Sequence record: LR535910.1
DNA: 64,000 nucleotides
Strand: one strand, 5' to 3'
Part shown: in pieces, positions 1 through 64,000 of the stretch
Layout of the letters: every line of letters starts with the position of its first letter
Position numbering within the stretch: position 1 is the first letter of the stretch
Notes under the pieces: model-generated
Databases searched by the model: none
Seen by the model: the letters and a program-made list of their open reading frames with translations, nothing else
What the model was told of the DNA's origin: nothing
Made by a program: the position numbers and the translations under genes

Positions 1-351
1 GCAAAGTCGCAGAATTATCGTAGTCTTGGTATTACACCGTCTGTGGGATGGGAGATTAAAATTAACGATGCTTACAGACGGGTATGGTGTTCTGCTCTCG
101 GTAGTGCTATTTCTGCTATGGGTTTGGACGTACCGACTTTTGCTAACTTTAAGGACCCGAAAAGAAATCACACGACCTTTACGGTAAGTGAAGATACTGA
201 CCGGTTATGTATCACATCGTTTACCGCGGAAGAGTGGTGCGCGTATGCGCCACATTTTAAAGCGCTTCAGGAGAAAGAAAAAGAGATAGCGAAAAATGCC
301 AAAGCAAGTAAAGCTGTGGACGCTCCAACTGGCGAAGTGGCGGATAGCTGA
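1..351 (+). CDS. Hypothetical protein, 5' truncated by the window edge
   Basis: The frame is open from base 1 (AKSQNYRSLGITPSVGWEIK...) and continues into the listed 43..351 ORF. Confidence 0.6.
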   Translation, partial: AKSQNYRSLGITPSVGWEIKINDAYRRVWCSALGSAISAMGLDVPTFANFKDPKRNHTTFTVSEDTDRLCITSFTAEEWCAYAPHFKALQEKEKEIAKNAKASKAVDAPTGEVADS

Positions 352-679
352 AAAACGGAATTTGCCAAAGCTGGATATAACGGTTAAGTCGGGGCTGAAA
401 TATTTGGCACCCGACTGGGACTTTCTGATGGACTACAAGAAGTCTGACAAAGGCCCCGACGCAGAAGCTGCGTATACCAAACGCTACCTGCAGAAGCTTA
501 GTCGGTTGTTTGATGAAGACACTGATAAGTTGATAGAGATTCTCCGCCAGGGCGAGGTCGTACTAATGTGCTATTGCCCACCGGGGAAATTCTGTCATCG
601 CCACTTGCTAGTTTCTTACCTTATTGAAATCGGTGAGTGGTTCGGTTATGAAGTAATTTACATGGGCGAGTTATCGTAA
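296..679 (+). CDS. DUF488-like (YeaO-related) protein
   Basis: Motifs LAPDWDFL, YTKRYLQKL and VVLMCYCPPGKFCHRHLL match the DUF488 pattern (LAP.W...Y...L...L.C......CHR). Confidence 0.7.
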   Translation: MPKQVKLWTLQLAKWRIAEKRNLPKLDITVKSGLKYLAPDWDFLMDYKKSDKGPDAEAAYTKRYLQKLSRLFDEDTDKLIEILRQGEVVLMCYCPPGKFCHRHLLVSYLIEIGEWFGYEVIYMGELS

Positions 680-870
680 GGAGTATTGAAAATGTATTTA
701 ATTGCTACTGGCCATCACCCACGAACGTTTAGCAGTTTCAGATTACACCGTGAAGCAGGACGGGAACACTTTCACTCTCGAGTTTACAGGGAATAAAGAA
801 ATGGCAGCTGGATTATTAGAATAACCGTGAATTTCCTTTGCACCGCACCCTAACTTTTTAAGGAGTCCTC

Positions 871-1266
871 GTGAAATTGATTATGCCTAAAACCGTTCCT
901 AATCAGGATATGGTTACGACTACACTGTTTTCTGAATCATTACGTAACTCTGTACGTCAGACCGCTTCACGTCTAGACGTAGCGGTTGAAGAACTCGACC
1001 CAGGGGTTTTCATGAAGTATGCGTTTATTGCAGAAGGTTACGCGATCGCCCTGAGTTATGCGCGGTATGTCGATGACGTGACAGAAGCTAAACGTTATTT
1101 AGAAGGCTGTTGTCAAGTTTTCCGTGAAGAAATCACCGAGATGGAGATGGTTGACCGCGGCTTACCTGAATTTGTAAAGGTGGGTTACGATAAGCTGTTG
1201 CAATCCATCGCGGATGAAATCGGACGTCGCGGGTTAACTGTAGTGCACAGCGCTACACTGCACTAA
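871..1266 (+). CDS. Hypothetical protein, 131 aa
   Basis: AAGGAG RBS before the GTG start; terminator directly downstream. Confidence 0.75.
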   Translation: MKLIMPKTVPNQDMVTTTLFSESLRNSVRQTASRLDVAVEELDPGVFMKYAFIAEGYAIALSYARYVDDVTEAKRYLEGCCQVFREEITEMEMVDRGLPEFVKVGYDKLLQSIADEIGRRGLTVVHSATLH

Positions 1267-1280
1267 CACCGTACGAGTAG

Positions 1281-1318
1281 GCTACCACACGATCATATGT
1301 GTGGTAGCTTATTTTTTT
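1281..1318 (+). terminator. Rho-independent terminator
   Basis: GCTACCACAC-N8-GTGTGGTAGC stem followed by TTATTTTTTT. Confidence 0.8.
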
Positions 1319-1334
1319 GTTTCTGGAGGCGTTA

Positions 1335-1868
1335 ATGGCAGACCGCTATCAGCCCGACCTAACACTCTCGTCGAAAGCGCTTGTCGTGGCGTTGATTAAT
1401 CACGATAACGGCTTGTCATTATCGCCTGACGAGATTGTGATAAGCGGGGTAGGGCCTATCGACTTAGGTGTTGAAAGTGCCCGTACCACGCAAGCGTACA
1501 TTGCAAAAGCACGTAAACCTAACGGTAAGAAGATTACCGTCTATTACGACCGTCTAGCTGCTAATAAGATTATCGACCCGCAAGGACCGATACTGGTTAC
1601 TGTAGCTCCCGGCGACACCTATGCTGATTTAGCGACAGTTGTAAACCAGTTGTGCGGTTTAAACTTGTCACGTGAGGACATCTCGACAGGGGTTATTACA
1701 CCAACAAACGAGCCGTTGATTGCACCGATGAGTGACGATTCACCGGCTTGGACGGCTACCTTTACATTCACGGCGTTTAATGAAAAAGAAGCTGTGGCAA
1801 GTCTGGATGAAGAAACTGTTTTATGCATCGGTGATGATGCAGTGTTAACCTACGGAGACGATGCATAA
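1335..1868 (+). CDS. Virion structural protein carrying the anchor domain shared with the 10.9-34.2 kb paralogues
   Basis: GGAGG RBS before ATG 1335; SKALVVALINHDN...RTTQA...VYYDRL matches the family pattern INxxN...RNT...YDRL. Confidence 0.7.
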   Translation: MADRYQPDLTLSSKALVVALINHDNGLSLSPDEIVISGVGPIDLGVESARTTQAYIAKARKPNGKKITVYYDRLAANKIIDPQGPILVTVAPGDTYADLATVVNQLCGLNLSREDISTGVITPTNEPLIAPMSDDSPAWTATFTFTAFNEKEAVASLDEETVLCIGDDAVLTYGDDA

Positions 1869-2341
1869 TGGCAACTGTAGTCAAAAAGAAACGTTTGCAT
1901 GAACTCGATTCTTACAACGGTGATAAGTCGAGCGCGGTAGCGCTTATCAGCGTTGATGAAAAGGAGTACAAACTTCCTCTCAGTGAAATCGGCGGTGGTG
2001 GGGCAGATGCAAACCCTATCCAAAACTTATCCGGTGCTGACGGTGTCGTTGAAATAGATCCCAATATTGCGGACGACTTCATCATCCGTTTAGGTGACCC
2101 CACCACTGCGCTTTCTATCACACCTATTACCGACCCGGTTCCTGGTACGCGATATGAGTTATTACTGACGCTACGTCAGGGTACCGGTGCAAACAAAATC
2201 ACCTGGCCGGCTTCGGTTAAATGGCCTAACGGTGCAGAACCTCCGTTATCGTACACGCTAGACGCCGAGGATGTGTTGTCGTTGTCATCTACGGATGGCG
2301 GTACAACCTGGAAAGGGGCCATTTGCGGAACAGGATACTAA
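1868..2341 (+). CDS. Putative tail fibre or appendage connector protein
   Basis: C-terminal LTLRQGTGANKITWPASVKWPNG..P.....DVLSL.S.DGGTTW pattern is typical of phage fibre-associated domains; translationally coupled to both neighbours. Confidence 0.55.
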   Translation: MATVVKKKRLHELDSYNGDKSSAVALISVDEKEYKLPLSEIGGGGADANPIQNLSGADGVVEIDPNIADDFIIRLGDPTTALSITPITDPVPGTRYELLLTLRQGTGANKITWPASVKWPNGAEPPLSYTLDAEDVLSLSSTDGGTTWKGAICGTGY

Positions 2342-2344
2342 GCC

Positions 2345-5300
2345 ATGCGCAAATTTAAAATCTCTGCTAAACGACATGCGTTGAACTATGCGATGTCGCT
2401 GGCTTACGGACATCAGGACTTTGTTCGCCGCAATACCGGTCTCACAAACGACGCCCACAAAGACCATTATCTGATTAACCCAGAAGGGGTGCTATCTAAT
2501 AACCGGCATTTCATTGCTGACTCCATGGCTGTGTATCAACCTAACGGTGACGCCACCACAGAAGGCCAATCGTTGCTGATTATTGGCTACTGTCACATGT
2601 ACATTGCTACCAAAAACCAGATGTGGTTAGATGCGGCGATTCGTGCATGGGAAGCGTACGCTACCTACTATTACGCAGGTCAGGCCATTCCTGAGTCACC
2701 GCAACGTTGGATTTGTAACTGGCTAGTTAACGGTAAAGAGCCAGTGCTGGCAGACTATCCGGTGCATCCGACCGAGCCAACCCACGGTGGTTATAAGTGT
2801 GTACCGGTAACGTTTACGAACGGGCGTTGCCAGATACCCCAAGGCGCACCATTCTTTGGTGAATATCTGAACAATTTCTTTTCTGCGCATCGTGGCCATC
2901 CTACTTGGGGTGCGGTTAATGCCGACGTACAGAAAATTAAGGAATCGGAAGACGGGTTAATTGACTGGTCTAAAGTCCCTGATTACTTAATCGTCAATCC
3001 AGAGAAACCTTACGATGTAAAAGCGTGGGTGGACTGGAACACGATGCTAAACGACCCAACCGGATATACACCAATGTGGGGCGGTTCTACCTCGAAAGGT
3101 CCGCGGTACGAACCTGACTGGTTTGTTGTGTGGACGGGTGAGAAGGTTCAAGACGGCGATGTCATCGAATCCGGTTTACCTGATGCCCAGAAAGGAACCG
3201 TACAATTAAAGGACACTAGTATTAACGGTGTATATTTGATTAACTACGCTTCCCAGGTACCTGTAGAGCACGGCGGATATTTGTTTGACCGCAATGAGCC
3301 GTGGCACAACCGTCCGGTTCATACCCCGTTAAAAGGGTCTGTTAACCAGATGGGTAACGCGGCAGATGCGGAAGTGTGGTTTATTGATGCCTGTTATCTG
3401 CTCTGGCGTATCACGGGTGAACCGCGCTATAAAGCCGCATTAGACTCTGTGTTCTATACAGCGCACGAGTACACGTATATCGATGCGAAGGACAAGTTTT
3501 TCCGTCGTTCTAAGCTAGCCGAAACGCCATTTACAGATGGTATCTCGTACGACTATAAATACCCCAGCACTGTTGAGGTCGCTTACAGTCGTGATGAAAA
3601 TGGTGATATTGTGTTCCGTTCTGAGGAAGCTGTGCAGAACTTTATGGAACAGCAAGCCGTGCGTTTCAGGATAAACAGTCAATCGAAGTTACGTGTGACG
3701 TATGGCGGTGTTTGCGACAACGGTGATGCACTTGCGTGTAAAGTGATGGTGGATATTAACCCCGTCAAAGCGGATACTGAAGAAGTAAACTGGTACGGCT
3801 GTACGCTTCCGGGATCAACATCGATGGAAGTAGAACAGCATGACATCGATTTAGGGCATCTGGCCAGAATGACCAATCCGGCCAACGGCGAAGATTACAT
3901 CATTGCCGATGCGCGAGCATGTTCGGACTACGGTGGGTGTACGTGGCAGGAGAAGTTTGAGAACAACATTTACGATGGTCGTTCAGGCACAATCGTAGAA
4001 GCGTTATTCCCGAACGACGATGCGGGTTTCATTATCGGTTTCTGGTTAACCGATGCCGGCGTTGCACCCCCGCAGTCAATTGTCTATCGTGCCGATGCTG
4101 ATTTCAACTTCCGTTTCGAAGATACCGACAAGTGGCGTTGGTGGTGGATGTTGCCCGCGACTAACGGGGAATGGAAACAGGTTATTATTCGCCCTGAAGA
4201 CGCAACACTCTCGGGCTATCAACCTGACCACGATACCGACGTCGAACCAAAACCGGCTGCGCCAAACTATACAACTATCGATCAGGTAACCATACTGCCC
4301 GATTCGGCTGTGGAGAATGCGCACTTTAGCTGGTATTGCGTAAACGATGTTCCGCCACTGTTTAATGGAGACGATGGTTGGACGTTAACGTTCCGTATTG
4401 TAATTCGGGGAGGTTCTGCATTTACGGGTAAAGTGGGCGATTGTACGATAAAAGATTACCGTCTTGACTCGCTCGCGTATTGTCCAGGTACGATACCGTT
4501 CTCGAACATTTATACGGAAGGAACGTATCAGCTAGGTGCATGGCACGGGATGCCGTATCCTGGCTATCAGTATCCGTTTATGTACACCATACACACCGAT
4601 GATCGCTACAAAGTCTGGCTCTTAAATCAGATTCGGTTTATGCACGATTCACAAACCAACTACCAGGCGCAGCTAGGTGAGTTAGGTCCAGGTTGTGCGG
4701 CGTATATTTGGAACCGTTGGGATAACTACACTTACGGACCGGCAGATACGTGGACAACGTTCCATTGGGGAGATGGACATCCGTGGGCAGGTTATCAGCC
4801 ACGCGCGTATAACGCCGCTGCGCGTTGTTGGTACGAATTAGTTGTGCGTGGTAAAGAGGTTCCACCTGAGCTAGTAGTGTACGTTGAAAATTGGGCTAAG
4901 TGGCTCGTAGGGTTCTTAGACCGCTTTGACAACCACACCCCGAATGAATTCCCTACGGCACCAAATAAACCGGTATGGGTAGAGAATGATTTCACAGCAC
5001 ATATGTGTGCGCTCTGGATAGCAGGCAGTGCTTACGCAGCAATGGCCGGTTGTACGGTGGATGGGTTAGACCGAATTATGGATATGGGAATGAAGGAGAT
5101 GGGTGATAACTTCACTGTCACCGACATTCCTGGGAAAGCCATTAACGGTGCCTGGTCTCCATGGGCAAATCCCACCACGGATAACGGTCAGGCTTTTGGG
5201 TTTTATACTGGAGAAGCGATGCGCGCAATCGGGTTGTATCTCCTCTATAAAGAACACGGCGCGGGACATGATATTTATCGTGACTTGGCAATCCCCGACC

Positions 5301-5362
5301 ACACAACAGCCTCGCTCGATATAACGTTTACTATCCCAGACGATCCGCTCGAAACTAATTAA
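2345..5362 (+). CDS. 1005-aa putative virion-associated glycoside hydrolase (GH8-like alpha/alpha barrel with inserted carbohydrate-binding-like region)
   Basis: TTEGQSL resembles GH8 TSEGQSY; NAADAEVWFIDACYLLWRITGEPRY resembles BcsZ [25 protein letters not shown]; Trp-rich beta-like middle region. Confidence 0.6.
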   Translation: MRKFKISAKRHALNYAMSLAYGHQDFVRRNTGLTNDAHKDHYLINPEGVLSNNRHFIADSMAVYQPNGDATTEGQSLLIIGYCHMYIATKNQMWLDAAIRAWEAYATYYYAGQAIPESPQRWICNWLVNGKEPVLADYPVHPTEPTHGGYKCVPVTFTNGRCQIPQGAPFFGEYLNNFFSAHRGHPTWGAVNADVQKIKESEDGLIDWSKVPDYLIVNPEKPYDVKAWVDWNTMLNDPTGYTPMWGGSTSKGPRYEPDWFVVWTGEKVQDGDVIESGLPDAQKGTVQLKDTSINGVYLINYASQVPVEHGGYLFDRNEPWHNRPVHTPLKGSVNQMGNAADAEVWFIDACYLLWRITGEPRYKAALDSVFYTAHEYTYIDAKDKFFRRSKLAETPFTDGISYDYKYPSTVEVAYSRDENGDIVFRSEEAVQNFMEQQAVRFRINSQSKLRVTYGGVCDNGDALACKVMVDINPVKADTEEVNWYGCTLPGSTSMEVEQHDIDLGHLARMTNPANGEDYIIADARACSDYGGCTWQEKFENNIYDGRSGTIVEALFPNDDAGFIIGFWLTDAGVAPPQSIVYRADADFNFRFEDTDKWRWWWMLPATNGEWKQVIIRPEDATLSGYQPDHDTDVEPKPAAPNYTTIDQVTILPDSAVENAHFSWYCVNDVPPLFNGDDGWTLTFRIVIRGGSAFTGKVGDCTIKDYRLDSLAYCPGTIPFSNIYTEGTYQLGAWHGMPYPGYQYPFMYTIHTDDRYKVWLLNQIRFMHDSQTNYQAQLGELGPGCAAYIWNRWDNYTYGPADTWTTFHWGDGHPWAGYQPRAYNAAARCWYELVVRGKEVPPELVVYVENWAKWLVGFLDRFDNHTPNEFPTAPNKPVWVENDFTAHMCALWIAGSAYAAMAGCTVDGLDRIMDMGMKEMGDNFTVTDIPGKAINGAWSPWANPTTDNGQAFGFYTGEAMRAIGLYLLYKEHGAGHDIYRDLAIPDHTTASLDITFTIPDDPLETN

Positions 5363-5368
5363 GTGTAT

Positions 5369-5410
5369 ACCAGCTATCCTTCGGGGTGGCTGGTACGCTT
5401 TATTTTATTT
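5369..5410 (+). terminator. Rho-independent terminator
   Basis: ACCAGCTATCC-TTCG-GGGTGGCTGGT stem (with G-U pairs) followed by a T-rich tract. Confidence 0.7.
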
Positions 5411-5432
5411 CAGATAGATGTTATCTCAGTGA
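5408..5432 (+). promoter_or_regulatory. Putative early phage promoter motif (copy 1 of 5)
   Basis: TTTCAGATAGATGTTATCTCAGTGA, aligning with copies at 9459, 57391, 61160 and 62980; intergenic, just after a terminator. Confidence 0.55.
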
Positions 5433-5489
5433 ACCTCTGAAATTTACGTTTCAATCAGAGCTTATGTCATGTATTAAGGAGCACTTAAA

Positions 5490-5822
5490 ATGTCTAAAGT
5501 CTATCACATTGCGGTATTGCGTCAGGCAACTGACCTTGAAGGCGACGGTGAACTTCGAATGCAGGAAGCCATTCTGAGCACTGTTAAAGAACTTAACCAA
5601 GCAAACAATTTCGATGCACGATTCGAAGCGCTGCCTGTAAGCCGTGGTGCTTTCTACGGCAGTCAAATACTGGCAACCCAGTATGCGATGGCTTTAAGTG
5701 AATTGCGCAATAACCCTAGTCCTGAAACCGCGGCGAAGATGAACAAGCTGTCGTTATGGATGAATAACCTGGATGTCCCCGCGGCATCCACTGTAAGTGG
5801 TTTGGGGGTGGTCAATGAGTAG
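5490..5822 (+). CDS. Hypothetical early protein, 110 aa
   Basis: AAGGAG RBS; first gene after the promoter motif. Confidence 0.75.
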   Translation: MSKVYHIAVLRQATDLEGDGELRMQEAILSTVKELNQANNFDARFEALPVSRGAFYGSQILATQYAMALSELRNNPSPETAAKMNKLSLWMNNLDVPAASTVSGLGVVNE

Positions 5823-6150
5823 AGTAATCGGTGTTGCCAGACCAATGCGTCTCAATAGGACGCCGATGATAAATCGTGATATCGGTGAAGCTGTAAAACA
5901 GTTGTCGAATATCGACGGTTACACCTTTAAAGTGATAACACTGTACGACTACCCAGAAGGTAAAGTTCCGCAAGAGGCGCTGGATAAATTCGTTAATGTA
6001 TTAGACGATTGCCTTAAGAGTCCAACGGACGTAAATCTTATCAAACTAAACACCATGTCCCTTGAACTGTACCGGTTGCGTAAAATGGGCATTCATGCTC
6101 GCATCGGTAAAGGTGACCAAACGTTGGCCGAATACTGGGCTAAACAGTAA
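5815..6150 (+). CDS. Hypothetical protein (start reassigned to ATG 5815)
   Basis: ATG overlaps the previous stop region; GGGGTGG upstream. Confidence 0.65.
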   Translation: MSRVIGVARPMRLNRTPMINRDIGEAVKQLSNIDGYTFKVITLYDYPEGKVPQEALDKFVNVLDDCLKSPTDVNLIKLNTMSLELYRLRKMGIHARIGKGDQTLAEYWAKQ

Positions 6151-6177
6151 GCTATTTTAAATCCTAAGGAGCATTAA

Positions 6178-6696
6178 GTGAATATTATCATGAACCTGTA
6201 TACCAAACGGGAACGTAACGTTTTAGAATCGGGCGTTGCCCCGGAAGTATTGGCTGCGGGGGATATTAGTATCGACCCATTGAAAGTGAAAGTCGCAGAA
6301 CTGTTCCCTCGCGACGAATGGGACATCTGGTATTTCCGTTGTTCGTCGGTATTAAATGCAATCAAGCAACTGTCTGATTATCAGCCTGGTCCGTATATCG
6401 GTACTTGGCACTGGTACGTTCCACGCACACCAAACTTCCTTTACCTGCACGACGATGATAAACGTACTCATATTCGCACTGTAGCGACGCCTGCGCGTTT
6501 GGAGCGTTATCTGGAGCTAATCCACGACCGGCCTCGTAACGAGCTGCAGAGCATCGTAGAGGTGCTCAGACAGGTACCTATGGACGGTATACTGGAACTG
6601 GACATGAAAATCGCCGATCGTCCGAGACATTACTGGGAATTTTCCTGGGTAGACGCGAAGTACGAAAACCATAACGTTATCTATCTGAAGCGTTAA
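6178..6696 (+). CDS. Hypothetical protein, 172 aa
   Basis: AAGGAG RBS before the GTG start; part of a co-directional run. Confidence 0.75.
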   Translation: MNIIMNLYTKRERNVLESGVAPEVLAAGDISIDPLKVKVAELFPRDEWDIWYFRCSSVLNAIKQLSDYQPGPYIGTWHWYVPRTPNFLYLHDDDKRTHIRTVATPARLERYLELIHDRPRNELQSIVEVLRQVPMDGILELDMKIADRPRHYWEFSWVDAKYENHNVIYLKR

Positions 6697-6706
6697 GGGG
6701 GACAGG

Positions 6707-7027
6707 ATGATGAACTGGTTACTTGCGCTGATTAACAAGCGACAAAAACAACTGTACGAAGAAAACCGAGAATTAGCTGCCGCTATCCGTCGTGTACAGG
6801 CCGATAACTTGCAGTTAAGACACGACCTCGCGAAACTGGGCGTTAATGCGAGTAGGCTCTGCACGCACATAAGTCGCTGTCACGACATTATCGAACGTAT
6901 TGGTCACTACCATCTTACGTCCCCTGCGCGGCGTGCCTATGACGCGGCCGTTCAGGGATTAAAAGATACCAGGAGTGCGTACGACGAGATGTTAGAAGAA
7001 TTTAGTAAACGTGAGGATAAAGACTAA
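6707..7027 (+). CDS. Hypothetical coiled-coil protein
   Basis: Heptad-like LYEENRELAAAIRRVQADNLQLRHDL; purine-rich RBS. Confidence 0.7.
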   Translation: MMNWLLALINKRQKQLYEENRELAAAIRRVQADNLQLRHDLAKLGVNASRLCTHISRCHDIIERIGHYHLTSPARRAYDAAVQGLKDTRSAYDEMLEEFSKREDKD

Positions 7028-7410
7028 TGGAAACACCACCGAACACCGATTTAGCACTGGCTATCGAGCACATGAAAAATCATCAGCTGACGTTACTGAA
7101 CGCAGACATAGATGGACAACGTCAAGGGTACGCGCTCGTTGCAAAAGCAGCGTTAGAACTTAACAAAATCCTGCTCGCTAAACTCTACGGCCTGGAGAAT
7201 AGCGTGCTTCACGCAACGCATCTGGGTGAGGCCAGCGAGCTGGTTACAGACGTGCGCCTATATGCATCGCGCGAAATGGAGCGCTTAGTCAACGAGTGGA
7301 ACGTTCAGTGTAACGGCGAGCGTGCTGATAACGATCCACGTAAAGTTGCACTGACGCCAGGCGTGTATATCAAGGACGGTAGCATCAACGAATATACCGG
7401 ATTTAACTGA
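7027..7410 (+). CDS. Hypothetical protein, 127 aa
   Basis: TAATG stop-start overlap with the previous gene; GAGGA RBS. Confidence 0.75.
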   Translation: METPPNTDLALAIEHMKNHQLTLLNADIDGQRQGYALVAKAALELNKILLAKLYGLENSVLHATHLGEASELVTDVRLYASREMERLVNEWNVQCNGERADNDPRKVALTPGVYIKDGSINEYTGFN

Positions 7411-7433
7411 TCGGTAGATAAGGGTAATTGATA

Positions 7434-7859
7434 ATGTTAACCATAGACGTAGCTATCTCTATCGAGCTTCAACGCATCGGTGTAGGTACACTAAAACTTC
7501 GTTATCGTGATTTACCGCATTACAACAAGATGTTTGATGTTGGGGTGATAAAGTTTTATAACCGATACGGGCCAAGAGAACTATGTCTATGGTTTGTCGA
7601 GTTAGCGATAACCTACGGCGAGTTTTATCATCCTAATACACCGCATGTCAGACACGTGTCAAGAGGGCACCTGGAAACTTCCAGAGAGTTCTGTCAGCGA
7701 TTGTATAGCGCGATGGAGGAGTCCGCACCCATCGACTATGACGTACCACCTGAACTGTTATTAATCGACCATGAAGGAGAAGCCGGTGTCTATTTCATTA
7801 CAGGGATTGACCATTCACGAGATTCAGAAATATTTACTCGAGGGCGGGAAACTGACTGA
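7434..7859 (+). CDS. Hypothetical protein
   Basis: AAGGG upstream of the ATG; overlaps the next ORF by 89 nt, so boundaries are uncertain. Confidence 0.5.
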   Translation: MLTIDVAISIELQRIGVGTLKLRYRDLPHYNKMFDVGVIKFYNRYGPRELCLWFVELAITYGEFYHPNTPHVRHVSRGHLETSREFCQRLYSAMEESAPIDYDVPPELLLIDHEGEAGVYFITGIDHSRDSEIFTRGRETD

Positions 7860-8091
7860 CGACTATCAAACCGCAGATATGTTGCTGCAGTCATTTGTGC
7901 CGCTACGCGCTGAGTATTACGAAATCGCGTTCCTGGGTGATGAATATTGTGTCCGCACGCAAGGACGTGAATACGAAGCAGTACGCGTTCCACGAACGCT
8001 CGGTGGGGTGATGATACTTATCGCTAATATCGAAGCACTCAATGCGAAATGTGCGTTATACATTGCACAAGGAGGCCGCAATGGATTTTAA
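7771..8091 (+). CDS. Hypothetical protein, 106 aa
   Basis: Protein-like composition; its end contains the RBS of the next ORF; start uncertain. Confidence 0.5.
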   Translation: MKEKPVSISLQGLTIHEIQKYLLEGGKLTDDYQTADMLLQSFVPLRAEYYEIAFLGDEYCVRTQGREYEAVRVPRTLGGVMILIANIEALNAKCALYIAQGGRNGF

Positions 8092-8239
8092 GTGGGAACT
8101 GTTATCGTTAGCAGAAGTTCGTAACAGAATCGATAGGGCTATTGCAAGGAGAAAACATGTTCGGCCTGTTTCAGGAGAAAAAACAATTGCGCCGCCAATT
8201 AGAAATACTGGAATTGGAACTCAGCCTATCAAAGACTGA
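8081..8239 (+). CDS. Small hypothetical protein, 52 aa
   Basis: GGAGG RBS at 8071 before ATG 8081; overlaps the next gene by 83 nt. Confidence 0.4.
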   Translation: MDFKWELLSLAEVRNRIDRAIARRKHVRPVSGEKTIAPPIRNTGIGTQPIKD

Positions 8240-8558
8240 GTTAGAAATTTCGAAAGAAGCGTGGAAGAGAAATCTTGATGAATCTTTCGAAGAACGCCGT
8301 AAGCTTACACGACTACTTTCTGAGGAACAGTCTAAGAACCGGAAACTCGAAGACGAGCTACGGGATGCCCGACGAGATGCGGATCTGCGTGACAAGATGT
8401 TAGGATGGAACCTGGGTGCCCTAATCTATTTCATAGAGCAACGTTGGGAACCAAAAACACTCCTTGAGTTACTCTATGAAAAACTCTCCTGTGTAGGTAA
8501 ACGTTCTGCAGCCATCGAGTATTTCCGTAGTCACGGTTTCGAGGTAAAAGATGAGTAA
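8157..8558 (+). CDS. Hypothetical coiled-coil protein
   Basis: AAGGAG RBS before ATG 8157; long E/K/R/L heptad segment. Confidence 0.7.
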   Translation: MFGLFQEKKQLRRQLEILELELSLSKTELEISKEAWKRNLDESFEERRKLTRLLSEEQSKNRKLEDELRDARRDADLRDKMLGWNLGALIYFIEQRWEPKTLLELLYEKLSCVGKRSAAIEYFRSHGFEVKDE

Positions 8559-8892
8559 AATGAACACGAAACGAACGTCAGTCGTGTTCCAGCAGGGACG
8601 CGCACGACTCTATAAAGGTAAGAAACTTATTGGTACATTTGAGTATCAAGAGAACCAGCTAATCGTCGATGTTATCATTCTCGGTTTAGCAGCGAAGTGG
8701 CCACCTTTAAAAAGGACATTGGCCAAACGTGCGATGGAGAAACGCCGACGCGACCAGATAAAAGCATTTAACAAACCATTTCCACATGAGGCGTACCGAG
8801 TACAGCCTCGTTGCGCACACATCACGACGTCACCCATGCTTGCTAAGCTTGATGTGTCCGATCTGAGAGAAATGTTAACTGTACATCCGTAA
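8551..8892 (+). CDS. Hypothetical basic protein, 113 aa
   Basis: GAGG RBS; overlaps the previous stop. Confidence 0.7.
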   Translation: MSKMNTKRTSVVFQQGRARLYKGKKLIGTFEYQENQLIVDVIILGLAAKWPPLKRTLAKRAMEKRRRDQIKAFNKPFPHEAYRVQPRCAHITTSPMLAKLDVSDLREMLTVHP

Positions 8893-8919
8893 TGTCGCAA
8901 CCCCTTAAGGAGTATTAAA

Positions 8920-9360
8920 ATGTTAAAGCCACGCAAACAGAAAAGATTACAGTTTGTCAAAATAGTACATCCGGAGTCCCGTCGTGTTACAGGTGGACGT
9001 CTCTACGTGGGTAAACACCGTAGTCGACTCATCACCTGGTCGGCAATGGCCAACGTAGCCACTCAACTCCAGGCAATGGTTGAAGACCGTTGTCAGTTAA
9101 AAGGGGACTTCTTTCAAGAGAAGAAACCCTACCGTGATATCTTCCGTACACTGAAAGCGTGCTGGGTACTCAGTTGGGTGCCTGGCCGCGAACAACTTTA
9201 TTTTCTGCGTAAGTTCCCACGCCCTATGCCGAAAGAAAACATTAGCGTTTTCTTAGACAAACTAAAACGTTTTAATGGTATCGGCATTAACGCTAATAAA
9301 GAGCAAGTTTCTGCTACAGTAGCAGCCCGGAAACTCTTACGCGATTACGTGGCCGATTGA
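8920..9360 (+). CDS. Hypothetical basic protein, 146 aa
   Basis: AAGGAG RBS; terminator downstream. Confidence 0.75.
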   Translation: MLKPRKQKRLQFVKIVHPESRRVTGGRLYVGKHRSRLITWSAMANVATQLQAMVEDRCQLKGDFFQEKKPYRDIFRTLKACWVLSWVPGREQLYFLRKFPRPMPKENISVFLDKLKRFNGIGINANKEQVSATVAARKLLRDYVAD

Positions 9361-9400
9361 CTTGAGAGGCACTTATCCCAAAAGCGGTCAATAAAGCAGC

Positions 9401-9438
9401 ACCCTACTCCTTCGGGAGTAGGGTTTCTTCTTTTTTTG
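9401..9438 (+). terminator. Rho-independent terminator
   Basis: ACCCTACTCC-TTCG-GGAGTAGGGT followed by TTCTTCTTTTTTT. Confidence 0.85.
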
Positions 9439-9458
9439 TCTAGTCCGATTACAATTAT

Positions 9459-9500
9459 TTTCAGATATATATTACTTAGGTGAGAGTTAACCATTAACTC
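9459..9500 (+). promoter_or_regulatory. Putative early phage promoter (TATATTAC core) with downstream GAGTTAA hairpin
   Basis: TTTCAGATATATATTACTTAGGTGA then GAGTTAA-CCA-TTAACTC; near-identical copy at 61160. TATATTAC is the described phiKZ early promoter core. Confidence 0.7.
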
Positions 9501-9535
9501 TTATCTAATCGACCATTATCTTAAGGAGTTTTAAC

Positions 9536-9982
9536 ATGTACATTCTGAATAACGAACTTACTAAGTACGCTAGCAAAAACCCGATTATGATTTCTTTCCT
9601 AATCGTGATGGCGGCCAACAAACAAGACCCTAGCGAATTCACTACTGAGGTCTTCGAAGAGATTATCGCTAACGCCAAAGAAGCCACGTTCCAGACCACA
9701 GAGCCTACTCGCGACGAGTTCCCCCTAGGTGAAGCCGGCGATGTAATGTTTAACGACATGGTTGCTTCGTACTACATCAATAGACGTGGCATGGAAATCG
9801 AATACGATGAACTTCCTACTAGCAGCTTTGCTGAAATGATTCGTGATTATCGTCGTCAAGTTGTCTCTGACGATATCGTAAAAAAATACATGGCACAAAT
9901 CAGCCCATTCAGTCTTGAATTCGAAAACCGCGCGGTTGCCTTAGCAACACATCGCCTGCGTTTAGAAAAAGAAGTACACTAA
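9536..9982 (+). CDS. Hypothetical early protein, 148 aa
   Basis: AAGGAG RBS; first gene after the promoter motif. Confidence 0.8.
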   Translation: MYILNNELTKYASKNPIMISFLIVMAANKQDPSEFTTEVFEEIIANAKEATFQTTEPTRDEFPLGEAGDVMFNDMVASYYINRRGMEIEYDELPTSSFAEMIRDYRRQVVSDDIVKKYMAQISPFSLEFENRAVALATHRLRLEKEVH

Positions 9983-10044
9983 TAATAACCCGGCGGGCAA
10001 AGTCCCGCCAATCAACCTGCAATCTACAAAAAAAGGAATATCCC

Positions 10045-10263
10045 ATGCGCAACCTCTTCTCCAAATCTGAAATCAAACCTATTGTTGAAACCACCGCCAA
10101 ACATAAGCCTGACATGATTGACCTGCTTCTGAAAATGTCTGCAGCAGAAGCCAAAGCTTTCATGAAAACAATGAAAGACGGCGATAAAATGATTGACAAT
10201 GTTGAAGTAACCTACGGTGTTAAAGACCGCCCAAAGAATAACGGCCTCGTGTGGGTCTGTTAA
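10045..10263 (+). CDS. Small hypothetical protein, 72 aa
   Basis: AAGGA RBS; Lys/Met-rich. Confidence 0.65.
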   Translation: MRNLFSKSEIKPIVETTAKHKPDMIDLLLKMSAAEAKAFMKTMKDGDKMIDNVEVTYGVKDRPKNNGLVWVC

Positions 10264-10284
10264 TCGACGATTGAGGATAAAGTC

Positions 10285-10716
10285 GTGAACGTAATCAAAA
10301 AGCTGAACGGCGATACTTTCCATGCTCTGATGCCGAAGGGTGCACGTATTCGGATAAACAACAAAAACAAACCCTATAAGACGGACTACACGTTCGACGC
10401 CACTGACCATGCATTCGGTATCTGCGACGAAGGGACGAACGATGTCAAATGGATTATCGTGGTATACGAAACGTCTAGTGGGTATAAGTTCTGGGATGCC
10501 TATGAACTGCAGAAGGGCTATTGGTGGTATGTCAGTTGGGAAGCTTTCAATGACAAGGTATCTTATTCGTGGAACGACTTCCCGCACTTTTGCTGGGATA
10601 GTTGGTTTCAAGAGTGCGGGGATAAGATTTCTGATCTTGTCCAGGAACTCTACAAACACTACAAAGAACACAATGGAAACTTCGTCTATCCTGAATGGGA
10701 ACTGCCGAAGTCGTGA
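10285..10716 (+). CDS. Hypothetical aromatic-rich protein, 143 aa
   Basis: GAGGA RBS before GTG; terminator follows. Confidence 0.75.
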   Translation: MNVIKKLNGDTFHALMPKGARIRINNKNKPYKTDYTFDATDHAFGICDEGTNDVKWIIVVYETSSGYKFWDAYELQKGYWWYVSWEAFNDKVSYSWNDFPHFCWDSWFQECGDKISDLVQELYKHYKEHNGNFVYPEWELPKS

Positions 10717-10720
10717 AGAA

Positions 10721-10765
10721 AAGGGAGCTTCGGCTCCCCTTCTTTTTTGTTTCCTTTTCTTTTTT
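10721..10765 (+). terminator. Rho-independent terminator
   Basis: GGGAGC-TTCG-GCTCCC followed by long T tracts. Confidence 0.85.
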
Positions 10766-10869
10766 TGTTTGCTCTTGTTCGGATTCTGGTACGCACTACG
10801 CTTTTAATATGCTGGCAGGGGGTCTAAAAATCTTACGACCTCAATAATCCCTTAACTCGAGTTAACGCG

Positions 10870-11667
10870 ATGTCTTTTACTTCAAAACAGAATCTGCTAA
10901 AACTCATCAACGAAGAGAATAAGATAAGCCCACCGCTTACCTTTGACGATGTTGATATCGGACTGCCGGAGGTTGTGTCAGTAGACGGTCGTGATTCGGA
11001 GGTAGTCCTTACCTCAAAAATGCGCGGTGATGAAGGTACGCAAGTGATTGTGGACTACCATCGTCGTCCATTAGAGGACTACCTTAAAGGCGATGTTGCC
11101 TTTGGAGACGAGGACGTGCAAACCACGCACGACTTACTCGCGGCGATTAACGAGCGTTTTAATCTGTCTATCTTACCTGAGGATATCGAAGATAACCCCA
11201 TTGATGGACAGACGCACACAGTCGTTGCTGTTGAAACTTCCCACGAGTGGCGAAGTCAAGCGGTCATCGAGCTGAAACCTGCTACACCTCTGGCAGAAGT
11301 AGTAACCAATACAGAGTTGAGCGGTCTTCTGTACCCGGATCACCAGGACATCCAGTTGGGTCAGGCGTATATCTATTCGCGTGACATCGATTGTAGCCAC
11401 ATCTCTCGTTTCCTGAGCCTCTTAGCGGTCGGTATCGAGGTAGATGACACGGCGTTGGCAATCGAACTCAACAAATGTGTTCCTGAGATTTGGGTAGCTG
11501 AAGATACCCCATCCCCGTATAACCTGCGTGGTGCCACTGTCGTATTCGACGGCGTACCTGCAGACTTGCCGGGAGCAAATACGGCGTTCGCGAAAGTCGT
11601 GTCAGTGCAACTGACCGATAAATGTACGAACTTCCAGGGCAGCCTCAACCTACACTTTAACAACTAG
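10870..11667 (+). CDS. Virion structural paralogue, class I (anchor domain plus C-terminal domain ending LHFN)
   Basis: LINEEN...RDS...YHRRPL N-terminus; VVTNTELSGLLYP linker; ends FQGSLNLHFNN. Confidence 0.75.
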   Translation: MSFTSKQNLLKLINEENKISPPLTFDDVDIGLPEVVSVDGRDSEVVLTSKMRGDEGTQVIVDYHRRPLEDYLKGDVAFGDEDVQTTHDLLAAINERFNLSILPEDIEDNPIDGQTHTVVAVETSHEWRSQAVIELKPATPLAEVVTNTELSGLLYPDHQDIQLGQAYIYSRDIDCSHISRFLSLLAVGIEVDDTALAIELNKCVPEIWVAEDTPSPYNLRGATVVFDGVPADLPGANTAFAKVVSVQLTDKCTNFQGSLNLHFNN

Positions 11668-11677
11668 GAGGGTATAG

Positions 11678-12520
11678 GTGTCTATTTACGATAAGCCCTC
11701 GAAAGAGATGTTGTTAGATGCTATTAACCGACAGAACGGATTAACGGCCAATCCACTCACATGGGAGCAGGTTGCAACTGGCTTCCCTGAGTCTGTCCAA
11801 ACGCCTGGCGCTGACCGGAATACACGTGTGCTCTTATACGGGTTGAACGGCAAGGGCTACAAAGGCAACGTTACGCTCGAATACGACCGTATCGAAATGG
11901 AAATTCTGTTCAGGAACGTAATACCGGTAGTCGTTGCCGACCCGGTAAATAAACTCTCTGAGTTGTTGCCGTTTCTGAATGCGAAATACGGCTTGTCTTT
12001 AGTTGCCGACGATATCGTTGACCAGTCAGTAAAAGATTTGGGAGAAAGCTGGTTAATCGATGTGACTATTAAGCCCGGTTGCTTGGCCTGGCAAGGTGGT
12101 TTCCGTTTACGCTTTGCGAAGTTCTTCCCGAACTTGGCGGATGTGGTTACGGATGTTGACCTCAGCGCAATTATCGCGCCGTTCGTGGTTGCTAGTAAAC
12201 CACAGGCTGAGTATGTGGCGTATGGTTACGATTGGACTGAACTGCAAAAACAGTTCACTACCGATTGGGCTTACAACCGCGCAATCACCGCGGCGGATGT
12301 TGAATTGCTTAACGAAGTGGTGCCATTAAAGTTTGCATATGTGACGGGGGCGACTGCGCAACCTGAACAAATTGCGCTTCAAGGTGCACGATATATGGGG
12401 ATAACTTCAGTCACACCGAACGATAGTTACAACCCCGATTATCAGCGTGTGGCGATTATCAAGCTAGCTGCGGACAGCAACTACGCCGGTAATCTCATCC
12501 TTCACTATCTCCCGATATAA
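11678..12520 (+). CDS. Virion structural paralogue, class I
   Basis: DAINRQN...RNTRV...GYKGNVTLEYDRI; ends GNLILHYLPI. Confidence 0.75.
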   Translation: MSIYDKPSKEMLLDAINRQNGLTANPLTWEQVATGFPESVQTPGADRNTRVLLYGLNGKGYKGNVTLEYDRIEMEILFRNVIPVVVADPVNKLSELLPFLNAKYGLSLVADDIVDQSVKDLGESWLIDVTIKPGCLAWQGGFRLRFAKFFPNLADVVTDVDLSAIIAPFVVASKPQAEYVAYGYDWTELQKQFTTDWAYNRAITAADVELLNEVVPLKFAYVTGATAQPEQIALQGARYMGITSVTPNDSYNPDYQRVAIIKLAADSNYAGNLILHYLPI

Positions 12521-12530
12521 GGATTTTGAC

Positions 12531-13376
12531 ATGCCACTTTTAGCCACTGCTGAAAAGATTATTATCGCGGAGGTTAACATCGAAAACAATCTCGATTTAA
12601 AAGTCGAAGATGTGGTTTTCGGCGTCCCTGCGATTCCGACGTCTGACGAAGACCTGGCAAAAGCCAATGGTCATAACGCGATGGTGCGCATTCAGGCATT
12701 GGCCACCGCTAATGCTATCGGTGCCACTACCGTGTATTACGATCGTGTTGACTTCGCAGACATGTTTACCGACCCAGACGGAATTCAACCTTTACGTGTT
12801 CCTGCACGACTCGATACCGTATACCGGATGCACGACGTGGTCGGGTTAATTAACCAGTATTACGGTCTCAGCCTTAAACCTGCAGATGTGGTGAATACCG
12901 AAATCGACAGGAAGACATGGCGTGTGGATCTGATTGCCACGCCCACTTCTTTAGGTTGGATAGGGCAACAACAGGTACAGCTGTTACCAGGCGATGCGTT
13001 GCTTCCTGCAAACTTCGAACCCTTAACAGTGACACCTTACGAGTATCCGTATTTCAACATCAAGGTCGGTCAAGGTGCAGTCTATTCGTATCCCTGGCGC
13101 TTTGATAATTTCGCGGAGGAATTTCAACGACTAGGTGCTGCGATAACCGCAGAACGTCTGGCACAGATTCTCAAAACGGTCACCGGTGATAACTGGACAA
13201 CGTACCGTAACCCAATCGACTTTAACCTTCGTGAAGCCGTCGTCGTCTATAACGGGCGTAACAAAGCGGAATTACCAACCAACCCAGCAGTCGACAACGT
13301 GCTGATTGTGGAGCTGTCGTTGTACTGTCTGAATTTTGGCGGGCGTTTGTATTTGCACTACAACGACCCTGATTAA
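12531..13376 (+). CDS. Virion structural paralogue, class I
   Basis: AEVNIEN...HNAMV...VYYDRV; ends GGRLYLHYNDPD. Confidence 0.75.
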   Translation: MPLLATAEKIIIAEVNIENNLDLKVEDVVFGVPAIPTSDEDLAKANGHNAMVRIQALATANAIGATTVYYDRVDFADMFTDPDGIQPLRVPARLDTVYRMHDVVGLINQYYGLSLKPADVVNTEIDRKTWRVDLIATPTSLGWIGQQQVQLLPGDALLPANFEPLTVTPYEYPYFNIKVGQGAVYSYPWRFDNFAEEFQRLGAAITAERLAQILKTVTGDNWTTYRNPIDFNLREAVVVYNGRNKAELPTNPAVDNVLIVELSLYCLNFGGRLYLHYNDPD

Positions 13377-13397
13377 TCCTGAGTAAAGGAAGTAAGA

Positions 13398-14309
13398 ATG
13401 AAACCTTTAAACAAAACGTCCGATCAGCTGGTTCTGGATTTTATTAATGAGAAAAACCCAGACGCAGAACTGGAACTTTCTAAAATAACGCTCGGCACAC
13501 CGACCCCTATTAGCGATGAAGGTGCCGATCGCAATACCAGCATGACCCTGACTGCGAAAAAGAACTCCGGGTACATCGGTACTCAGGACGTGACTTATAA
13601 TCGCCTGGAAGGCAGTGCGCTGTTCCGTAATGTAACAGCATACCTCGACGTTAAACTGCCGAAAACCACCACAGACCTGCTGACGACCCTGAACACCCAA
13701 TACGGATTGAAGCTGACCGAAGACGATATCGTTCCGGCGGCTATTCCGGAAAATACCAACCCGCCGCTGACTAACCCGAACGATCCGGACCCAGCACCGG
13801 TTGACCATGTCATTACCTTCAAAGAAGACTGCTACGCTTATCTGGGCAGCATCCCGGTTAAAATCGGTGCTAAGCCTCAGGTTGGTGAACGTCTGAGTCT
13901 GGTGGTAACACAAACCAAGCTCGACGGCCTGGTTTACCCAGATGGTCCAAGCGAAGCGAAGGGTCAGGGCTACATCTACTCTTACGGTGTAGACTGCACA
14001 GCAATCGCAGCATTCCTGAAAGTACAGGCGAAAGGTGTTATCGCTGGCGACTCTGCATTCCCGGTTGAGCTGAATAAAGTTGTGCCGGAACTGTGGGTTG
14101 CATCTGATGAGCCTGCGGATTATAACCTGAAAGGTGCTAACGTGTTGTACGTTGGTTCTACTACTGATGATGGCACTGCTTCAGGCGACGATCCTAAGAA
14201 ACCGGTTGAAGGTGCAAACACTGCTTACAACCAGGTTCTGCTGCTGCAGCTGGATGACACTCTGTGCACCAACTTCCAGGGCGTCATGTACCTGCACTTT
14301 AATGCCTAA
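13398..14309 (+). CDS. Virion structural paralogue, class I (probably abundant)
   Basis: DFINEKN...RNTSM...GYIGTQDVTYNRL; ends FQGVMYLHFNA; visibly rich in CTG/CCG/AAC codons; own terminator. Confidence 0.8.
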   Translation: MKPLNKTSDQLVLDFINEKNPDAELELSKITLGTPTPISDEGADRNTSMTLTAKKNSGYIGTQDVTYNRLEGSALFRNVTAYLDVKLPKTTTDLLTTLNTQYGLKLTEDDIVPAAIPENTNPPLTNPNDPDPAPVDHVITFKEDCYAYLGSIPVKIGAKPQVGERLSLVVTQTKLDGLVYPDGPSEAKGQGYIYSYGVDCTAIAAFLKVQAKGVIAGDSAFPVELNKVVPELWVASDEPADYNLKGANVLYVGSTTDDGTASGDDPKKPVEGANTAYNQVLLLQLDDTLCTNFQGVMYLHFNA

Positions 14310-14322
14310 TTAGGCCTCGCTG

Positions 14323-14362
14323 GGAGGAGGAAATCCTCCTCCTGGCTACTCCTTTCTTTTTT
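14323..14362 (+). terminator. Putative terminator
   Basis: GGAGGAGG-AAAT-CCTCCTCC stem, T tract about 10 nt downstream. Confidence 0.6.
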
Positions 14363-14378
14363 GGCCGAGGAGGCTATT

Positions 14379-15218
14379 ATGGCTTTATATAGTCTGTCTC
14401 AGCGACAATATCTGTACGATGCGATTAATGCCGAAAACCCGGATGCTGTTCTACCGATGGGTTTAGACAATGCTATCATCGGTACGCCGAAAGCAATCAC
14501 ACCGACAGCAAGCGGTGCCAATACTGAGATTATCATTCGTGGTCGTCAAGGTCGTGGCTATATCGGTCCTCAGACGTTCCGTTATAAGCGCTTGTCGCTG
14601 AACGACTTATTTAAGAACATGACACCTCAGGTAACTGCACCGAATGCCTACGGTTGGTTGAACGTGGAGTCGAAACGTACTGCGTTTGCGCAGAACCTGA
14701 ACGGTCGTTATGGATTAAACCTGGTTGCAGACGATATCCCAGAACAATACGTTTATCTGAACGTAAACAACACGATGCGTATTAACGCTAGCTGTATCCA
14801 ATACACTGGCAGCATCACCTTTATGTCTATCCGGGGCAAGAATAGTCTCGAAGACCTCGTGGTAAACGACATCTTGTCGGCTTTGAACCACCCTGCAGCA
14901 GCAAGCACTGGTAAGAAATACATGGGCTTCTTGACGTACGGGGAAGACTTTACCGATGAAGTGCAGGTTATGGCCTCGTTTAAGAACGGGCGAATGGACG
15001 TAGGAAGTAACTTTGATTTGGGTTACACGTCCAATCTGATGGCCACATTGGTCGCACGTGGGGTACCGTCGTTTGATCCGACGAACTGCACAATTACCCG
15101 CTACAAAACGAGTGAGTTGGCGACCGCCAATAAAGCGTACGATAACGTATTGCTGATTACCGGCATTCAGAACGACCCGAAAGTAATCGGCGAGTGTATG
15201 TTGCACTACAACAACTAG
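14379..15218 (+). CDS. Virion structural paralogue, class I
   Basis: GAGGAGG RBS before ATG 14379; DAINAEN...ANTEI...GYIGPQTFRYKRL; ends GECMLHYNN. Confidence 0.75.
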   Translation: MALYSLSQRQYLYDAINAENPDAVLPMGLDNAIIGTPKAITPTASGANTEIIIRGRQGRGYIGPQTFRYKRLSLNDLFKNMTPQVTAPNAYGWLNVESKRTAFAQNLNGRYGLNLVADDIPEQYVYLNVNNTMRINASCIQYTGSITFMSIRGKNSLEDLVVNDILSALNHPAAASTGKKYMGFLTYGEDFTDEVQVMASFKNGRMDVGSNFDLGYTSNLMATLVARGVPSFDPTNCTITRYKTSELATANKAYDNVLLITGIQNDPKVIGECMLHYNN

Positions 15219-15228
15219 GAATTAGCGA

Positions 15229-16116
15229 ATGGCTATTTATCAACCTTCTAAAGACGTCCTGTTGGCAGCAGTGAACGCACAGAACTCGCTTGCTGTTAAG
15301 ATGACTGACATCATCTGGTCCTCGCCAAAGGACATCCGTGGTACGGAGAAGGAAACGCTGACTAACCGTAACACGCAAATTAAAATTACGGCAGATGGGG
15401 TAACGGGCTCTACCTGGTCGGGTAAGAAAAATGTCTTCTACAACCGCATGAAAGTCGAAGACTTGTTAGTGTTGATTGGTGACACGTTGGCGATCGGCCC
15501 ATCCAACGAAACCTTGTATGCGGCCATTCCTGGACTGAACCAACGTTACGGTTTTGTTCTGGAAGAAGCTGACCTGCAGGACGCAGATATCGAATGGAAC
15601 GGTGATAAGACCGAAGGAACTGTGCGTGTTGTTGCACATCCTGAGTCTATCGGTTGGGTTGGACAGGCGACATTTAAAGTCGTGAAAGGCGATGAGTCGT
15701 TAGTCTCTGCGGTCACCACTAACGTCCTGACCGGTCTGAAATACCCGAACGGTCAGATGGGTTCCGAAACCGTTACTGCGGTCATTGCAGAGGTTTATTC
15801 CTACCCGTACAACTTCACCAAATACCGTGATGAGTTGCTGGCATACGTGCCGGGTATTCTGTCCGGACAGCCGTTAACGGATATGGTTAACCTGCTGAAA
15901 GATATCACGGGTACTGCATGGGTAGCGACCACCTCCGCTTCCTACGGTTTGGCGGGCGCGGAGGTTATCAGCGTTGGTCTGAATGACCCTGTTGCAATGC
16001 CGACAAACGCGAAGTACAAGTATGCGCTGGTGTTGAAACTGCCTGTTACCTGTACCACCATCGTCGGAACGTTGTATCTCCAGTTCAACGATCTGGACGA
16101 TCCAAGCGAGGTATAA
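15229..16116 (+). CDS. Virion structural paralogue, class I
   Basis: AAVNAQN...RNTQI...FYNRM; VTTNVLTGLKYP linker; ends GTLYLQFND. Confidence 0.75.
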   Translation: MAIYQPSKDVLLAAVNAQNSLAVKMTDIIWSSPKDIRGTEKETLTNRNTQIKITADGVTGSTWSGKKNVFYNRMKVEDLLVLIGDTLAIGPSNETLYAAIPGLNQRYGFVLEEADLQDADIEWNGDKTEGTVRVVAHPESIGWVGQATFKVVKGDESLVSAVTTNVLTGLKYPNGQMGSETVTAVIAEVYSYPYNFTKYRDELLAYVPGILSGQPLTDMVNLLKDITGTAWVATTSASYGLAGAEVISVGLNDPVAMPTNAKYKYALVLKLPVTCTTIVGTLYLQFNDLDDPSEV

Positions 16117-16119
16117 TTG

Positions 16120-16947
16120 ATGATCAACTATGCTAAGCCGTCAAACGAGTTGGTCTTTGACCTCATTAACCGGGATAACCCAAACCTACCTATTAAAGCG
16201 TCGCCGGCAAACTGCTACGTGGAGAAAGTGACGCAGGTTCCCGTTAATGCAGCTTCCAACAACCGCAATACGTCGGCACGCTTGCGCGGTATTCAGGGTT
16301 CCGGATTTCGAGACGCAATCACCGTTTACTACGACCGTGTGAACTTAGCGCGGTTATTGCCGTGGGGTCCTTCTGTCCAGGCGCAGTTCGTCACGTTTGA
16401 CGCGCCCAACCTCCACTCAGCCTTTTCGGTGCTCTTGGATACTTACGGAGTAAACTTCTCCGCAATCGATATCCAAAACTACTCACTGTTTGGTGCCAAT
16501 ACCCCAAATTACACCAATACACAGACCATTGCAGCGCTATCGACATCTCCGGCTTATATCGGTTCTGCGACGTTGCGTTATAACCGTGGTTTACCGGTAC
16601 TAGACACTTCGGTGAAATCAGATGTCTTGAATGCGATTCAAGAGCCTATTTCACCGTCTCTCGGTAAGAAGTGTATTGATTTGTTGACGTACGGTATTGA
16701 CTTTACCGCGTATAAAAACCTACTGACAGTAGATGCTTCTGGCCTACCGCAGTGGGCTGGTTTGCGTAAGGTGTTGGATGACCTGGGTATTCCGAACTAC
16801 GCGGGGCCACTGAACAGTAACACCGTTCAGGATGTGCCGACTTCCACCGCTCAGTTCGCTAACAAATCGTACGACCGCGTGGTTATCCAAACGGGCATCG
16901 ATGAGGAAGGCGTGAAAGGCGTGGCGTACTACCACTATAACAGCTAA
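16120..16947 (+). CDS. Virion structural paralogue, class I
   Basis: DLINRDN...RNTSA...VYYDRV; ends GVKGVAYYHYNS. Confidence 0.75.
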   Translation: MINYAKPSNELVFDLINRDNPNLPIKASPANCYVEKVTQVPVNAASNNRNTSARLRGIQGSGFRDAITVYYDRVNLARLLPWGPSVQAQFVTFDAPNLHSAFSVLLDTYGVNFSAIDIQNYSLFGANTPNYTNTQTIAALSTSPAYIGSATLRYNRGLPVLDTSVKSDVLNAIQEPISPSLGKKCIDLLTYGIDFTAYKNLLTVDASGLPQWAGLRKVLDDLGIPNYAGPLNSNTVQDVPTSTAQFANKSYDRVVIQTGIDEEGVKGVAYYHYNS

Positions 16948-16952
16948 GTGTA

Positions 16953-16977
16953 GGGGCTCTTCGGAGCCCCATCTTTT
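16953..16977 (+). terminator. Rho-independent terminator
   Basis: GGGGCTC-TTCG-GAGCCCC followed by ATCTTTT. Confidence 0.75.
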
Positions 16978-16994
16978 GGCGATGCGGAGTCCCT

Positions 16995-18407
16995 ATGCTA
17001 TTTTACTCGAAGGAGTCGGCACTGCTTGTATACGACCAAGTCAATCGGGATAATCCTGATTTAGTTGTTAAGCTGACGCCGGCTATCGCTGCTTTAACCA
17101 GCGGCCCAACTTCAGTTACGTTAAACCAGCGTAACACCAAAGCTGTTTTCACCGGGTATCCAGGGACAGGTGTACAAGGTAATGTTACCGTGTACTACGA
17201 CCGGATTAACCTGGCCACTTTATTTAATTTTGTGCCGACTGTGGCTATCAAAGATACAGTCTTAACGGTACGAGACGCGCTACCTGCAATAAACGACGCA
17301 TTGGGGCTTACATTAGTTGCTTCTGATTTGCAGTCACCTGACGCAAGTTTACCTAAACCGAGCGCTTCGCCGCAGACGTTGAAATTAAATATCTCAGGTA
17401 ATTGCCCTGCGTTTACAGGCAGCTTAACGATACGTTATACCGTCCCGAGTGGTGCAATTTACCCCGATTCTGGACCTGGCCCTAAAACGTTGCTGCAAGG
17501 TAACACTATCGCGGGTTATTTCGGAACAACCACAATTGCAGAGTTGTTTACACACTCTCAACTTCTTAATGCCACTATATCGGCCGGTGCGTTACCACCG
17601 GTACATTCTGGTGCCGAAGGTTGGTACAAGTTCTTTTACCAGGGTAGGGTTATTTACCTCCCGATTAGTCCTGTCGCTAGCTCCATCTCCTGGAATACGT
17701 TATATACAAACGGACTCGTTTACGGAACAGACGATAATGGTAAATACCCTGCGGCGACGCCCGTTAACCAGGGACGCATCATTAGCTTTACAGGCGCAGA
17801 CAACAAAAGGTTTTACTTCCGCGTTCGTCTACCTAGTGCCGGGAAAGACCCATACGTCAGCGGCACCCCAACTGCCGCTGAGTTAGCAGGTAGTGAGTTT
17901 GAGATGTTCAACTTTCTGTATAATGGAACGTGGGACAAACCGATTAACAGTTACTGGACGCTGTTCTGTTTATTGAAAGATACACTGAACACCAACGTCG
18001 CCAATCATCGCATGGCGACGTTGTCTGGAGCCAGTTGGACAAACTTAGGAAAATCATCGAGCGCAGGCAACTACTACTGGTTCCCGGTGCTAGAGTTGGT
18101 GGATAAGTCCACAGTTACCTTGGGTTTAGAAGATATCCATGGTGCGGTAGATTACAGTCTCCAACCGTGCAGCGTGTCCGCAGAAAACACGTTTAGTCTC
18201 AAGCCGTTGGTGCTCGGTAATCCAGATACTACCGATTTCGAACCGGTAGTTGTTACTTCAGAAAACAGTTTCGCACTGCATCCGCCTGCTTTAATGCTGC
18301 CGAAGACAGTCGACTTCCAACCCATTGCGGCTACCGCTGAAATGTATACGCCACCCGACAAGACATCGTTAACGTCACTTAACGGTGAACTGGACGGCTT
18401 TAAGTAG
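16995..18407 (+). CDS. Cassette 1 gene A: anchor domain, shared GPGP..GYFG domain, Pro-rich repeats, terminal NGELDGF
   Basis: Motifs VYYDRINL, SGPGPKTLLQG...GYFG, WYKFF, YWFPVLEL, TSLNGELDGFK. Confidence 0.75.
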   Translation: MLFYSKESALLVYDQVNRDNPDLVVKLTPAIAALTSGPTSVTLNQRNTKAVFTGYPGTGVQGNVTVYYDRINLATLFNFVPTVAIKDTVLTVRDALPAINDALGLTLVASDLQSPDASLPKPSASPQTLKLNISGNCPAFTGSLTIRYTVPSGAIYPDSGPGPKTLLQGNTIAGYFGTTTIAELFTHSQLLNATISAGALPPVHSGAEGWYKFFYQGRVIYLPISPVASSISWNTLYTNGLVYGTDDNGKYPAATPVNQGRIISFTGADNKRFYFRVRLPSAGKDPYVSGTPTAAELAGSEFEMFNFLYNGTWDKPINSYWTLFCLLKDTLNTNVANHRMATLSGASWTNLGKSSSAGNYYWFPVLELVDKSTVTLGLEDIHGAVDYSLQPCSVSAENTFSLKPLVLGNPDTTDFEPVVVTSENSFALHPPALMLPKTVDFQPIAATAEMYTPPDKTSLTSLNGELDGFK

Positions 18408-18418
18408 AGGTATCATCC

Positions 18419-19417
18419 ATGTCTTTTACTTTGCGTTGGAAAAATCCAAACGTAATCTCTACGGTAGTAAAAATCTACCGTGACGTTAAAGATATCACAC
18501 CGAGCGCTTTGCCTGAACCGATTGCAACGCTCTCAAATGGCGAGACAGAATGGCGTGATACCACCGCCGCACCAGGCGCAACCTATTATTACCTTCTGAC
18601 GGTAACCGCCAACGGTAAAACAGTGGCATCGTCTAGCCAGAAATACACCATTGAGATAAAGCGTGGGATTGGCCCAATGACTATTCTAAACGGTAACGAC
18701 CGTTTAGGGTTTATGGGTGCGGTTCCTTACGACGAACAATGGCTTCCGTCGCAAATGCCACCTGCATTTTTGGCGATGTTCCCTAATCTATTAACCGATC
18801 GTGTGGCGTTGTATAAATTTACCCGAAACGGGAAAATCTATTACATGCTATCTAACACGTCGCAGTTCCCGAATACGCCTGTGGACTGGGCTTCCCTCTA
18901 TCAAGCTGGTTTAGTCTACGGTACGGGCGATGCTGGCCCAGAGAACGGCCATGGAGCGCTACCGGCCACTCCACAAGACGCTAAGATAGTCCACAAAGGG
19001 GATACGTACATTATGCGTCTTCCTCGCGGCCTGACGATGTCTAGCGAGCCGCCTGCGTATCCTTTCGTAGCTGACTATAATGGGAAAACCCATGATGAAA
19101 TCGCTTCTCTAACCAACCCGTGTGAGTATAACGATTTGCTTTACACGATGGTTAACGAGGTGCCGTGGAAACAGCGTTGGGCTAACTGGGCAACGAACAG
19201 TTATACTTTTCTGGGGCAGGGTACTTTGGGAACCTCGGCAACGTATTTCGGCGGTGGTGTTCTCTGTATGGAACACGACACCACGGAAGACCGTGTGCTC
19301 CATCGTGGTATTTTTAACAATGCCGGTGGAACACCCGTATCCGCGATTCAGCGTATAAACTATTTATCACCCACCACGAAAGGGCGTTACTACCCTATCT
19401 TTGAACTGGTTGAGTAA
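18419..19417 (+). CDS. Cassette 1 gene B: FnIII-like N-terminal domain plus shared domain
   Basis: MSFTLRWKN...VKIYRD...ATLSNGETEWRD...YYY; paralogous to 21873 and 25229. Confidence 0.75.
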   Translation: MSFTLRWKNPNVISTVVKIYRDVKDITPSALPEPIATLSNGETEWRDTTAAPGATYYYLLTVTANGKTVASSSQKYTIEIKRGIGPMTILNGNDRLGFMGAVPYDEQWLPSQMPPAFLAMFPNLLTDRVALYKFTRNGKIYYMLSNTSQFPNTPVDWASLYQAGLVYGTGDAGPENGHGALPATPQDAKIVHKGDTYIMRLPRGLTMSSEPPAYPFVADYNGKTHDEIASLTNPCEYNDLLYTMVNEVPWKQRWANWATNSYTFLGQGTLGTSATYFGGGVLCMEHDTTEDRVLHRGIFNNAGGTPVSAIQRINYLSPTTKGRYYPIFELVE

Positions 19418-19426
19418 GGGGCAGTC

Positions 19427-20350
19427 ATGACTATACGGTTAAGCTGGCCATCTCAAGCCAGCAAAGGTCTTACCGCGATTGAAATCTATCGCAAGGAAGG
19501 CTGGAACGCAACAATCGACGTTTACAACCCAGGTACACCACACGCGACCTTATCAGGCAGTGCGGTAGAGTTCGTAGACGACATTGATACCCTGACGAAG
19601 AATACGACCTATCGTTATTGGGTGGCTGCTGTAAAAGACAACGAGCGTCTTATTGGCAGCCCGATTACGCAAGGGTTCTATCCAGACACCGGACCGGGTC
19701 CACAAACTATTTTGCGAGGCGATTGGGCTTCGGGTTATTTCGGTACAGTACCGAATACCGAGTTCTTTAATACCGCTGAGCTGAAGCTTATGTTGACCGC
19801 GCAACAGGGTAACATGCTGACCAACGATCCCCAGGAATGGCACAAGTTTATTTTCCATGGGCGAATAGTGTTCTTCCCAGCGACTATGCATTCGAGAAGT
19901 AACTCGGTACAAATGGCGTATCAGTACGGCATGATGTACGGTACCGACGATGACGGGAGCGTAGTCCCGCAGGGCGCGACAGCGACTAAACAAGACTGTA
20001 AGGTTACAAAAGACGGCCGCACGTACCGAATCCGTTTACCCTACGCAGTCCCGTACGACGCGGCTCTCTCGGGACAAGATTACAACAACGGCGAATGGCG
20101 GAACACGATGGGTCGTTTATACCCAATCAGCTCGCAATTCCCACCTATCGGTCTTGGTGCTATTGACTCGCTTACGATACAAGGTTCAACCTCCCAGCCG
20201 AGCGAAACGGGTGCCGCTGCGTTGGCACCGCTGTGGAGCAACAACATATTTGCTTATGCGTACGGTTATGCGCCGGCGGGAATTACTAACACTTCGGGTG
20301 TCGGGATCGCAGCCACGATGTTCTTTGCTTTTGAATTAGTCTTACCGTAA
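19427..20350 (+). CDS. Cassette 1 gene C: FnIII-like N-terminal domain plus shared domain
   Basis: IEIYRK...YRYWVAAVKD...DTGPGPQTILRGDWASGYFG; paralogous to 22865 and 26231. Confidence 0.75.
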   Translation: MTIRLSWPSQASKGLTAIEIYRKEGWNATIDVYNPGTPHATLSGSAVEFVDDIDTLTKNTTYRYWVAAVKDNERLIGSPITQGFYPDTGPGPQTILRGDWASGYFGTVPNTEFFNTAELKLMLTAQQGNMLTNDPQEWHKFIFHGRIVFFPATMHSRSNSVQMAYQYGMMYGTDDDGSVVPQGATATKQDCKVTKDGRTYRIRLPYAVPYDAALSGQDYNNGEWRNTMGRLYPISSQFPPIGLGAIDSLTIQGSTSQPSETGAAALAPLWSNNIFAYAYGYAPAGITNTSGVGIAATMFFAFELVLP

Positions 20351-20363
20351 CGGAGTAAAAGCC

Positions 20364-21860
20364 ATGGGGTTGTATACAGAACCTTCAATGGAACTGCTCT
20401 GCCAACAAATTGTGCGTGACAATCCCAGTTTAGCAGGAAAAATCACCGCCGACTCCATTGGGGTCAGGGGTGTTCCTGTTGCGAAAAACGTTAACGGACG
20501 AAACACACAGATTACGTTGGTAGGTAAACCCGGTAAAGGATTTGCTGGGGAAATAACGGTCTATTACGACCGGTTGAATCTGGCCAGTCTATTTAAGTCT
20601 GGCCCGAAGATGGCGAGTATTCCACGTAGCGCACAAACCCATGCGGAAGCGTTACCGGCGTTCAATGAATTGAACGGGTTGAACTTAACCGCGAGTGATA
20701 TCACCAGTCCAAACGTTGCATTAATGAAATACGCTACGCCGGAAACTGTAACTCTGACGGCGCACGCTAACTCCTTGTGTTATACCGGGTCATGCAAGAT
20801 GACCTATGTTTACGAACCGATTGCGATGTATCCGAAGTCGGGTCCTGGGCCAAAAGGATTAATGGCTGGTAATGAGTTATACGGATTCTTTGGGCTGGTA
20901 AGCGCGGAAGAGTTATTCACATCTGATGAAATGGTGTATGCCCTCTATAACGGCACCACCTGGCCTAACCGCTACGCTATCAAGTGGCTCAAATTCTTTC
21001 TGAATGGGGCGGTAGTGTTTGTTCCGACCCGTGCGATTTGCAACGTTACCTGGGCAGACCTGTACAACAAGGGTGCAATATTTGATTCCGGAGACGCAGG
21101 ACCTCGCCCGAAGTCGACTTACACACCTGTCGATGTTGAACAGTTGAAATACATGGTAAAACGGGATGATGAAGGAACGCATTATTTCAGAATGTCTATC
21201 CCGTATTACACCGAGAACGCCGCCGCGCCTGATTGGAGTAAACCGCCGTCAATCACCTCTATCCTGTCACTGACCAGCAAATTGGGGTCGGTGAACGTAT
21301 ATGGGGAGTGGGGAACTCTTAGCACGACTGATGCTAACTTCCTGGATTACGTGTGGTTACGACACCAGTTCGGTGCCGACCAAGCGTATTACCAGTCTAT
21401 CAGTGCGAGCTATCGTTCAAACACCTACATCTACACCTCTTCTGGCTTTTGGCCAATCCTGGAGATGTTTGATGTTGCCAATGAACCTGTGCCGTTGATT
21501 GACGAAGGTGCAGAATTAACATGGGCACCGTCCGTGGTTACTCTGACGGACATCGACCAAAATGAATCGCTTCGTGTGGTGCCTATTACGGAAACCTCCG
21601 CCGCAGCGAATCCACGTCCGTTAGTTTTCAACACCGACAACACCGAATCTGCCACCCCTGCCTGGCTGCGGGAAGCGTCATCAGACTCACCACGTCCTCT
21701 GCTTGCCGCGACGGACAATGATGAACGTGCATATTCCGTCGCGGTAACAGGCATGGCTAGCGTTAAGATTAGACCGATTATTCTCACGACTGACCAAATC
21801 GCCCAACCTTCAAAAATTACTCTGGGCGATACTAACGGTGAGTTGGATGGATTCCAATAA
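20364..21860 (+). CDS. Cassette 2 gene A
   Basis: MGLYTEPSMELLCQQIVRDNP; SGPGPKGLMAG...GFFG; ends DTNGELDGFQ. Confidence 0.75.
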   Translation: MGLYTEPSMELLCQQIVRDNPSLAGKITADSIGVRGVPVAKNVNGRNTQITLVGKPGKGFAGEITVYYDRLNLASLFKSGPKMASIPRSAQTHAEALPAFNELNGLNLTASDITSPNVALMKYATPETVTLTAHANSLCYTGSCKMTYVYEPIAMYPKSGPGPKGLMAGNELYGFFGLVSAEELFTSDEMVYALYNGTTWPNRYAIKWLKFFLNGAVVFVPTRAICNVTWADLYNKGAIFDSGDAGPRPKSTYTPVDVEQLKYMVKRDDEGTHYFRMSIPYYTENAAAPDWSKPPSITSILSLTSKLGSVNVYGEWGTLSTTDANFLDYVWLRHQFGADQAYYQSISASYRSNTYIYTSSGFWPILEMFDVANEPVPLIDEGAELTWAPSVVTLTDIDQNESLRVVPITETSAAANPRPLVFNTDNTESATPAWLREASSDSPRPLLAATDNDERAYSVAVTGMASVKIRPIILTTDQIAQPSKITLGDTNGELDGFQ

Positions 21861-21872
21861 GAGGTAACGACA

Positions 21873-22862
21873 ATGGCTTTTACAATTCGTTGGACGAACA
21901 ATAACCCTGGGGCTTCGACCGTGAAGCTGTACCGCGACACCAAACCTCTGGTGCGTACGGCATTACCTGAACCTCTGGCAACGTTCACTAACGGGGAAAC
22001 TGAGTATACTGACCGAACAGCGATACTGGGGACAACGTATTACTACATGACCACCGTGACAGTGGGAAGTCGGACACTGTTCAGTCCGCAGAAATCAATT
22101 CTAATTCAGAACCGTCGCGGTATCGGCATCGTGGCTCCACAGTACGGTGATGACCGCTTTGCGTATTACGGGTACGTGGCGTACGGTGAATTACCTAGCG
22201 CGGGTGATTATCCGCCAGGGTTTGTGGCCCTTTCTGGATACGACCCAACTGTTAAGCCGGGCTTGATGAAGTTCCAGCTAGACGGTAAAATTCTGTATCT
22301 GTTTAGTGGTCTTCGTGTGAACGGCAACACGCTGTATAGCCGTGATGCGATTTATAACGCGGGTTTGCTGTACGGTGTGGCGGGACCTGGTCCGGAAGGC
22401 GGTCATGGCGATTTACCTGACGTTGACCAGGCTGGGGAGTTTACGTGGTTGGGTGACCGCTATCGGATGCGCCTGCTGCGCGGTTTAACACTCGACAGTG
22501 AAAGCCCGGTCATGACACTCGATGCACAGTGGGACGGTAAACTCCATGACGCGTCACCGTATACTGCCGATAGCGAATACAACCGACTCATCTATGGGAT
22601 AAGTAGCTGGTTCCCAGAAAAGAAAAAAGTGATGTCCCTGATAAAGTGGTCGAACTCCAGCATATTCGGAAATGGATCGCTGGTGGCAGGCCGTGGGGCG
22701 CATTGTCAGGAGTTTGACCCAGAACGTAAGTTGGGGCTGACGCGCGGATGGGCGGCGGCGGATTCCACTGATACCGTGGATAACCTCCAGCGTATACAAC
22801 ATGTCCCTGGTGCGACCGTGGGCGGTATTTGGATTCCAGTAATCGAGCTTATCGAGGATTAA
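21873..22862 (+). CDS. Cassette 2 gene B
   Basis: MAFTIRWTN...KLYRD...NGETEYTD; YRMRLLRGLT; ends IPVIELIED. Confidence 0.75.
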   Translation: MAFTIRWTNNNPGASTVKLYRDTKPLVRTALPEPLATFTNGETEYTDRTAILGTTYYYMTTVTVGSRTLFSPQKSILIQNRRGIGIVAPQYGDDRFAYYGYVAYGELPSAGDYPPGFVALSGYDPTVKPGLMKFQLDGKILYLFSGLRVNGNTLYSRDAIYNAGLLYGVAGPGPEGGHGDLPDVDQAGEFTWLGDRYRMRLLRGLTLDSESPVMTLDAQWDGKLHDASPYTADSEYNRLIYGISSWFPEKKKVMSLIKWSNSSIFGNGSLVAGRGAHCQEFDPERKLGLTRGWAAADSTDTVDNLQRIQHVPGATVGGIWIPVIELIED

Positions 22863-22864
22863 TC

Positions 22865-23764
22865 ATGCCTATTACATTACACTTTGCACAACGGAAGCCA
22901 CAGGCGCTCGATAGCATCGAAATCTATCGCAAGACGCCGGGCAACGCCACCATTGATGTTAATGCACCGGGAACGCCTCTGGCAACCCTTCCGGGTGACG
23001 CTACATCGTACGAAGACAACGCTGTGGAAAACAACACCACTTACCGTTATTGGATAGCTGCGGTTAAAGACGGTGAGCGTGTCTTCAACACCCCTACCGC
23101 CCAAGGGTTCTTTTTAGACACCGGGCCTGGCCCCCAGAAACTGTTATACGGCGACTGGCACGCTGGATACTTTGGAACAGTAACGCCAGCAGAGTTATTC
23201 ACTAACACGGAACTGAACGGCCTCGTGGTGAATATGTTCAGTTCCGCCGTTGGTGCCTGGCATAAATTCATTTACAAAAACCGTATTCTGTTTATGTCCG
23301 ATAACTCGATAATAAACGCTAGCCCGCAGTTCATTTATAACCAGGGGATGATGTACGGCCAGGATGGCAATGGATATGTACCGGGCTGGGCTACTGCACG
23401 TAACCAACGGCGCACGGTGACGAAAAACGGTTACGAATACGTGGTGCGCTTGCCGTATTTGTTCGACTACAAATTCTGGACGTCTTACGTTGGAAGCGGT
23501 AACACTGAGTTGTATCTCGACGGTGAGTGGTTTAACACCTTCGCGCGCCTGTACAACTACAGTGGGCAGTTTCCGCGCTTTGACGACATTCCGGTCGGTC
23601 CAATCGATTCGGTTACTGCCCAACAATCTGCATTCTTTGCGGCTATGAATAACACGTCCAGTCAGTGGTACAACCTTCCACCTTACCCTGAGTCGCCGTC
23701 GTGGAGTAACTACGGTACCACTACAATACGCTCCATTGCGGTACTTGAACTCGTTCTGCCTTAA
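22865..23764 (+). CDS. Cassette 2 gene C (start reassigned to ATG 22865)
   Basis: GAGGA RBS; IEIYRK...YRYWIAAVKD...DTGPGPQKLLYGDWHAGYFG; ends VLELVLP. Confidence 0.75.
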   Translation: MPITLHFAQRKPQALDSIEIYRKTPGNATIDVNAPGTPLATLPGDATSYEDNAVENNTTYRYWIAAVKDGERVFNTPTAQGFFLDTGPGPQKLLYGDWHAGYFGTVTPAELFTNTELNGLVVNMFSSAVGAWHKFIYKNRILFMSDNSIINASPQFIYNQGMMYGQDGNGYVPGWATARNQRRTVTKNGYEYVVRLPYLFDYKFWTSYVGSGNTELYLDGEWFNTFARLYNYSGQFPRFDDIPVGPIDSVTAQQSAFFAAMNNTSSQWYNLPPYPESPSWSNYGTTTIRSIAVLELVLP

Positions 23765-23775
23765 CAGGAGACTTC

Positions 23776-25218
23776 ATGGGATTGTATAGCGCACCCGAAC
23801 TGGAATTACTCTGCCAACAAGTCGTAAGGGATAACCCTGAACTCGCAGGAAGAATCAGCGCTGATTCGATTGGGGTGAGGGGTATTCCTGCCGAGACCAC
23901 TAAGAATGGTCGTAACACGGTAATTACGTTGGTAGGAAAACCCGGTAAAGGTTTCTCTGGGGAGTGCACGGTTTATTACGACCGTTTAACATTATCAGAT
24001 CTATTTAAAATAGCTCCGCGCGTCTACGTACCACAAACGGCCAAGACCGTGCGGGATCTTCTCCCAGCTCTACGCGATTTATACGGTGTTTGGTTATCTG
24101 ATAGCAGTGTACAGTCGGTAGACGCGCCTATCAAATCGCTGGCAACGCCAACACGTATTAATTTAACCGCGTATAATAGCGTATGCTATCGCGGCTATAT
24201 CCCGGTCGATTATTTGAATGAAGCCGTGGGCTACTATCCAGATTCTGGGCCAGGCAATAAATATTTGTTGGCAGGGGACAGCACAAACGGATACTTCGGC
24301 CACGTTTCTCAGCAAGAGTTATTTACCTTTGCTGAACTAAACAACCTAATTCGTCCTGATGTTGCCCCAACGAAAATGACTTTCGAGTGGTTGAAATTTT
24401 TCAAGGACGGTAAGATTGTTTATCTACCGACTACCGGAACGTTAACAGCAACCTGGACGGCCCTTTATCAAGCGGGTGCCATTTTCGGTACAGGAGGCGC
24501 TGGTCCGTATCCAGACGGTATCGAACCTGTTGACCAGGCTTTGATTGTCACGAAAACTGAGAATAACAAGACGCATTATTACCGTGTCTCCGTTCCGGTT
24601 AGCCCTGATTTATCAAAGGCCACGCCGTTGTGGCTTATTTCACAACTCGGTGACGGTTCTACGGGTGGCGACTGGGCAAATGACACCACGTTAACCAGAA
24701 CCACCGTCTTCTTCACGCAACAACTGTTAACCGGGGGTAACCCTGTTAAAGTACAACGTTGCAATATGCGTGGTGGCTCAGTTGAATGGGTAACCCTTAC
24801 AGATACCACTTACTGGTGGCCTGTTTTAGAGGAAATCAATAAGGACGACATCGTCTTACCTTTAGCTGATGTGGAAGGGGATGTTGTGTGGCGCGTTAGG
24901 GTTATTCCTAATGTACCATCACCACAACCTGATAGCATTCGCCCTCTTGCAGTCGAGGTTGCGACAACAGATGCGCCGAGACCTCTAGCAACAACTGCGG
25001 AACAGGTGGAAGAACCTATCAGCCCGATTGTGGTGGGTGAACCAAACGTCGATACTGCGCTGCCGTTATCGACAGTGTCGAACAGCGTAGGTACAGTTAG
25101 GCCGATGGTTGTACTTGAACCACACGTCGACGCACCGCGTCCACTACCGCCTACTCAGGCAGAACCTCCACTTAAAACAGATTTAGCAACCGCGAACGGT
25201 GAGTTGAACGGCTTCTAA
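23776..25218 (+). CDS. Cassette 3 gene A
   Basis: MGLYSAPELELLCQQVVRDNP; SGPGNKYLLAG...GYFG; ends TANGELNGF. Confidence 0.75.
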   Translation: MGLYSAPELELLCQQVVRDNPELAGRISADSIGVRGIPAETTKNGRNTVITLVGKPGKGFSGECTVYYDRLTLSDLFKIAPRVYVPQTAKTVRDLLPALRDLYGVWLSDSSVQSVDAPIKSLATPTRINLTAYNSVCYRGYIPVDYLNEAVGYYPDSGPGNKYLLAGDSTNGYFGHVSQQELFTFAELNNLIRPDVAPTKMTFEWLKFFKDGKIVYLPTTGTLTATWTALYQAGAIFGTGGAGPYPDGIEPVDQALIVTKTENNKTHYYRVSVPVSPDLSKATPLWLISQLGDGSTGGDWANDTTLTRTTVFFTQQLLTGGNPVKVQRCNMRGGSVEWVTLTDTTYWWPVLEEINKDDIVLPLADVEGDVVWRVRVIPNVPSPQPDSIRPLAVEVATTDAPRPLATTAEQVEEPISPIVVGEPNVDTALPLSTVSNSVGTVRPMVVLEPHVDAPRPLPPTQAEPPLKTDLATANGELNGF

Positions 25219-25228
25219 GGAGTAACAG

Positions 25229-26227
25229 ATGGCTTTCACACTACGCTGGAAAAATGAAAATCCGGCAGGTTCAATTGTTAACATTTATCGGGGCACGGCT
25301 AAAATAAATACAGCCGCATTACCAGCCCCTATTGCAACTTTAAGTAATGGCGAAACGGAATGGACGGACGAAACCGTTATTCTTAACACCCGTTACTGGT
25401 ATCTTTTAACAGTAACTGTTAACGGTCGTACCGTAGGTAGTCCACAAAAATCCATTGTCATTAAAAACCGTCGTGGTGTGGGTGGCGTCGACCAGATTAA
25501 CTATTCCGATACTGACGACTTGGCGTTTCTGGGGCAGTTGCCGTTCGAAGAACAGATGACCTATGACGCGTTGCCTGCAGGCTTTCGTGCATTAACAGGG
25601 ATGTCGGGCACGGGCACGCTAATCATGAACAAGTTTTATCGTCATGGTAAAGTTTACTACATGATGAACAGCGGCGGACGATTTAACTCTACACTTTACT
25701 CGTGGAATGACATTTATAACGCGGGGCTTGTGTACGGTGTTGATGGATTTGGTCCTGATAACGGACGTGGTGATTTGGCTGGTGTTGACCAGAGTGGGTT
25801 GTTTGAATGGCAAGGCGACACCTATCGGATGCGATTGCTGCGCGGTTTAACCGACGGGGACGAACCGACAGTAATGACGTTGGATGAATCGTTGCGAAAC
25901 GCAGACCATGATGACTTGGAATATGGTCGCTGCGAATATAACGATTTTGTTTATCCGTTCGGAGATTGTATCCCTAACAAACAAATGCTCCCTAACTGGA
26001 CTAATATCAGTCCAGCGTCCATTTATGGGAGCGGTAGCGCTTACCAAGGCAAAGGTTTCTTGTGCCAAGAACGTGATCCTGAATCGGGATTAGTTCTGGT
26101 TCGTGGGTCTGCGCCTACCGATTCAAGTATAACCAATACGTCGAAACGTAACCTCTCCCAAGTTACGTTAATTGACAGTGCTGAGAAGGTCGGTTTGTAC
26201 GCATTCGTTATCGAGTTAGTGGAGTAA
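25229..26227 (+). CDS. Cassette 3 gene B
   Basis: MAFTLRWKN...NIYRG...NGETEWTD; YRMRLLRGLT; ends FVIELVE. Confidence 0.75.
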   Translation: MAFTLRWKNENPAGSIVNIYRGTAKINTAALPAPIATLSNGETEWTDETVILNTRYWYLLTVTVNGRTVGSPQKSIVIKNRRGVGGVDQINYSDTDDLAFLGQLPFEEQMTYDALPAGFRALTGMSGTGTLIMNKFYRHGKVYYMMNSGGRFNSTLYSWNDIYNAGLVYGVDGFGPDNGRGDLAGVDQSGLFEWQGDTYRMRLLRGLTDGDEPTVMTLDESLRNADHDDLEYGRCEYNDFVYPFGDCIPNKQMLPNWTNISPASIYGSGSAYQGKGFLCQERDPESGLVLVRGSAPTDSSITNTSKRNLSQVTLIDSAEKVGLYAFVIELVE

Positions 26228-26230
26228 AAC

Positions 26231-27133
26231 ATGTCGATTATCTTAAACTGGAAACAACAGCCAGGCCAGACTTTAGATTCCATTGAAATCTATCGTTACG
26301 ACAACCCTAGACAAAGTGTTAACCCAGTAGCACCGGGGGAACCTATTGTAACACTACCAGGTAACACAACGACGTACGAGGACAAGACCACCGAAGCGTA
26401 TAAAACGTATCAATATCGCATCGTGGCGGTAAAGGGCACTGAAAAGGTTATGGGGCTGCCGATTGTACAGGGCGACTTTCCAATGACAGGACCCGGCCCA
26501 CAGGAACTTATTCGTGGCGACTGGCATCGTGGCTACTTTGGCACACTGACAAACGAAGAATTTATTCTTAACCATGCCGAGCTGAATGGTTTAATTGGCT
26601 TTAATGCCTGGAACCAAGCTCCAACATTGTTCCATAAATTCGTTTTCAAAGGACGCATTCTGTTCATTCCTGACACGGTGACCCGTTTAGGGACGACGTG
26701 GAACGAACAATACCAGCAAGGTCTGGCCTGGGGAACAGATGACTACGGTTTCCCGCCACGGAGCGTCTCTACCACTAACCAGCGTCGGACATTTAATAAA
26801 GACGGTTACGAGTATGTGGTACGTTTGCCTCGACTCGGAGACTACAGTTATGGGCACAGCACCTACCTAAGCAGCGGTGGTTATTTTCAAGACGGCGAGT
26901 GGCACAACACGTTCGCAAGCTTGTTCCGCTACGCGGGCGTCGTAAGACGTTTTGGCGACTTACCGACGCGCTCCGGCGGTAGTCCAACCGATTCAAGCGC
27001 AACATTGTTTGCCAACGGTTATGACAACGCCACCCCCTGGTACTATCGCAGCAACTCACCAGACTCACCATCGTACACCTCTTCGACCAATAGCGCGTCG
27101 GTAGTCCACGTTATCGAACTGGTTCTTAGCTAA
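26231..27133 (+). CDS. Cassette 3 gene C
   Basis: IEIYRY...YQYRIVAVKG...TGPGPQELIRGDWHRGYFG; ends VIELVLS. Confidence 0.75.
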   Translation: MSIILNWKQQPGQTLDSIEIYRYDNPRQSVNPVAPGEPIVTLPGNTTTYEDKTTEAYKTYQYRIVAVKGTEKVMGLPIVQGDFPMTGPGPQELIRGDWHRGYFGTLTNEEFILNHAELNGLIGFNAWNQAPTLFHKFVFKGRILFIPDTVTRLGTTWNEQYQQGLAWGTDDYGFPPRSVSTTNQRRTFNKDGYEYVVRLPRLGDYSYGHSTYLSSGGYFQDGEWHNTFASLFRYAGVVRRFGDLPTRSGGSPTDSSATLFANGYDNATPWYYRSNSPDSPSYTSSTNSASVVHVIELVLS

Positions 27134-27144
27134 CAGGAGCTAAT

Positions 27145-27267
27145 ATGGGGTTTTACTCATCCACTGCACTTGAGCTGTTGTGTCGGCTCATTCAGCGGGA
27201 TAATCCCCAACACGCAGGTCGAATCAGCTGGAGTTAAAGGGATAGCGTACTTCACCATAACAGCTAA
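27145..27267 (+). pseudogene. Internally deleted relic of an anchor-family gene
   Basis: AGGAG RBS; MGFYSSTALELLCRLIQRDNPQHAGRIS matches the starts of the 20364 and 23776 genes; in shifted frames GVKGIAYF and HNS-stop match the end of 16120-16947 (GVKGVAYYHYNS-stop). Confidence 0.75.
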
Positions 27268-27300
27268 AAATAGGCCCCGAAGGGCCTATTTTCTTTTTTT
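27267..27300 (+). terminator. Rho-independent terminator
   Basis: AAAATAGGCCC-CGAA-GGGCCTATTTT followed by CTTTTTTT. Confidence 0.85.
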
Positions 27301-27311
27301 AGGACGTTGCA

Positions 27312-28631
27312 ATGATCAACTATAACAAACCTGTCATGCAGCTGGTTTGGGATCAGATTAATCGTGATAACCCGCAGCTCAAGAAACCACTCAACGCAAC
27401 CAACGTGGCGTTATTACAAGGTCCTTTAACCAATGCCTTGCGCGATGGCCGCAACAGCCGTATAGTGGTAAACGGATTACAGGGTGGTGGTTACAGCGGT
27501 AAGATGGACATCTACTACGACCGCTTAAACCTTTCGCAGTATTTTAAAGGCGTCAGCGTACCGGTTAAAGTACCTTATCGGGCGACGTCCTACCGCGACA
27601 TCATCGACCGGATTTCCGCAGCTTGTGGGTTGGTGCTTACTGCTGACGATTTAACGTATCCCGACAGCCAGTTTGCAATGATCACTGTGGCAACGGGCGA
27701 TCGGACGGTGGCGATTAAATCGGATAACCCCGCATTCACGGGTCACATTCCTATTAGCTTTATTCGTGAAGAGCCCAGCTTTGCCGACTTGTACCACACC
27801 ACCGAAACCGGAGCTTGGGAACCCATGGATGTTTACAGCACGGTCTATCGACTCGACTGGAGCATGTACACCCAACAGATAATCAATATCCCGATGGGTA
27901 CCCCGCTGCGACTAAACAGTAACTCGTACATGACCCAGTTCATCGCGGCGCTGTCGGCATGGTCGGGCATCCCGTTCACTATCGGTAATGCTGCTACTGA
28001 TAACCCGTATGACCTCTATGGGTATGTCGCTACACGCAATAACAACCCAGGCTTAGACCCTGATATGCGTGGGGAGTACAATTACTGCGTGAAGTTGACG
28101 CCACCTGAGGATATGGGTAATCTCCGTCGTCCGTTCTTCTTGCACTTTGGTCCGAAAAATAACGTGGCCTATTTGGCGCAGGAAAAGGACGTCGAACGTT
28201 ATGCGCGTTACATGAGGTTCCGGGAAACCAGCTCAAATTCGATGAGCGTCACGTTGTATCAAAACGAGTACGTGTTGACTCGGGCGGAAGCGCCTGAAAC
28301 AATGGATGATTTAACGGGTTCCCCGTATGGCACTCGATACTGTACCGGGAGTATTCGACGGCTGATGCAACACGCGTTTCCGACCGAAGAGATGTTCCAA
28401 GAAAGTATTGCTAACCGGCGTCGGGTACTGTACCACACTGCTTACACCACCACGTCATCGGCTATTACTTACCAGGGACTATACCGTAACGGATACCAAT
28501 CCAAACAAATGACGAGCCTCTACTCGAATTACTGTAACTATTTCATCTATTACGACCCAAGCAAAGGCGGCTATATGGTCTACAGTCCATATAGCAAAAC
28601 CGCCCCGGTCCCTTGGTATCCACCGCTATAG
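27312..28631 (+). CDS. Virion structural protein: anchor domain plus unrelated Tyr-rich C-terminal region
   Basis: DQINRDNP...RNSRI...GYSGKMDIYYDRLNL N-terminus; unique C-terminal half. Confidence 0.7.
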   Translation: MINYNKPVMQLVWDQINRDNPQLKKPLNATNVALLQGPLTNALRDGRNSRIVVNGLQGGGYSGKMDIYYDRLNLSQYFKGVSVPVKVPYRATSYRDIIDRISAACGLVLTADDLTYPDSQFAMITVATGDRTVAIKSDNPAFTGHIPISFIREEPSFADLYHTTETGAWEPMDVYSTVYRLDWSMYTQQIINIPMGTPLRLNSNSYMTQFIAALSAWSGIPFTIGNAATDNPYDLYGYVATRNNNPGLDPDMRGEYNYCVKLTPPEDMGNLRRPFFLHFGPKNNVAYLAQEKDVERYARYMRFRETSSNSMSVTLYQNEYVLTRAEAPETMDDLTGSPYGTRYCTGSIRRLMQHAFPTEEMFQESIANRRRVLYHTAYTTTSSAITYQGLYRNGYQSKQMTSLYSNYCNYFIYYDPSKGGYMVYSPYSKTAPVPWYPPL

Positions 28632-28645
28632 ACTAAGGTGTCACC

Positions 28646-30823
28646 ATGTCCTACACTCCTGATTTAGTGGCGACCGTGATTCGGTCGCTCAACCGTAAAA
28701 ACGCGGTCGCCAAAGCAGTAGACCCCGCTAACGTACGCCTGGTGTCCGTGGCGCATCGTGACGAAAAAACCCTAGACGTCACACTGACAGGGGGTCCGGG
28801 GTATTCGAATTACGGTCAAATTACGGCCCAGGTCACGAAACAAAATATTGCTGATTATTTCGCTAAGGTTAAGTTGGATGCCATTCCCACTTGTGCATCC
28901 ATTCACGAACTGTTGCCGCATTTAGACACTTTACTGGGGATTACCTTTTTAACCGACGACTTTGAAGACCTGCCTATCACTTGGACAAACAATGCTGCGC
29001 GCATCACGTTCCAGGCGAAACAGACAAGTCTTGTCTGGTACGGCAGCCAAACGCTAGATGTGATAAACGGCGACGTGGATATCAACACCGTCTACACTGT
29101 TACCAATATCATTCTCACGCTAAAGGCTGCGAATAAACAGCAGTGGATTAACTTCTACTCTAATGCAGTCAAACGGATCGTGGATCTTGATAAAGTCGAT
29201 GTCAGCGCCCCGATGTCCCCGGAGGATATAGGCCAAACCTCTGCGTATAACAGCGTCGTGGCTTTGACCGCTAGACCGGGGAGCGGGATGTTTGGAACGA
29301 AGTATGTGTTCTTTTCACGTAACAAACTCGAGACATATGCAGGCAAAACCACATACGTCCCGGATGATTTCACCGGTAGCCTGCACGATGCTCTGGCCAT
29401 CGAGACACTCGGCATTCGGAGTGTATTTGATGTAAACGAAATTGCTCCTGTAGAGAACTTGGCAGGCGAGTGGCCAAGACAAGTGCAATTGGCACCCGTG
29501 GAGGGTTCGTACAAAGTCATGGGCAGTGCCACGTTGAATGTGGCACGCTATCAAGATAACGAGCAAACCCTTAACCTGAACTACACAACTACGTCGCAAG
29601 TTTCGGACAGCTACTGGGCCACGACGTTGACCAACCATGCGGCGTGCGGGCGTTTGTTTGTTAACGTGACCGTAGATGCGGGGGCTTTCGTTTATCGCGA
29701 CAGCAACCTGAAACCGACGTTCGTTATCGACGAATTGCCGCAAATTGGCGAGGTGGTTTGGAACTTCGTTAACCGGGGAACCATTCTTGGTCGCGGTGGT
29801 TCGGGTATGGTCTATTCTCTGCCTGCGAACACATCAGCAGACGGAGCTGACGCAATCCACATTACCGATACCTTCCGCGGCAAAGTCACCATCGAAAACT
29901 ACGGCACCATCGCCGGAGGTGGGGGTGGGGGCGACTACTATGCGTTTAGCACCACCAAGATCGGTGGAGCTGGTGGTGCGCCTCTCGGGCCAGGCGCGGC
30001 GGTACCCAGCGGCACCAATAACCGTAACGGCTTAGCTGGGTCCCGTGACAAAGGCGGTGCTACCCAGTTAGTCGTCGCACAATTTACCGGCTACCAGAGT
30101 CGCTACTATGGCGGTCCTGGTGGCGATTGGGGCCAGCCGGGACGATATACAGCGTTCGAGCAATGGAACACCCCGGCTACCGGCTCGCCGGTCTATGTCT
30201 ACGGTCGTGAAGACGGGATGTCATGGACTCGCCCTGGGATGGCAGGCGAAGCCGTCGGTGGGAATAAAAGTATCGTCAACTGGGTATCCGTCGGAACGGT
30301 GAAACCGAATGTCACCGACGAGTACCAAGAGTTCCTCGACTACCTCGCAGATTTAGATGCCAACCGATTGGCCAGTGCGGATGGGATAGATAAAGTCACC
30401 GACCCAACCAAACCTGTAGTTGTGGAGTTCTTAGGTACGATTATTTCAGGTACGCTGTTCAAAAAGCAAAACATACCCGGCGGTTTGGTGGGAACACCAT
30501 ACGGCGATGCTGTAGCCAACTTACCAGCCACCACATTGTTTGGTATCATGGCACACTGTGTATCGGAGTTTGATATTGTGCACGACACTTGGCGTTACAA
30601 CCGCGCGGTAATGTTCACCCTAAAACCTGCGCCTACCGGAGTGATTGGCCTCGCTGTGGAACGCAACCGGGTGAAATCGGCTACCAGTAGTGCACCGGTG
30701 GAGAGGTTCTATGTCGATCGCTTCGTGTATTACGATGCGTATCTCGGTAAAATGATGGAATGTAATCCGTATACCAAATCTGCCCCTAAACCGTGGGTGC
30801 GGCCAACGATACCGTTATCGTAA
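28646..30823 (+). CDS. Putative receptor-binding protein: two anchor-like domains plus a gp38-like polyglycine adhesin domain
   Basis: FVNRGTILGRGG...GADAI...IENYGTIAGGGGGG...GGAGGAPLG...GGPGGDWGQPG...AGEAV.G...W..VG follows the glycine-rich motif order of T2/S16 gp38. Confidence 0.65.
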   Translation: MSYTPDLVATVIRSLNRKNAVAKAVDPANVRLVSVAHRDEKTLDVTLTGGPGYSNYGQITAQVTKQNIADYFAKVKLDAIPTCASIHELLPHLDTLLGITFLTDDFEDLPITWTNNAARITFQAKQTSLVWYGSQTLDVINGDVDINTVYTVTNIILTLKAANKQQWINFYSNAVKRIVDLDKVDVSAPMSPEDIGQTSAYNSVVALTARPGSGMFGTKYVFFSRNKLETYAGKTTYVPDDFTGSLHDALAIETLGIRSVFDVNEIAPVENLAGEWPRQVQLAPVEGSYKVMGSATLNVARYQDNEQTLNLNYTTTSQVSDSYWATTLTNHAACGRLFVNVTVDAGAFVYRDSNLKPTFVIDELPQIGEVVWNFVNRGTILGRGGSGMVYSLPANTSADGADAIHITDTFRGKVTIENYGTIAGGGGGGDYYAFSTTKIGGAGGAPLGPGAAVPSGTNNRNGLAGSRDKGGATQLVVAQFTGYQSRYYGGPGGDWGQPGRYTAFEQWNTPATGSPVYVYGREDGMSWTRPGMAGEAVGGNKSIVNWVSVGTVKPNVTDEYQEFLDYLADLDANRLASADGIDKVTDPTKPVVVEFLGTIISGTLFKKQNIPGGLVGTPYGDAVANLPATTLFGIMAHCVSEFDIVHDTWRYNRAVMFTLKPAPTGVIGLAVERNRVKSATSSAPVERFYVDRFVYYDAYLGKMMECNPYTKSAPKPWVRPTIPLS

Positions 30824-30869
30824 TTTAACGAGGAACTTGACGGGTTTAAAGCCTGAAGATAACCCATGC

Positions 30870-30901
30870 CCTCTTCCCCACGGGGAAGAGGCTTTCTTTT
30901 T
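30870..30901 (+). terminator. Rho-independent terminator
   Basis: CCTCTTCCCC-AC-GGGGAAGAGG followed by CTTTCTTTTT. Confidence 0.75.
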
Positions 30902-30928
30902 ATGACCCTATCAACTCAGGAGGTTATC

Positions 30929-31519
30929 GTGGTCGATCGTTGGAGTAAAGAGGGCATTATTCGTGCCAAAGTAAACATCGAAGCCGGTTACGTTAATAAC
31001 CCGAAAGATTTGGGCAAAGCAACGAACCGCGGTGTCACCGAACTCACTGCGCGCGAATATGGCTATAAAGGGGATATGCGTGACCTGAGCTTAGAAATCG
31101 CGTTAGACATTTACAACAAGCTCTGGTGGCAGCGGATGCGTTTAGACCAGATTATGAAAATGAATGTCCTGCTAGCTGACCGAATGTTTGATTTCGGCAT
31201 TAACGCAGGACGTGGTAACTGTATCAAGTCCCTGCAACGTATTCTGAACGTATTAAACCGTCAGGGTAAACTATACGATGATATCGATGCCGATGGTGGT
31301 ATCGGGCCACGTACGTTAACAGCGTTAGAAGGCTTCATCAAAGCCCGTGGGGAAGAGGGCCTGAATCGACTGATGTTCGCTTTAACCTGTCATCAGGTTG
31401 CGTATTACACGGAAATCAGTGAAGGGCGTGAGGATAACGAAGAGTTTACTTACGGCTGGTATGGCCGCGTCTATCAGGAAATGCCAGACTACGTGGCTAA
31501 GTTGGGGATGTGCAAATGA
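30929..31519 (+). CDS. Endolysin, glycoside hydrolase family 108 with C-terminal peptidoglycan-binding domain
   Basis: EAGYVNNPKDLGKATNRGVT matches the GH108 EGGY..P.D.GG.T..G.T motif; FDFGINAG, LQRILN and DGGIGPRTL are typical; AGGAGG RBS supports GTG 30929. Confidence 0.85.
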   Translation: MVDRWSKEGIIRAKVNIEAGYVNNPKDLGKATNRGVTELTAREYGYKGDMRDLSLEIALDIYNKLWWQRMRLDQIMKMNVLLADRMFDFGINAGRGNCIKSLQRILNVLNRQGKLYDDIDADGGIGPRTLTALEGFIKARGEEGLNRLMFALTCHQVAYYTEISEGREDNEEFTYGWYGRVYQEMPDYVAKLGMCK

Positions 31520-31617
31520 AACAGAATTGGTTTGCTGCCTTAATGAAAGCTATCTGGCGCGCCCTTGTTTTTGCCGCAAGGAGAAAACGTAATGACCCAC
31601 CGTCCAACTCCGCCTAA
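31516..31617 (+). CDS. Tiny ORF, 33 aa, amphipathic and basic (not in ORF track)
   Basis: ATGA overlap with the endolysin stop; MKQNWFAALMKAIWRALVFAARRKRNDPPSNSA. Confidence 0.4.
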   Translation: MKQNWFAALMKAIWRALVFAARRKRNDPPSNSA

Positions 31618-31744
31618 GTTCCCCGAAGTACAAACCGTTCCGGAAACGTATTACGATTCTGGGTTCTTCAAACTATTACGCGCGATCTTCTGTCGGAGGG
31701 TAAAGCCATGCAATACGACAACGACGACTGGCCGAAAGGCTTAA
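31592..31744 (+). CDS. Tiny ORF, 50 aa (not in ORF track)
   Basis: AAGGAG RBS before ATG 31592; MTHRPTPPKFPEVQTVPETYYDSGFFKLLRAIFCRR... Confidence 0.45.
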   Translation: MTHRPTPPKFPEVQTVPETYYDSGFFKLLRAIFCRRVKPCNTTTTTGRKA

Positions 31745-31800
31745 TGCCCATTTTACTGGGATTAATGGTCCTCACGATGCTCGTGCGTTATATGACGTGA
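31708..31800 (+). CDS. Tiny single-transmembrane ORF, 30 aa (not in ORF track)
   Basis: GGAGGG RBS; MQYDNDDWPKGLMPILLGLMVLTMLVRYMT, with an acidic N-terminus and one hydrophobic helix. Confidence 0.5.
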   Translation: MQYDNDDWPKGLMPILLGLMVLTMLVRYMT

Positions 31801-31807
31801 GGTCAGT

Positions 31808-32449
31808 ATGGAAGCACTTAAGTATAAGTTGTTAGAGAAGCCGTGGTTTATCCTCACGGATGATTTCCATTTCGAGTTTACGTTGCGCAGCCTCTATCGT
31901 GAACAGACCGGAATGGATGCGATGGTAGCATTAGCAGGTGTGCATCCGGATACCCCGTTATGGGTAACGGTACCGAGAGGATTTGTGACGGACCTGGCAA
32001 GCATTCCAGAAGCGTTACGTCCTATCCTGCATCCGGATGGGCCTTGGGCCGCTGCCGCTTGTGTGCATGATTTGTTTTACCAGAAACGTTCATCGGTAGG
32101 CTTTTACCCTGACACTGTCGAAGGTAATCTATCTCGTGCATGTGACAAAACATTCGCTGACCTGATGTTCTTACGTATCATGGAGGCATTAGGCGTTGAC
32201 ACCTTTATTCGTAAGTCCTTCTACCATGCCGTTCACGAGTTTGGTTGGCCGTCCTATGTAGACGATAACTCTAAGGTGGTTTATAGCCGGCCGGTAGAAA
32301 AGACGTTGTCCTATAATCGCAACTACCTGTTCTTTAGAACGTCGCGTACGTTAGCGATTCCTGAACACGAACGTGTTGACATTACTAATGGGCAACCGGT
32401 AAACGTGCAGTATTTGAATATCAAACGTGCGTTCCTGACTGCCCCTTAA
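31808..32449 (+). CDS. DUF1353 domain protein
   Basis: VTVPRGFVTDLASIP...WAAAACVHDLFY...AD.MF...M...GV is the DUF1353 signature. Confidence 0.8.
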   Translation: MEALKYKLLEKPWFILTDDFHFEFTLRSLYREQTGMDAMVALAGVHPDTPLWVTVPRGFVTDLASIPEALRPILHPDGPWAAAACVHDLFYQKRSSVGFYPDTVEGNLSRACDKTFADLMFLRIMEALGVDTFIRKSFYHAVHEFGWPSYVDDNSKVVYSRPVEKTLSYNRNYLFFRTSRTLAIPEHERVDITNGQPVNVQYLNIKRAFLTAP

Positions 32450-32458
32450 GGAGAGAAA

Positions 32459-32974
32459 ATGTTTCATCCGAATCCTGCCAACTTCGCGTTAAAAGAGTTG
32501 ATGCCGCAGGAATACATCGCGAAATACGGTGAAGGTGCTATTCGTTTCCTTAATCCGTTACTGCTAATCTCGCTCCAACAGATTCGTAATCGTTTTGGGC
32601 GGATGGTGATTTTAACCAGTTCCCAGCAACAGCGTAGTCTGCGTACCCTGCAGTTCTTTATTAATCAAGAGAAACCAAAGGGTGGGGATTGGCAAACTCG
32701 TGCAAACAAACTGTACGCCGAATCGGGCAGTATGCATAAATTCGGTAATGCGTTTGATGCAACAATGCTTGATACTCCGTTGCAGAAAGTACACGACTAT
32801 ATTGCCGCGAACCCTAACGAGTTTCCGTTTATTCACTTTATCGAGTGCGATATTACCTGGCTGCATGTTGACGTACGCAACCAGCCTGATATCACCTTCT
32901 GGTCACCGACACGTGGTACCGTTAAAGTGGTTAAGCAACAACCCATCGATTGGAGCAAGCTAGTTAAAATCTAA
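32459..32974 (+). CDS. Peptidase M15 family zinc endopeptidase (putative second cell-wall hydrolase)
   Basis: SMHKFGNAFD (SxHxxGxAxD) and WLHVDVR (HxD) zinc-ligand motifs. Confidence 0.8.
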   Translation: MFHPNPANFALKELMPQEYIAKYGEGAIRFLNPLLLISLQQIRNRFGRMVILTSSQQQRSLRTLQFFINQEKPKGGDWQTRANKLYAESGSMHKFGNAFDATMLDTPLQKVHDYIAANPNEFPFIHFIECDITWLHVDVRNQPDITFWSPTRGTVKVVKQQPIDWSKLVKI

Positions 32975-33067
32975 GCCACTTTAATCAAAAGTAATATCAT
33001 TTATCATTTGATACGTTTAATGCGCGTAGAGAGCGTTACAGAGCGTTTTAGAGGGTAAATAAAGCCC

Positions 33068-33110
33068 TTACCCACTCCCCTTACGGGAGTGGGTAAACAC
33101 TATTTATTTT
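33068..33110. terminator. Probable bidirectional terminator between convergent genes
   Basis: TTACCCACTCCC-CTTAC-GGGAGTGGGTAA with A/T-rich flanks. Confidence 0.7.
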
Positions 33111-33591
33111 CTTCTAACGGAACAATCGTAATCGGAGTAGGAACTTCACCGATAAACCCGCTGCTGCAGCGAAAGAATGTCATCCCTTTACCTTCGCCGG
33201 TATACGGGTTCACATCCGAAAAAGAGTAAGTGGGGCTATCGTTTACGGTTTTATTAATACGGTAATAACGCTCACCTGTGGTGGTGTTAACATTCCCGTC
33301 GATTTTGCCAATTGTATCTTTAAACATCATCGGTGACTCTAGTTTGCCACCGTCCCACGCTGCTACCCAGTTTGCACCCACATCCATTACTGTTACTGAC
33401 CGCGGCATCATTTGTAGGTTGTCCAGTACCGGACGGTAGTCTACAAACTTCTCCTGCGTCCCTGTGCATGTATAAATCACCAAGTCGTGATTCTTTACTG
33501 GTGTGGCGCTAAATTGTCCTATGTTGCTTGGCGACTGAACACAACCGGCCAACAGGTTTATAATCGCGAATACGATAAATAGACGTTTCAT
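33100..33591 (-). CDS. Phage-encoded lipoprotein
   Basis: MKR plus hydrophobic stretch plus lipobox LLAG-C17; lone gene in opposite orientation. Confidence 0.75.
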   Translation of the reverse strand: MKRLFIVFAIINLLAGCVQSPSNIGQFSATPVKNHDLVIYTCTGTQEKFVDYRPVLDNLQMMPRSVTVMDVGANWVAAWDGGKLESPMMFKDTIGKIDGNVNTTTGERYYRINKTVNDSPTYSFSDVNPYTGEGKGMTFFRCSSGFIGEVPTPITIVPLEENK

Positions 33592-33714
33592 AGAGTACCT
33601 TTCAGTGGTAAAAAATTTCTCGTTTAACAGCCAACTTTACTGCCATATTAAGCCCACTATGTTGTTTTTAGAACGATTTAGTATGCACCACAAACCTACT
33701 ATAAGGAAACAACC

Positions 33715-34242
33715 ATGGCAGTCATCTCTGCAAAAGACCAACTCGTTGCGCTGTTTAATGCTGCAAACAGCGGACTGTCTAGTCCGTTAACTTCTGCTGA
33801 CGTTACATTCGGCGCTGTTGCTGACTATTCACCAGCAGATTCTGGAGACACTCGCAACTCCAAACTCACCATCACTGCCACCGCGGAATCCGCTAACTTT
33901 ACTGGCGAGAAAGAGCTGCATTATACCCGCCTCGATTCATCGAACATCATCGGTGCGAAAGCAGTTACCGCTGACCAGGCAGAATGGGATACCGATGAAG
34001 AAGTGCTTGCTTTTGTCAACGCAGATCTAATTGCCGCCGGTAAAACGGAAGATGCGTTTGCATTGTCTGAACTCACCATTTCACGCGAGGACGGCGACAG
34101 TGGTGAGAAAATCATCACTGTTATGGTGAAAGAAGGCCACATTAAATACCAACCTGCCAGCCTTGCAGTTTATACTGTAACGCAGCCAATCGTTAAAACT
34201 GACCTGAGCACCACCAACGGTGAACTGGACGGATTCGTTTAA
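33715..34242 (+). CDS. Stand-alone anchor-domain virion protein ending TDLSTTNGELDGFV
   Basis: LFNAAN...TRNSKL...HYTRLD pattern and the same C-terminal motif as the cassette A genes; AAGGA RBS; own terminator. Confidence 0.75.
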   Translation: MAVISAKDQLVALFNAANSGLSSPLTSADVTFGAVADYSPADSGDTRNSKLTITATAESANFTGEKELHYTRLDSSNIIGAKAVTADQAEWDTDEEVLAFVNADLIAAGKTEDAFALSELTISREDGDSGEKIITVMVKEGHIKYQPASLAVYTVTQPIVKTDLSTTNGELDGFV

Positions 34243-34270
34243 CAAAACAACTTAGTAGTTTCTAAGAAAT

Positions 34271-34320
34271 AAATAAAAGGTACCTACCTCCCTTCGGGGA
34301 GGTAGGGCCTTTATTTTCTT
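34271..34320. terminator. Bidirectional terminator closing the minus-strand fibre/radical SAM operon
   Basis: AAATAAAAGG-TA-CCTACCTCCC-TTCG-GGGAGGTAGG-G-CCTTTATTTT. Confidence 0.85.
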
Positions 34321-34323
34321 TGC

Positions 34324-34995
34324 TTACATGCCGAGTGACTCGGACAATGTTTTTAATCCAGTGTAATCGCGCTTTTCAGCTAACTCACGGATTTGGCGTT
34401 TGTTATCTGCCATTGCTGAGTGCAACACTTGGTCACGTGCAACAATAGCGGCCAGCAACGCTTTACATTGGGCTACTGTAAACGGACTGTGCTTAGTATT
34501 CAGCGTATCGAGCCAGTATTCTGGTGCGGTATCTGCCTGAATGTATTGACCGAGGATGGTACGCGACGATTCATCGGCTTGAAAGTGACTACCTTCAAAC
34601 TCGATATAACCATGGCGCTCATCTTCGTAGCGGTGGTCGAGTTCCAACAGCATCTTCTGCACGTCTTCGTAAATGTAACGTGCGGTAGATTTCAGATTCC
34701 CGCGAATTTCGTCGAGGTCAATCTCCAGCACATTAGCAATAAACTCTTTCGTGCGTTTCAATGTGAAGTTAGCTTCAATCTCCGACATCTCATACAGCTT
34801 CATGCGTGCCAGGGCTTCTTTATCAGACATCCCTTCGATGAGATGGTAATGGAGTAATGCACAAAATCCGGTACGGCCCTGATCCTGCGCACCGATTCGT
34901 TCCATGAAATTACCGTGACGATCAATCGGCAAATCACGCTGGAAATAACGGGCGCGGATCTCTTCGTTCGTTAAGCTTTTGTCAGTAACAGACAT
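34324..34995 (-). CDS. DUF4376 domain protein (tail-fibre-assembly type)
   Basis: C-terminal GYIEFEGSHFQADESSR...YWLDTLN...FTVAQCKALLAAI pattern. Confidence 0.65.
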   Translation of the reverse strand: MSVTDKSLTNEEIRARYFQRDLPIDRHGNFMERIGAQDQGRTGFCALLHYHLIEGMSDKEALARMKLYEMSEIEANFTLKRTKEFIANVLEIDLDEIRGNLKSTARYIYEDVQKMLLELDHRYEDERHGYIEFEGSHFQADESSRTILGQYIQADTAPEYWLDTLNTKHSPFTVAQCKALLAAIVARDQVLHSAMADNKRQIRELAEKRDYTGLKTLSESLGM

Positions 34996-35537
34996 TCGTC
35001 CTCCTCAATCAGGCCAAGTTCTAACAACAAACCGAAGTCCAGCATCTGGAAGTCCTGATCGAGGTTACCGGCCCACAACAGAGAAATGTTGTGTTGCTCT
35101 TCTTCTTCCAACTGCGGGAGCAGGTGTTCTTCGAAGATTTGACGCTCTGTGTAATAAGCGTCAACCGGGTTATTGGAGCGTAAGTTACGAATACGCATCC
35201 GCGGGAATGACAAGCCCAACGCCACTAAACTTTCAGGACTGGCTTCATCAATAGAGTGACGTAGCAGTTCGATTTTGTGGCGTGGGTATGCAAGCAGTCG
35301 CTTCTCAAAGCCAGGGTTGCGCTTTTCGATTTCCGCGACAGACTCGTGTCCTTTCTCAACGCAGTAGACCGGGATCATCACATTCAGCCCGTATTTAATC
35401 AACAGGCTTTGGATTTCATCAGTGAAGTCTTCCCCTGCCACAATTGCGTGCACATTGTACAGCTTGCTTTTGCGCAGGAAGCGATCGACCAAGTGCAGTT
35501 TACGCTTCGTAAAATTGTGAATCAGTATTGACTTCAT
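34971..35537 (-). CDS. Unknown protein of the radical SAM cluster, 188 aa (start reassigned)
   Basis: GGAG RBS before the ATG at 35537; overlaps both neighbours. Confidence 0.7.
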   Translation of the reverse strand: MKSILIHNFTKRKLHLVDRFLRKSKLYNVHAIVAGEDFTDEIQSLLIKYGLNVMIPVYCVEKGHESVAEIEKRNPGFEKRLLAYPRHKIELLRHSIDEASPESLVALGLSFPRMRIRNLRSNNPVDAYYTERQIFEEHLLPQLEEEEQHNISLLWAGNLDQDFQMLDFGLLLELGLIEEDECLLLTKA

Positions 35538-36828
35538 TCTGGGCTCCGTTTTGTAATTTTTCTGCTTCAGCACGTTGGCGTACACAACGTGAACAATAGC
35601 ACATGGATTTATCATGCAAATCTGATGCGCGAGTCGTACCAGTTTTCTGATACCAATATTCCGCCGCCATCAGCTTCGCAGTAGTCCAACCACACTGACG
35701 ACGCTCGGCGTGATACGCTTTACGGTCTTCCAGTGTACCTTCACCGTTTTCGTACGATGCTGCTGCGCAGCTACCGCAGCTGTGTTTCATCGGACACCCT
35801 AAACAGGTTTCTGGGTAGTTGGTGTACTGCGTTTGAATCTCTTCTAACAGCTTACCACCGTCCAGGCTCACAAACTCACGACCGACCAGTTCTGCTACAG
35901 CAGAACGGGAAGTTACCGTGGACATGAAACGGTTACAACCGTAAATCTTGCGATCAAAGCCGAGACAGGTCATGTGCGTCAACGTACCGCAGTACGGTTT
36001 CAGGCGTTCTGGGTCGAGACGAACAGAGTCGTCATGTAAGAGTTTGTCACGCCAATCCGGGTCCCAAGTTGCCATAAAGTTCAGGCCATCCGGGATGATG
36101 TGCGTAATCGTGTTACGCGGGTTGGTGTGCAGACCCTTCTCAATCCAGTAGTCCATCACGTCCATCATCTGGTTCGCGATATCCAACGCCATATGGCGCG
36201 GCAGGATATCTTCGTACGTTACGTTACCAGAAATGGTACCACCGCCGGACATGTCAATTAACGATTTCATGCTGGCGGCATAGTGCGGCAATGTATCGAT
36301 CGTAAACGTCGCCTTTACGCCCAGCTCAGCGATGCCAACACTCTTCAGGTAATTGTAACCGCGTACCGCAGCTTCGTACGACCCTTCACGCGTCGTGGTA
36401 AAGATACGATATTTGTCATGGACTTCAGGTAAACCATCGATGGAGACCCCAATAGACAGTTTGTCTTTCCAGCGCTCGATAATTTCTTTGTTCAGCGGAC
36501 GGTCCAGAAGCGTACCGTTCGTGGAGATACTGAACATATACGGGCGATTGTGTTCTGCGCATAACTTCTCTGCGGTTTCAAAGGCCGCCAAAAGAAGTTT
36601 AGGCTGCATGAACGGCTCACCACCGATGATATCGATGATGACTTCAACGTTCGGGATATCTTTATCACGCTCGAAACAAGCGTGGATAAAATCAATCACG
36701 TCTGCTACTTTGTTGTTACGCGGATATTTACGCTCGTAGCAGTATTCGCAGTCCAGGTTACATGACAGGTTAGTCACAACCTGATACGTGCGTGGTGTGT
36801 ACTGGATTTGCTGTTCGCTATTACTCAT
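35500..36828 (-). CDS. Radical SAM enzyme with SPASM-type C-terminal domain (putative peptide maturase)
   Basis: CNLDCEYC (CX3CX2C), GGEP, SISTNGTLL, VSIDG; auxiliary Cys motifs YCGTLTHMTCLGFDRKIYGC and CLGCPMKHSCGSC...QC; extra C-terminal CYCSRC. Confidence 0.9.
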   Translation of the reverse strand: MSNSEQQIQYTPRTYQVVTNLSCNLDCEYCYERKYPRNNKVADVIDFIHACFERDKDIPNVEVIIDIIGGEPFMQPKLLLAAFETAEKLCAEHNRPYMFSISTNGTLLDRPLNKEIIERWKDKLSIGVSIDGLPEVHDKYRIFTTTREGSYEAAVRGYNYLKSVGIAELGVKATFTIDTLPHYAASMKSLIDMSGGGTISGNVTYEDILPRHMALDIANQMMDVMDYWIEKGLHTNPRNTITHIIPDGLNFMATWDPDWRDKLLHDDSVRLDPERLKPYCGTLTHMTCLGFDRKIYGCNRFMSTVTSRSAVAELVGREFVSLDGGKLLEEIQTQYTNYPETCLGCPMKHSCGSCAAASYENGEGTLEDRKAYHAERRQCGWTTAKLMAAEYWYQKTGTTRASDLHDKSMCYCSRCVRQRAEAEKLQNGAQNEVNTDSQFYEA

Positions 36829-37735
36829 TGTTCGCCGCCCGTTTACGCTTAGCAGAAATTACACGGTTGATGTAGTTATACGCATCAACGCCGATAGAAC
36901 GCGCCAGGCGATTACAGCCGACTTCCAATATCTCTGGGGCGTTCTGAATTTGCTCCTGCGTACCGTCGGCGTTAAGCCACAGCACTTCACTGCACGTGTT
37001 GCACTCGGTATCGAACATTTTACTGATTGCAAGCCCACATTCAGAATCGTTCTGCATGTTAAGGCGTTCGATATTGTCGAGTATTTTCCAATACCCGTAC
37101 ATGAAGTTCATGACGTGGTCTGGCGATAACGGTTTCGGCATCATCGCATCAAACAACAACGACACACCACCTGGACGGTAATGATAGATTGCTCGGTGCA
37201 GCTCGATGAAATCTTCGTACCAGCGTTTATCACCTAACTGGTCACGCGTCATCACACCCCAGGTGTAATAGTTGTCCAGCTCGTACAGCACTTCCAGCGC
37301 TTCGTGATTACCACCGTTTACAAAGTTCATAAACGGACGTTCCGACTTCTTGTAGCCGTCAATGGACACAAAGATAAGGTCGAACTGTTTCAGCAACGGC
37401 AGATGTGATTTACGCATCTTTAAACCGTTGGTGTACATGTGATGACGGAGGTTCGGATGAGACTCCTTCAACTCGTTCACGAAGTCTTCAATCTTGCGCT
37501 GCGCTAACAGCGGCTCACCGCCCGTCCAATGAATCTCACCGATATCCGGATTCTTCTCTAAAATCGAGAGAATCTCTTCACGTTGAAACTCACGAGAAGT
37601 ATCTTCTCTATCCATGTAATAAGCCCCTCCACAGAAGCTACAGTCTAAGTTACACTTAGAAGTTGCGACAACCGACAGAATTGACGGTTTGTCGTACAGT
37701 TCAGACGAGATCCTGGATTCTACTTGATCTGTCAT
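36821..37735 (-). CDS. Second radical SAM protein (short auxiliary domain; start reassigned)
   Basis: CNLDCSFC, WTGGEPLL, MYTNG, VSIDG; C-terminal C...CNTC...C; GGAG RBS before the ATG at 37735. Confidence 0.85.
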   Translation of the reverse strand: MTDQVESRISSELYDKPSILSVVATSKCNLDCSFCGGAYYMDREDTSREFQREEILSILEKNPDIGEIHWTGGEPLLAQRKIEDFVNELKESHPNLRHHMYTNGLKMRKSHLPLLKQFDLIFVSIDGYKKSERPFMNFVNGGNHEALEVLYELDNYYTWGVMTRDQLGDKRWYEDFIELHRAIYHYRPGGVSLLFDAMMPKPLSPDHVMNFMYGYWKILDNIERLNMQNDSECGLAISKMFDTECNTCSEVLWLNADGTQEQIQNAPEILEVGCNRLARSIGVDAYNYINRVISAKRKRAANNE

Positions 37736-37757
37736 TGCAGGTTGCTCCAGTATATTT

Positions 37758-38645
37758 TTAAATATAATCAATGGCGAATAAAGGATCTTCGTCTACGTTA
37801 GCGCCAGGCACCAGTAGCATCGGGTCGTGATAGGCAGCTAAAATTTTGTTCAGGTCGGCGTGTCTTTCGTTCAGACGTTTCAAATCGGCCAACGTTACCG
37901 AACGACCACGAATCTCAGAAACAGCTTCTGCTTCTTCTTTCGTTAAATCCACCTTCGTTAAGAGGAAACTTACCAGCTTACTCAAATCCGCTTCCGTCGC
38001 CGGATAATCCCCATATCGGGTTTGAACCAGATGTTGCATCCACGGTTTACGAATACGTTTGGTGATTTCGAAATCGTCAGTCAGTGCATACCAGACAGAA
38101 CGCTTTTTATCCCACACGAACTTATAGCTATACGCCATCATGTCCGCTAAACGGGTGATGCCGAGTTCTTTATACCCCTCGATATCGATGTATGGTTCGG
38201 TGTCGAAATACGTTTCCGTATCGGCAGGTACCAGTACAAAGTAGTAAGGGAACGAGCCCAGATAGTCCGGACTCCACCAACGGCGCGCCATCGGTTTTGC
38301 TTCCAGTTCGTCAAACGGTGTAAACATCAGTTCTAAATCGACGCTGTTGTTCAAAATCCCTTCACTGAAGAAATACTTACCGTCGACTAACACGCCACGA
38401 GAGTTACCATCGCCGTTAAAGATAACGATGGCCTCTGCAACCATATCACGGATCTTAAACGTATTTTCTACGGTGTAGTTCTTCTTGTCGGTCAAGAAGC
38501 GACCACGAACCTTTGGCCACTCACCAGGAATCTGTGCAATCAGTCTGACTTTGTCAGCGAGGTGTGCACGCACTGAATCTGGGGAAGATAGATGCAGCGG
38601 GTGGTTGAATGTGGTTTTATACGCAAGATGCAAATCGTTTTTCAT
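37758..38645 (-). CDS. Unknown protein between the Cys-rich peptides and the radical SAM genes, 295 aa
   Basis: GGAG RBS; co-oriented; no motif recognised. Confidence 0.75.
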   Translation of the reverse strand: MKNDLHLAYKTTFNHPLHLSSPDSVRAHLADKVRLIAQIPGEWPKVRGRFLTDKKNYTVENTFKIRDMVAEAIVIFNGDGNSRGVLVDGKYFFSEGILNNSVDLELMFTPFDELEAKPMARRWWSPDYLGSFPYYFVLVPADTETYFDTEPYIDIEGYKELGITRLADMMAYSYKFVWDKKRSVWYALTDDFEITKRIRKPWMQHLVQTRYGDYPATEADLSKLVSFLLTKVDLTKEEAEAVSEIRGRSVTLADLKRLNERHADLNKILAAYHDPMLLVPGANVDEDPLFAIDYI

Positions 38646-38667
38646 TTAATACTCCGAACGTTTTCTG

Positions 38668-38874
38668 TTATCGATTCCCCGCTCCACGGCTACAGCTTCC
38701 GCTGCAGGACCAGCTACACCCACCATTACAGTTATAGTGAGAAAGCGGTAAGCCAGCCAGGTTATTTGTGGTCGACACGGTGCCCTGGTTAGCGATATAG
38801 TTGTTTGCCTGTGCGGTTGTAATGTAACCTTCTACCGTAACGAGACGGTTTCGAATAGTCTTGAGACTGATCAC
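38668..38874 (-). CDS. Cys-X3 repeat peptide 3 (short core, 4 Cys)
   Basis: Leader MISLKTIRNRLVTVEG, core NCNGGCSWSCSGSCSRG; GGAGG RBS. Confidence 0.8.
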   Translation of the reverse strand: MISLKTIRNRLVTVEGYITTAQANNYIANQGTVSTTNNLAGLPLSHYNCNGGCSWSCSGSCSRGAGNR

Positions 38875-38885
38875 ATAAGCCTCCG

Positions 38886-39287
38886 TCAGTTAGGACCTGA
38901 ACAACCACCAGAACACGCGCCGGAGCAGTTTGCGGAGCAGGATTTGCCACAGCCGCCAGAGCAGTTACCAGTACACGTTCCGCTACAACCACCAGAACAT
39001 GAAGAGCTGCAACCCGTACAGCTGCTGCTACAGCCCGATACACAGTTTGCGGAACAAGTCGACCCACAACCACCCGTAGCAGACCCAGTACACCCGCCAG
39101 AACAACTCGAGCAACTAAAAGAGCATGTGCCACCACAGTCATAGTGCGAACGGCCTTGACCTGCGAACAAGTCGGCGTTATTCGTAGCTTTATTGCGAAT
39201 GTAGTTTTGCACATTCGTGGTGTTCTTTAAAGCGTTTGCATCGATCGTGTTTAATCGGTTATTCAGTTCTTTTAATCCAATTGCCAT
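38886..39287 (-). CDS. Cys-X3 repeat peptide 2 (20 Cys), putative radical SAM substrate
   Basis: Leader MAIGLKELNNRLNTIDA; core DCGGTCSFSC...CSGACSGGCSGPN; GGGGG RBS. Confidence 0.85.
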   Translation of the reverse strand: MAIGLKELNNRLNTIDANALKNTTNVQNYIRNKATNNADLFAGQGRSHYDCGGTCSFSCSSCSGGCTGSATGGCGSTCSANCVSGCSSSCTGCSSSCSGGCSGTCTGNCSGGCGKSCSANCSGACSGGCSGPN

Positions 39288-39297
39288 TTAATCCCCC

Positions 39298-39690
39298 TTA
39301 GCGACCTGAACAGCCGCCGGAGCAGGCCCCGGAGCAGTTTGCGGAACAAGAGCCGCCGCAACCACCTGAACAGTTACCGGTACAGCTACTACTGCAACCA
39401 CCAGAACAACCAGAGCAACCAGAACAGTTACCGCCACACGTCGAAGAACAGCTACCGATACAAGAAGCAGAACAGCTTCCTGAACAGCTCGAACAGCCAT
39501 GCGAGCAACCGTTAGAGCACGTCCAAGAACATGTCCCGCCGCAATCTAGCTGTGCTTTCGTCCAACCCCCAAATCGGTCTGCTGCATTATGGGCTTTAGA
39601 GGCCACTTGCGCCTCGATGCGGGGGCCTGTCGCCATGTTAGCTTCGACTATCTGGACGCGGTTTCTGACGTCTTTAATAGATATCGCCAT
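39298..39690 (-). CDS. Cys-X3 repeat peptide 1 (21 Cys), putative radical SAM substrate
   Basis: Leader MAISIKDVRNRVQIVEA; core DCGGTCSWTC...CSGACSGGCSGR; AAGGA RBS. Confidence 0.85.
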   Translation of the reverse strand: MAISIKDVRNRVQIVEANMATGPRIEAQVASKAHNAADRFGGWTKAQLDCGGTCSWTCSNGCSHGCSSCSGSCSASCIGSCSSTCGGNCSGCSGCSGGCSSSCTGNCSGGCGGSCSANCSGACSGGCSGR

Positions 39691-39755
39691 TACGCTTCCT
39701 TAAAAAGTAGAACGAGCGGACTATGTCCATAAACATAGTCCGGCTCGTAAACAAG

Positions 39756-40958
39756 TTACTTAGTACCCGCTTCAGCTTGAACATCGTCGCGCGAGGTGAG
39801 GTTGTTGTTGACGTGAACAGCAGCCTGCACAACACCTCCATACTGTTTATGGAGGTAATTCGGGTGTGGGTTATCCGCAGCCGCATGGTTCGCCAGATTC
39901 TGGTTTGCCTGCGAAATTGCGTTGGTGTTGTTTATAACCTGAGTTTTAAGACTGTTGATTTGTCCTTGCAGGTTATCAATTTGCTGTTGGAAGTCTTTGC
40001 CCTGATTCTCAAGATCCGTGACGCGCTGATTTGTTTCATTCAGTGCAGACTGAAGATCGTTAACCATCTTCTGTAATTGCAACACCAGAGAATTAAGGTT
40101 AGCTAATGCTAACGACATTTTCTGGTAATTTTGAGCAACCACGTTAAGCTGGTCGTTCCACGCGGCTAACGAAGCCACAATTGCATCGATGCGTTGCCCC
40201 AACGCCGTGTCTGCTGCTCTTAAGTCGCCGATATCGTTGATAGTGGCGTCAATGGCAGTCTGTACACTTTGAATCAGGGCACGAATCTCCGTCTCCGTCA
40301 GGCCATTAACCTGATGAATGTCGAGATTGTGTACGTTACCTTCGGCGTTGATGTGGGTATTTAAGGCGTCGAGGAAGTCGTTTCTCAGACCGTCCAGAAT
40401 ACCTTTAATTTCTTCCAGCTGTACTGCAGAGCCGGAGTTAATCGCATCTTTAATCCCCGCGAGTACGGTAATGATATACTCAAAACCGTAGATATCGCCA
40501 AGGTCTTTATACGTCGGGGCGGACGGGAACGTATCGGGTACGTTTCGAAGATCCTTGAAGTCCACCACACGGTCTTCAATTTTCAGCGACGCGATCGCTT
40601 GTCGGATACCTTCGACGTTCGCGGACTGAAAACCACCAACGACTTGCGCAGAGACTTCGATATCAGTAGGAATGGCCGAGTTAGTTACCACCACACCCAT
40701 GACCACTTCGCGGTTCTTGGTCATTTTCTGATATGCAGTATGTGCAAAAATCAGTTCGTAGTCTGTGCCGCGTTTATACGGGTAGACACCTGGTTTATTC
40801 GCAGCTGCCAAGCGGAAGGTATCCGCGTAGAAAGCTCCGTCAGGAAAAGCAAAAGCCCGGTTAACTTTACCAGAACCTAACGTAATACGCCGTGTAACGG
40901 CGTTCGACGTTAATGTCCCGGTAAGGTCGAGCGGGTACTGATGAATGATTTCGGCCAT
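39756..40958 (-). CDS. Short tail fibre or whisker-like protein with long coiled coil (start reassigned)
   Basis: YPLDLTG..SN attachment-type N-terminus shared with the giant fibres; HINAEGNVH and HAAADNPH repeats; heptad coiled coil in the C-terminal third; AGGAG RBS before 40958. Confidence 0.7.
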   Translation of the reverse strand: MAEIIHQYPLDLTGTLTSNAVTRRITLGSGKVNRAFAFPDGAFYADTFRLAAANKPGVYPYKRGTDYELIFAHTAYQKMTKNREVVMGVVVTNSAIPTDIEVSAQVVGGFQSANVEGIRQAIASLKIEDRVVDFKDLRNVPDTFPSAPTYKDLGDIYGFEYIITVLAGIKDAINSGSAVQLEEIKGILDGLRNDFLDALNTHINAEGNVHNLDIHQVNGLTETEIRALIQSVQTAIDATINDIGDLRAADTALGQRIDAIVASLAAWNDQLNVVAQNYQKMSLALANLNSLVLQLQKMVNDLQSALNETNQRVTDLENQGKDFQQQIDNLQGQINSLKTQVINNTNAISQANQNLANHAAADNPHPNYLHKQYGGVVQAAVHVNNNLTSRDDVQAEAGTK

Positions 40959-41005
40959 TGCCAAACTCCTTTGATTGGGGCTTCCTTGCCCCATAGCGCT
41001 ATCTG

Positions 41006-44000
41006 TTAGGTACGGAACATAAGATTGACCTGGATAATATCAGGCTGTTGACGTCCTCTCTCGTTCACCCAATCGTGCGCAATCGTTAACGTAAGATCAT
41101 CGCCATCCCACGCCACGATCGGTGGTGGGAATAAACCCTGAGCGCCCGTGGTAACAACCGGGATTGCACCTGTCACATTCGTAAACGTGTAGCTACGACT
41201 GTTCAGAACAACTGGTGTGCCGTTGGTCTCTCCCGGCTGTGGTAAGATTTGAATCTTACTATCCGAAAGATCGGTGGTGATTGGTAGTCCCCCAGCGTCA
41301 GTGAAAAGCCAAGAGCAAATATGCTGGTTAGCTGTTTCGAGCGCTGAAGAACTTACCGCCGCGACAAATGTAAAGGTGCACGGCACGCCTGCTGGCAGAG
41401 AGTGCTGTTTGTGGTGCACGGTATGTGGTGACGGCAATAACACTTCTGGATTTTCGTCAATGTTAACATCCGTACCTTCCGCCTCGACGTTGTAGAAAAA
41501 GCCATCCACCGCCTCCCATGGGGCAACGTGGACATTAAAGGTCGTTTCTACTCCCGGTGTACCTGGGACGACGAATTTACTTTGCACCACCACCATCAAG
41601 TTCGTTGAGGTCGGTGAGAAAGCGGGCGTTGGAATACCTACCCACTCCATTCCCAACGATGCCGCTTCACCGTTCTCATCAGCCGTTACCGTCGCGATTG
41701 TTGTAGGATGTTTCCAAAACGCCCCCGATTTGTTTGCCTGAGTAAACGCCGGCAAAGTTTTCAAGCCTTCGAAACGTTTGGACACCATCGCTTTACCGCG
41801 ACGCTGTGCGTCAGATACGGTATAAAGCAACTGACTATCCAGATAGCCTTTCGTAGCATCGATCGACAAAGGACCCATCGCTTCTTTACGCAATGGTGCC
41901 AGTCTGCCCGTTGCTGCATCCCTTCCCACTTCCACATCATGCTTATTCTCAACCGCCGCATGTTCCAACAGTTGTTTCACCGCCCCCAATCGCTTAGCAT
42001 GTTCGACGTTAGTCTCGACGACTCGCGACGAGCCCGTTTTAACATACCCGATATAGAGTTCCGTTTCAGTGTCTGGATGTTGAATCACGTCCATTACGTA
42101 CTTCGGTGTACCATTTTCTACCTTGGCGTGCAGGTAGAATGTCCGGTTCTGATGGTTTGTTGGAAATGCTGCGCTGAGGTCAATATACCACGTAGGCAGC
42201 TTATAAGTGCTCGAGCCGAAACGCAGGTCAACTTCCTCAGTCACATATACCAGCCAACCTTCGGCTGTTTCCACACCAGCAATGACGACCGATTCAGTCG
42301 GGCCACTAAAATTAGGAGCCGCGACAAAATCACTCGACGACATTGCGATACCACCACAATAGACGTAGTCGAGAGATGAGTTGTGTAGCATCACCTGATC
42401 ACGATGAGCCAGATAAGCTGGGCTGACTGGAGTGTGGGATGGTGCCATGCGTCCAATGCCGTGTGGAGCAGAAGAACGCGTCCAGGTACCGTTAGACAGC
42501 GTAAGACCAACACCGTAGTTAAGCGCACCCAAGTCGCCAATTTGGCGCAAGGTTAACGTGTGTGGAAGATACAACCCGAACTGAGTACCATCTACTGACA
42601 CCAGTGTAGGTTGTCCCGGCCGGCGTGTTTTTCCTCCCGTTATCTCGCCCAACGTAGCATAGTTCAAGCCGTAGTCGAGGTTGTTATAGAAGTCAAACAG
42701 TGCCAATATCGCTGCGGGGAATGTTACCTGCCCGTTGCTGATCGTTGGTTTCAGTGTAAAGTAGTAGATATCCAACACGTTAACATTGTTCACAGTACGC
42801 ATACATGCTACTTGTGCTAACGTGAGCGGTGTGGCCGTACCAATGCCGATGAACCAAATGGAGAACAGTGCCTTTCCGGCGTTATTTGCGGCAAGGATAA
42901 ATTCCGAAGCATAACCATTCGCAGCGCCAGCCGGTGCACCGTCGATGATCATCTGCTTCATCTTATCCCATTCGGCTTGTGACAGCGTCAACCGATCGGC
43001 ATGAATCGTGAAAGTGCCAGAAACGTTGTGGTAAGGGAATGTTTCTGGTCCTGTGCAATACCAGCCGTTTAACTCTGTACCAGGCGACGCCGGTGTAACA
43101 ATGTGGCACATCTGCGACAGATTCTCGTACGTGGTAGAATCTACTACACGACGATTGTTAGTTGGTCCATACCCCGCTTTACCTGAATAAGTGGTGTTCG
43201 GATCAAACTCAACTTCAATTGCCAAACGGGTACGCGGCTGTGACAACCAGATAAGTCTGGAATTCGCTCCCAGAGTCAGCGGATACGCCATGCCCAGCTC
43301 GTAGATAGAACCACGACCTTGGTTTAACATTACCGCACTAAAACTTCTGGCAGTGAAGTTGTAGTCGCACGACAGGTACTCGTACCAACTCACACCGTCA
43401 TCTAACGTTGTAATCGTGACATAAGGCATTAGGTCGCGATCGCCTGCATGTCCTTGCGAAACGATATACTTGTCTTGCGATGTTGCAAAGGTTCGGTTAT
43501 TAGCTTGACCTTCGCCCCATTTCCGGCTCGGAATCCCAATCTCAGCGCCACCGTTATAACGAACCGTGGTAAGATCGGCCACAATAGGGAATCGATCAGC
43601 ACCTTCCAGCGTTATCGTCATTGAACTACAATCAACAACAAAGCTTGACACCCATTGTTTAAAGTTAATAGTTTGCCCTGTAGTAGAAGCAAACCAAACC
43701 GTTGGAGTTAAACCAACACGAAAGTTCAGCCCATCCACACCAATCGCGTGATTACATTCCGGACCATGGACGAAATTTCGCGCACTATTCCACTTCGCCG
43801 ATGCGTCTGCGTAGATTTGTGTTACTGGCGCTACCAACACATCTGTATCAGAACGTTTCTGACCCTGACGCAAGTAGATATTATCTCCCGACGTTAACAT
43901 CCCACCTGTTAACACATCCGCCACAAACGTGTTGCTACCACCCAGATTAAGTTCGTCGAGTGCGATGCTACGCATACTCACGAAATAGTCACCGGAGGTA

Positions 44001-46189
44001 AGCACAGTACGGAGCAGATAAACCCGCTCGTTGCAAACGATCAAATCGTTTGTTGATGGATCAACAACCCATGGAGCGGTTGTAATCACACCGGCCGCGT
44101 TACCATTTCGGTAATCGCCCAACTGAACTTTAACAACACGATGATGTTTTGCATGGTCAATGGTGCCGTCAAAGATGACCAGGTAGTACGCACCGTCACT
44201 GCCTAAGCAGATCATTGCATCTGTACCGGTAATCACAATAGCAACCAGATTCACCCCAGGATACGCCGACATTCCAGCGGGTCGATAACGTACGGACGTC
44301 TGCTGCATATTTTCCAGCGTATTGCTTGGCGACACATCAGCATAGGCGTAATAGATAGCCCAGTCACCTGGTGGATTCCCGTTAGAACCGTTACGGAGCG
44401 AGTAAACCTTACCAGACTCGTAACGCGCCAAACCTTTCTGCCAGGTTTGGTTTTTGGTATACCCTTCGTAGTTCCCCTGGACTGGTATAGGCAAGAAGTT
44501 ATTGTTGCCGTACGATGATCCGCCGACAGTCCACGCCGGTAATAACGTACCAATCTTGTCATTCAGTGTGTCAATCTTTTGTTCAAGCAAGAAGCCCTGA
44601 CGCGAAGTGACCATCTTATCCGAGGTAGTGTCGATTGCATCCCACAGTTTAGCCAAACCTGTAACAGACGTGGATGCGTACGGCACGTTATCGAGATCTG
44701 CAATGGTGTGGGTGTGCGTTGTAAGCGCTTTGCCTGATAGCACGGTACGCAATGCGTTAGTAACTGGCTTTTCTAACGGTCCGGTATTGTCCATTTTCTC
44801 AATACCGAAATCTGCCGCGGTTAAGGTCAGATGCATCTGCCCGTTTGCGTCTAACACAAACCCTTTACCATTGACCGTATACGTGTCGTCCACATATCCG
44901 TCGAGTTTGTTCTTCAAGTCAGTAACAGCTTTTTGGGAAATCGCTGTGGACGCTGCAGCGGATGCCGAGAGGTTAGTAATCGCAAACAAACCCTGCACAG
45001 TTGTGGTTGCTGCAGGCAGCTCCGCATTCATGTAAACTTTGTTTGTTTCTTTACCAGAGCCGTAAATCTTCAACGTGTCGCTGGACTTGAAGTAGGCGTT
45101 TGCTGGAAGTATCTTCACCGAGGTCAAGTACATCTTAACCATATCCGGTGTAACGAGATACACGCTGTTATACACAGGTGCAAGCACACCTGCATCATAA
45201 GCGCCCCACTTGTCACCTGCTTTACCCGAGTGAACCCAAAGCGTGTTCAGACCAGCACTGAACTCCGTAGCGATACCCGGTTCGTTGTTATCCTGGTCAG
45301 CTTTTAATACCAGCGGTTTTGTCGAGGTGATAATGAACTTCTCACCTTTCATGCTGATAACGTGACCGGACGTTGTTTGGAATGTAATTGCGTCGTTATT
45401 CAGAACACGCATACGGCCCAGTAAATCACCCAGGGTATTATCCAGAAGCATGTCAACATGTTTCTGTTGGATACCGCTGGTAGACATTAGCGTCACTAAC
45501 TCTGCCAGTGTACGTCCAAACGCTTTAGTCGCATCCACGGCCTTACCGAGCACAGGGAGTGCGCCAATGTCACCGCAGGTGTAACCATGTGCATTTTTAA
45601 TCAGGTGGTGTTGATACATTTCGTCATCAAACACCTGTTTACCGTTCTGATAAATCAAATCGGTAACTTCGGCAAATGCCTCATCTAGTTCGTGGGCGCG
45701 CTCTAAAATACCCAGACGGATATCTTCCAACGCCTTTACGATTTCATCGCGAAGAATCGCTTCTTCGAGATCTTTTGGCGGGTCGATTGGCGAAATAATC
45801 GGCGGATATTTCATCAGCTCAGACCAATCGCAGTTGCGCGGGTCTTTCATATCCGTCTTAACCAGATACTTGCCGATTTCAGAAGCAGGGATGCGATACT
45901 GTCGACCAACCGACAACAACTCGTATTCTACCTCTGTGGCGTTCAGCAGCATTATGCTGCCGTATATTGCATCGTTCTCAGCCTCGGCTAATTCCTGGAA
46001 GTAATGTCCTAAGAAATAATCAAGACCTTCTATTAACTTACGTTTGGTTCCGGTTGTTTTATCGGTAACTGTTAACGTTAACCCGATGCGATAGAACGGT
46101 GCTTCGACGGGAATGACCGTCGAATAACGGTTCGGGTAAGTAGCGGTACTGAGGGTACCGTTAAACTGCGCCGCATCTTCTCTCGGCAT
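41006..46189 (-). CDS. Giant tail fibre protein, about 1727 aa (start reassigned)
   Basis: AGGAG RBS before 46189; APFY...G.DY N-terminus; ATTTVQGL and ASTSVTGLAKL fibre repeats; NPH-like motifs; beta-rich distal domains. Confidence 0.75.
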   Translation of the reverse strand: MPREDAAQFNGTLSTATYPNRYSTVIPVEAPFYRIGLTLTVTDKTTGTKRKLIEGLDYFLGHYFQELAEAENDAIYGSIMLLNATEVEYELLSVGRQYRIPASEIGKYLVKTDMKDPRNCDWSELMKYPPIISPIDPPKDLEEAILRDEIVKALEDIRLGILERAHELDEAFAEVTDLIYQNGKQVFDDEMYQHHLIKNAHGYTCGDIGALPVLGKAVDATKAFGRTLAELVTLMSTSGIQQKHVDMLLDNTLGDLLGRMRVLNNDAITFQTTSGHVISMKGEKFIITSTKPLVLKADQDNNEPGIATEFSAGLNTLWVHSGKAGDKWGAYDAGVLAPVYNSVYLVTPDMVKMYLTSVKILPANAYFKSSDTLKIYGSGKETNKVYMNAELPAATTTVQGLFAITNLSASAAASTAISQKAVTDLKNKLDGYVDDTYTVNGKGFVLDANGQMHLTLTAADFGIEKMDNTGPLEKPVTNALRTVLSGKALTTHTHTIADLDNVPYASTSVTGLAKLWDAIDTTSDKMVTSRQGFLLEQKIDTLNDKIGTLLPAWTVGGSSYGNNNFLPIPVQGNYEGYTKNQTWQKGLARYESGKVYSLRNGSNGNPPGDWAIYYAYADVSPSNTLENMQQTSVRYRPAGMSAYPGVNLVAIVITGTDAMICLGSDGAYYLVIFDGTIDHAKHHRVVKVQLGDYRNGNAAGVITTAPWVVDPSTNDLIVCNERVYLLRTVLTSGDYFVSMRSIALDELNLGGSNTFVADVLTGGMLTSGDNIYLRQGQKRSDTDVLVAPVTQIYADASAKWNSARNFVHGPECNHAIGVDGLNFRVGLTPTVWFASTTGQTINFKQWVSSFVVDCSSMTITLEGADRFPIVADLTTVRYNGGAEIGIPSRKWGEGQANNRTFATSQDKYIVSQGHAGDRDLMPYVTITTLDDGVSWYEYLSCDYNFTARSFSAVMLNQGRGSIYELGMAYPLTLGANSRLIWLSQPRTRLAIEVEFDPNTTYSGKAGYGPTNNRRVVDSTTYENLSQMCHIVTPASPGTELNGWYCTGPETFPYHNVSGTFTIHADRLTLSQAEWDKMKQMIIDGAPAGAANGYASEFILAANNAGKALFSIWFIGIGTATPLTLAQVACMRTVNNVNVLDIYYFTLKPTISNGQVTFPAAILALFDFYNNLDYGLNYATLGEITGGKTRRPGQPTLVSVDGTQFGLYLPHTLTLRQIGDLGALNYGVGLTLSNGTWTRSSAPHGIGRMAPSHTPVSPAYLAHRDQVMLHNSSLDYVYCGGIAMSSSDFVAAPNFSGPTESVVIAGVETAEGWLVYVTEEVDLRFGSSTYKLPTWYIDLSAAFPTNHQNRTFYLHAKVENGTPKYVMDVIQHPDTETELYIGYVKTGSSRVVETNVEHAKRLGAVKQLLEHAAVENKHDVEVGRDAATGRLAPLRKEAMGPLSIDATKGYLDSQLLYTVSDAQRRGKAMVSKRFEGLKTLPAFTQANKSGAFWKHPTTIATVTADENGEAASLGMEWVGIPTPAFSPTSTNLMVVVQSKFVVPGTPGVETTFNVHVAPWEAVDGFFYNVEAEGTDVNIDENPEVLLPSPHTVHHKQHSLPAGVPCTFTFVAAVSSSALETANQHICSWLFTDAGGLPITTDLSDSKIQILPQPGETNGTPVVLNSRSYTFTNVTGAIPVVTTGAQGLFPPPIVAWDGDDLTLTIAHDWVNERGRQQPDIIQVNLMFRT

Positions 46190-46221
46190 TGCAAACACTC
46201 CTAATCTGTAATAAAACGGAG

Positions 46222-46275
46222 ACCGCCCTCCCAATAACGGAAGGGCGGTTTACCTACGGACTACCCGCCCGTAGG
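46222..46275 (-). terminator. Tandem hairpins between two fibre genes (terminator or processing site)
   Basis: ACCGCCCT...AGGGCGGT and CCTACGG...CCGTAGG stems; TTTTATT follows on the minus strand. Confidence 0.5.
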
Positions 46276-46284
46276 CAGTCCGTC

Positions 46285-49200
46285 CTAAGAGGCCCACTCA
46301 CCCGAGTTGTTGCCTTCGTTTCTACGTTCAGTATCCAACGTTTGTAAAATCCAATCCCATGTCCTGGTGGGGATGTGGAATGGATTACGCTTCTCAATGA
46401 GAATCGTCTCGCCACCCGTGCGAAGTTCCACCGGTGTCGTTTCAGTAATCACGAACATCGGATTACCACTACTACCCACACCATTAATAGTGAACTTCGC
46501 TTGCAGCGGCGGCACAGAACCTTCCGGAGGCACGAACACGATGTGAATTGGCTGCATCGGTTTCGTGCGGGCAAGAATCCCAGATATCTGAACAGCTGTT
46601 GTCGATGCACTGAAAGGTATAACATTACCCGGAATTTTCTCACTACCCACGATGATATATCCAGGGTAGTTAGAGAGCATTGTCCCATTTACCGACACAA
46701 AACGCTCATTTTGAGTTGGGCGATAAGCCCGCATAAAGCCGTACTTCCATTCACCACCGTTAGACGTATAGTCTGCAGGAGCCGACTCAAGTAGCGGAGC
46801 ACCACGTTTCTGCAGCCCTTTGTAAAACGGCGCGGGGAGTTTACCGTTCGGTGCAAGTTCCGGATAACCCTCACTTGCAGCAGACATCGTGATGTATTCC
46901 GTAACCGGGTTATCGACGTTATCTCCAAAGTTCGCGAACTCGACGGTTGATATCGACATCTCCTCATGCCCAGAAGACTGGCTGTCCGGAGAACGCTCAA
47001 TATACGACTCAAATAGCGAGCGTAGATAATGGAAACGATTTAAATCTACTTCTGTTGTGGAAGGGTCCATCAAACCGTGGTTGATTGTGACGCCTTCACC
47101 AGTTTCGATGCCAGTAACACCAATCGATAAAGCGCCGCCTTTAAAATAATCAATCGCGTCAAACGGAAGGTCGTATTCTATCTCACGAATAGTTGCCGAA
47201 GCCTGGCCGCCTATCTTACTAATCGACGATATTCGCAGTATCTGCGTATCAACAATATAGCGATAACGAATAAGCCAGCGCGAACCAATGGCTGCGAACT
47301 CGCTAGCGATTGAAACCGGGAGATAGTCTAAACAGTCGGGCGACTGAACATCCACGCTCTTGATTACACGAGGAGCATCAACCAGCGTATTAGTAACGCT
47401 GGATTGTGTGGTGGCAATTCTTCCGGTTGGTTTATCGTACGGCGCAGCAATAAAGCCGCAGTTTAAACTGGTGTGGGAGTTACTCCACCGCAGGACTCTG
47501 GTTTTACCTTTCCCATCAGCAGAAGGGGCCATGAAGTTTAATGAAACTTCGACGTCCGAGGTTTTTGGGACTTCAGGATAATCAGTGTCGATTACCACCG
47601 AACCCTCGAATGTCGCCATTCCATTTTCTTTCGGGTTGCTTGGTGTAAACCAGCAATACGGGGACGCGTTTTCAGTGGAAACAACCGCCGCAAGAAGAAT
47701 CCTGAGCGAGGTGGCACTTACGAATTTATAATCAAATAACCCACGATCTAAACGAACGAGGTTATCCCCAGAAACAGACGGGTTAGTTGGATACGCATAC
47801 AGCCATTGTTTAGGTAATGGATCAACCTTATTCAACGGCAGCATTTTCGGGTTATCCGTCAACGACCAGTCGGTGTTACTCACCCCGTGTGCTAGACGTG
47901 TTTCGAAGTGCCGTTTAAGTTCGGACGCCATGCCGAAGTCAAACGTCGTTTCAAACTCGTAAGTCGTGCCTGCAACCAATCCCGCGTCAGGGACATCGAT
48001 GTGGCCGATATAGCCGCGTTCCAAGTTAATACCTTCCGTGTCCACAATAGGTTCGGCGCGCGAATATAACGCATCGGTTATCATGTTCACATAGAGGTAA
48101 TGCCTTAAACCGTTCGGCGTCTTAACAAACTCCTGCAGGCGGGCAACTTTGGTGTTTTTATCCGAGGCCCCAACCGCAAAGTCACCGTCGTAAATTGTGA
48201 AACGAATTGCGGCTGCTTTAGCGCTATCGTTACATTCTGCACGGAATGCTAAGCAGTGTTGCTTCCACCCCTCCTTGACAGTCGCCTCCAGATACCCCGC
48301 TTCTGTAATACCCGCACCGATTATTTCGCCGTCCAGATAAACAGAAACAGCACCACCGCCACGAACCCAAATCCGCAGCTTACCAGAGTCGCAACGAACC
48401 CACGTTTTCGCCAAGAGGTTAACGACCGACAAATCACCCATTCCAGTTGTCGTTAAACCAATCTGCGCACCGTAGTCCGTTTCCGGGACAGCAACCTCAA
48501 ACCCACTAAAATCAATACCGGCACCGGTATTAATTACCGCGTTCTGCCACGTTCTTTCCATACGGTTATCTGGAGAGAACCACTGGAACATCGGTGTGGT
48601 TTGCAGGTCTATCGAACCAGATACCGTCCCCTCTTTACGTGCACCATTTAACAGATAGAAATAATTCAAATCCGTTACGGCGAGGGTGGTACGTGTAGAT
48701 CCCACAGTCCAAGTCTTACCACGCACAGCGGCAAAATCGGTCACGGAATCCTCTTTCGCGTTTGCTAGCGCAGCTGCAACTACGTCTAAACGTTTTGACA
48801 GATCGTTCAGAACGTTCGGGGTAACGCCGCGATTATCCGACAAGCCGTTTAGGTTGGTAGAATATCGAGCGATACCGGGAACTGTTTGAGAAGCCGTTGG
48901 GATCTGTAAATCGGCGAAGTTGTGATGGTGACCTTTATCACTAAGACCGGTAACTGCTTCTGCCAACGCATCAGAAAGTGGTTTATCGACGTCAGCTGTG
49001 TTATCAGCCAAGTCCAGACCCAAATCCTTTTTCGTTAGCGTTCGGCTACCAGTGTCCATCGGCTGGTTATTCAGCAGCGTTGTCTTCCGGACGTACGAAG
49101 ACAGATCACCCTCGTACGGTAAGAGCGAAGCTGGGGTGACTGCTTGTCCCTTGACTACATCGCTCGGCTTATCAGTCAGCGTCACAACGCCGGGTTCAGA

Positions 49201-50415
49201 GGTCGTCGCGGGTTTGGCTGTGACCTTCCCGGTGACGGGATCGGCTTTTGACCCTTTACCCGTGAAAGTAATGCCGTTCACCCCGCTAATGTACAGTTTG
49301 TTGTCATCCGGGTCAACGGTACCACCGCCGGTACCAGGGTCTTGTTGATAGCCCATGAGAGCAGTTGTGGTCAGTAACGTCGTACCATTAAGCGTCAGCT
49401 TATCCATCCCCAAGGCACTGCCAGTCGACTCAATACGTAATGTATTGATGCCTGCTTTCCACTCCATAAACCGGGTGGTTCCAGTAGTGTCGGCATACCC
49501 ACACGCCAACACAACAGAGCCATTAGATTTAAGAGTGAATGCCTCAGCAGAGAACACAATTTCGGATTCACCAGCAGGAGAACGGAACAGGGCACGAGTA
49601 CCGGATATCGTCGCATTAAACACCCCTTTGGATTCCTTCGATACCCATTTAGAAATGTACTTGTCGATATCCGATTGTTGCAGACCCAGTGCACGGACCT
49701 CGCTGGTTAACTGACGCAACGTCTTTCCATACGCCAGGAAAGTATCTGGCGTTTTTAGGTTGACAGGATGCGCACCGGCCTGCGCCGCGGTAGTCCCATG
49801 AGGGTTAGTCGACGCAATGTGTCCGGGGTAGTTAAATGTGGCGATTTCAGTTCCTAAGCCCAAAACCGCATCTTTCAGCTCAGTAAGCTTTTCACGAATC
49901 TGCTCGTTGGCCGCCCCGGCATCTAACTCCACATCATGCACTGCAGAGGCAACATACTTTTTATTCAGCATGTCTGACCAAGCTACCGCTGCAGGGGTGG
50001 CTGGGTAAAGGGAAGGTCGATTACCTAAAAGCAGCCAATCTGCAGCCGTTGGGTTGTTGAGAGCCTTAATTAGCTCATCCAACATCTCAATCAAACCACT
50101 GTAAAACGTACCCCCGAGCATCTGGCCTTCAAAGACCACCGCACCACGCAGTTTAGGGTTAATAAGATGCACCCCGCAAAACACCGGGGTCGTCACCGAG
50201 TCGTCCAACGGTGTTAAAGCATACTCCAGCTCATAGTCCGTCCCGCGGGTAAGCGGTATGGACGAGCCGGCGAGCCTTACCACCAATCCTTCGAAAAACG
50301 GGCGATGATCTAGCATCACCACCCGATCGTTAGGATTGTCGGAGTCGATGATACGTTCCTCGATGAAGTGACACTCAGGATTTACACCCCGAGGATCGTA
50401 AGGATACGTTTTCAT
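46285..50415 (-). CDS. Giant tail fibre protein, 1376 aa
   Basis: YPYDPRG N-terminus, PFF...GTDY, HIASTNPHGTT, ATTSEPGVVTL, LGLDLADNTADVDKPLS fibre repeats. Confidence 0.75.
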   Translation of the reverse strand: MKTYPYDPRGVNPECHFIEERIIDSDNPNDRVVMLDHRPFFEGLVVRLAGSSIPLTRGTDYELEYALTPLDDSVTTPVFCGVHLINPKLRGAVVFEGQMLGGTFYSGLIEMLDELIKALNNPTAADWLLLGNRPSLYPATPAAVAWSDMLNKKYVASAVHDVELDAGAANEQIREKLTELKDAVLGLGTEIATFNYPGHIASTNPHGTTAAQAGAHPVNLKTPDTFLAYGKTLRQLTSEVRALGLQQSDIDKYISKWVSKESKGVFNATISGTRALFRSPAGESEIVFSAEAFTLKSNGSVVLACGYADTTGTTRFMEWKAGINTLRIESTGSALGMDKLTLNGTTLLTTTALMGYQQDPGTGGGTVDPDDNKLYISGVNGITFTGKGSKADPVTGKVTAKPATTSEPGVVTLTDKPSDVVKGQAVTPASLLPYEGDLSSYVRKTTLLNNQPMDTGSRTLTKKDLGLDLADNTADVDKPLSDALAEAVTGLSDKGHHHNFADLQIPTASQTVPGIARYSTNLNGLSDNRGVTPNVLNDLSKRLDVVAAALANAKEDSVTDFAAVRGKTWTVGSTRTTLAVTDLNYFYLLNGARKEGTVSGSIDLQTTPMFQWFSPDNRMERTWQNAVINTGAGIDFSGFEVAVPETDYGAQIGLTTTGMGDLSVVNLLAKTWVRCDSGKLRIWVRGGGAVSVYLDGEIIGAGITEAGYLEATVKEGWKQHCLAFRAECNDSAKAAAIRFTIYDGDFAVGASDKNTKVARLQEFVKTPNGLRHYLYVNMITDALYSRAEPIVDTEGINLERGYIGHIDVPDAGLVAGTTYEFETTFDFGMASELKRHFETRLAHGVSNTDWSLTDNPKMLPLNKVDPLPKQWLYAYPTNPSVSGDNLVRLDRGLFDYKFVSATSLRILLAAVVSTENASPYCWFTPSNPKENGMATFEGSVVIDTDYPEVPKTSDVEVSLNFMAPSADGKGKTRVLRWSNSHTSLNCGFIAAPYDKPTGRIATTQSSVTNTLVDAPRVIKSVDVQSPDCLDYLPVSIASEFAAIGSRWLIRYRYIVDTQILRISSISKIGGQASATIREIEYDLPFDAIDYFKGGALSIGVTGIETGEGVTINHGLMDPSTTEVDLNRFHYLRSLFESYIERSPDSQSSGHEEMSISTVEFANFGDNVDNPVTEYITMSAASEGYPELAPNGKLPAPFYKGLQKRGAPLLESAPADYTSNGGEWKYGFMRAYRPTQNERFVSVNGTMLSNYPGYIIVGSEKIPGNVIPFSASTTAVQISGILARTKPMQPIHIVFVPPEGSVPPLQAKFTINGVGSSGNPMFVITETTPVELRTGGETILIEKRNPFHIPTRTWDWILQTLDTERRNEGNNSGEWAS

Positions 50416-50427
50416 TCAAAAATCTCC

Positions 50428-53400
50428 TTAATCACGAATAATAAGTGTTCGACCTGACGTGTTTTTCGGATTGAACGTCATCATCTTGGATGGGTGCGCC
50501 GCCGGTGGAATTTTACCTGTATCCACTGGGCGGAACGAACTGTATGAATAGTTGCACATCGCGCTGTTCATCTCATTAATCGTTGAACCTGCATCCACCA
50601 CGCCAGTAAAGAATCTTGCGCGGTTTAAGCCGGAATAGTTAATCGCATAGTCAAGGAACGTGGCGTAATAACGATTCTTTGTCGGCATCGTGTTCAGGTT
50701 AGCGTAAGTCAAACGCACTTCTGTGTCGGAACTAAACAAACCACCCACGCCGTGATAAATCGGCGTACTCGGATCGGTAATCAGTTTCGTCAAGTCGATA
50801 TAGTCAGGACGGAGACGGGTAGACAAATCCTCAGTCCACGACTCGCCGGTCGACTGCAAGGTGTATTTCAGCGTCTTTGTTGTCGCGGTTAGCGTCAGCT
50901 CAAAGTTGATCGTTTTAGAATCGATGTTAATCGTTCCCACGAACGAAATACCGTCCGCTGTTCGCGCGTGGCTGAAACGCACCGATGGATTAAGTGCCGT
51001 CCAGTCATGGCCGGAACCAGTAACGCCGTTCAAGCCAATAACAACCTGTGCAGCACGTCCGTAGTTAACCGCGATTCCCGCATACGTGCTCACGCCGCCT
51101 GGAGTGGTAATACGCCCTGCGGTGCGTGCGACGAGTACAGAAATACGGTGCATGAACGTGGCCGAGTGATGGCAACACCCAATTACCGTTTCTAGCACAC
51201 TGTCCGCTGTTGCGGTTAAAGGTGTCCACGTTGCGGTAATGCCGTTATTCTGGAACATCGGGAATGTGTTGTGGACAAAACGATAATCGGTTACAGATAA
51301 ACTGGTTGTTTTAAACGTCCATTTATCAGCAGCCGGATCGTAGTCCGCTTTCAACATAGGCGTATAGCTGCTAGCCTGCGCGTAACGCCAATCGGCATCT
51401 ATACGTTTTGTACCCGGTGCACCCGTGGACCACACAGGCCCGCCTGTACCGTAAGTAAATCCGAATTCAGCTTGCGTCATGCCCCGTCGAATATGGGCGT
51501 TATCATCCTCGATATGCTCGCCTAATTCACGAAACTCACCTAAACGCGTCACGTTGCGGATTTCTACAAAAACCACACCGGTTTCACTGGTGATGATGGA
51601 ACCTATTTTGGTCATCGTCTCAGTTTCTGCCGTGTTTGGATTTTCGTAGATAATGTACTTGCCAGCATCGCCCGCCGCGTCAACATACACGCCAAACTCA
51701 GCATCTTCGTGCGTCGCTGGGAATAGCTCCGCCAGGTTAAATGTGGAGAGAGGTACTTTGTACTCGCGACCAACGAAATAATCGTTCGCTTTAATAGTAA
51801 CCATCCAGTCGGTGTAAGTGATGCCGTTTTCAATGATATCTGTGCCGGGTAAACCGTAACGAATAATGTTGATTGAAGCACCAGAGTCGACTGTCTTCGC
51901 GACCTTCTCTATCTCTGTGATGGCGTCCGCCTGTCGGATGACCTCACCACCGTCTAATGCCAGAGTGGCATCGTCAACCGCGGTGCCGAACTGTACTAAA
52001 CCGAACTCCGTCGTTGTTGCACGCTTAATCCCGAACGCAGCAGAAGTGTGTGTGTGACCGACGACTGCATACTTGTCCAGCTCAGCTTGTTGGAGCGGGG
52101 AAATCGGCAATTGTACATCTGGGACGTTCTGTACGTTCGATAAGCCAAAGTTAGTTTTATCGATGTAAATAGAACTCGTCAGTGGCATGTCGTTGATGTA
52201 CGATTTAACGGCAACCAACTTGCCCGTAAACTGCTGATCCAATTTCTTGATGAGTGCCGGCGTTGCGGCCAAGTCCTCACGATCGCCGAATTCAGTAGCC
52301 AACAAACGGACAGCCATCAGGCCAAGGTCATCGGACTCCGGTGGAACAAAGGTACAAATAAACGGAACAGACTGAATACCGTTACCGTTAATGGTTACAG
52401 TAGCTGTGGAAGTTCCGTAAAACAGTCCATCGCCACCTGACTCGTTACCCGGCAAATACGGCCCGACCGTAGTAGGGTCCAACAGTTTCTTACCGTTGAA
52501 CTCCAATCCACGGGAATCCGGATAAAGGATGAGCTGGTTAGCCCCACTTTGCCATGTAATCGGGTTGTTCCCGGCGTTAACGGTTTGCGAATCGCGTCCA
52601 ATAAAACGGATAACCCTCGGGTCAACCGTGAATTGTGCACCCACGCCTTCAGACTCATCGGTACCCACTGCCGACGTTATCGAAGTCAGGCCAGGCTTCA
52701 TACCGAACGTGCCGTTGATAGACTGTGCAGCCGCCGGTAAACGTAAAAGCTTATTCGCCAGCGTTGACAGTTTCGGCAACAGATTGTTAACGTAATCTGT
52801 CAGCTGCGGTTGCGTTTTTCCGTATACCAGTGTCGCGTCCGAAGCAATACCGTTATTCTCCAAAGCACGGATTGCGCCCCACGAATCGCGATGTGGGTTA
52901 TCCTTGCGCGGCACGTGCGCATGTGCCGGTGCATCACGGTACAGTTTATCGACAATCTGGTGATATTTTACCAGCAGCTGGTACACGTCATTGTTAACGT
53001 CAGGTGCCGGTGCGCCTGGTAATGAACGAATCTGGACGTAATCGTTCTCACCTGCCCACCAGTTTAGGTTGACGCCCGATTTAAACTTCAACCATTTTGC
53101 GACATCAGTTTTCTGATACCCTGGCGCAAATTCGCTCGGTGGGTTGTCAACGTTAAAGCTGTAGTTAACGGTTTGCTTGCTTGTTTTAACGGTGATGTCG
53201 TAAACGCCGTTACCTTCGCGTCTGACCACGCTAAACTCAACCTCACCCGCCAACTCGGTATCGGTCAGGCCAGTCGTCAACGTATAGCTGTAATTGGACG
53301 AACCGGAACCAATCGCTGTCGTTAAAGTAAGATAAATCGCGCGTTGCTTCAACTGAAGACGCAGGATACTCGCCCCACCGTTTGCGTAACAGAGCATCCA

Positions 53401-54141
53401 ATCGATCAACTCGCCTGGGTTCAACGTTGTTTCCGGTGGAATGCTCGGTAAACGGTATTTTACCGCTAACGAATACGCATCGAATGTCGTATTCTGGTAA
53501 GATAACGAATAACGACGACGTGACGCGTTATACGTGTAGCCGCCAGTACCGTCGTACGTCGCATACTGCTCGGATGTGATAAGCGTGACACCGGCGCGAT
53601 ATTGAAGGTCTAACGTGTTACGAGCAATCGGGTCAACGCGACTGATCGCTTCACCGAGCTTAGCACCAACCGCAACAATGGCTTCCATCAACTCGGATTC
53701 GCCACGCCAGTTTTCCCAGTCGAACTTAATATCGACCGGTGGGAAATATAAATCCCCAATGACGTTATCCCATTGGCAGTCAACGGGATAGCGATCTTTA
53801 TTCGCTTCTCGTTCTGCGGCGATCATTTCTGCAGTGGCTTCACCGATGCCAATTGCGTGGTAATCGAGTGTAAAGCCACTCTGATATTTCGGGTTGGTAA
53901 TCCACACGCCGCCGTGACAAACATGACCAGTGCGGGCCATGCCCGTAACGTACGCATGGGTGATGACGTAATCATCACCTAATGTTAATTTCTTGCCGCC
54001 ACTCTTGACCACCAGGGATGTGGTATAAAAGGGGGCGTGTGCGGGGAACAGCATCCGGTACTTAGTACCGATCGGCGTTACCGCTTCACCGGTCTGCATA
54101 TTCCCCGGTTCTTGATAGTGCGGGTCAGGGACGACAGCCAT
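50428..54141 (-). CDS. Giant tail fibre protein, 1237 aa
   Basis: APFY...GDDY, HVPRKDNPH, FGLSNVQNVPDVQLPIS, ATTTEFGLVQF fibre repeats; AAGGAG RBS. Confidence 0.75.
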   Translation of the reverse strand: MAVVPDPHYQEPGNMQTGEAVTPIGTKYRMLFPAHAPFYTTSLVVKSGGKKLTLGDDYVITHAYVTGMARTGHVCHGGVWITNPKYQSGFTLDYHAIGIGEATAEMIAAEREANKDRYPVDCQWDNVIGDLYFPPVDIKFDWENWRGESELMEAIVAVGAKLGEAISRVDPIARNTLDLQYRAGVTLITSEQYATYDGTGGYTYNASRRRYSLSYQNTTFDAYSLAVKYRLPSIPPETTLNPGELIDWMLCYANGGASILRLQLKQRAIYLTLTTAIGSGSSNYSYTLTTGLTDTELAGEVEFSVVRREGNGVYDITVKTSKQTVNYSFNVDNPPSEFAPGYQKTDVAKWLKFKSGVNLNWWAGENDYVQIRSLPGAPAPDVNNDVYQLLVKYHQIVDKLYRDAPAHAHVPRKDNPHRDSWGAIRALENNGIASDATLVYGKTQPQLTDYVNNLLPKLSTLANKLLRLPAAAQSINGTFGMKPGLTSITSAVGTDESEGVGAQFTVDPRVIRFIGRDSQTVNAGNNPITWQSGANQLILYPDSRGLEFNGKKLLDPTTVGPYLPGNESGGDGLFYGTSTATVTINGNGIQSVPFICTFVPPESDDLGLMAVRLLATEFGDREDLAATPALIKKLDQQFTGKLVAVKSYINDMPLTSSIYIDKTNFGLSNVQNVPDVQLPISPLQQAELDKYAVVGHTHTSAAFGIKRATTTEFGLVQFGTAVDDATLALDGGEVIRQADAITEIEKVAKTVDSGASINIIRYGLPGTDIIENGITYTDWMVTIKANDYFVGREYKVPLSTFNLAELFPATHEDAEFGVYVDAAGDAGKYIIYENPNTAETETMTKIGSIITSETGVVFVEIRNVTRLGEFRELGEHIEDDNAHIRRGMTQAEFGFTYGTGGPVWSTGAPGTKRIDADWRYAQASSYTPMLKADYDPAADKWTFKTTSLSVTDYRFVHNTFPMFQNNGITATWTPLTATADSVLETVIGCCHHSATFMHRISVLVARTAGRITTPGGVSTYAGIAVNYGRAAQVVIGLNGVTGSGHDWTALNPSVRFSHARTADGISFVGTINIDSKTINFELTLTATTKTLKYTLQSTGESWTEDLSTRLRPDYIDLTKLITDPSTPIYHGVGGLFSSDTEVRLTYANLNTMPTKNRYYATFLDYAINYSGLNRARFFTGVVDAGSTINEMNSAMCNYSYSSFRPVDTGKIPPAAHPSKMMTFNPKNTSGRTLIIRD

Positions 54142-54208
54142 TTTACACTCCTTTTCTCTGAGGGCGTCGAGTTCATACTATGACCCGAATCCTTAGAGGA
54201 AACAGCCA

Positions 54209-55471
54209 GTGACTACTGCTTATCAAGTGCGGGCCGACAGCGCTTTTGGCTTCTCTCGAGACACCCGAACTTGGGGAACCATCGATGTCACGCAGCCCTT
54301 AAATACCCTTTGTGCTAACTACCACTTTTTCGAAGTAGGACTAGAAGCACTAGGTGCTGAATACACCTTCTATAGCCAGTATCACCTGGCTGATTTACAA
54401 AACCGTACGGACACGTTGCAAGATTGGTTAAACACCAAGTCAGGAATCGCAATTCCAACGCTTGGGAAGGGCCTACCGAAGCTCGAATTCGTTGAGGCAC
54501 ACTACCAGTCTATTAATGCAGATGTGCCCGTAGAAACGCACCTGTGCCCTCCTGGGTACCACTACACTCAGGACTTCAATCCTGATGATGCACACGACGT
54601 TGTTGTAGTCTGCGACGATGAGTGGAAAGAGAAATACCGTACTGGGGTACTGTACAACATCAACGGTCAATGGGTACCGCACCAATCTGACCCAGTGGGT
54701 GTTCGCTTAACCGGCGCTGGTAACATCGTGCGGAGAGCCAACACACCCGACATCGGCTGTCTAGTGATGGCGAATATTGGTAAAGTGAAGACTTACCCCA
54801 TATCCGGTTTAACGATGAACAAACTCGATACTACGCGAGATTACTATTCTTCGTTAATGTTGACCTTACCCGATTCCATTACAGGGAAAACCGTTGGGTT
54901 CGTCATCGGGGGTATTCTGCATTGGTTGCCACCGCAGGGCTATTTCAGCGACCGTGCGATTATGCTGAGTCTGCCAAACCTTAGCGTGGCGAAGATTGTA
55001 TTGGAAACCCGTCGCTATTACGATTGGGACGCCATCGGTGTAGGTGATTTAAGTACGCCTACGTCCGTTCAACGTATTCGTAACTCAGAAACGTTAAAAG
55101 CGTTGCTGACGCACGAATCCTCGTTTATCTTTACGATAGACAACCCGTATCTCGAAAAAGAGATTCACGGAATAAGCCACAACGCTATCTGGGGCCGGTT
55201 CTATTTAAAAGACCCGACTGACCCAGATGGGAAGAAGACGCTAGGTCCTATCTTTAACCGTATTGGTAAATGTGTAGGGTACTGGCCGACCTGGGAAGAA
55301 GGGGAGTGGGTCTTCAATACCACATTCTTCGATCGGGAAAACTTTTTGTTGGGGAACGCGCGTTGGTATAACCAGAATTTGGTAAACGACGCGCAGGCAA
55401 TCGTCGGGCCTTTCGGGGCTTGGGGTAAGCCGTTTGTTGAAATGCATCGCTACAAAGCAAGAAAAAAATAA
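54209..55471 (+). CDS. Probable virion or baseplate structural protein, 420 aa
   Basis: GAGG RBS before GTG; divergent from the fibre operon; function inferred from position only. Confidence 0.5.
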   Translation: MTTAYQVRADSAFGFSRDTRTWGTIDVTQPLNTLCANYHFFEVGLEALGAEYTFYSQYHLADLQNRTDTLQDWLNTKSGIAIPTLGKGLPKLEFVEAHYQSINADVPVETHLCPPGYHYTQDFNPDDAHDVVVVCDDEWKEKYRTGVLYNINGQWVPHQSDPVGVRLTGAGNIVRRANTPDIGCLVMANIGKVKTYPISGLTMNKLDTTRDYYSSLMLTLPDSITGKTVGFVIGGILHWLPPQGYFSDRAIMLSLPNLSVAKIVLETRRYYDWDAIGVGDLSTPTSVQRIRNSETLKALLTHESSFIFTIDNPYLEKEIHGISHNAIWGRFYLKDPTDPDGKKTLGPIFNRIGKCVGYWPTWEEGEWVFNTTFFDRENFLLGNARWYNQNLVNDAQAIVGPFGAWGKPFVEMHRYKARKK

Positions 55472-55517
55472 AAGGTAAACCCTACTCCCATTGGGAGTAG
55501 GGTACCTATATCTTTTT
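55472..55517. terminator. Bidirectional terminator
   Basis: CCCTACTCCC-ATT-GGGAGTAGGG flanked by an A tract and a T tract, between convergent genes. Confidence 0.8.
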
Positions 55518-55531
55518 TGCCTGCAGGCCGA

Positions 55532-55741
55532 TTACGCGTTTACGTAATAGATGGCGTTGCCGAACATTTTGTTGTTGCCGCCACAAGCGGTAACTTTGAA
55601 TGCTACGCCGCCTTCAGCTTCAGCTTTTTTAGCCAGCGCTTCGGTAACTTCGGTAACGGTGCTCAGTCCAGAAACCTGAACAGTGCCTGCTTCTACCAGA
55701 CCAGAAACGTCGCTGCCTGCGGTGATTTCACGAATGCTCAT
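55532..55741 (-). CDS. DUF1471 (YdgH/BhsA/McbA-like) domain protein lacking a signal peptide
   Basis: GTVQVSG.ST...TEALAKKAEAEGGVAFKVTACGGNNKMFGNAIYY aligns by eye with McbA-type ...LAEKAAAAGASGYSITSATNNNKLSGTAVIY; GGAG RBS. Confidence 0.75.
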   Translation of the reverse strand: MSIREITAGSDVSGLVEAGTVQVSGLSTVTEVTEALAKKAEAEGGVAFKVTACGGNNKMFGNAIYYVNA

Positions 55742-55924
55742 TTACTTATCTCCATTAACAAATGATAGCAGAAGAACCCTATGTTCAACTACTTGTACTT
55801 CGAGGCATATTAACTGCCCCGACTCGTAAATTAGTTGACAATAAACCGGCTTTTGTGCGAAAAAAGTGGCTAACTGTGTACAAGCGATTCGGGTTATCGT
55901 TACAGTTAGGAGGTTTATTGTCAC
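55742..55924 (-). CDS. Possible small hypothetical protein, 60 aa
   Basis: Fills the gap between the spike and DUF1471 genes; its stop abuts the next ATG; weak RBS. Confidence 0.35.
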   Translation of the reverse strand: MTINLLTVTITRIACTQLATFFAQKPVYCQLIYESGQLICLEVQVVEHRVLLLSFVNGDK

Positions 55925-55949
55925 AATATACAGCTCACACGTAATTAAA

Positions 55950-56882
55950 TTAGTGCGGTGTGCTAGTGTCGTTGCCCGGACCATGGCCAGTATGCAAGTG
56001 AAGACTAAAGGTAATACCACCGATGATCGATTCACTAACCGTGAACGTACCCTTACCTTCACCCTTGCCCTTATAGAGGAAGTCCTTGCCTACTTCCAGG
56101 TTGCCGGTAAATAGATTCGTTGGACAATCGGTCTTCCAGTCTTCAGTCGTCCATGCCATGTTTTTCGACGCTGTAGAGTTGCGAGTTTCGCACTTCTCGT
56201 TAATCGTTTTTGTCTCGAGATTAATAGAACGTTTAGCATAAATGAAAGCGTCCTCTTTATTGATATTAACCTTCGATCGGCAGGCGTTTTCAAACCCTAA
56301 GTCATCCTCTGGGGAGTTAAGGTAGAACTTACGCCCTTCGTCATCTACTAACTGGAAAAACCCATCGCGCGTGTTCAATTGAAATAGATACGCGTTTTTC
56401 TCACCGTTAGTCATACTGGTGCGTAAAGTAACGTGACCATCCATCGGGGAGATATTCAGTACGTAGGCGTTAGAGAGGTCATCGGCCATCTGGTTTACTG
56501 GGTCAGCAGACCAGGCGTATACCCCATCTTCCAGTCGCTTAACGTTACTATTGTTTAAATCTTCCCAGAAGTACATATCGGTTTCACCGATACGCCAGAT
56601 TCTTACGTAGTCTTCTTTTTTCACATCCGGAGGGTTAACCCGGTTGCTGTTGGACTTCATCCATTTTGCAGTGATGGCATTACCTTGCTTTACAGTAAGG
56701 TTGTCAGTACCACTTAAACTGTTGTGTTGCTTCTCTACAGGTGTCTCTGTTGCATCGACAGCTGTAGGATTAATAAAGTTAACTTCGATAGGGATGACTT
56801 TAACTCGAGTGGCACCACGAGGTTTATCTTCCGCGACGATACCTATCGAGAAGATGTGCAACCCTGACTTAGATTTATTCAT
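55950..56882 (-). CDS. Baseplate central spike (gp5/gpV-like)
   Basis: OB-fold-like N-terminus (GIVAED...RVKV), beta-helix-like repeats, C-terminal SLHLHTG HxH metal-tip motif; GAGGAGG RBS. Confidence 0.75.
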   Translation of the reverse strand: MNKSKSGLHIFSIGIVAEDKPRGATRVKVIPIEVNFINPTAVDATETPVEKQHNSLSGTDNLTVKQGNAITAKWMKSNSNRVNPPDVKKEDYVRIWRIGETDMYFWEDLNNSNVKRLEDGVYAWSADPVNQMADDLSNAYVLNISPMDGHVTLRTSMTNGEKNAYLFQLNTRDGFFQLVDDEGRKFYLNSPEDDLGFENACRSKVNINKEDAFIYAKRSINLETKTINEKCETRNSTASKNMAWTTEDWKTDCPTNLFTGNLEVGKDFLYKGKGEGKGTFTVSESIIGGITFSLHLHTGHGPGNDTSTPH

Positions 56883-57069
56883 ACCACCCTCCTCTCATAC
56901 TACACTTTTTTACGTTTCGATCTCATCGTTTGACAATCGAGGAGAGTACGGGGGTAAGGGGGTTTATGTATTGGATGCGAACATAAACGGAGGTATCCGT
57001 AGGATACCGACATCCTTTTTTGTTTTTGTAGTTGACCTTGACTTTTAACCTAACGAGGAGTGCAGTACC

Positions 57070-57387
57070 ATGTCTTTATTTCAAACCATTAAAAGTGCAT
57101 TAGAGCGTAATGATGCAGACAGTGCCTTTACTGCGTTACAGAAAGCCAGTAACGGGAAGCTAGACAGCGTCTTTGCTAACAATCAAAGAATGCGCTTTTA
57201 CAAAGTCGGGGAAGTAGACCAATTCTACGACGAACTGTTTACGGGGGTAGTGCAAAGCGCGGTATACGCCATGCCGACTGAACAATTAAGTCAGTTTGAA
57301 AAAGGGATGCGTTACCAGCGGTTAAGTAACGACTACGCATTACTGAATCTGGCTATCGATGACTGCGTCGTGCTGGTCGTATACTAA
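57070..57387 (+). CDS. Hypothetical protein, 105 aa
   Basis: GAGGAG RBS. Confidence 0.75.
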   Translation: MSLFQTIKSALERNDADSAFTALQKASNGKLDSVFANNQRMRFYKVGEVDQFYDELFTGVVQSAVYAMPTEQLSQFEKGMRYQRLSNDYALLNLAIDDCVVLVVY

Positions 57388-57390
57388 GTT

Positions 57391-57416
57391 TTTACAGATA
57401 GATGTCATCTTAGTGA
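57391..57416 (+). promoter_or_regulatory. Putative early phage promoter motif (copy 3 of 5)
   Basis: TTTACAGATAGATGTCATCTTAGTGA, intergenic. Confidence 0.55.
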
Positions 57417-57507
57417 GCATTGTGTATAAACCCACAGTCGCTTAAACACCAACTGTTCTTTAGTAACAGTTTTTGGTCACTTTAGTGTACTTTAAAGGAA
57501 ATACCAA

Positions 57508-58746
57508 ATGTATAACGAATACGAATTAGTTTACCAGACACCGAAAGAAGCATTCTTTAATGCAGTAATTACTAACTCAATTGTACTGTTGGGAATGCAG
57601 TTCAGTATTCGGAGTATGGCTTACAGCGACGTAACGTGGCAGGATTGTGCGTACCTGCCACAAAAGCTCTCAACCGTTGTCGAAAAGCGGCTGCTTGACA
57701 AAGGGGAAGTAAAGTGCCGTTTAGGCCACCACGTCTCTGACTTAGCGCCGTGGGTTGAGTTAACCATGACATTCGAAGGGGATTCGCGGGTAGCTTACCT
57801 ATCGGGTAATCAAAACATCGGACGCGCCATTGCTGAGGGTAACACAATGTGGGTGCACTACATTCTTACTCTGCTGACCGGTAAACCGGTGTTCGAGTTA
57901 ACACCTGACATGCCGGCACTAAGCGATAGCAACTGGTGGACTGGCGGAGAGCTGAATACAGGGTTTAATGAGAAATTACAAAACTTTAATTCAGAGCGAC
58001 TCGATGTTGATGCGGAAGTGTTGGTGCAGCAGTTCCCCGAATTCACTGCGTACCAAATTACTACCGTATGGAATAGAGCGGTAAGCAAGCGCAGATTCTA
58101 CACGAAAAACGCACCGCGTGAAGCAGCCAAACCTGTGGAAATTGACGAAGACACCAAAGAAGCACTGCGTGATCTAGTCACCATAGCCAATGATGGCAAT
58201 ACGATGTTCTGGACATCTGATGAAAACGCTAACCATTATTTCGGTGAGATGTTAGACGCCGATGTTTGGTCAGTAATGCCGATAACAGAGCCAGGAAACC
58301 TTAAAGATTACTATAAGGTCGAAAAAGGCGATGTGGTTAATGAGAAGGTCGTCACCCTTCTTAACGTTTTCCGCGAAGTTATCCAATCGGAAATACTGTT
58401 AAGCATCTATAAGCGTAAGACCCCGGCCAGTGAAAATGACACGGCCTGGGTGTTTGACTGTCGACCGACAAATACAATATCGCCTGCGTTCTGGATACAG
58501 GTGTCAGGAACGCTGCAGCGTGTGAACAGTTCCGTTGTTTCTCGCCTGCCAGATTCTGAAATGCGCTCCGTTGCCGAACCTGCTTATTTGATGTCGGCGA
58601 AGGCGGTACGGGATGCGTGGGGTACCAGCGAACTGAAACAGTGGCATTACGACGCTATCATCAAATGGGGTGTTAACAATGGCTGGAAAGAAGTGACTAA
58701 GTACGGCCGTCAACTGTTGTTTGTCGCAGATTTGCGTTTACTGTAA
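57508..58746 (+). CDS. Hypothetical protein, 412 aa
   Basis: AAGGA RBS; long ORF downstream of the promoter motif. Confidence 0.8.
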   Translation: MYNEYELVYQTPKEAFFNAVITNSIVLLGMQFSIRSMAYSDVTWQDCAYLPQKLSTVVEKRLLDKGEVKCRLGHHVSDLAPWVELTMTFEGDSRVAYLSGNQNIGRAIAEGNTMWVHYILTLLTGKPVFELTPDMPALSDSNWWTGGELNTGFNEKLQNFNSERLDVDAEVLVQQFPEFTAYQITTVWNRAVSKRRFYTKNAPREAAKPVEIDEDTKEALRDLVTIANDGNTMFWTSDENANHYFGEMLDADVWSVMPITEPGNLKDYYKVEKGDVVNEKVVTLLNVFREVIQSEILLSIYKRKTPASENDTAWVFDCRPTNTISPAFWIQVSGTLQRVNSSVVSRLPDSEMRSVAEPAYLMSAKAVRDAWGTSELKQWHYDAIIKWGVNNGWKEVTKYGRQLLFVADLRLL

Positions 58747-58806
58747 TCTCGTCATCGGGGGTCTTGTACCCCCTTCTTATTTTTTAACCGTAAAGAGTAT
58801 TTAACC

Positions 58807-59388
58807 ATGCCACAACCAATTATTGAACAACATGAAATGAACTACGAAGAACTGACCCGCCGCTATCGCGTGAAAGCCCCACGGGTAGTAGAAGGTTGCG
58901 AGAAATACAAAGAAGCAGACTTCGTGGTATTCCAACGCGAAGGTGTTCCGATGATGGTGTTCGTAAAACACGTCACCACCGATAACGACGCCCGTCTAGT
59001 GATGTTGTATAACGTGATGGCTACCGTACTAGATACCGATATTGGACTGTTACGTCGTTATAAATCATCCTACGAACAGAAAGCGAAGGTGGTTGCTTTT
59101 GACTTACCACGCACGGTACTAGTAGATGGTTCCCGCCCGGCTATTCTTCGTTTTACGAAAAGCGAAGACGACAGTAACCCAGCGCATATTGTTCAGCCAC
59201 TAACGCTGTCGCAAGATACGTTACAGCAGAACGGCGGGATGGATTGGCTAAACGTCATGTTACCGGGCCTAGCCGAAGGTCAGGAATTGCATCTGGTTTG
59301 CTACACCCCATCCGTTGAGCACACCTATGCGCGTTACCTTACCGAAGAACACGGTTTCCGTAACCACCGCGGTATTTACATTGCGTAA
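58807..59388 (+). CDS. Hypothetical protein, 193 aa
   Basis: ORF after a weak GGGGG/CCCCC hairpin; co-directional run. Confidence 0.75.
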   Translation: MPQPIIEQHEMNYEELTRRYRVKAPRVVEGCEKYKEADFVVFQREGVPMMVFVKHVTTDNDARLVMLYNVMATVLDTDIGLLRRYKSSYEQKAKVVAFDLPRTVLVDGSRPAILRFTKSEDDSNPAHIVQPLTLSQDTLQQNGGMDWLNVMLPGLAEGQELHLVCYTPSVEHTYARYLTEEHGFRNHRGIYIA

Positions 59389-59397
59389 GGTGAATGT

Positions 59398-59961
59398 ATG
59401 TTCCGTTTACTAGAAATTCGAAACGATATCTGGCAAGAGCACATCCGCAACGATCCGGAGTGGGAAGGAGTTGAAAGTGATTTACCGGATAACCCCGACC
59501 AGCTGCTGGTGTTCCTTTATAGCGATAAAGCCAAACAGATCAAGGGGATATTTGAACGCAAAACGACAAGCTTGTCGACCTTACTGAGCTGCATTTGCTG
59601 TGGCGTCAGTGAGCTTGATCCCAATCTATTCGCCAACTATCTTGCGCGTAAAGTCCGTACACCGCTACTGGAGGTTACACTCCCGCCAGATATTCGTATC
59701 AGTAAAACCGTACCGACCGTTTTGCGTTTACAGGATGTGTCTGGTAGTAGCGACGACGGGGAAACAACGATTACTCTTTCCTCGTCAGAGAGTGAACTCG
59801 CAACCGAATCGTTTCTTAGCGAAGTCGAGGCCGGATTAAAGCAGGACGTAATCGTTTATAATCTCGGCGGTGTGCCTATTGAGCCCATTTTACACTTCTT
59901 TGAAAGCCAAACCTGCCATCTTGTAGAAAGCTTAACATACCACTTTAAAGGAGCTTTATGA
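59398..59961 (+). CDS. Hypothetical protein, 187 aa
   Basis: AAGGTG RBS; overlaps the next start. Confidence 0.75.
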   Translation: MFRLLEIRNDIWQEHIRNDPEWEGVESDLPDNPDQLLVFLYSDKAKQIKGIFERKTTSLSTLLSCICCGVSELDPNLFANYLARKVRTPLLEVTLPPDIRISKTVPTVLRLQDVSGSSDDGETTITLSSSESELATESFLSEVEAGLKQDVIVYNLGGVPIEPILHFFESQTCHLVESLTYHFKGAL

Positions 59962-60488
59962 TGAAACTCGAAGGCTACGTTGTTACTGATAAACCTTTTG
60001 CTGAAGCCAACCTGTCGCGTTCACAGGTTGTTTATAAAGACATCGATGTGCCTGCCGAAATCGTTAAAGCGAATCCCAGCTGGCTAATCAACCACGTTTC
60101 TTTGGAAATCACCAATCCGTTTATCAACGATCCAACCGACCCATTTGTCGACATGGGTAATTTCCGCGATATTCTTTCCCCGCATCAATACCAGACAGTG
60201 GCACAGAAGAAAGGGAGGCTGCTCACTGAAACGAATGAGTGGGAGCGTATCCAAGAGCGTCATCCTGAAAAGGGTTTAATGGAAATTTATCACCAACACC
60301 CTAAAGAGTTTGACAAATTACCTCTGTGGGCATCGGTGGCGTATAACTGCAGTGGGATATATGACCATCTGTTGCTGAGCGGATACGATGGCGCAATACA
60401 CGCAGCCGAAGGCCCGCACACGCCGGTAACTGTTTATCACACATTTCACCCAGCGCGCATCACTTTCATCGAAACGTTGAGTGTGTAG
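59958..60488 (+). CDS. Possible ADP-ribosyltransferase-like (ART-PolyVal-type) protein
   Basis: VSLEITNPF, LLLSGYDGAI and TFHPARI follow the order V.L...NP, L..GYDG.I, F.P..I seen in that family; N-terminal YHG motif degenerate. Confidence 0.4.
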   Translation: MMKLEGYVVTDKPFAEANLSRSQVVYKDIDVPAEIVKANPSWLINHVSLEITNPFINDPTDPFVDMGNFRDILSPHQYQTVAQKKGRLLTETNEWERIQERHPEKGLMEIYHQHPKEFDKLPLWASVAYNCSGIYDHLLLSGYDGAIHAAEGPHTPVTVYHTFHPARITFIETLSV

Positions 60489-60493
60489 TTTAT

Positions 60494-60534
60494 CTCCAGT
60501 AACCACGAGGGTTACTGGAGTCCTCTTATTTTTT
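60494..60534 (+). terminator. Rho-independent terminator
   Basis: CTCCAGTAACC-ACGAG-GGTTACTGGAG followed by TCCTCTTATTTTTT. Confidence 0.8.
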
Positions 60535-60567
60535 ACACTTAACTCAAATTAATTTGAGGTGTGGTAT

Positions 60568-61155
60568 ATGACAGAACGTATTTTACGACTGCAAGAGAAC
60601 AGGTTAGAAGACCTGCACGTAATGCGTAGTCGTGGCTTGTTCCCAGTGGGGCTTGACGTAAGTGGGTTAATAACTTCTGCGCAGCACGGGGACAAGGTCA
60701 TTACAATGCATTCACGTGGGAACGAAGTGGTCTCTGCGATTTTCATCGATAAGGTTATTCCGGACTCGGAAAGTGGTAAGGCGGCGGGACACATCATTTA
60801 CGAATACTTTCGCAGCATTCTATACGAGGAAAAGATAAACGTCAAAACTTTTATGGAATACGCTAAGCGAAATAACTACATCGATGCGCGGCTGATGGTC
60901 ACGGAAGGCACTCCAACTATAAACGGTAAAGTCCACCATCGCTTACTTGGAGCACAGTTGCCGAGACTAGGCGAGATACCAACGACGATAGAGCTGCACC
61001 AAAAAACAGATTGGCGACACAAAATCGAAGTGCTTCACAAGCTTTACGATTTATCGATCGTTCAAATCAAACTGGTGGACTTTACGCCTGCAAATATGCA
61101 AATCGCTAAGCGCGCGTTGGGTTTTCGTATTCTTAACACAACCTTCACATTGTAA
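60568..61155 (+). CDS. Hypothetical protein, 195 aa
   Basis: GAGGT RBS before ATG 60568. Confidence 0.7.
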   Translation: MTERILRLQENRLEDLHVMRSRGLFPVGLDVSGLITSAQHGDKVITMHSRGNEVVSAIFIDKVIPDSESGKAAGHIIYEYFRSILYEEKINVKTFMEYAKRNNYIDARLMVTEGTPTINGKVHHRLLGAQLPRLGEIPTTIELHQKTDWRHKIEVLHKLYDLSIVQIKLVDFTPANMQIAKRALGFRILNTTFTL

Positions 61156-61159
61156 AATA

Positions 61160-61202
61160 TCTCAGATATATATTACCTAGGTGAGAGTTAAGAGATTAAC
61201 TC
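61160..61202 (+). promoter_or_regulatory. Putative early phage promoter (TATATTAC core) with downstream GAGTTAA hairpin
   Basis: TCTCAGATATATATTACCTAGGTGA then GAGTTAA-GAGA-TTAACTC; near-identical to 9459. Confidence 0.7.
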
Positions 61203-61206
61203 AACT

Positions 61207-61235
61207 GGCTACCCTCGGGTAGCCTATTCTTTTTT
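61207..61235 (+). terminator. Terminator-like hairpin directly downstream of the promoter motif
   Basis: GGCTACC-CTCG-GGTAGCC followed by TATTCTTTTTT. Confidence 0.7.
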
Positions 61236-61260
61236 AAACCAATCGACTATAGAGTAAAAC

Positions 61261-61662
61261 ATGACTATCAAGAAGTTCTTACAAGCAGTAGTAGTTCTGG
61301 CCGCATGTGGTATTGCAGCAACTTATGCTTTCGATAAGCCAGACGTGACTGAATACACATCAGCTGATTCGGATTATGGCATTGCGCCGAATGAAAAACC
61401 CGAACTGATGCGTGAGGTCGAACAGTTACAAATCTACAGACTGACGGACGGTAAGAACTGCACAGGGCTGGTTATCGCTGATAAGAAATTGAAAATGTAT
61501 CAGCGGTTAATCGACATATCGTGCAATCAACCAAAAGTCACCTCGGTCAGTGTATCGCCACTGGAATTACCGAATTTGGTTGCTGTGAGCTTTTATCACA
61601 ACGATGTGCTCGTCGGTCGCATCACCCTCAATCGTGGAGATATCAAAAATGAAATGCAATAA
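61261..61662 (+). CDS. Exported small protein 1 (signal peptide, 2 mature Cys)
   Basis: MTIKKFLQAVVVLAACGIAATYA signal-like N-terminus. Confidence 0.7.
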   Translation: MTIKKFLQAVVVLAACGIAATYAFDKPDVTEYTSADSDYGIAPNEKPELMREVEQLQIYRLTDGKNCTGLVIADKKLKMYQRLIDISCNQPKVTSVSVSPLELPNLVAVSFYHNDVLVGRITLNRGDIKNEMQ

Positions 61663-62140
61663 CGTTAATCGCCACTTGGCCAAAGTGGTGCTTTTTACTG
61701 TGCTGTTGATGGCAGTTGTTGTTGGGCTACGGATTTCTAAGGCACGCGCTGACGAATTCAGCGGGTTCCAGGGCAGTATTAACGGCAGCATTCCAGCATA
61801 TACCCGCACCATCAATCTTAATGATAAGCCGTTCTGGTGCAATGCGCGTAAGCTGCTTAAGAAACAGTGTCGTGTAGTTGACATATCCTTCAACGGTCGT
61901 GTCGCTATCGTACACCGTCCTGGCGATAAAGATTGCCCAGGTGGTTGGTGGGGTGCAGTCGACCGTCACAATGGTGACGCGTTATGGCTTATCCCTAATC
62001 GTGATGAACTATCAGTGGAGAAAATTTGCAGCAAAGATTTCAGGGCCGGTTTTGTACAGCGACCGGATACCAAAACTCTGGCCTCCATCGCTATGTACTA
62101 CGGTATGGAAACCATCAAAACAATCGACTATTCAGAATAA
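61649..62140 (+). CDS. Exported small protein 2 (start reassigned)
   Basis: GGAG RBS; hydrophobic N-terminus ending ARA; PFWC...QCRVV...DCPGG. Confidence 0.7.
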   Translation: MKCNNVNRHLAKVVLFTVLLMAVVVGLRISKARADEFSGFQGSINGSIPAYTRTINLNDKPFWCNARKLLKKQCRVVDISFNGRVAIVHRPGDKDCPGGWWGAVDRHNGDALWLIPNRDELSVEKICSKDFRAGFVQRPDTKTLASIAMYYGMETIKTIDYSE

Positions 62141-62162
62141 CTCAAAAAATTGAGGTACTATT

Positions 62163-62573
62163 ATGAAACATTTTTTATTACCAGTTTTACTTGCTACTCT
62201 GGCCATTAGCTTCTTCGCTCGCGCTGGAAGTATCGAGTTACCAAAAGTTGTTAACGATCACGAATACGGCGGGCCGTTCTGGTGCCAGAACTCTGACGTA
62301 CAAGGCGGTAGCTGTCAGATCGTTGCGATGTCCGATAACAACCGTTACCTGTTAGTGAAAACGATGGGCGGTGTCGCATGTGGCGACCCTGAATACGGGG
62401 TTATTAACATGGCAACAGGTCAGGCCGAATCCATGAACTACAATGATAACCAAGCCTGTAGCGGTGAAGCCGTTGCTGAGTTTACTCGCGACCCAGGTGA
62501 TAATGCCCTGACGGTTATCATGTACGACCCTACGATTAAGAAAAACGTGGGCATCAATAAACTCGACTTTTAA
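62163..62573 (+). CDS. Exported small protein 3
   Basis: MKHFLLPVLLATLAISFFARA signal peptide; PFWC...SCQIV...ACGD...ACS. Confidence 0.75.
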   Translation: MKHFLLPVLLATLAISFFARAGSIELPKVVNDHEYGGPFWCQNSDVQGGSCQIVAMSDNNRYLLVKTMGGVACGDPEYGVINMATGQAESMNYNDNQACSGEAVAEFTRDPGDNALTVIMYDPTIKKNVGINKLDF

Positions 62574-62586
62574 GTAAGGAAACAAC

Positions 62587-62970
62587 ATGCGTGGACTTAT
62601 GGGTATTATCGCGGCGGTGTTCTTGACCGCTTCTGCTTCAGCTACAACCAGCGTAGAAGATTTACTGCCAGGCACACTGTATCAGTACAACCCGCCCTCA
62701 TTCGAAGTCTGTACTGGCGACGATGGCAGATGTGAAGAAGTCAGCCGTCACGACGAGTATATCCTGGTCCACGCAAAGGGCGAGGAAACTTGTCCGGCTG
62801 GTTACTACTTCTTGTTGAACTCAAAGGCACAAGAGATTGTGCCAGTAGAGACAATAACGTGCGACCCGACGCTTCGCGCGTCGCTCGCTTACAATACGAA
62901 AACCAAACAACGCCTCCTGGTTATTGAACAGCAAGGGGTGGTGCGTGGTTCAGTAGCGCTCGACCAGTAA
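62587..62970 (+). CDS. Exported small protein 4
   Basis: MRGLMGIIAAVFLTASASA signal peptide; FEVC...RCEEV...TCPAG...TCDP. Confidence 0.75.
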   Translation: MRGLMGIIAAVFLTASASATTSVEDLLPGTLYQYNPPSFEVCTGDDGRCEEVSRHDEYILVHAKGEETCPAGYYFLLNSKAQEIVPVETITCDPTLRASLAYNTKTKQRLLVIEQQGVVRGSVALDQ

Positions 62971-62978
62971 CCGAAAAG

Positions 62979-63003
62979 TTTTCAGACAGATGTTATAACG
63001 TGA
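62979..63003 (+). promoter_or_regulatory. Putative early phage promoter motif (copy 5 of 5)
   Basis: TTTTCAGACAGATGTTATAACGTGA, intergenic. Confidence 0.5.
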
Positions 63004-63099
63004 GATGACGACCCATCTCACTTTGGCCCTGCGGTGATTTCCCCAACACTTAGCCGCAGGGTCCTTTTTAATCGACTATTACTCGTAAGGATTAAGCAA

Positions 63100-63600
63100 A
63101 TGAACATGAACATTCTCGACGATACCCGTTCTTCTTTCTTTACTCAGATGAACGTTAACCCTGAACGTACCCGTGCCATTCTTTCTACTGGTTGGAAGTT
63201 GAAGTTGTTAGGCGAGTTAACCCTCAATCGCACCGACTGGCCAGCAGAAGCAACCGTATTGATTAACAGCATCCACAGCGAATGGTTAGATGCTACGTTG
63301 AATGCCCCACAGCTACGTCCGTACTATCGGATGCTTCATGCGGGTTATGAAGTATACCGCAAAGGTTGGTACGCCGCAGCCACTTATTGCAACACCCCTG
63401 AAGGTCGTGAAGACAACACCGTCGACCACGTATTAGTGAATAACTTCTGGGGCGACCAAATTGAAGTCTTACAACTCTCTACCGGTGACCGTATTCCGGC
63501 CTGTGAGTTATTCGAAACTAACGCACAAATGTACGAACCGTATGCAATGATTCGTGGCCGTAAGGTCCCAATCATTTCCCTTATGCATATGGGGCTGTAA
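63100..63600 (+). CDS. Hypothetical protein (start reassigned to ATG 63100)
   Basis: AAGGA RBS; terminator follows. Confidence 0.7.
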   Translation: MNMNILDDTRSSFFTQMNVNPERTRAILSTGWKLKLLGELTLNRTDWPAEATVLINSIHSEWLDATLNAPQLRPYYRMLHAGYEVYRKGWYAAATYCNTPEGREDNTVDHVLVNNFWGDQIEVLQLSTGDRIPACELFETNAQMYEPYAMIRGRKVPIISLMHMGL

Positions 63601-63607
63601 ATACGAG

Positions 63608-63636
63608 AGGTAGCCTACGGGCTACCTTCTTTTTTT
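63608..63636 (+). terminator. Rho-independent terminator
   Basis: GGTAGCC-TACG-GGCTACC followed by TTCTTTTTTT. Confidence 0.85.
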
Positions 63637-63654
63637 GTTGAAGAAGGATTAAAC

Positions 63655-64000
63655 ATGAACGAGATTACCCTGATTCGTTTCATCGACGACATGGTGACGT
63701 GTCAGAAAGCGAATCGTCAGGATACCAAACTGCGTATCAATCTGATGGAAGAAGAAGTCGAAGGGTTTCTGGAATACCCGCGATTGGTGAAGTGGTTTAA
63801 AGAAGCACTGCCGCGTAGCTGGGAACAGCTCGAAGCGTGGTTTGCTCTACCTATTGCAGAACGTAACCCTAACAATACGATCTTTACCGGAACCACTGCA
63901 TTAGATTTGGCTGGTTCGGTGGAGCAACCTAAACGTTTGGTTTTCTTCTACGTCAATGGCGATTCAATAATGGCTGATACAGTTAACTGGATTTCTGATG
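63655..64000 (+). CDS. Hypothetical protein, 3' truncated by the window edge (not in ORF track)
   Basis: AAGGA RBS, ATG 63655, open to the end (MNEITLIRFIDDMVTCQKANRQ...). Confidence 0.7.
   Translation, partial: MNEITLIRFIDDMVTCQKANRQDTKLRINLMEEEVEGFLEYPRLVKWFKEALPRSWEQLEAWFALPIAERNPNNTIFTGTTALDLAGSVEQPKRLVFFYVNGDSIMADTVNWISD

What the first reader, a model, noticed from the sequence alone, without database searches (positions are those of the whole stretch)
2345..5362. Virion-linked 1005-aa protein with split GH8 (cellulase-like) catalytic motifs
Seen: TTEGQSL (near nt 2555) and NAADAEVW...W...EPRY (near nt 3355) resemble the two conserved GH8 segments of BcsZ-type endoglucanases, separated by about 260 extra residues; a Trp-rich middle region resembles a carbohydrate-binding module. 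It is translationally coupled to an anchor-family gene and a fibre-connector gene, all between two terminators inside an early-gene region. Inference: a mobile appendage module that degrades cellulose or another biofilm or surface glucan.
Basis: partly seen in the sequence, partly recalled or inferred. Interest (0 to 1): 0.65.

Follow-up and report, generated by a model that had tools for sequence, protein, structure and literature searches.

The report
Six-hairpin glycosidase-like tail protein with adaptor
The 1005-residue gene is the jumbo-phage SPN3US gp124 virion protein: a predicted sugar-cutting (alpha/alpha)6 barrel interrupted by sugar-binding domains, belonging to a widespread and already annotated phage tail family (phi92 gp141, Goslar gp92) whose activity and substrate have never been tested.

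Summary
ORF 2345-5362 encodes a 1005-aa protein with TTEGQS (E73) and NAADAE (D341), both invariant across the family.

The window is a Seoulvirus jumbo Salmonella phage, 100% identical to SPFM phages. The protein is the ortholog of SPN3US gp124, which published mass spectrometry found in virions and did not assign to the head.

An AlphaFold2 model (pLDDT 87.9) is a complete (alpha/alpha)6 barrel. The best match is CPF_2247 (GH126) at Z 32.1. E. coli BcsZ and other GH8 chains score Z 23-25. The barrel is split by two inserts. The second insert is two nested CBM-type beta-sandwiches (CBM11, CBM4; Z 11-12).

It is not a GH8 member by sequence, and no catalytic base could be placed.

The family occurs in 541 phage records, including phi92 gp141, rV5 gp42 and Goslar gp92. 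It is almost always preceded by a small adaptor gene of the gp123 type, with a shared C-terminal domain and a lineage-specific N-terminus. Here the adaptor follows a DUF7941 anchor gene.

The module is real and mobile, but a glycosidase role was already predicted for phi92 and Goslar. Catalysis and substrate, cellulose included, remain untested.

Earlier notes of this scan describe DUF7941 fibre modules in other phages. None covers this gene.

The parts
1275..1314 (+). Terminator-like hairpin (17 pairs) plus T-run, upstream boundary of the three-gene unit
   Evidence: sequence
1335..1868 (+). gp122 ortholog: small DUF7941 module protein (the 'anchor'). The probable start is ATG 1335 after GGAGG; the mechanical ORF starts at TTG 1317
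   Evidence: Pfam DUF7941 E 5.4e-18 and PHROG 2935 virion structural protein; SPN3US gp122 is 534 nt
1868..2341 (+). gp123 ortholog: 157-aa adaptor. Its C-terminal ~85 aa (nt ~2075-2338) is the domain found directly upstream of gp124-type genes in unrelated phages
   Evidence: PHROG 9017 'tail fiber protein' E 1e-59; 9 of 9 phage lineages and 24 of 38 bacterial-genome loci carry this domain directly upstream; SPN3US gp123 detected in virions
2345..5362 (+). gp124 ortholog, 1005 aa: split (alpha/alpha)6 glycosidase-like virion protein
2345..2680 (+). Barrel helices 1-3 (aa 1-112), with invariant E73 (nt 2561-2563) at the N-terminus of helix 72-89, in the TTEGQS motif
2681..3349 (+). Insert 1 (aa 113-335): beta-rich domain between helices 3 and 4. 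Its fold class was not determined, because it was not folded alone
   Evidence: secondary structure; no Pfam hit
3350..3490 (+). Barrel helices 4-5 (aa 336-382), with invariant D341 (nt 3365-3367) and E343 at the N-terminus of helix 340-357
3491..4462 (+). Insert 2 (aa 383-706): two nested CBM-type beta-sandwiches. The outer one is aa 383-511 plus 673-706. The inner one is aa 512-672 (nt 3878-4360) and holds the Trp-rich stretch 595-610
   Evidence: fragment model pLDDT 88; CBM11 1v0a Z 12.1, CBM4 1gui Z 11.1, CBM61 2xom Z 11.0; 1v0a Z 12.5 on the full model
4550..5269 (+). Barrel helices 6-12 (aa 736-975), with invariant Y738, Q742, R791, R820 and near-invariant E957
5270..5359 (+). Poorly conserved C-terminal tail (aa 976-1005)
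5368..5395 (+). Terminator-like hairpin (12 pairs, TTCG loop) plus T-rich tail, downstream boundary

Best explanation
The gene encodes the Seoulvirus gp124 tail-periphery virion protein. Its core is a six-hairpin (alpha/alpha)6 barrel of the GH8/GH48/GH126 type. Two domain insertions lie in loops that lead into inner helices, which is the active-site face of such barrels. One is a beta-rich insert; the other is a pair of nested CBM-like jelly rolls.

Most likely it binds a host surface or biofilm polysaccharide through the CBM-like domains. It probably cleaves that glycan with E73 as general acid and D341/E343 holding the -1 sugar, which would help the phage reach the outer membrane.

It is hung on the virion by the product of the preceding gene, gp123. 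The conserved C-terminal domain of gp123 would dock the enzyme. Its N-terminus would connect to gp122, a DUF7941 module of the filament and peripheral-baseplate system of chimalliviruses.

Shown here: the ORF, the motifs and their invariance, the predicted folds, the conserved adaptor-plus-barrel gene pair, and virion presence of the SPN3US ortholog (published mass spectrometry).

Inferred: catalysis, the substrate, the gp122-gp123-gp124 contacts and the position on the virion.
For: Identity: the DNA is 100% identical to SPFM phages and 96.5% to SPN3US. The gene is SPN3US_0124.

Virion presence: gp124 (113.7 kDa) gave 39 unique peptides at 48% coverage, and gp123 was also detected. Neither is marked as head.

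Fold: the model has pLDDT 87.9 and pTM 0.84. 3ren_B (CPF_2247, GH126) scores Z 32.1, rmsd 2.9, with 329 of 332 residues aligned across model residues 7-966. P. putida GH8 4q2b scores Z 25.4, E. coli BcsZ 3qxq/9b87 Z 24, CelA 1cem Z 24.1, and GH48 chains Z about 24.

Active-site-like residues: E73, Q75, D341, E343, D348, Y738, Q742, R791 and R820 are invariant down to 26% identity. Most of them, the two acids included, sit at or just before the N-termini of alternate helices.

With the inserts removed, hhalign puts TTEGQS on BcsZ TSEGQS (E55) and NAADAE on SASDAD (D116) in one collinear alignment.

CBM-like insert.

Adaptor: a gp123-type C-terminal domain lies directly upstream in 9 of 9 phage lineages (E 1e-15 to 1e-24). 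The adaptor N-terminus is the T7 tail-fibre N-domain in podophage ISAO8 and Tail_spike_N in rV5. Serratia P2-like prophages fuse the barrel protein to baseplate gpI. Goslar gp92 fuses it to a DUF7941-like N-terminus.

The Goslar preprint reports DUF7941 filaments and DUF7941 proteins with predicted glycoside hydrolase and carbohydrate-binding domains, gp92 among them.
Against: No sequence method places the protein in a characterised glycoside hydrolase family. Pfam, NCBIfam and PDB sequence searches were blank, and hhalign against a BcsZ profile is marginal (E 0.039, probability 1.3%).

Fold similarity to GH105, GH88, GH76 and sugar epimerases is nearly as high (Z 25-27.6). Apart from the single top hit, the fold alone does not pick GH8/GH126.

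The residue tentatively at the GH8a base position (818) varies among Q, E and F, so no catalytic base is identified.

No model coordinates were available, so no residue-level superposition or cleft geometry could be checked.

No family member has published enzymology that I could find.

Confidence: 0.6

Rival explanations
1. The protein is a non-catalytic receptor-binding protein. The barrel and the CBM-like domains only bind a surface glycan, lectin-like, and the conserved acids serve binding rather than hydrolysis.
For: No catalytic base could be assigned, and position 818 is variable. There is no sequence membership in any GH family. In podophage ISAO8 the homologue follows a T7-fibre-type adaptor and looks like the main receptor-binding element.
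Against: The canonical general-acid Glu and the D-x-E pair are invariant from Salmonella to Vibrio phages at 26-30% identity. Pure binding sites usually drift more between hosts. Two dedicated CBM-like domains already provide binding.
Confidence: 0.23
2. It is an enzyme with different chemistry on the same scaffold. Examples are an unsaturated glycuronyl hydrolase (GH88/GH105-like), a GH76-like mannanase, a lyase or a sugar epimerase.
For: GH105 4xuv scores Z 27.6, GH76 6shm Z 27.0, YteR Z 25.6 and cellobiose 2-epimerases Z 25. These are as close as the GH8 chains. The ISAO8 record annotates its homologue as a mannosidase-type enzyme.
Against: The best hit by 4.5 Z units is GH126 CPF_2247. The TEGQS and A-D-A-E motifs, at the helix-2 and helix-4 N-termini, reproduce the GH8/GH126/GH48 shared Glu and Asp. 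I did not see a GH76-type adjacent Asp-Asp pair among the invariant residues.
Confidence: 0.12
3. It is a purely structural peripheral baseplate protein whose enzyme-like fold is a relic.
For: In rV5, phi92-like and P2-like genomes the gene sits among baseplate wedge genes. It is highly conserved, unlike typical serotype-specific depolymerases.
Against: Invariant polar residues concentrate at the presumed active-site face. The gene is absent from many relatives of these phages and moves between lineages with swapped adaptors. That pattern fits an accessory module, not a core structural part.
Confidence: 0.05

Closest known systems
Phage phi92 gp141 / rV5 gp42 family (PHROG 2871 'tail protein')
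   Same: Full-length homology: PHROG 2871 E = 0 and 1506 bits; 41% identity over 96% of the query to the phi92-like Paula copy and 26% to the rV5 copy. Both are preceded by a gp123-type gene (phi92 gp140, rV5 gp43). phi92 gp141 is annotated as a potential tail fibre protein with glycosidase activity or a carbohydrate-binding module.
   Different: Here the pair is coupled to a DUF7941 gene in a jumbo chimallivirus rather than embedded among baseplate wedge genes. No member has been characterised biochemically as far as I could find.
Goslar gp92 (chimallivirus DUF7941 protein with predicted glycoside hydrolase and carbohydrate-binding domains; bioRxiv 10.64898/2026.04.21.720040)
   Same: The same barrel protein (37% identity over about 970 residues), in another nucleus-forming jumbo phage and linked to the DUF7941 filament system.
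   Different: In Goslar the DUF7941-like module is fused to the N-terminus and no gp123-type domain is detectable. Here three separate genes do the job. The two copies are not each other's closest relatives.
CPF_2247 of Clostridium perfringens (GH126; PDB 3ren)
   Same: It is the best structural match: Z 32.1, rmsd 2.9, 329 of 332 residues aligned. The Glu and Asp shared by GH126, GH8 and GH48 correspond to E73 and D341.
   Different: Sequence identity is 8% and there is no sequence-level hit. The GH126-specific Arg three residues after the Asp is Val here. CPF_2247 is a single-domain barrel without inserts.
BcsZ / GH8 endoglucanases (PDB 3qxq, 4q2b, 1cem)
   Same: An (alpha/alpha)6 barrel at Z 23-25. 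The motifs are similar, TSEGQS (E55) and SASDGDVW (D116), at the same helix N-termini.
   Different: The Pfam GH8 profile does not match. About 570 extra residues lie in two inserts. The GH8a base position is not conserved. GH8 enzymes are periplasmic or secreted bacterial enzymes, not virion parts.
Branched receptor-binding systems with adaptor domains (T7 gp17 N-domain; CBA120/G7C Tail_spike_N)
   Same: The adaptor upstream of the barrel gene carries these known attachment domains in ISAO8 and rV5. This implies a similar plug-in logic.
   Different: The shared C-terminal docking domain of gp123 has no Pfam family and no solved relative. The cargo is a barrel enzyme-like protein rather than a beta-helix tailspike.

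Membership tests
GH8 (Pfam PF01270 / CAZy GH8) | Significant sequence match to the family profile | tested here: not met
   No PF01270 hit for the whole protein at E <= 1 or for the barrel pieces at E <= 10. The same model finds E. coli BcsZ at 6e-162. hhalign of the insert-free family profile against 20 BcsZ sequences gave E 0.039 and probability 1.3%.
GH8 (Pfam PF01270 / CAZy GH8) | (alpha/alpha)6 barrel fold | tested here: met
   Predicted model: 4q2b Z 25.4, 3qxq and 9b87 (BcsZ) Z 24, 1cem Z 24.1, each covering 319-329 residues.
GH8 (Pfam PF01270 / CAZy GH8) | General-acid Glu in the S/T-E-G-Q motif at an inner-helix N-terminus | tested here: met
   E73 in TTEGQS is invariant, lies at the start of helix 72-89 and aligns with BcsZ E55. 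The role of E55 is from my knowledge of the BcsZ literature.
GH8 (Pfam PF01270 / CAZy GH8) | A-[ST]-D-[AG]-D signature Asp pair | tested here: inconclusive
   A-A-D341-A-E343-V-W: the first Asp is invariant and the second acid is an invariant Glu. Several other positions of the PROSITE-type pattern, as I recall it, are not matched.
GH8 (Pfam PF01270 / CAZy GH8) | Catalytic base Asp (GH8a: BcsZ D243 type) | tested here: inconclusive
   The tentative equivalent, position 818, is Q, E or F across the family. The alignment there is unreliable and no coordinates were available. E957 or D793 could serve instead; this is untested.
GH126 | Invariant Glu84, Asp136 and Tyr194 (shared with GH8/GH48) plus the GH126-only Arg139 and Tyr307 (PMC7479077) | tested here: not met
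   The Glu and Asp equivalents are present (E73, D341) and a conserved Tyr is plausible (Y738). The residue three positions after the Asp is V344, not Arg. There is no sequence hit to 3ren in the PDB search.
phi92 gp141 / PHROG 2871 tail protein family | Full-length sequence homology | tested here: met
   PHROG 2871 E = 0, 1506 bits, residues 1-993. tblastn found 541 phage records, 520 of them covering at least 80% of the query.
Virion-associated polysaccharide-degrading enzymes (depolymerases) | Physical presence in the virion | tested here: met
   Published mass spectrometry of the SPN3US ortholog: 39 unique peptides, 48% coverage, present in three preparations, not assigned to the head. This is taken from the literature and was not measured here.
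Virion-associated polysaccharide-degrading enzymes (depolymerases) | Demonstrated glycan cleavage | not testable with these tools
   No enzymology was found for any family member.
DUF7941-linked fibre modules of chimalliviruses | A DUF7941 module in the same protein or operon | tested here: met
   gp122 ortholog: DUF7941 E 5.4e-18, one-base overlap with the gp123 start. Physical linkage is untested.

The most novel reading that the evidence does not exclude
The phi92 gp141 / SPN3US gp124 proteins may form an uncharacterised glycoside hydrolase family. It would be related to clan GH-M in structure but outside GH8, GH48 and GH126. It would travel between phage lineages as a plug-in cassette with a universal docking adaptor. 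Its 45-60% identity across phages of Salmonella, Erwinia, Pseudomonas, Halomonas and Acinetobacter would mean it attacks a glycan shared by many Gammaproteobacteria rather than a serotype-specific capsule or O-antigen.
Probability: 0.35. Interest if true: 0.65.

Novelty: new member of a known kind. Interest (0 to 1): 0.42.

Why it matters
This is one of the most widespread tail accessory proteins of phages infecting Gammaproteobacteria. It is present in 541 phage records, including the model or well-studied phages SPN3US, Goslar, phi92 and rV5. Yet it has no assigned enzyme family, substrate or solved structure.

This work adds four things that make the protein directly testable:
- the fold is a GH8/GH126-type six-hairpin barrel;
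- candidate acid residues are named (E73, D341/E343);
- two nested CBM-like domains are inserted next to the presumed cleft;
- a conserved docking adaptor precedes it, with interchangeable N-termini (T7 fibre N-domain, Tail_spike_N, a P2 gpI fusion, DUF7941 coupling).

If the protein is active on a broadly shared glycan, it could help explain the broad lysis ranges reported for rV5 and phi92-like phages. It would also be a candidate biofilm- or envelope-glycan-degrading enzyme. The adaptor would be a natural handle for understanding how phages swap host-recognition modules.

Tried and rejected
- Pfam, NCBIfam and PDB sequence searches of the whole protein, of a 40-sequence profile and of four separate pieces gave nothing meaningful.
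- hhalign of the family profile against BcsZ alone gave probability 0.14%. Against a 20-sequence BcsZ profile, with and without the inserts, it gave E 0.039-0.081. The motifs align but the score is not significant.
- The BcsZ word search returned only homologues at 60% identity or more, so the GH8 profile was shallow.
- Foldseek on the full model returned only weak, long beta-sandwich alignments (TM about 0.1), because the barrel is split. The non-Foldseek search (VIA-align wide) was needed.
No binding test exists.
- I looked for a docking peptide shared between the gp123 N-terminus or the gp122 C-terminus and other ORFs of the window. None was found.
- No paralogue of gp123 or gp124 is in the window. 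gp122 has one weak DUF7941 paralogue hit.
- gp122-like genes are absent from the 2.5-kb flanks of all 38 bacterial-genome loci.
- ESM Atlas scores were 0.81 or lower, so they are leads only: C5-epimerase, GH9 and CBM_4_9 clusters.
- The Schwarzer 2012 phi92 paper is not held. Its content is cited only through record notes and a review table.
- Insert 1 (aa 113-335) was not folded alone, so I make no statement about its fold.
- I first read locus L004 as siphophage-like. Its E217_gp31_N gene and the S144 annotation show it is an S144-like myophage.
Full report
**What the window is.** Megablast of nt 2345-5362 finds 35 phage records. Ten SPFM Salmonella jumbo phages match at 100%, and SPN3US matches at 96.5%. 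The genome is therefore a Seoulvirus, an SPN3US-type nucleus-forming jumbo phage. In SPN3US the gene is SPN3US_0124, annotated 'tail-associated protein'. It is preceded by SPN3US_0122 and SPN3US_0123. RefSeq labels these three genes virion structural protein, tail fiber protein and tail protein.

**The observation.**
- The ORF is intact and encodes 1005 aa.
- TTEGQSL occupies residues 71-77, and NAADAEVW occupies residues 338-345.
- In a 40-sequence alignment of homologues at 45-84% identity, E73, Q75, N338 and D341 are invariant.
- In an 18-sequence alignment that reaches down to rV5 gp42 at 26% identity, E73, Q75, D341, E343, D348, Y738, Q742, R791 and R820 stay invariant.
- The two acids are 268 residues apart here, against 61 in BcsZ.
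- The three genes are tightly packed: a TAATG overlap and then a 3-nt spacer.
- Terminator-like hairpins at 1275-1314 and 5368-5395 bracket them.

**Sequence-level identity.**
- Pfam, NCBIfam and PDB sequence searches are blank for the protein and for its family profile.
- PHROGs places it in phrog_2871, 'tail protein' (E = 0).
- The upstream gene products hit phrog_9017 'tail fiber protein' (gp123 ortholog) and Pfam DUF7941 (gp122 ortholog, E 5e-18).

**Fold.** An AlphaFold2 model built on the 40-sequence alignment has mean pLDDT 87.9 and pTM 0.84. Its long helices lie at:
- 2-29, 72-89 and 92-109;
- 340-357 and 360-378;
- 756-777, 817-834, 841-860, 885-901, 908-921 and 952-971.

Beta-rich regions fill residues 113-335 and 383-706.

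Foldseek gave only weak beta-sandwich alignments, because the barrel is discontinuous. The search that does not rely on Foldseek gave a clear answer:

| Match | Family | Z | Note |
|---|---|---|---|
| 3ren_B, CPF_2247 of C. perfringens | GH126 | 32.1 | rmsd 2.9; 329 of 332 residues aligned across model residues 7-966 |
| 4xuv | GH105 | 27.6 | |
| 6shm | GH76 | 27.0 | |
| YteR | GH105 | 25.6 | |
| 4q2b, P. putida | GH8 | 25.4 | |
| CelA 1cem | GH8 | 24.1 | |
| PssZ 6r2m | GH126 | 23.5 | |

The second look adds E. coli BcsZ itself (3qxq, 9b87, 3qxf) at Z 24 with about 320 of 338 residues aligned, and GH48 cellulases at Z about 24.

The barrel is there, assembled from residues 1-112, 336-382 and 736-975.

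**Is it GH8?** Not by the family's own criterion.
- The Pfam GH8 model finds BcsZ at 6e-162. It does not match this protein or its barrel pieces.
- Profile-profile comparison with a BcsZ profile is marginal (E 0.039, probability about 1%). Once the inserts are cut out, though, it does align both motifs collinearly onto BcsZ E55 and D116.
- Against GH126, the Glu and Asp shared by GH126, GH8 and GH48 are present. The GH126-only Arg three residues after the Asp is Val344 here.
- The GH8a-type base (BcsZ D243, from my knowledge of that literature) would fall near residue 818, at the start of helix 817-834. That position is Q, E or F across the family.
- So the acid and the sugar-holding Asp are conserved, but the base is unassigned. 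E957 (near-invariant) and D793 are candidates.
- Most of the invariant polar residues, the two acids included, lie at or just before the N-termini of alternate helices. That is where six-hairpin glycosidases build their active site.

**The inserts.** Both inserts lie in loops that lead into inner helices (3 to 4 and 5 to 6), on the presumed catalytic face.

I folded residues 383-735 separately, with a 27-sequence alignment cut from bacterial-genome loci. The model has pLDDT 88 and pTM 0.82. It is two nested jelly rolls:
- The inner domain (residues 512-672) matches CBM11 (1v0a, Z 12.1, 141 of 170 aligned), a laminarin-binding CBM (8qx6, Z 11.1) and CBM29.
- The outer domain (383-511 plus 673-706) matches CBM4 (1gui, Z 11.1), CBM61 (2xom, Z 11.0), the Xyn10A CBM (4qpw), CBM70 and a CBA120 tailspike domain.
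- Nearly every hit is a carbohydrate-binding module.
- The Trp-rich stretch (595-610, W599 invariant) lies in the inner domain.

Insert 1 (113-335) was not examined alone.

**Virion association.** In the SPN3US proteome (PMC5694885, Supplementary Tables 1 and 3):
- gp124 (113.7 kDa) was identified with 39 unique peptides and 48% coverage, and it appears in all three preparations compared.
- gp123 (16.5 kDa) is also present, and gp122 appears in one preparation.
- Neither gp124 nor gp123 is marked as a head protein.
- The mass-normalised spectral count of gp124 is 0.64, against 0.93 for the 12-copy portal. This suggests a low copy number.

**The family and its adaptor.**
- tblastn finds the protein in 541 phage records, 520 of them near full length.
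- These include phi92-like phages (Paula gp175 = phi92 gp141), rV5 (gp42), Ounavirinae of Erwinia and Salmonella, S144-type myophages, Asteriusvirus jumbo phages, the T7-like podophage ISAO8 and 157-kb Vibrio phages.
- A scan of bacterial genomes gave 38 loci. All are in Gammaproteobacteria, apart from one metagenome bin labelled Bacillota and another labelled only Pseudomonadota.
- In 9 of 9 phage lineages sampled, the gene directly upstream ends in the gp123-type domain (E 1e-15 to 1e-24). The same holds in 24 of 38 genome loci.
- The N-terminus of that small protein is lineage-specific. It is the T7 tail-fibre N-terminal domain in ISAO8 and Tail_spike_N in rV5 gp43.
- Serratia P2-like prophages dispense with the adaptor and fuse the barrel protein to the N-terminal part of baseplate protein gpI (1097-aa ORF).
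- Goslar gp92 fuses it to a divergent DUF7941-like N-terminus and is flanked by two DUF7941 genes. It has no detectable gp123-type domain.
- A quick maximum-likelihood tree groups the window's protein with Erwinia Ounavirinae, Brenneria and Acinetobacter copies (SH-aLRT 100). It does not group with Goslar gp92, which is 37% identical on a long branch.
- The module therefore moves between phage types and is re-fitted with a local attachment piece.
- The DUF7941 coupling seen here is not found next to the 38 bacterial-genome copies.

**What was already known.**
- phi92 gp141 has been described since 2012 as a potential tail fibre protein with glycosidase activity or a carbohydrate-binding module. 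I could read this only through record notes and a review table.
- The Proteus phage 7 record calls the ortholog 'glycosyl hydrolase'.
- The April 2026 Goslar preprint describes DUF7941 filaments. [quoted passage not shown]
- I found no enzymology or solved structure for any member.
- New here, as far as I can tell:
  - the specific fold assignment, a GH8/GH126/GH48-type barrel with the invariant acid Glu and Asp;
  - the nested CBM pair;
  - the near-universal adaptor gene with interchangeable N-termini;
  - the three-gene DUF7941-adaptor-barrel arrangement of Seoulvirus.

**Mechanism and odds.**
- Most likely (0.6): gp124 is an accessory glycan-binding and glycan-cleaving head. It would hang through gp123 on a DUF7941 module at the baseplate periphery.
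- A binding-only role: about 0.23.
- Different chemistry on the same scaffold: about 0.12.
- A purely structural role: about 0.05.
- The substrate is unknown. The 45-60% identity between copies in phages or prophages of Salmonella, Erwinia, Pseudomonas, Halomonas and Acinetobacter suggests a broadly shared glycan rather than a serotype-specific one. This is an inference. Cellulose is one candidate among several.

**Earlier notes of this scan.** They describe DUF7941 fibre modules elsewhere in this window and in other jumbo phages. They agree with the anchor reading but did not cover this gene. I treated them as leads only. One of them suggested a plug-and-socket docking peptide, and I could not find one here.

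**Verdict.** This is a new member of a known, already annotated but uncharacterised family, of moderate interest.

Noticed in passing
L026:1973-5266 (Serratia proteamaculans chromosome); also L024, L025, L027, L028, L030-L032, L036: In Serratia P2-like prophages the barrel protein is a 1097-aa fusion. It has about 175 N-terminal residues of baseplate protein gpI (PF09684), lies directly after a Baseplate_J-like gene and before a 621-aa gene, and has no separate gp123-type adaptor.
   Followed up: partly
L057:3602-7198 (-) (Goslar_00092): Goslar gp92 (1198 aa) is the same barrel protein with an N-terminal extension of about 260 aa. That extension gives only a sub-threshold DUF7941 hit (E 0.047). 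The flanking genes 91 and 93 are clear DUF7941 proteins.
   Followed up: partly
L013:3142-6736 (Yersinia podophage ISAO8, Autographiviridae): In this T7-like podophage the 'tail fiber' gene is only a T7 gp17 N-domain plus the gp123-type domain (269 aa). The following 930-aa barrel protein is probably its main host-recognition element.
   Followed up: partly
proteins P0017-P0021, P0029: Variants of about 1690 aa of the family carry Big_2 (PF02368) domains in addition to the full barrel protein. I did not check where in the protein they sit.
   Followed up: no
window 20442-20708 (+): This is the only other place in the window resembling the gp122 DUF7941 protein (32% identity over 91 aa, E 2e-7). 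It lies inside the triplicated cassette region noted by an earlier finding.
   Followed up: no
window 871-1266 (+): A 131-aa ORF just upstream of the first terminator matches only PHROG 17719 (unknown function, E 2e-67).
   Followed up: no
L052:3491-5050 (Scandinavium hiltneri): This copy has about 170 extra residues inside the CBM-like insert 2 (520 aa against about 350), which suggests a further nested domain.
   Followed up: no
L037 (MAG labelled Bacillota, 34-kb contig): A 47%-identical copy with an upstream gp123-type domain sits in a bin labelled Bacillota, while every other named locus is gammaproteobacterial. It is probably a mis-binned phage contig.
   Followed up: no
phage records MG065674.1 and MG065654.1: Records named Campylobacter phage A140 and C15 (135-141 kb) carry a copy that matches the query over the same residues and at the same identity (about 26%) as the rV5-like coliphage copies. 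The host label looks doubtful.
   Followed up: no

What the first reader, a model, noticed from the sequence alone, without database searches (positions are those of the whole stretch)
16995..27133. Three-gene cassette (A-B-C) tandemly triplicated and diversified
Seen: the order anchor-protein A, FnIII-like B, FnIII-like C repeats exactly three times over 10 kb. N-terminal parts stay alignable while distal parts diverge strongly. All nine proteins share one GPGP/GxG..G(Y/F)(F/L/M)G...W.KF...LY..GL.YG domain. Inference: three alternative heterotrimeric appendage heads, a gene-accordion route to receptor breadth.
Basis: partly seen in the sequence, partly recalled or inferred. Interest (0 to 1): 0.7.

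Follow-up and report, generated by a model that had tools for sequence, protein, structure and literature searches.

The report
Triplicated three-gene fibre-module cassette, jumbo phage
A Salmonella jumbo phage (SPN3US type) really does carry three diverged copies of a three-gene set, which most likely encode interchangeable binding modules that plug into this phage family's newly described "DUF7941" filaments; the genes were already known as virion proteins, but their cassette structure and swapping had not been described.

Summary
Window 16995-27133 holds nine tightly packed + strand genes in the order A-B-C three times. It is 100% identical to Salmonella phages SPFM13/17/2 and equals SPN3US gp145-gp153.

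- **Architecture.** A has the N-terminal half of DUF7941, a ~220-aa core and a disordered tail. B and C have an Fn3 domain plus the same core.
- **Cassettes as units.** Trees of A, B and C from eight phages are congruent. At least five old cassette types occur, 1-3 per genome.
- **Expansion and contraction within the genus.** I found a loss, a cassette 2/3 hybrid, a replacement, and a remnant of a fourth A gene.
- **Interpretation, partly supported.** "Anchor", "FnIII-like" and "shared domain" hold. The heterotrimer and the link to receptor breadth are untested. Published mass spectrometry finds all nine proteins together in one virion, and in tailless heads, so they are not alternatives and not simply tail parts.
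- **Prior knowledge.** The genes belong to SPN3US "paralog family B" (2016-17). DUF7941 was proposed in 2026 (Goslar preprint, phiKZ gp127 structure) to build head-to-tail filaments from the baseplate.
- **Best reading.** A docks B/C-bearing binding heads onto those filaments.
- **Open conflict.** SPN3US proteomics says head; the phiKZ structure says baseplate.

This is a new variant of a known kind, of moderate interest.

The parts
16995..18407 (+). A1 (= SPN3US gp145), 470 aa. DUF7941 N-terminal domain aa 1-150, shared core aa ~148-372, disordered Pro-rich tail aa ~378-470 ending in the conserved K-x-x-L-x-x-x-N-G-E-L-D-G-F motif.
18419..19417 (+). B1 (= gp146), 332 aa. Fn3 domain (aa ~1-80) plus shared core, ending in ELVE.
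19427..20350 (+). C1 (= gp147), 307 aa. Fn3 plus shared core, ending in ELVLP. AlphaFold2 model pLDDT 94. This allele is 84% nt identical to SPN3US while its neighbours are ~98%.
20364..21860 (+). A2 (= gp148), 498 aa, same architecture as A1.
21873..22862 (+). B2 (= gp149), 329 aa.
22865..23764 (+). C2 (= gp150), 299 aa from the ATG. The mechanical ORF from TTG 22829 overlaps B2, and the SPN3US annotation does not use it.
23776..25218 (+). A3 (= gp151), 480 aa.
25229..26227 (+). B3 (= gp152), 332 aa.
26231..27133 (+). C3 (= gp153), 300 aa.
27146..27238 (+). Short remnant of the 5' end of a fourth A-type gene (resembles the A2/A3 N-terminus). One truncated gene fragment.
16953..16980 (+). Terminator-like GC hairpin plus T-run just upstream of A1. 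Left boundary of the nine-gene block.
27267..27302 (+). Strong terminator-like hairpin (11 pairs) plus T-run after the A remnant. Right boundary of the block.
10870..16947 (+). Seven tandem full-length DUF7941 paralogues (= gp138-gp144, 265-303 aa). They share the N-terminal domain with A1-A3 and are the likely filament subunits.
27312..28631 (+). gp154, 439 aa. DUF7941 plus a C-terminal domain shared with gp155.
28646..30823 (+). gp155, 725 aa. DUF7941 N-terminal domain plus a Pfam GP38 tail-fibre adhesin domain.
33715..34242 (+). gp160, 175 aa, a high-abundance virion protein. Short DUF7941-type N-terminal domain plus the same C-terminal NGELDGF motif as A1-A3.

Best explanation
The nine genes form one late operon that encodes three diverged sets of an adaptor (A) and two Fn3-bearing partners (B, C). 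All nine proteins are built around the same ~220-aa core domain. They are accessory modules of the chimallivirus DUF7941 filament system. A uses its DUF7941 N-terminal domain, and probably its conserved C-terminal peptide, to join the head-to-tail DUF7941 chains made by the neighbouring paralogues (gp138-144, gp160). The cores of A, B and C associate, so each set displays Fn3 and variable core surfaces outward as a ligand-binding, probably glycan-binding, head. All three sets are present on the same particle, which would make the filament cloud multivalent. Over evolutionary time whole cassettes are duplicated, lost by recombination between paralogues, and replaced. Shown here or in the literature: gene order, homology, domain architecture, co-inheritance of A, B and C, copy-number changes, presence of all nine proteins in virions, no cleavage by the prohead protease, and filament formation by a DUF7941 protein of phage Goslar. 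Inferred: that A joins the filaments, that B and C bind A, that the function is adhesion, and where the filaments are anchored.
For: - **Family membership of A.** A residues 1-150 match PF25613 DUF7941. The A1 model's only significant PDB fold match is the phiKZ gp127 N-terminal domain in the outer baseplate periphery (9xqd_0, E 3.7e-5). A profile of the window's DUF7941 paralogues hits PHIKZ127 at E 5.8e-22.
- **Filament model.** The Goslar preprint (10.64898/2026.04.21.720040) reports that DUF7941 proteins are chimallivirus-specific and form head-to-tail oligomers. Purified gp22 forms filaments, and some members carry carbohydrate-binding, glycoside-hydrolase or LRR domains.
- **A receptor-binding relative next door.** gp155 joins a DUF7941 N-terminal domain to a GP38 adhesin domain (E 4.8e-18).
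- **A's tail motif.** The C-terminal motif is conserved across all cassette types and genera and is shared with the abundant short protein gp160.
- **B and C.** They have Fn3 domains.
- **The core domain.** It has 1,822 cluster representatives. It often occurs 2-8 times in one chain, fused to ConA-like lectin, Kelch or DUF285 modules. One protein has three cores in a chain, and one has DUF7941 plus two cores.
- **Co-inheritance.** A, B and C trees are congruent.
- **Operon layout.** Terminator-like hairpins bracket the block and the genes are 2-13 nt apart.
- **Virion presence.** All nine proteins are in purified virions and are not cleaved by the prohead protease (PMC10052503 Tables S2 and S6).
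Against: - SPN3US proteomics finds gp138-155 and gp160 in tailless heads at 0.9-1.7 times the wild-type level. That does not fit filaments anchored only at the baseplate, as proposed from phiKZ gp127.
- No A-B-C contact has been shown, and no multimer prediction could be run here.
- A profile of the A tail motif does not detect the linker of the full-length DUF7941 paralogues, so the idea that the tail is a docking peptide rests on analogy with gp160 and Goslar gp23.
- The core has no fold match in the PDB and no Pfam or NCBIfam match, so a binding function is inferred only from its partner domains.
- Spectral counts within cassettes 2 and 3 differ up to about 2.6-fold.
Confidence: 0.55

Rival explanations
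1. Capsid-anchored decoration or head fibres. [quoted passage not shown]
For: All nine proteins co-purify with tailless heads from two different mutants (PMC5105663, PMC10052503). They have Fn3 domains like other exposed phage decoration proteins. The SPN3US capsid has an unassigned protrusion on each hexamer (PMC7552025).
Against: Crude copy estimates from spectral counts are tens per particle, not 260 (my arithmetic). The phiKZ capsid structure paper mentions no DUF7941 member (gp126, gp127 or gp143) among its capsid proteins. A carries the same N-terminal domain that forms filaments in Goslar and sits on the baseplate in phiKZ.
Confidence: 0.17
2. One reading: three alternative heterotrimeric receptor-binding heads on tail or baseplate appendages.
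For: phiKZ gp127 (DUF7941) is modelled in the outer baseplate periphery, and the Goslar authors propose baseplate anchoring. Noxifer has core-type genes next to its tail sheath and fibre genes. One family-B member, gp237, was reassigned to the tail.
Against: gp145-153 are not depleted in tailless heads, while true tail and baseplate proteins (gp168-170, gp239, gp255) fall to a few percent or less of their wild-type level, or to zero. All three sets are present together, so they are not alternatives. There is no trimeric fibre fold or known receptor-binding fold in A, B or C.
Confidence: 0.15
3. Internal head or ejection proteins, as tentatively suggested for family B members in 2017.
For: Head fraction by mass spectrometry. 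gp141 and gp160 were marked 'Head ejection?' in PMC5694885. The SPN3US head holds much unassigned internal protein, including pentameric 'antler' complexes under the vertices.
Against: No PF12699 domain. No prohead-protease cleavage or cleavage motif. Fn3 domains and a GP38 adhesin in the same family. A relative is exposed on the phiKZ baseplate, and Goslar gp22 makes long filaments.
Confidence: 0.08
4. Enzymes ('glycosyl hydrolase', as B and C are labelled in Proteus phage 7 and MET_P1_082_240).
For: The annotation in two GenBank records. Erwinia relatives have an EPS depolymerase gene just upstream of the array.
Against: No hydrolase family in Pfam, NCBIfam, PHROGs or the PDB, by sequence or by fold. 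The invariant core residues are mostly glycines and aromatics.
Confidence: 0.05

Closest known systems
SPN3US 'paralog family B' (gp83, gp138-154, gp160, gp237; Thomas et al. 2016, Ali et al. 2017, Scheuch et al. 2023)
   Same: These are the same genes: the window region is 97% nt identical to SPN3US gp145-153. The proteins are known virion proteins, assigned to the head, and not cleaved by the prohead protease.
   Different: The papers treat the family as one flat set of about 20 paralogues of unknown function. They do not describe the A-B-C cassette order, the two architectures (DUF7941 plus core versus Fn3 plus core), the co-phylogeny, or cassette gain, loss and swapping.
Goslar DUF7941 'fibre cloud' proteins (gp22, gp23; gp86, gp92, gp161) and phiKZ gp126/gp127
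   Same: A1-A3 share the DUF7941 N-terminal domain. Some Goslar members likewise put host-recognition-type domains after that domain. gp160 resembles Goslar gp23 in layout (N-terminal domain plus linker, high copy number).
   Different: A lacks the DUF7941 C-terminal domain. It carries the core domain and a terminal peptide instead. B and C have no DUF7941 at all. In SPN3US the family is found with tailless heads, whereas the Goslar and phiKZ work places it at the baseplate periphery. The preprint does not mention SPN3US.
Branched multi-receptor-binding-protein systems with conserved N-terminal adaptor domains and variable distal parts (e.g. CBA120 tailspikes TSP1-4, phage G7C gp63.1/gp66, Klebsiella phage phiK64-1). 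From my own knowledge, not tested here.
   Same: The logic is the same: a conserved docking end, a divergent distal end, several specificities on one particle, and modular exchange between relatives.
   Different: Those are homotrimeric tailspikes or fibres on the baseplate with known enzymatic or beta-helix folds. Here the units are three different proteins with a new core fold and an unresolved attachment site.
T4 Hoc and other Ig/Fn3-like phage surface decorations. From my own knowledge.
   Same: An Fn3/Ig-type domain exposed on a virion, dispensable in some relatives, and a plausible weak glycan adhesin.
   Different: Hoc is a single protein bound at hexamer centres. B and C have a large extra core domain and come in co-inherited A-B-C sets.

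Membership tests
DUF7941 (Pfam PF25613) / SPN3US paralog family B | Pfam match above the gathering score | tested here: met
   A1, A2 and A3 score 79-111 bits against a cut-off of 27, but the match covers only profile positions 1-153 of 276. B and C have no match, so they belong to family B only through the core they share with A.
DUF7941 (Pfam PF25613) / SPN3US paralog family B | N-terminal globular domain with the fold of phiKZ gp127 residues 1-150 | tested here: met
   The A1 model hits 9xqd_0 with Foldseek E 3.7e-5, probability 1.0, TM-score (target) 0.58. Profile A5 hits PHIKZ127 at E 5.8e-22.
DUF7941 (Pfam PF25613) / SPN3US paralog family B | Disordered linker followed by the DUF7941 C-terminal globular domain | tested here: not met
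   A has the unrelated core instead (hhalign of the core against the DUF7941 profile gives 0.2% probability). It has a disordered tail (pLDDT below 50 for residues 378-470). Its layout is closer to the short NTD-plus-linker class (gp160, Goslar gp23).
DUF7941 (Pfam PF25613) / SPN3US paralog family B | Head-to-tail oligomerisation into filaments | not testable with these tools
   No multimer prediction was available. This is known only for Goslar gp22 (negative-stain EM) and from AlphaFold 3 models in the preprint.
Fibronectin type III domain | Seven-strand beta-sandwich of about 90 aa that matches solved Fn3 domains | tested here: met
   C1 model residues ~1-85 match tencon, human Fn3 domains and the Fn3 domain of pectate lyase PelI (probability 1.0, rmsd 2.7-4.5 A). 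The B/C profile hits the PelI Fn3 region at E 0.001.
Phage tail fibre / receptor-binding proteins of known type | Tail location, plus a recognisable fibre, tailspike or adhesin fold | tested here: not met
   A, B and C have no Pfam, PDB or fold match to fibre or spike families. Published proteomics puts them in tailless heads. Only the neighbour gp155 has a GP38 adhesin domain.
phiKZ-type internal head / ejection proteins (PF12699, protease-processed) | PF12699 domain and an N-terminal propeptide removed by the prohead protease | tested here: not met
   No PF12699 match. Table S6 of PMC10052503 lists gp145-153 as unlikely to be cleaved by gp245.
Glycoside hydrolases (GenBank label of B and C in two records) | Match to a glycoside-hydrolase family or fold | tested here: not met
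   No match in Pfam, NCBIfam, PHROGs, PDB sequences or PDB folds.

The most novel reading that the evidence does not exclude
The A-B-C sets are interchangeable hetero-oligomeric ligand-binding heads that plug into a DUF7941 filament cloud. In SPN3US-type phages this cloud would be anchored on the head or neck rather than, or as well as, on the baseplate. That would be a capsid-borne, multi-specificity, modular adhesion system whose specificity repertoire changes by swapping whole cassettes.
Probability: 0.25. Interest if true: 0.8.

Novelty: new variant of a known kind. Interest (0 to 1): 0.55.

Why it matters
Chimalliviruses (phiKZ-like jumbo phages) are leading models for phage cell biology and candidates for therapy, yet how they first find their hosts is unclear.

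The DUF7941 filament idea is months old and rests on one phage. This locus adds four things:

- a second, much larger DUF7941 array with existing quantitative proteomics;
- a new class of partner proteins (Fn3 plus core) that lack DUF7941;
- evidence that adaptor and partners are inherited and exchanged as three-gene units;
- a concrete contradiction, head by SPN3US proteomics versus baseplate by phiKZ cryo-EM, that existing samples could resolve.

The core domain is also a large uncharacterised family, with more than 1,800 clusters at 50% identity.

Tried and rejected
- **PDB by sequence.** Single-sequence searches with A1, B1 and C1 gave nothing useful. The A-family profile gave nothing.
- **PDB by fold.** Fold search of C1 found only the Fn3 domain; the core has no solved relative.
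- **Other libraries.** NCBIfam gave nothing. Rfam and tandem-repeat scans of the region gave nothing.
- **Promoters.** Sigma-70 promoter-like sites are at chance level, 20 found against 20.4 expected. These phages are known to carry their own RNA polymerases, so this scan is not informative.
- **A tail versus DUF7941 linker.** I tested whether the A C-terminal motif is the same element as the linker of full-length DUF7941 proteins. A motif HMM finds only A1-A3 (gp160 was one of the sequences used to build it), so this is not supported by sequence; power is low for 15 residues.
- **Core versus DUF7941 C-terminal domain.** I tested whether the core is a diverged DUF7941 C-terminal domain and rejected it (hhalign probability 0.2%).
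- **Goslar comparison.** gp160 has no detectable Goslar counterpart by tblastn, so the gp160 = gp23 analogy rests on architecture only.
- **Multi-core metagenomic proteins.** Their genomic context was uninformative because the contigs are short.
- **Selection.** Pairwise dN/dS against SPN3US shows purifying selection in most genes (0.06-0.34). The one value above 1 (C3) rests on very few changes, so I make no claim of positive selection.


Full report
**Identity of the window.** The region 16995-27133 is 100% identical to Salmonella phages SPFM13, SPFM17 and SPFM2. It is 97% identical to SPN3US, a Seoulvirus and phiKZ-like jumbo phage. The nine ORFs are SPN3US gp145-gp153, most of which are annotated there as putative virion structural proteins.

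**Check of the observation.**
- The + strand carries nine ORFs in the order 470/332/307, 498/329/299 and 480/332/300 aa, separated by only 2-13 nt.
- All-against-all BLASTP shows three A proteins (29-38% identity over the full length), three B (38-47%) and three C (36-46%), with E-values from 3e-50 to 7e-97.
- A 93-nt remnant of the 5' end of a fourth A-type gene follows C3 in register, and then a strong hairpin terminator.
- Another terminator-like hairpin lies just upstream of A1. The block therefore looks like one transcription unit.
- No RNA family and no simple tandem repeat is present.

**Architecture of A.**
- Residues 1-150 match the first half of Pfam DUF7941.
- The same domain opens the seven ~280-aa paralogues upstream (10870-16947, gp138-144) and also gp154 and gp155 downstream.
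- Residues ~148-372 are a core domain.
- The last ~100 residues are Pro-rich and are predicted to be disordered (pLDDT below 50).
- The tail ends in a motif, K-x-x-L-x-x-x-(N/D/S)-G-E-L-x-G-F. It is conserved in 18 of the 19 A proteins I compared from eight phages, and in the abundant 175-aa protein gp160.

**Architecture of B and C.**
- They begin with an Fn3 domain. Foldseek gives probability 1.0 to solved Fn3 domains, including that of pectate lyase PelI, and the HMM search gives E 0.001.
- They continue with the same core as A (hhalign 99.9% probability, E 2.6e-37).
- They stop at the ELV motif, which in A marks the end of the core.
- Identity falls from the N-terminal domain to the distal parts in all three families.

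**The core domain.**
- It has no Pfam, NCBIfam or PDB relative, by sequence or by fold.
- It is not related to the DUF7941 C-terminal domain.
- In BFVD its fold recurs in 'virion structural proteins' of many phiKZ-like phages: 201phi2-1, PhiPA3, EL, Phabio, Noxifer, PS119XW, RSL2 and PhiEaH1.
- A profile search of 1.84 billion representatives finds 1,822 clusters at E up to 0.001.
- Many of those proteins hold 2-8 cores in one chain. Some are fused to ConA-like lectin (Laminin_G_3), Kelch propeller or DUF285 modules.
- One protein has three cores in a chain. Another has a DUF7941 N-terminal domain followed by two cores.
- This pattern suggests a repeatable scaffold or binding module of adhesive appendages. 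It gives 'Rosetta-stone' type support, but no proof, that the cores of A, B and C sit together.

**Are the cassettes units?** I took the A, B and C proteins of the window and of seven relatives: Lh1B, phiEaH2, CR5, pSal-SNUABM-04, Phobos, Wellington and Caitlin. I built neighbour-joining trees with 200 bootstraps. The three trees agree.
- **Type I** is the first cassette of every phage except CR5 (bootstrap 99/91/92 for A/B/C).
- **Types II and III.** Type II is window cassette 2 plus Lh1B cassette 2. Type III is window cassette 3 plus Phobos cassette 2 (100 for B and C). Types II and III group together (98/100/66).
- **Types IV and V.** Type IV is the single CR5 cassette plus cassette 2 of Caitlin, phiEaH2 and pSal-SNUABM-04 (84 for B, 98 for C). 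Type V is cassette 3 of Caitlin, phiEaH2 and Phobos (100 in all three trees). Types IV and V group at 100 in all three trees.
- **Orphan.** Wellington cassette 2 stands alone.
- **Age.** Orthologues in Erwinia phages are 45-70% identical to A1, more than A1 is to A2 or A3. The multiplication therefore predates these genera.
- **Copy number** is 1 (CR5), 2 (Lh1B, EC001, SPLA3, pSal-SNUABM-04, Wellington) or 3 (SPN3US/SPFM, phiEaH2, Phobos, Caitlin).

**Change within the genus Seoulvirus.**
- Lh1B lacks cassette 3. The deletion ends lie at the start of A3 and in the A-type remnant after C3.
- SPLA5c has a second cassette made of A2, a B2/B3 hybrid and C3. The hybrid B is annotated in two pieces, which is one break.
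- JN03 has replaced cassette 3, gp154 and gp155 with a type V cassette that is 55-64% identical to those of Erwinia phages.
- C1 of the window is only 84% nt identical to SPN3US (dS 0.88, dN/dS 0.06). Its neighbours are about 98% identical, so this single gene was replaced by another allele.
- The 'accordion' is therefore real, but it plays on an old repertoire.

**What is known.**
- Thomas et al. 2016 and Ali et al. 2017 defined SPN3US 'paralog family B' (gp83, gp138-154, gp160/161, gp237). Its function was unknown. It was assigned to the head because all members were found in tailless particles.
- Scheuch et al. 2023 repeated this with a clean tail-tube mutant. gp145-155 have normalised head/wild-type PSM ratios of 0.89-1.67. 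Genuine tail proteins fall to a few percent or less of their wild-type level, or to zero. None of the family is cleaved by the prohead protease.
- My crude scaling of their spectral counts to the 1,615-copy capsid protein suggests tens to roughly a hundred copies of each A, B and C per particle. The same scaling gives about a thousand copies of gp141. This is an estimate only.
- In 2026 the phiKZ structural atlas modelled gp127, a DUF7941 protein, at the end of a gp139 band in the outer baseplate periphery (PMC13250141).
- A preprint on phage Goslar described DUF7941 as a chimallivirus-specific module that oligomerises head to tail. It showed filaments of purified gp22. It noted members with carbohydrate-binding, hydrolase or LRR domains. 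It proposed a micron-scale 'fibre cloud' radiating from the baseplate.
- That preprint does not mention SPN3US.
- My fold and profile searches independently connect the window's family to phiKZ gp127.

**Most likely mechanism.** A is an adaptor that joins DUF7941 chains through its N-terminal domain and probably its terminal peptide. gp160 shares that peptide and has the layout of Goslar gp23. B and C bind A through the paralogous cores and present Fn3 and variable core surfaces. The three sets coexist on the particle. The neighbour gp155, which joins a DUF7941 N-terminal domain to a GP38 adhesin domain, shows that this family does carry receptor-binding modules. The steps from 'A joins the filaments' onward are inference.

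**The main unexplained point.** SPN3US proteomics says head, while phiKZ cryo-EM says baseplate. Either the filaments are anchored at the head or neck in SPN3US-type phages, or they have several anchors (gp237, a family-B member, is a tail protein), or they travel with heads for another reason.

- Right: the observation, the anchor, the Fn3 domains and the shared domain.
- Untested: the heterotrimer.
- Wrong: 'alternative', because all nine proteins are co-present in one virion.
- Contradicted by published proteomics: a tail location.
- Unshown: a link to receptor breadth. Two-cassette phages infect both E. coli and Salmonella.

They were made before I recognised what they would reveal.
- One search printed BLAST ranges of the two annotated pieces of the split B gene of SPLA5c.
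- One search printed an alignment across the Lh1B deletion junction.

I have not used or repeated those positions in the notes or in this report.

Noticed in passing
window 28646-30823: gp155 joins a DUF7941 N-terminal domain to a Pfam GP38 tail-fibre adhesin domain (E 4.8e-18; weak PDB hits to gp38 receptor-recognition proteins). Even so, published mass spectrometry finds it in tailless heads. Its C-terminal ~110 aa are shared with gp154.
   Followed up: partly
window 27146-27238: A short remnant of the 5' end of a fourth A-type gene lies between C3 and a strong terminator. It appears to be one endpoint of the cassette-3 deletion seen in phage Lh1B.
   Followed up: yes
window 19427-20350: C1 is 84% nt identical to SPN3US and Lh1B (dS ~0.88, dN/dS ~0.06), while the flanking genes B1 and A2 are ~98% identical. 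This is a single-gene allelic replacement inside a cassette.
   Followed up: partly
window 33715-34242: gp160, a high-abundance virion protein of 175 aa, ends in the same NGELDGF motif as A1-A3 and has a short DUF7941-type N-terminal domain. By architecture it is the likely counterpart of Goslar gp23.
   Followed up: partly
window 10870-16947: Seven tandem full-length DUF7941 genes (gp138-144). In Erwinia relatives and pSal-SNUABM-04, an EPS depolymerase gene sits directly upstream of this array. The window has none there.
   Followed up: partly
window 41006-54141 (- strand): Three giant ORFs of 1742, 1376 and 1237 aa. By size and position they fit SPN3US gp168-170, 'paralog family C', the phiKZ gp131-like baseplate and fibre proteins.
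   Followed up: no
window 30866-31519: An endolysin-type protein (Glyco_hydro_108 plus PG_binding_3) lies directly after the DUF7941 cluster. A DUF1353 protein is at 31808-32449; its counterpart is labelled tail assembly chaperone in SPLA5c.
   Followed up: no
GenBank records LR535911, LR535904 and other SPFM phages: Several SPFM genome records match the region only in about 40 short pieces at ~99% identity, and their protein calls are fragmented. They look like error-rich assemblies rather than real variants.
   Followed up: no
L012 (Noxifer) 5031-8822; L011 (PhiPA3) 3775-7689: More distant chimalliviruses have tandem runs of three or four Fn3-plus-core or core-type genes without a DUF7941 adaptor. 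In Noxifer the run lies just downstream of the tail sheath and fibre genes. One PhiPA3 copy is unannotated.
   Followed up: partly

What the first reader, a model, noticed from the sequence alone, without database searches (positions are those of the whole stretch)
29745..30310. T-even gp38-like polyglycine adhesin domain inside a jumbo phage anchor protein
Seen: ordered glycine-rich motifs (NRGTILGRGG, GADAI, NYGTIAGGGGGG, GGAGGAPLG, GGPGGDWGQPG, AGEAV.G...W..VG) with variable loops between. Established: T2/T6/S16 gp38 uses such motifs to build a polyglycine type II sandwich whose loops select outer-membrane porin receptors. Here the domain is internal, preceded by two anchor-like domains and followed by about 170 more residues. 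Inference: a captured adhesin, a strong candidate for secondary receptor recognition.
Basis: partly seen in the sequence, partly recalled or inferred. Interest (0 to 1): 0.7.

Follow-up and report, generated by a model that had tools for sequence, protein, structure and literature searches.

The report
gp38-type adhesin module in DUF7941 protein
A giant Salmonella phage (SPN3US group) encodes a 725-residue virion protein in which a receptor-binding module of the kind that T-even phages carry at their tail-fibre tips sits between two filament-building domains and an unknown end domain, which makes it a likely host-binding subunit of the phage's poorly understood filament system.

Summary
ORF 28646-30823 (+, 725 aa) contains every quoted glycine motif at aa 376-499. 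Residues 373-553 match Pfam GP38 (66 bits, cut-off 25). An AlphaFold2 model (pLDDT 86.5) matches the solved gp38 adhesins of phages PP01 and S16 (Foldseek E 3e-10 and 6e-8).

The window is a Seoulvirus, identical to several Salmonella SPFM phages. The protein is the ortholog of SPN3US gp155.

Its domains are two DUF7941 N-type domains, the first related to phiKZ baseplate protein gp127, then a gp38 beta-helix plus polyglycine module, then a 170-aa domain with no known relative. The gp37-attachment domain of true gp38 is absent.

The fusion is old. It occurs in Cronobacter phage CR5, Erwinia phage Phobos and about fifteen metagenomic lineages, and all domains diverge together.

A 2026 Goslar study proposes that DUF7941 proteins form host-recognition filaments, so this is probably an adhesin-bearing subunit of those filaments. 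Three things weaken that reading:
- Published mass spectrometry finds gp155 on tailless heads.
- The reported SPN3US receptor is the flagellum.
- The loops barely vary among Seoulviruses isolated on Salmonella, E. coli and Proteus.

Function is untested. I rate it a new variant of known kinds, of moderate interest.

The parts
28646..30823 (+). Intact gene, 725 aa. Ortholog of SPN3US gp155 (SPN3US_0155), 78 kDa virion protein.
   Evidence: ORF list and translation. DNA is 100% identical to SPFM4 and others and 96.7% to SPN3US. Protein is 97.5% identical to SPN3US. Annotation. Virion mass spectrometry in PMC10052503 Table S2.
28646..29155 (+). Domain 1 (aa 1-170): DUF7941 N-type globular domain, the filament or anchor module.
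   Evidence: Pfam PF25613, 82 bits against cut-off 27. Foldseek hit to 9xqd_0, which is PHIKZ127, at E 6.7e-5. The profile of the window's DUF7941 N-domains hits PHIKZ127 at E 9.5e-6.
29171..29557 (+). Domain 2 (aa 176-304): second, diverged copy of the DUF7941 N-type domain.
   Evidence: Pfam reports 2 stretches. An HMM built from N-domains only hits aa 176-304 at i-E 6.3e-7. Relatives also show two DUF7941 stretches.
29558..29761 (+). Neck (aa 305-372): beta-strand region. From about aa 323 it aligns with the beta-helix part of gp38.
   Evidence: hhalign aligns aa 323-521 with residues 75-283 of gp38-type P0037. In relatives, Pfam GP38 matches start at profile position 2-4. Model strands lie at aa 334-381.
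29762..30304 (+). gp38-type polyglycine module (aa 373-553). Five conserved glycine blocks (aa 373-387, 418-429, 441-448, 487-499, 530-534) alternate with four variable segments (aa 388-417, 430-440, 449-486, 500-529).
   Evidence: Pfam GP38. Foldseek to 9v85_C with TMt 0.70 and to 6f45_D with TMt 0.61. Conservation and length statistics.
30314..30820 (+). C-terminal domain (aa 557-725) of unknown function, shared with the upstream gene's product.
   Evidence: phrog_6409. BLASTP to the C-terminus of ORF 27312-28631 at 2e-7. Confident domain model, pLDDT 88 and pTM 0.84, with no PDB match at E<=0.001; the best is the LCCL domain 1jbi at E 0.016. No similarity to the C-terminal half of the short DUF7941 paralogs.
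10870..28631 (+). Tandem array of 17 same-strand genes, the orthologs of SPN3US gp138-gp154 (paralog family B). Eleven carry Pfam DUF7941. The finding's gene is the last member of the array.
   Evidence: Pfam. PHROGs. SPN3US annotation. Paralog family B in PMC5694885.
27312..28631 (+). gp154 ortholog (439 aa): DUF7941 N-domain plus the same C-terminal domain, but no gp38 module. It is the closest 'uninserted' paralog.
33715..34242 (+). gp160 ortholog (175 aa), DUF7941 N-domain only. In SPN3US it is a high-abundance virion protein (>300 copies).
   Evidence: Pfam. HMM. Abundance in PMC5694885.
1317..1868 (+). Outlying DUF7941-type paralog (183 aa).
   Evidence: HMM of N-domains at E 4.4e-20; this ORF was not in the profile. 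phrog_2935.

Best explanation
The gene encodes a virion-external subunit of the DUF7941 filament system of chimalliviruses that displays a gp38-type receptor-binding module. The two N-terminal DUF7941 domains tie the protein to other DUF7941 paralogs or to their anchoring site. In the Goslar model this happens by the head-to-tail beta-sheet docking proposed for that family. The gp38 beta-helix and polyglycine sandwich replace the part that in T-even phages sits on the gp37 fibre tip, and they present four variable segments to the outside. Those segments bind a component of the enterobacterial surface and add reversible, multivalent attachment (about 40 copies per virion) to the phage's known dependence on flagella. 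Shown here: domain identities, predicted fold, conservation pattern and phylogenetic spread. Shown by others: presence in the virion. Inferred: exposure on the outside, incorporation into filaments, ligand binding and the nature of the ligand. Where the filaments are anchored, on head or neck versus peripheral baseplate, is unresolved.
For: The gp38 homology rests on three independent methods. Glycine blocks are length-invariant and 68-90% conserved, while the segments between them are 26-41% conserved and vary in length (3-17, 10-15, 32-38 and 20-30 residues) across 12 same-architecture proteins; this is the gp38 GRM/HVS logic described in PMC12032242. The N-domain is homologous to phiKZ gp127, which is modelled on the outer peripheral baseplate. 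In the Goslar study, DUF7941 protein gp22 forms filaments in negative-stain EM, and three DUF7941 proteins carry carbohydrate-binding, glycoside-hydrolase or LRR domains (PMC13742148); a gp38 module fits that pattern. The SPN3US ortholog is a virion protein, and from published PSM numbers I estimate roughly 44 copies per virion. The architecture is conserved in CR5, Phobos and the metagenomic lineages. One relative carries two such genes, and longer relatives add further domains, including Laminin_G_3.
Against: SPN3US gp155 and all family B proteins stay with CsCl-purified tailless heads, whereas the baseplate and fibre proteins gp168-170 are lost (PMC10052503 and PMC5694885). The authors tentatively considered some family B members to be ejection proteins. 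The reported SPN3US receptor is the flagellum (PMC11428620), not an outer-membrane protein. Within Seoulvirus the polyglycine module differs by only 1-3 residues among six of the seven isolates compared, including the Proteus isolate, with more synonymous than non-synonymous changes, so the loops do not track host at this depth; the E. coli isolate Lh1B is the exception, with clustered differences. No binding data exist. Oligomer prediction was not possible.
Confidence: 0.6

Rival explanations
1. The protein is an internal head protein, packaged with the DNA and possibly ejected into the cell. The gp38-like module would then act inside the particle or inside the host, not in adsorption.
For: It is assigned to the head in two independent tailless-mutant data sets. 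Family B members are labelled 'Head ejection?' in PMC5694885 Table 1. No DUF7941 density is reported on Goslar capsid or baseplate maps.
Against: [quoted passage not shown] The homolog phiKZ gp127 is an external baseplate component. DUF7941 paralogs elsewhere carry carbohydrate-binding, hydrolase and LRR domains. A gp38-type adhesin has no known intracapsid role. Relative to the major capsid protein, gp155 is the most depleted of the array's products in tailless heads, at about 0.64.
Confidence: 0.15
2. The polyglycine sandwich is kept as a rigid structural or spacer module of the filament and no longer binds a receptor.
For: The loops are nearly invariant across Seoulviruses isolated on three host genera, under purifying selection. 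The module is internal, with a further domain after it, which could be the real ligand-binding end; that domain has a weak LCCL-like fold match at E 0.016.
Against: Across the wider family the inter-block segments are the most variable and most length-polymorphic parts of the protein. That pattern is typical of exposed recognition loops and is not expected for a pure spacer.
Confidence: 0.15
3. It is an ordinary T-even-like gp38, a small adhesin capping a gp37-type long tail fibre, as the automatic name in one GenBank record implies.
For: The SPFM19 record names it 'Phage tail fiber adhesin Gp38'. It has a Pfam GP38 hit.
Against: There is no Gp38_N attachment domain, and homology starts only at gp38 residue 75. 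The protein is 725 aa with DUF7941 domains in front and 170 residues after the module. It is not next to a gp37-like gene. It co-purifies with heads.
Confidence: 0.03

Closest known systems
Gp38 adhesins of Straboviridae (S16, T2, T6, PP01; PDB 6f45 chain D, 9v85)
   Same: The beta-helix plus three-layer polyglycine sandwich module. Five conserved glycine blocks with four variable segments. Pfam PF05268. Predicted fold match with TMt 0.61-0.70.
   Different: The N-terminal gp37-attachment domain (PF21721) is absent. The module is internal to a 725-aa protein. The scaffold is DUF7941 rather than a trimeric long tail fibre. A 170-aa domain follows it. The virion location is reported as head. The ligand is unknown.
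Goslar DUF7941 proteins with appended host-recognition domains (gp86, gp92, gp161; PMC13742148)
   Same: An N-terminal DUF7941 module followed by a putative host-recognition domain, in a chimallivirus with many DUF7941 paralogs.
   Different: Those proteins carry carbohydrate-binding, glycoside-hydrolase or LRR domains. A gp38-type module is not mentioned in that paper (0 text hits). Here the DUF7941 N-domain is duplicated.
phiKZ gp127 (PDB 9xqd chain 0)
   Same: A homologous N-terminal DUF7941 domain (Foldseek E 6.7e-5; profile E 9.5e-6).
   Different: gp127 is 290 aa and has no adhesin module. One copy sits on each baseplate star lobe, whereas the SPN3US ortholog of this protein is found on tailless heads.
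SPN3US gp155 (SPN3US_0155)
   Same: It is the ortholog, with 97.5% protein identity and the same position in the array.
   Different: It is published only as a 78.3-kDa head protein without function and was not listed in paralog family B. No paper that I could search describes its gp38 module.
GP38-domain-containing longer tail-fibre proteins of other phages (phrog_11439; BFVD hits such as a 756-aa tail fibre protein and the Rhizobium phage RL2RES Gp38-domain protein)
   Same: They show that the gp38 module is a shuffled domain found outside small T-even adhesins.
   Different: In those proteins the module is terminal on conventional fibre proteins, not nested in a DUF7941 protein.

Membership tests
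T-even/S16-type Gp38 adhesin | Pfam GP38 (PF05268) above the gathering score | tested here: met
   66.2 bits against cut-off 25, E 4.8e-18, aa 373-553.
T-even/S16-type Gp38 adhesin | Beta-helix plus polyglycine type II sandwich fold | tested here: met
   Predicted only. AlphaFold2 pLDDT is 90-97 over the glycine blocks. Foldseek gives probability 1.00 to 9v85_C (TMt 0.70) and 6f45_D (TMt 0.61). Backbone angles were not measured.
T-even/S16-type Gp38 adhesin | Five conserved glycine-rich motifs separated by four variable segments | tested here: met
   Five length-invariant blocks and four variable, length-polymorphic segments in 12 same-architecture proteins.
T-even/S16-type Gp38 adhesin | N-terminal attachment domain that binds the gp37 fibre tip (Gp38_N, PF21721) | tested here: not met
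   No PF21721 hit in this protein, although 2 true gp38s in alignment A2 have it. Homology begins at gp38 residue 75.
T-even/S16-type Gp38 adhesin | Small stand-alone protein (about 250-310 aa) that ends with the specificity module | tested here: not met
   725 aa, with 372 residues before the module and about 170 after it.
T-even/S16-type Gp38 adhesin | Monomer at the long-tail-fibre tip that binds outer-membrane proteins through its loops | not testable with these tools
   Literature places the SPN3US ortholog on tailless heads. No binding data exist.
DUF7941 proteins of chimalliviruses (SPN3US paralog family B) | Pfam DUF7941 (PF25613) above the gathering score | tested here: met
   82.1 bits against cut-off 27, in 2 stretches. 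The second copy is confirmed independently.
DUF7941 proteins of chimalliviruses (SPN3US paralog family B) | N-terminal globular domain of the phiKZ gp127 type | tested here: met
   Foldseek hit to 9xqd_0 at E 6.7e-5. Profile hit to PHIKZ127 at E 9.5e-6.
DUF7941 proteins of chimalliviruses (SPN3US paralog family B) | Encoded among multiple paralogs in a nucleus-forming jumbo phage and present in the virion | tested here: met
   It is the last gene of a 17-gene array. The virion mass spectrometry and the Chimalliviridae/nucleus status of SPN3US come from the literature.
DUF7941 proteins of chimalliviruses (SPN3US paralog family B) | Head-to-tail oligomerisation into filaments | not testable with these tools
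   Only single-chain prediction was available. This protein lacks the C-terminal half of the Pfam model, and its own C-terminal domain is unrelated to it.
DUF7941 proteins of chimalliviruses (SPN3US paralog family B) | Association with the peripheral baseplate, as proposed for the family | not testable with these tools
   The literature conflicts: baseplate in phiKZ and by proposal in Goslar, but tailless heads in SPN3US.

The most novel reading that the evidence does not exclude
In flagellum-dependent Seoulviruses the DUF7941 filaments, including this gp38-bearing subunit, are anchored on the head or neck rather than the baseplate. A polyglycine adhesin would then work from the capsid end of the particle as part of a head-borne capture system, comparable in logic to the head filaments of other flagellotropic phages (the latter from my own knowledge, not checked here). 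That would reconcile the SPN3US tailless-head proteomics with the filament model.
Probability: 0.25. Interest if true: 0.7.

Novelty: new variant of a known kind. Interest (0 to 1): 0.5.

Why it matters
It extends the rare polyglycine-sandwich adhesin beyond T-even tail-fibre tips into a different scaffold, the DUF7941 paralogs that make up a large and unexplained share of chimallivirus virions. A gp38-type module is hard to explain inside a capsid. Its presence in a family B-type protein therefore bears directly on an open disagreement in the literature: are these abundant proteins internal head or ejection proteins (SPN3US proteomics), or external host-recognition filaments (the Goslar and phiKZ structures)? 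It also gives a concrete, structurally defined candidate for host-surface contact in SPN3US-like phages, which are being developed against Salmonella and whose adsorption apparatus is largely unannotated.

Tried and rejected
- phmmer of a short DUF7941 paralog against PDB found nothing. A profile of the window's N-domains was needed to reach phiKZ gp127.
- I tested whether the C-terminal domain (aa 557-725) is the DUF7941 C-terminal half, which would preserve both filament interfaces. hhalign gave 0.2% probability, so this was rejected.
- A separate AlphaFold2 model of the C-terminal domain was confident, but Foldseek against PDB gave no hit at E<=0.001. There is only a weak LCCL-like lead.
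- tblastn with the module alone found only Seoulviruses, probably because the low-complexity filter masks it. The full-length query added CR5 and Phobos.
I did this within Seoulvirus and it was uninformative, because the module is almost invariant.
- Recent horizontal capture was rejected, because the domains diverge in parallel and GC3 is equal.
- Literature searches for a description of the module in SPN3US-like phages found nothing. In SPN3US papers 'gp38' means an unrelated SPN3US gene product.
- The SPN3US genome announcement (PMC3233126) is not held, so the flagellar receptor rests on a later paper from the same laboratory.
- I recall that CR5 is also flagellum-dependent, but I could not verify this, so it is not used as evidence.
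- Transparency note: my script printed hhalign's own output, which includes a 23-column consensus line. I did not use it.

Full report
**1. What is there**

The finding lies inside one intact ORF, window 28646-30823 (+), 725 aa. All five quoted motifs occur in its frame at aa 376-385, 400-404, 418-429, 440-448 and 489-499. The given bounds correspond to aa 367-555. Glycine is 21.7% of aa 373-556 against 5.7% elsewhere in the protein.

**2. Source**

The gene is 100% identical at the DNA level to Salmonella phages SPFM2, 3, 4, 11, 13, 16, 17, 19, 21 and 22, and 96.7% identical to SPN3US, genus Seoulvirus.
- It is the ortholog of SPN3US_0155 (gp155), with 97.5% protein identity.
- SPN3US is classed in Chimalliviridae and forms a phage nucleus.
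- One SPFM record already carries the automatic name 'Phage tail fiber adhesin Gp38'. All the other listed records say 'hypothetical protein'.

**3. Identity of the glycine-rich region**

Several independent methods agree that this is a gp38-type module.
- Pfam GP38 (PF05268) matches aa 373-553 at E 4.8e-18, 66.2 bits against a cut-off of 25. PHROG 2056 'tail fiber protein; host specificity' matches aa 370-553.
- phmmer against PDB finds the S16 and PP01 gp38 chains weakly, at E 0.004.
- A search of 1.84 billion representative proteins returns only 33 hits. Among them is P0037, a bona fide gp38 with Gp38_N plus GP38 domains.
- A profile of six orthologs aligns with P0037 at 98.7% probability and E 1.6e-16. 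Query aa 323-521 align with gp38 residues 75-283.
- An AlphaFold2 model built on 22 sequences has mean pLDDT 86.5. The glycine blocks score 90-97 and are assigned neither helix nor strand.
- Foldseek matches that model to PP01 gp38 (9v85_C, E 2.7e-10, TMt 0.70) and S16 gp38 (6f45_D, E 5.9e-8, TMt 0.61).

Caveat: I could not read the model's coordinates, so polyglycine-II geometry rests on these superpositions, not on measured angles.

**4. Anatomy of the whole protein**

- aa 1-170: a DUF7941 N-type domain (Pfam 82 bits against cut-off 27).
- aa 176-304: a second, diverged copy of that domain (i-E 6.3e-7 with a profile that did not contain it). Relatives show the same duplication.
- aa 305-372: a beta-strand neck that merges into the gp38 beta-helix.
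- aa 373-553: the polyglycine module.
- aa 557-725: a compact domain shared with the product of the upstream gene (phrog_6409; BLASTP 2e-7). It is unrelated to the C-terminal half of the short DUF7941 paralogs. It has no significant PDB match; the best is an LCCL domain at E 0.016.

The N-domain is homologous to phiKZ gp127 (Foldseek E 6.7e-5, profile E 9.5e-6). One copy of gp127 sits on each star lobe of the phiKZ outer peripheral baseplate.

**5. Genomic context**

The gene closes a same-strand array of 17 genes (10870-28631), which correspond to SPN3US gp138-154, 'paralog family B'.
- Eleven of these genes carry Pfam DUF7941. The others belong to linked PHROG families.
- Further DUF7941 paralogs lie at 33715-34242 and 1317-1868.
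- Downstream lie a GH108 plus PG_binding_3 gene, a DUF1353 gene and an endolysin-like gene.
- On the opposite strand lie the large family C baseplate and fibre candidates.

**6. Conservation**

Across 12 same-architecture proteins at 27-100% identity, the five glycine blocks never vary in length and are 68-90% conserved. The four segments between them are 26-41% conserved and vary in length (alignment). This is the GRM/HVS organisation that defines gp38 (PMC12032242).

The whole architecture recurs in several places:
- Cronobacter phage CR5 (40% identity) and Erwinia phage Phobos (39%).
- About fifteen metagenomic 50%-identity clusters.
- A 237-kb metagenomic jumbo-phage contig that carries two such genes in its array.
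- Relatives of 755-1537 aa that add further domains, one of them Laminin_G_3.

The module's identity to relatives falls in step with the other domains, and its GC3 equals that of the rest of the gene. The fusion is therefore old and vertically inherited, not a recent capture.

Within Seoulvirus the module differs by 1-3 residues in six of the seven phages compared, which include isolates from Salmonella and Proteus, and synonymous changes outnumber non-synonymous ones. The E. coli isolate Lh1B is the exception, with clustered non-synonymous differences.

**7. What the literature adds**

- Location in SPN3US. Mass spectrometry identifies gp155 (78.3 kDa) as a virion protein that remains on purified tailless heads. 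Family B behaves the same way, whereas gp168-170 are lost.
- Copy number. From the published PSM counts I estimate about 44 copies per virion and about 28 per tailless head. Relative to the major capsid protein that is a ratio of 0.64, the lowest in the array but far above true tail proteins.
- Processing. The protein is not among the prohead-protease substrates.
- The Goslar cryo-EM study (November 2026) shows that a DUF7941 protein forms filaments. It notes DUF7941 proteins with carbohydrate-binding, hydrolase or LRR domains, and it proposes a baseplate-anchored 'fiber cloud' for first host contact. It mentions neither SPN3US nor a gp38 module.
- Receptor. SPN3US is reported to use flagella as its receptor.
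- Prior description. I found no paper describing the gp38 module in this protein.

**8. Interpretation**

The best-supported reading is an adhesin-bearing subunit of the DUF7941 filament system. The DUF7941 domains replace gp38's fibre-attachment domain as the anchor. The polyglycine module presents variable loops to a host-surface ligand. Confidence is 0.6.

The main uncertainty is location. The tailless-head data argue for head or neck association, or for an internal position. The phiKZ structure argues for the baseplate.

The module itself is an argument against an internal role. The rivals are an internal or ejected protein (0.15), a structural spacer that no longer binds anything (0.15), and an ordinary T-even gp38 (0.03, refuted by the architecture).

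**9. Classification**

The region works like a gp38 specificity module and meets three defining features: the HMM, the predicted fold and the block/loop organisation. It fails two: it has no Gp38_N attachment domain, and it is not a small stand-alone protein. It should not be filed as a gp38 ortholog.

It is a member of the DUF7941 family by HMM, fold and context. Filament formation and anchoring could not be tested.

Verdict: a new variant of known kinds, of moderate interest. Its chief value is as evidence in the unresolved question of what the abundant DUF7941 / family B proteins do.

**10. Slip check**

My script printed hhalign's own output, including a short consensus line, which I did not use.

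Noticed in passing
window 10870-28631 (+), plus 33715-34242 and 1317-1868: There is an unusually large tandem family: at least 14 DUF7941-bearing genes in the window, interleaved with six phrog_1062-type genes. PHROG 3589 (512 aa) spans both kinds of domain, so the two gene types look like parts of one longer ancestral architecture.
   Followed up: partly
literature on SPN3US gp138-155, compared with phiKZ gp127 and the Goslar DUF7941 proteins: Published evidence conflicts. SPN3US proteomics keeps these proteins on tailless heads, while the phiKZ structure and the Goslar model place the family on the peripheral baseplate. The Goslar paper does not cite the SPN3US data.
   Followed up: partly
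L009 10001-12121 and 13474-15681: A 237-kb metagenomic jumbo-phage contig with the same gene order carries two DUF7941+GP38 genes (706 and 735 aa), separated by a gp154-like gene. This suggests the adhesin-bearing subunit has been duplicated.
   Followed up: no
window 30314-30820 (aa 557-725): The C-terminal domain gives a confident model with no significant PDB relative. The best match is a weak resemblance to the LCCL domain (1jbi, E 0.016, TMt 0.65). A disordered stretch at aa 597-610 precedes the folded core.
   Followed up: partly
window 30866-31519, 31808-32449, 32459-32974: Directly downstream lie a GH108 plus PG_binding_3 muramidase-like gene, a DUF1353 gene (a PHROG labelled 'tail assembly chaperone') and a second endolysin-like gene (phrog_894). 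In SPN3US the first two products are non-virion.
   Followed up: no
window 35500-37771 (-): A pair of adjacent radical SAM genes lies between the structural array and the large baseplate and fibre genes. The pair is conserved in CR5.
   Followed up: no
window 34324-34995 (-): This ORF has a DUF4376 domain (38.8 bits against cut-off 25). The same family flanks the array in the metagenomic relative L009.
   Followed up: no
GenBank SPFM records (hits H11-H24) and protein P0004: About eleven SPFM records match the gene only as 36-37 short pieces, which points to poor sequence quality in those deposits. A 96%-identical truncated copy (P0004, 446 aa) is labelled Escherichia coli but lies on a 241-kb contig, most likely a phage genome within a bacterial assembly.
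   Followed up: no
L003 (Escherichia phage vB_EcoM_Lh1B ortholog): Unlike the other Seoulviruses, this ortholog has tight clusters of non-synonymous differences in the neck and around the end of the module, and a slightly earlier stop. I did not determine whether this is real variation or sequencing error.
   Followed up: no
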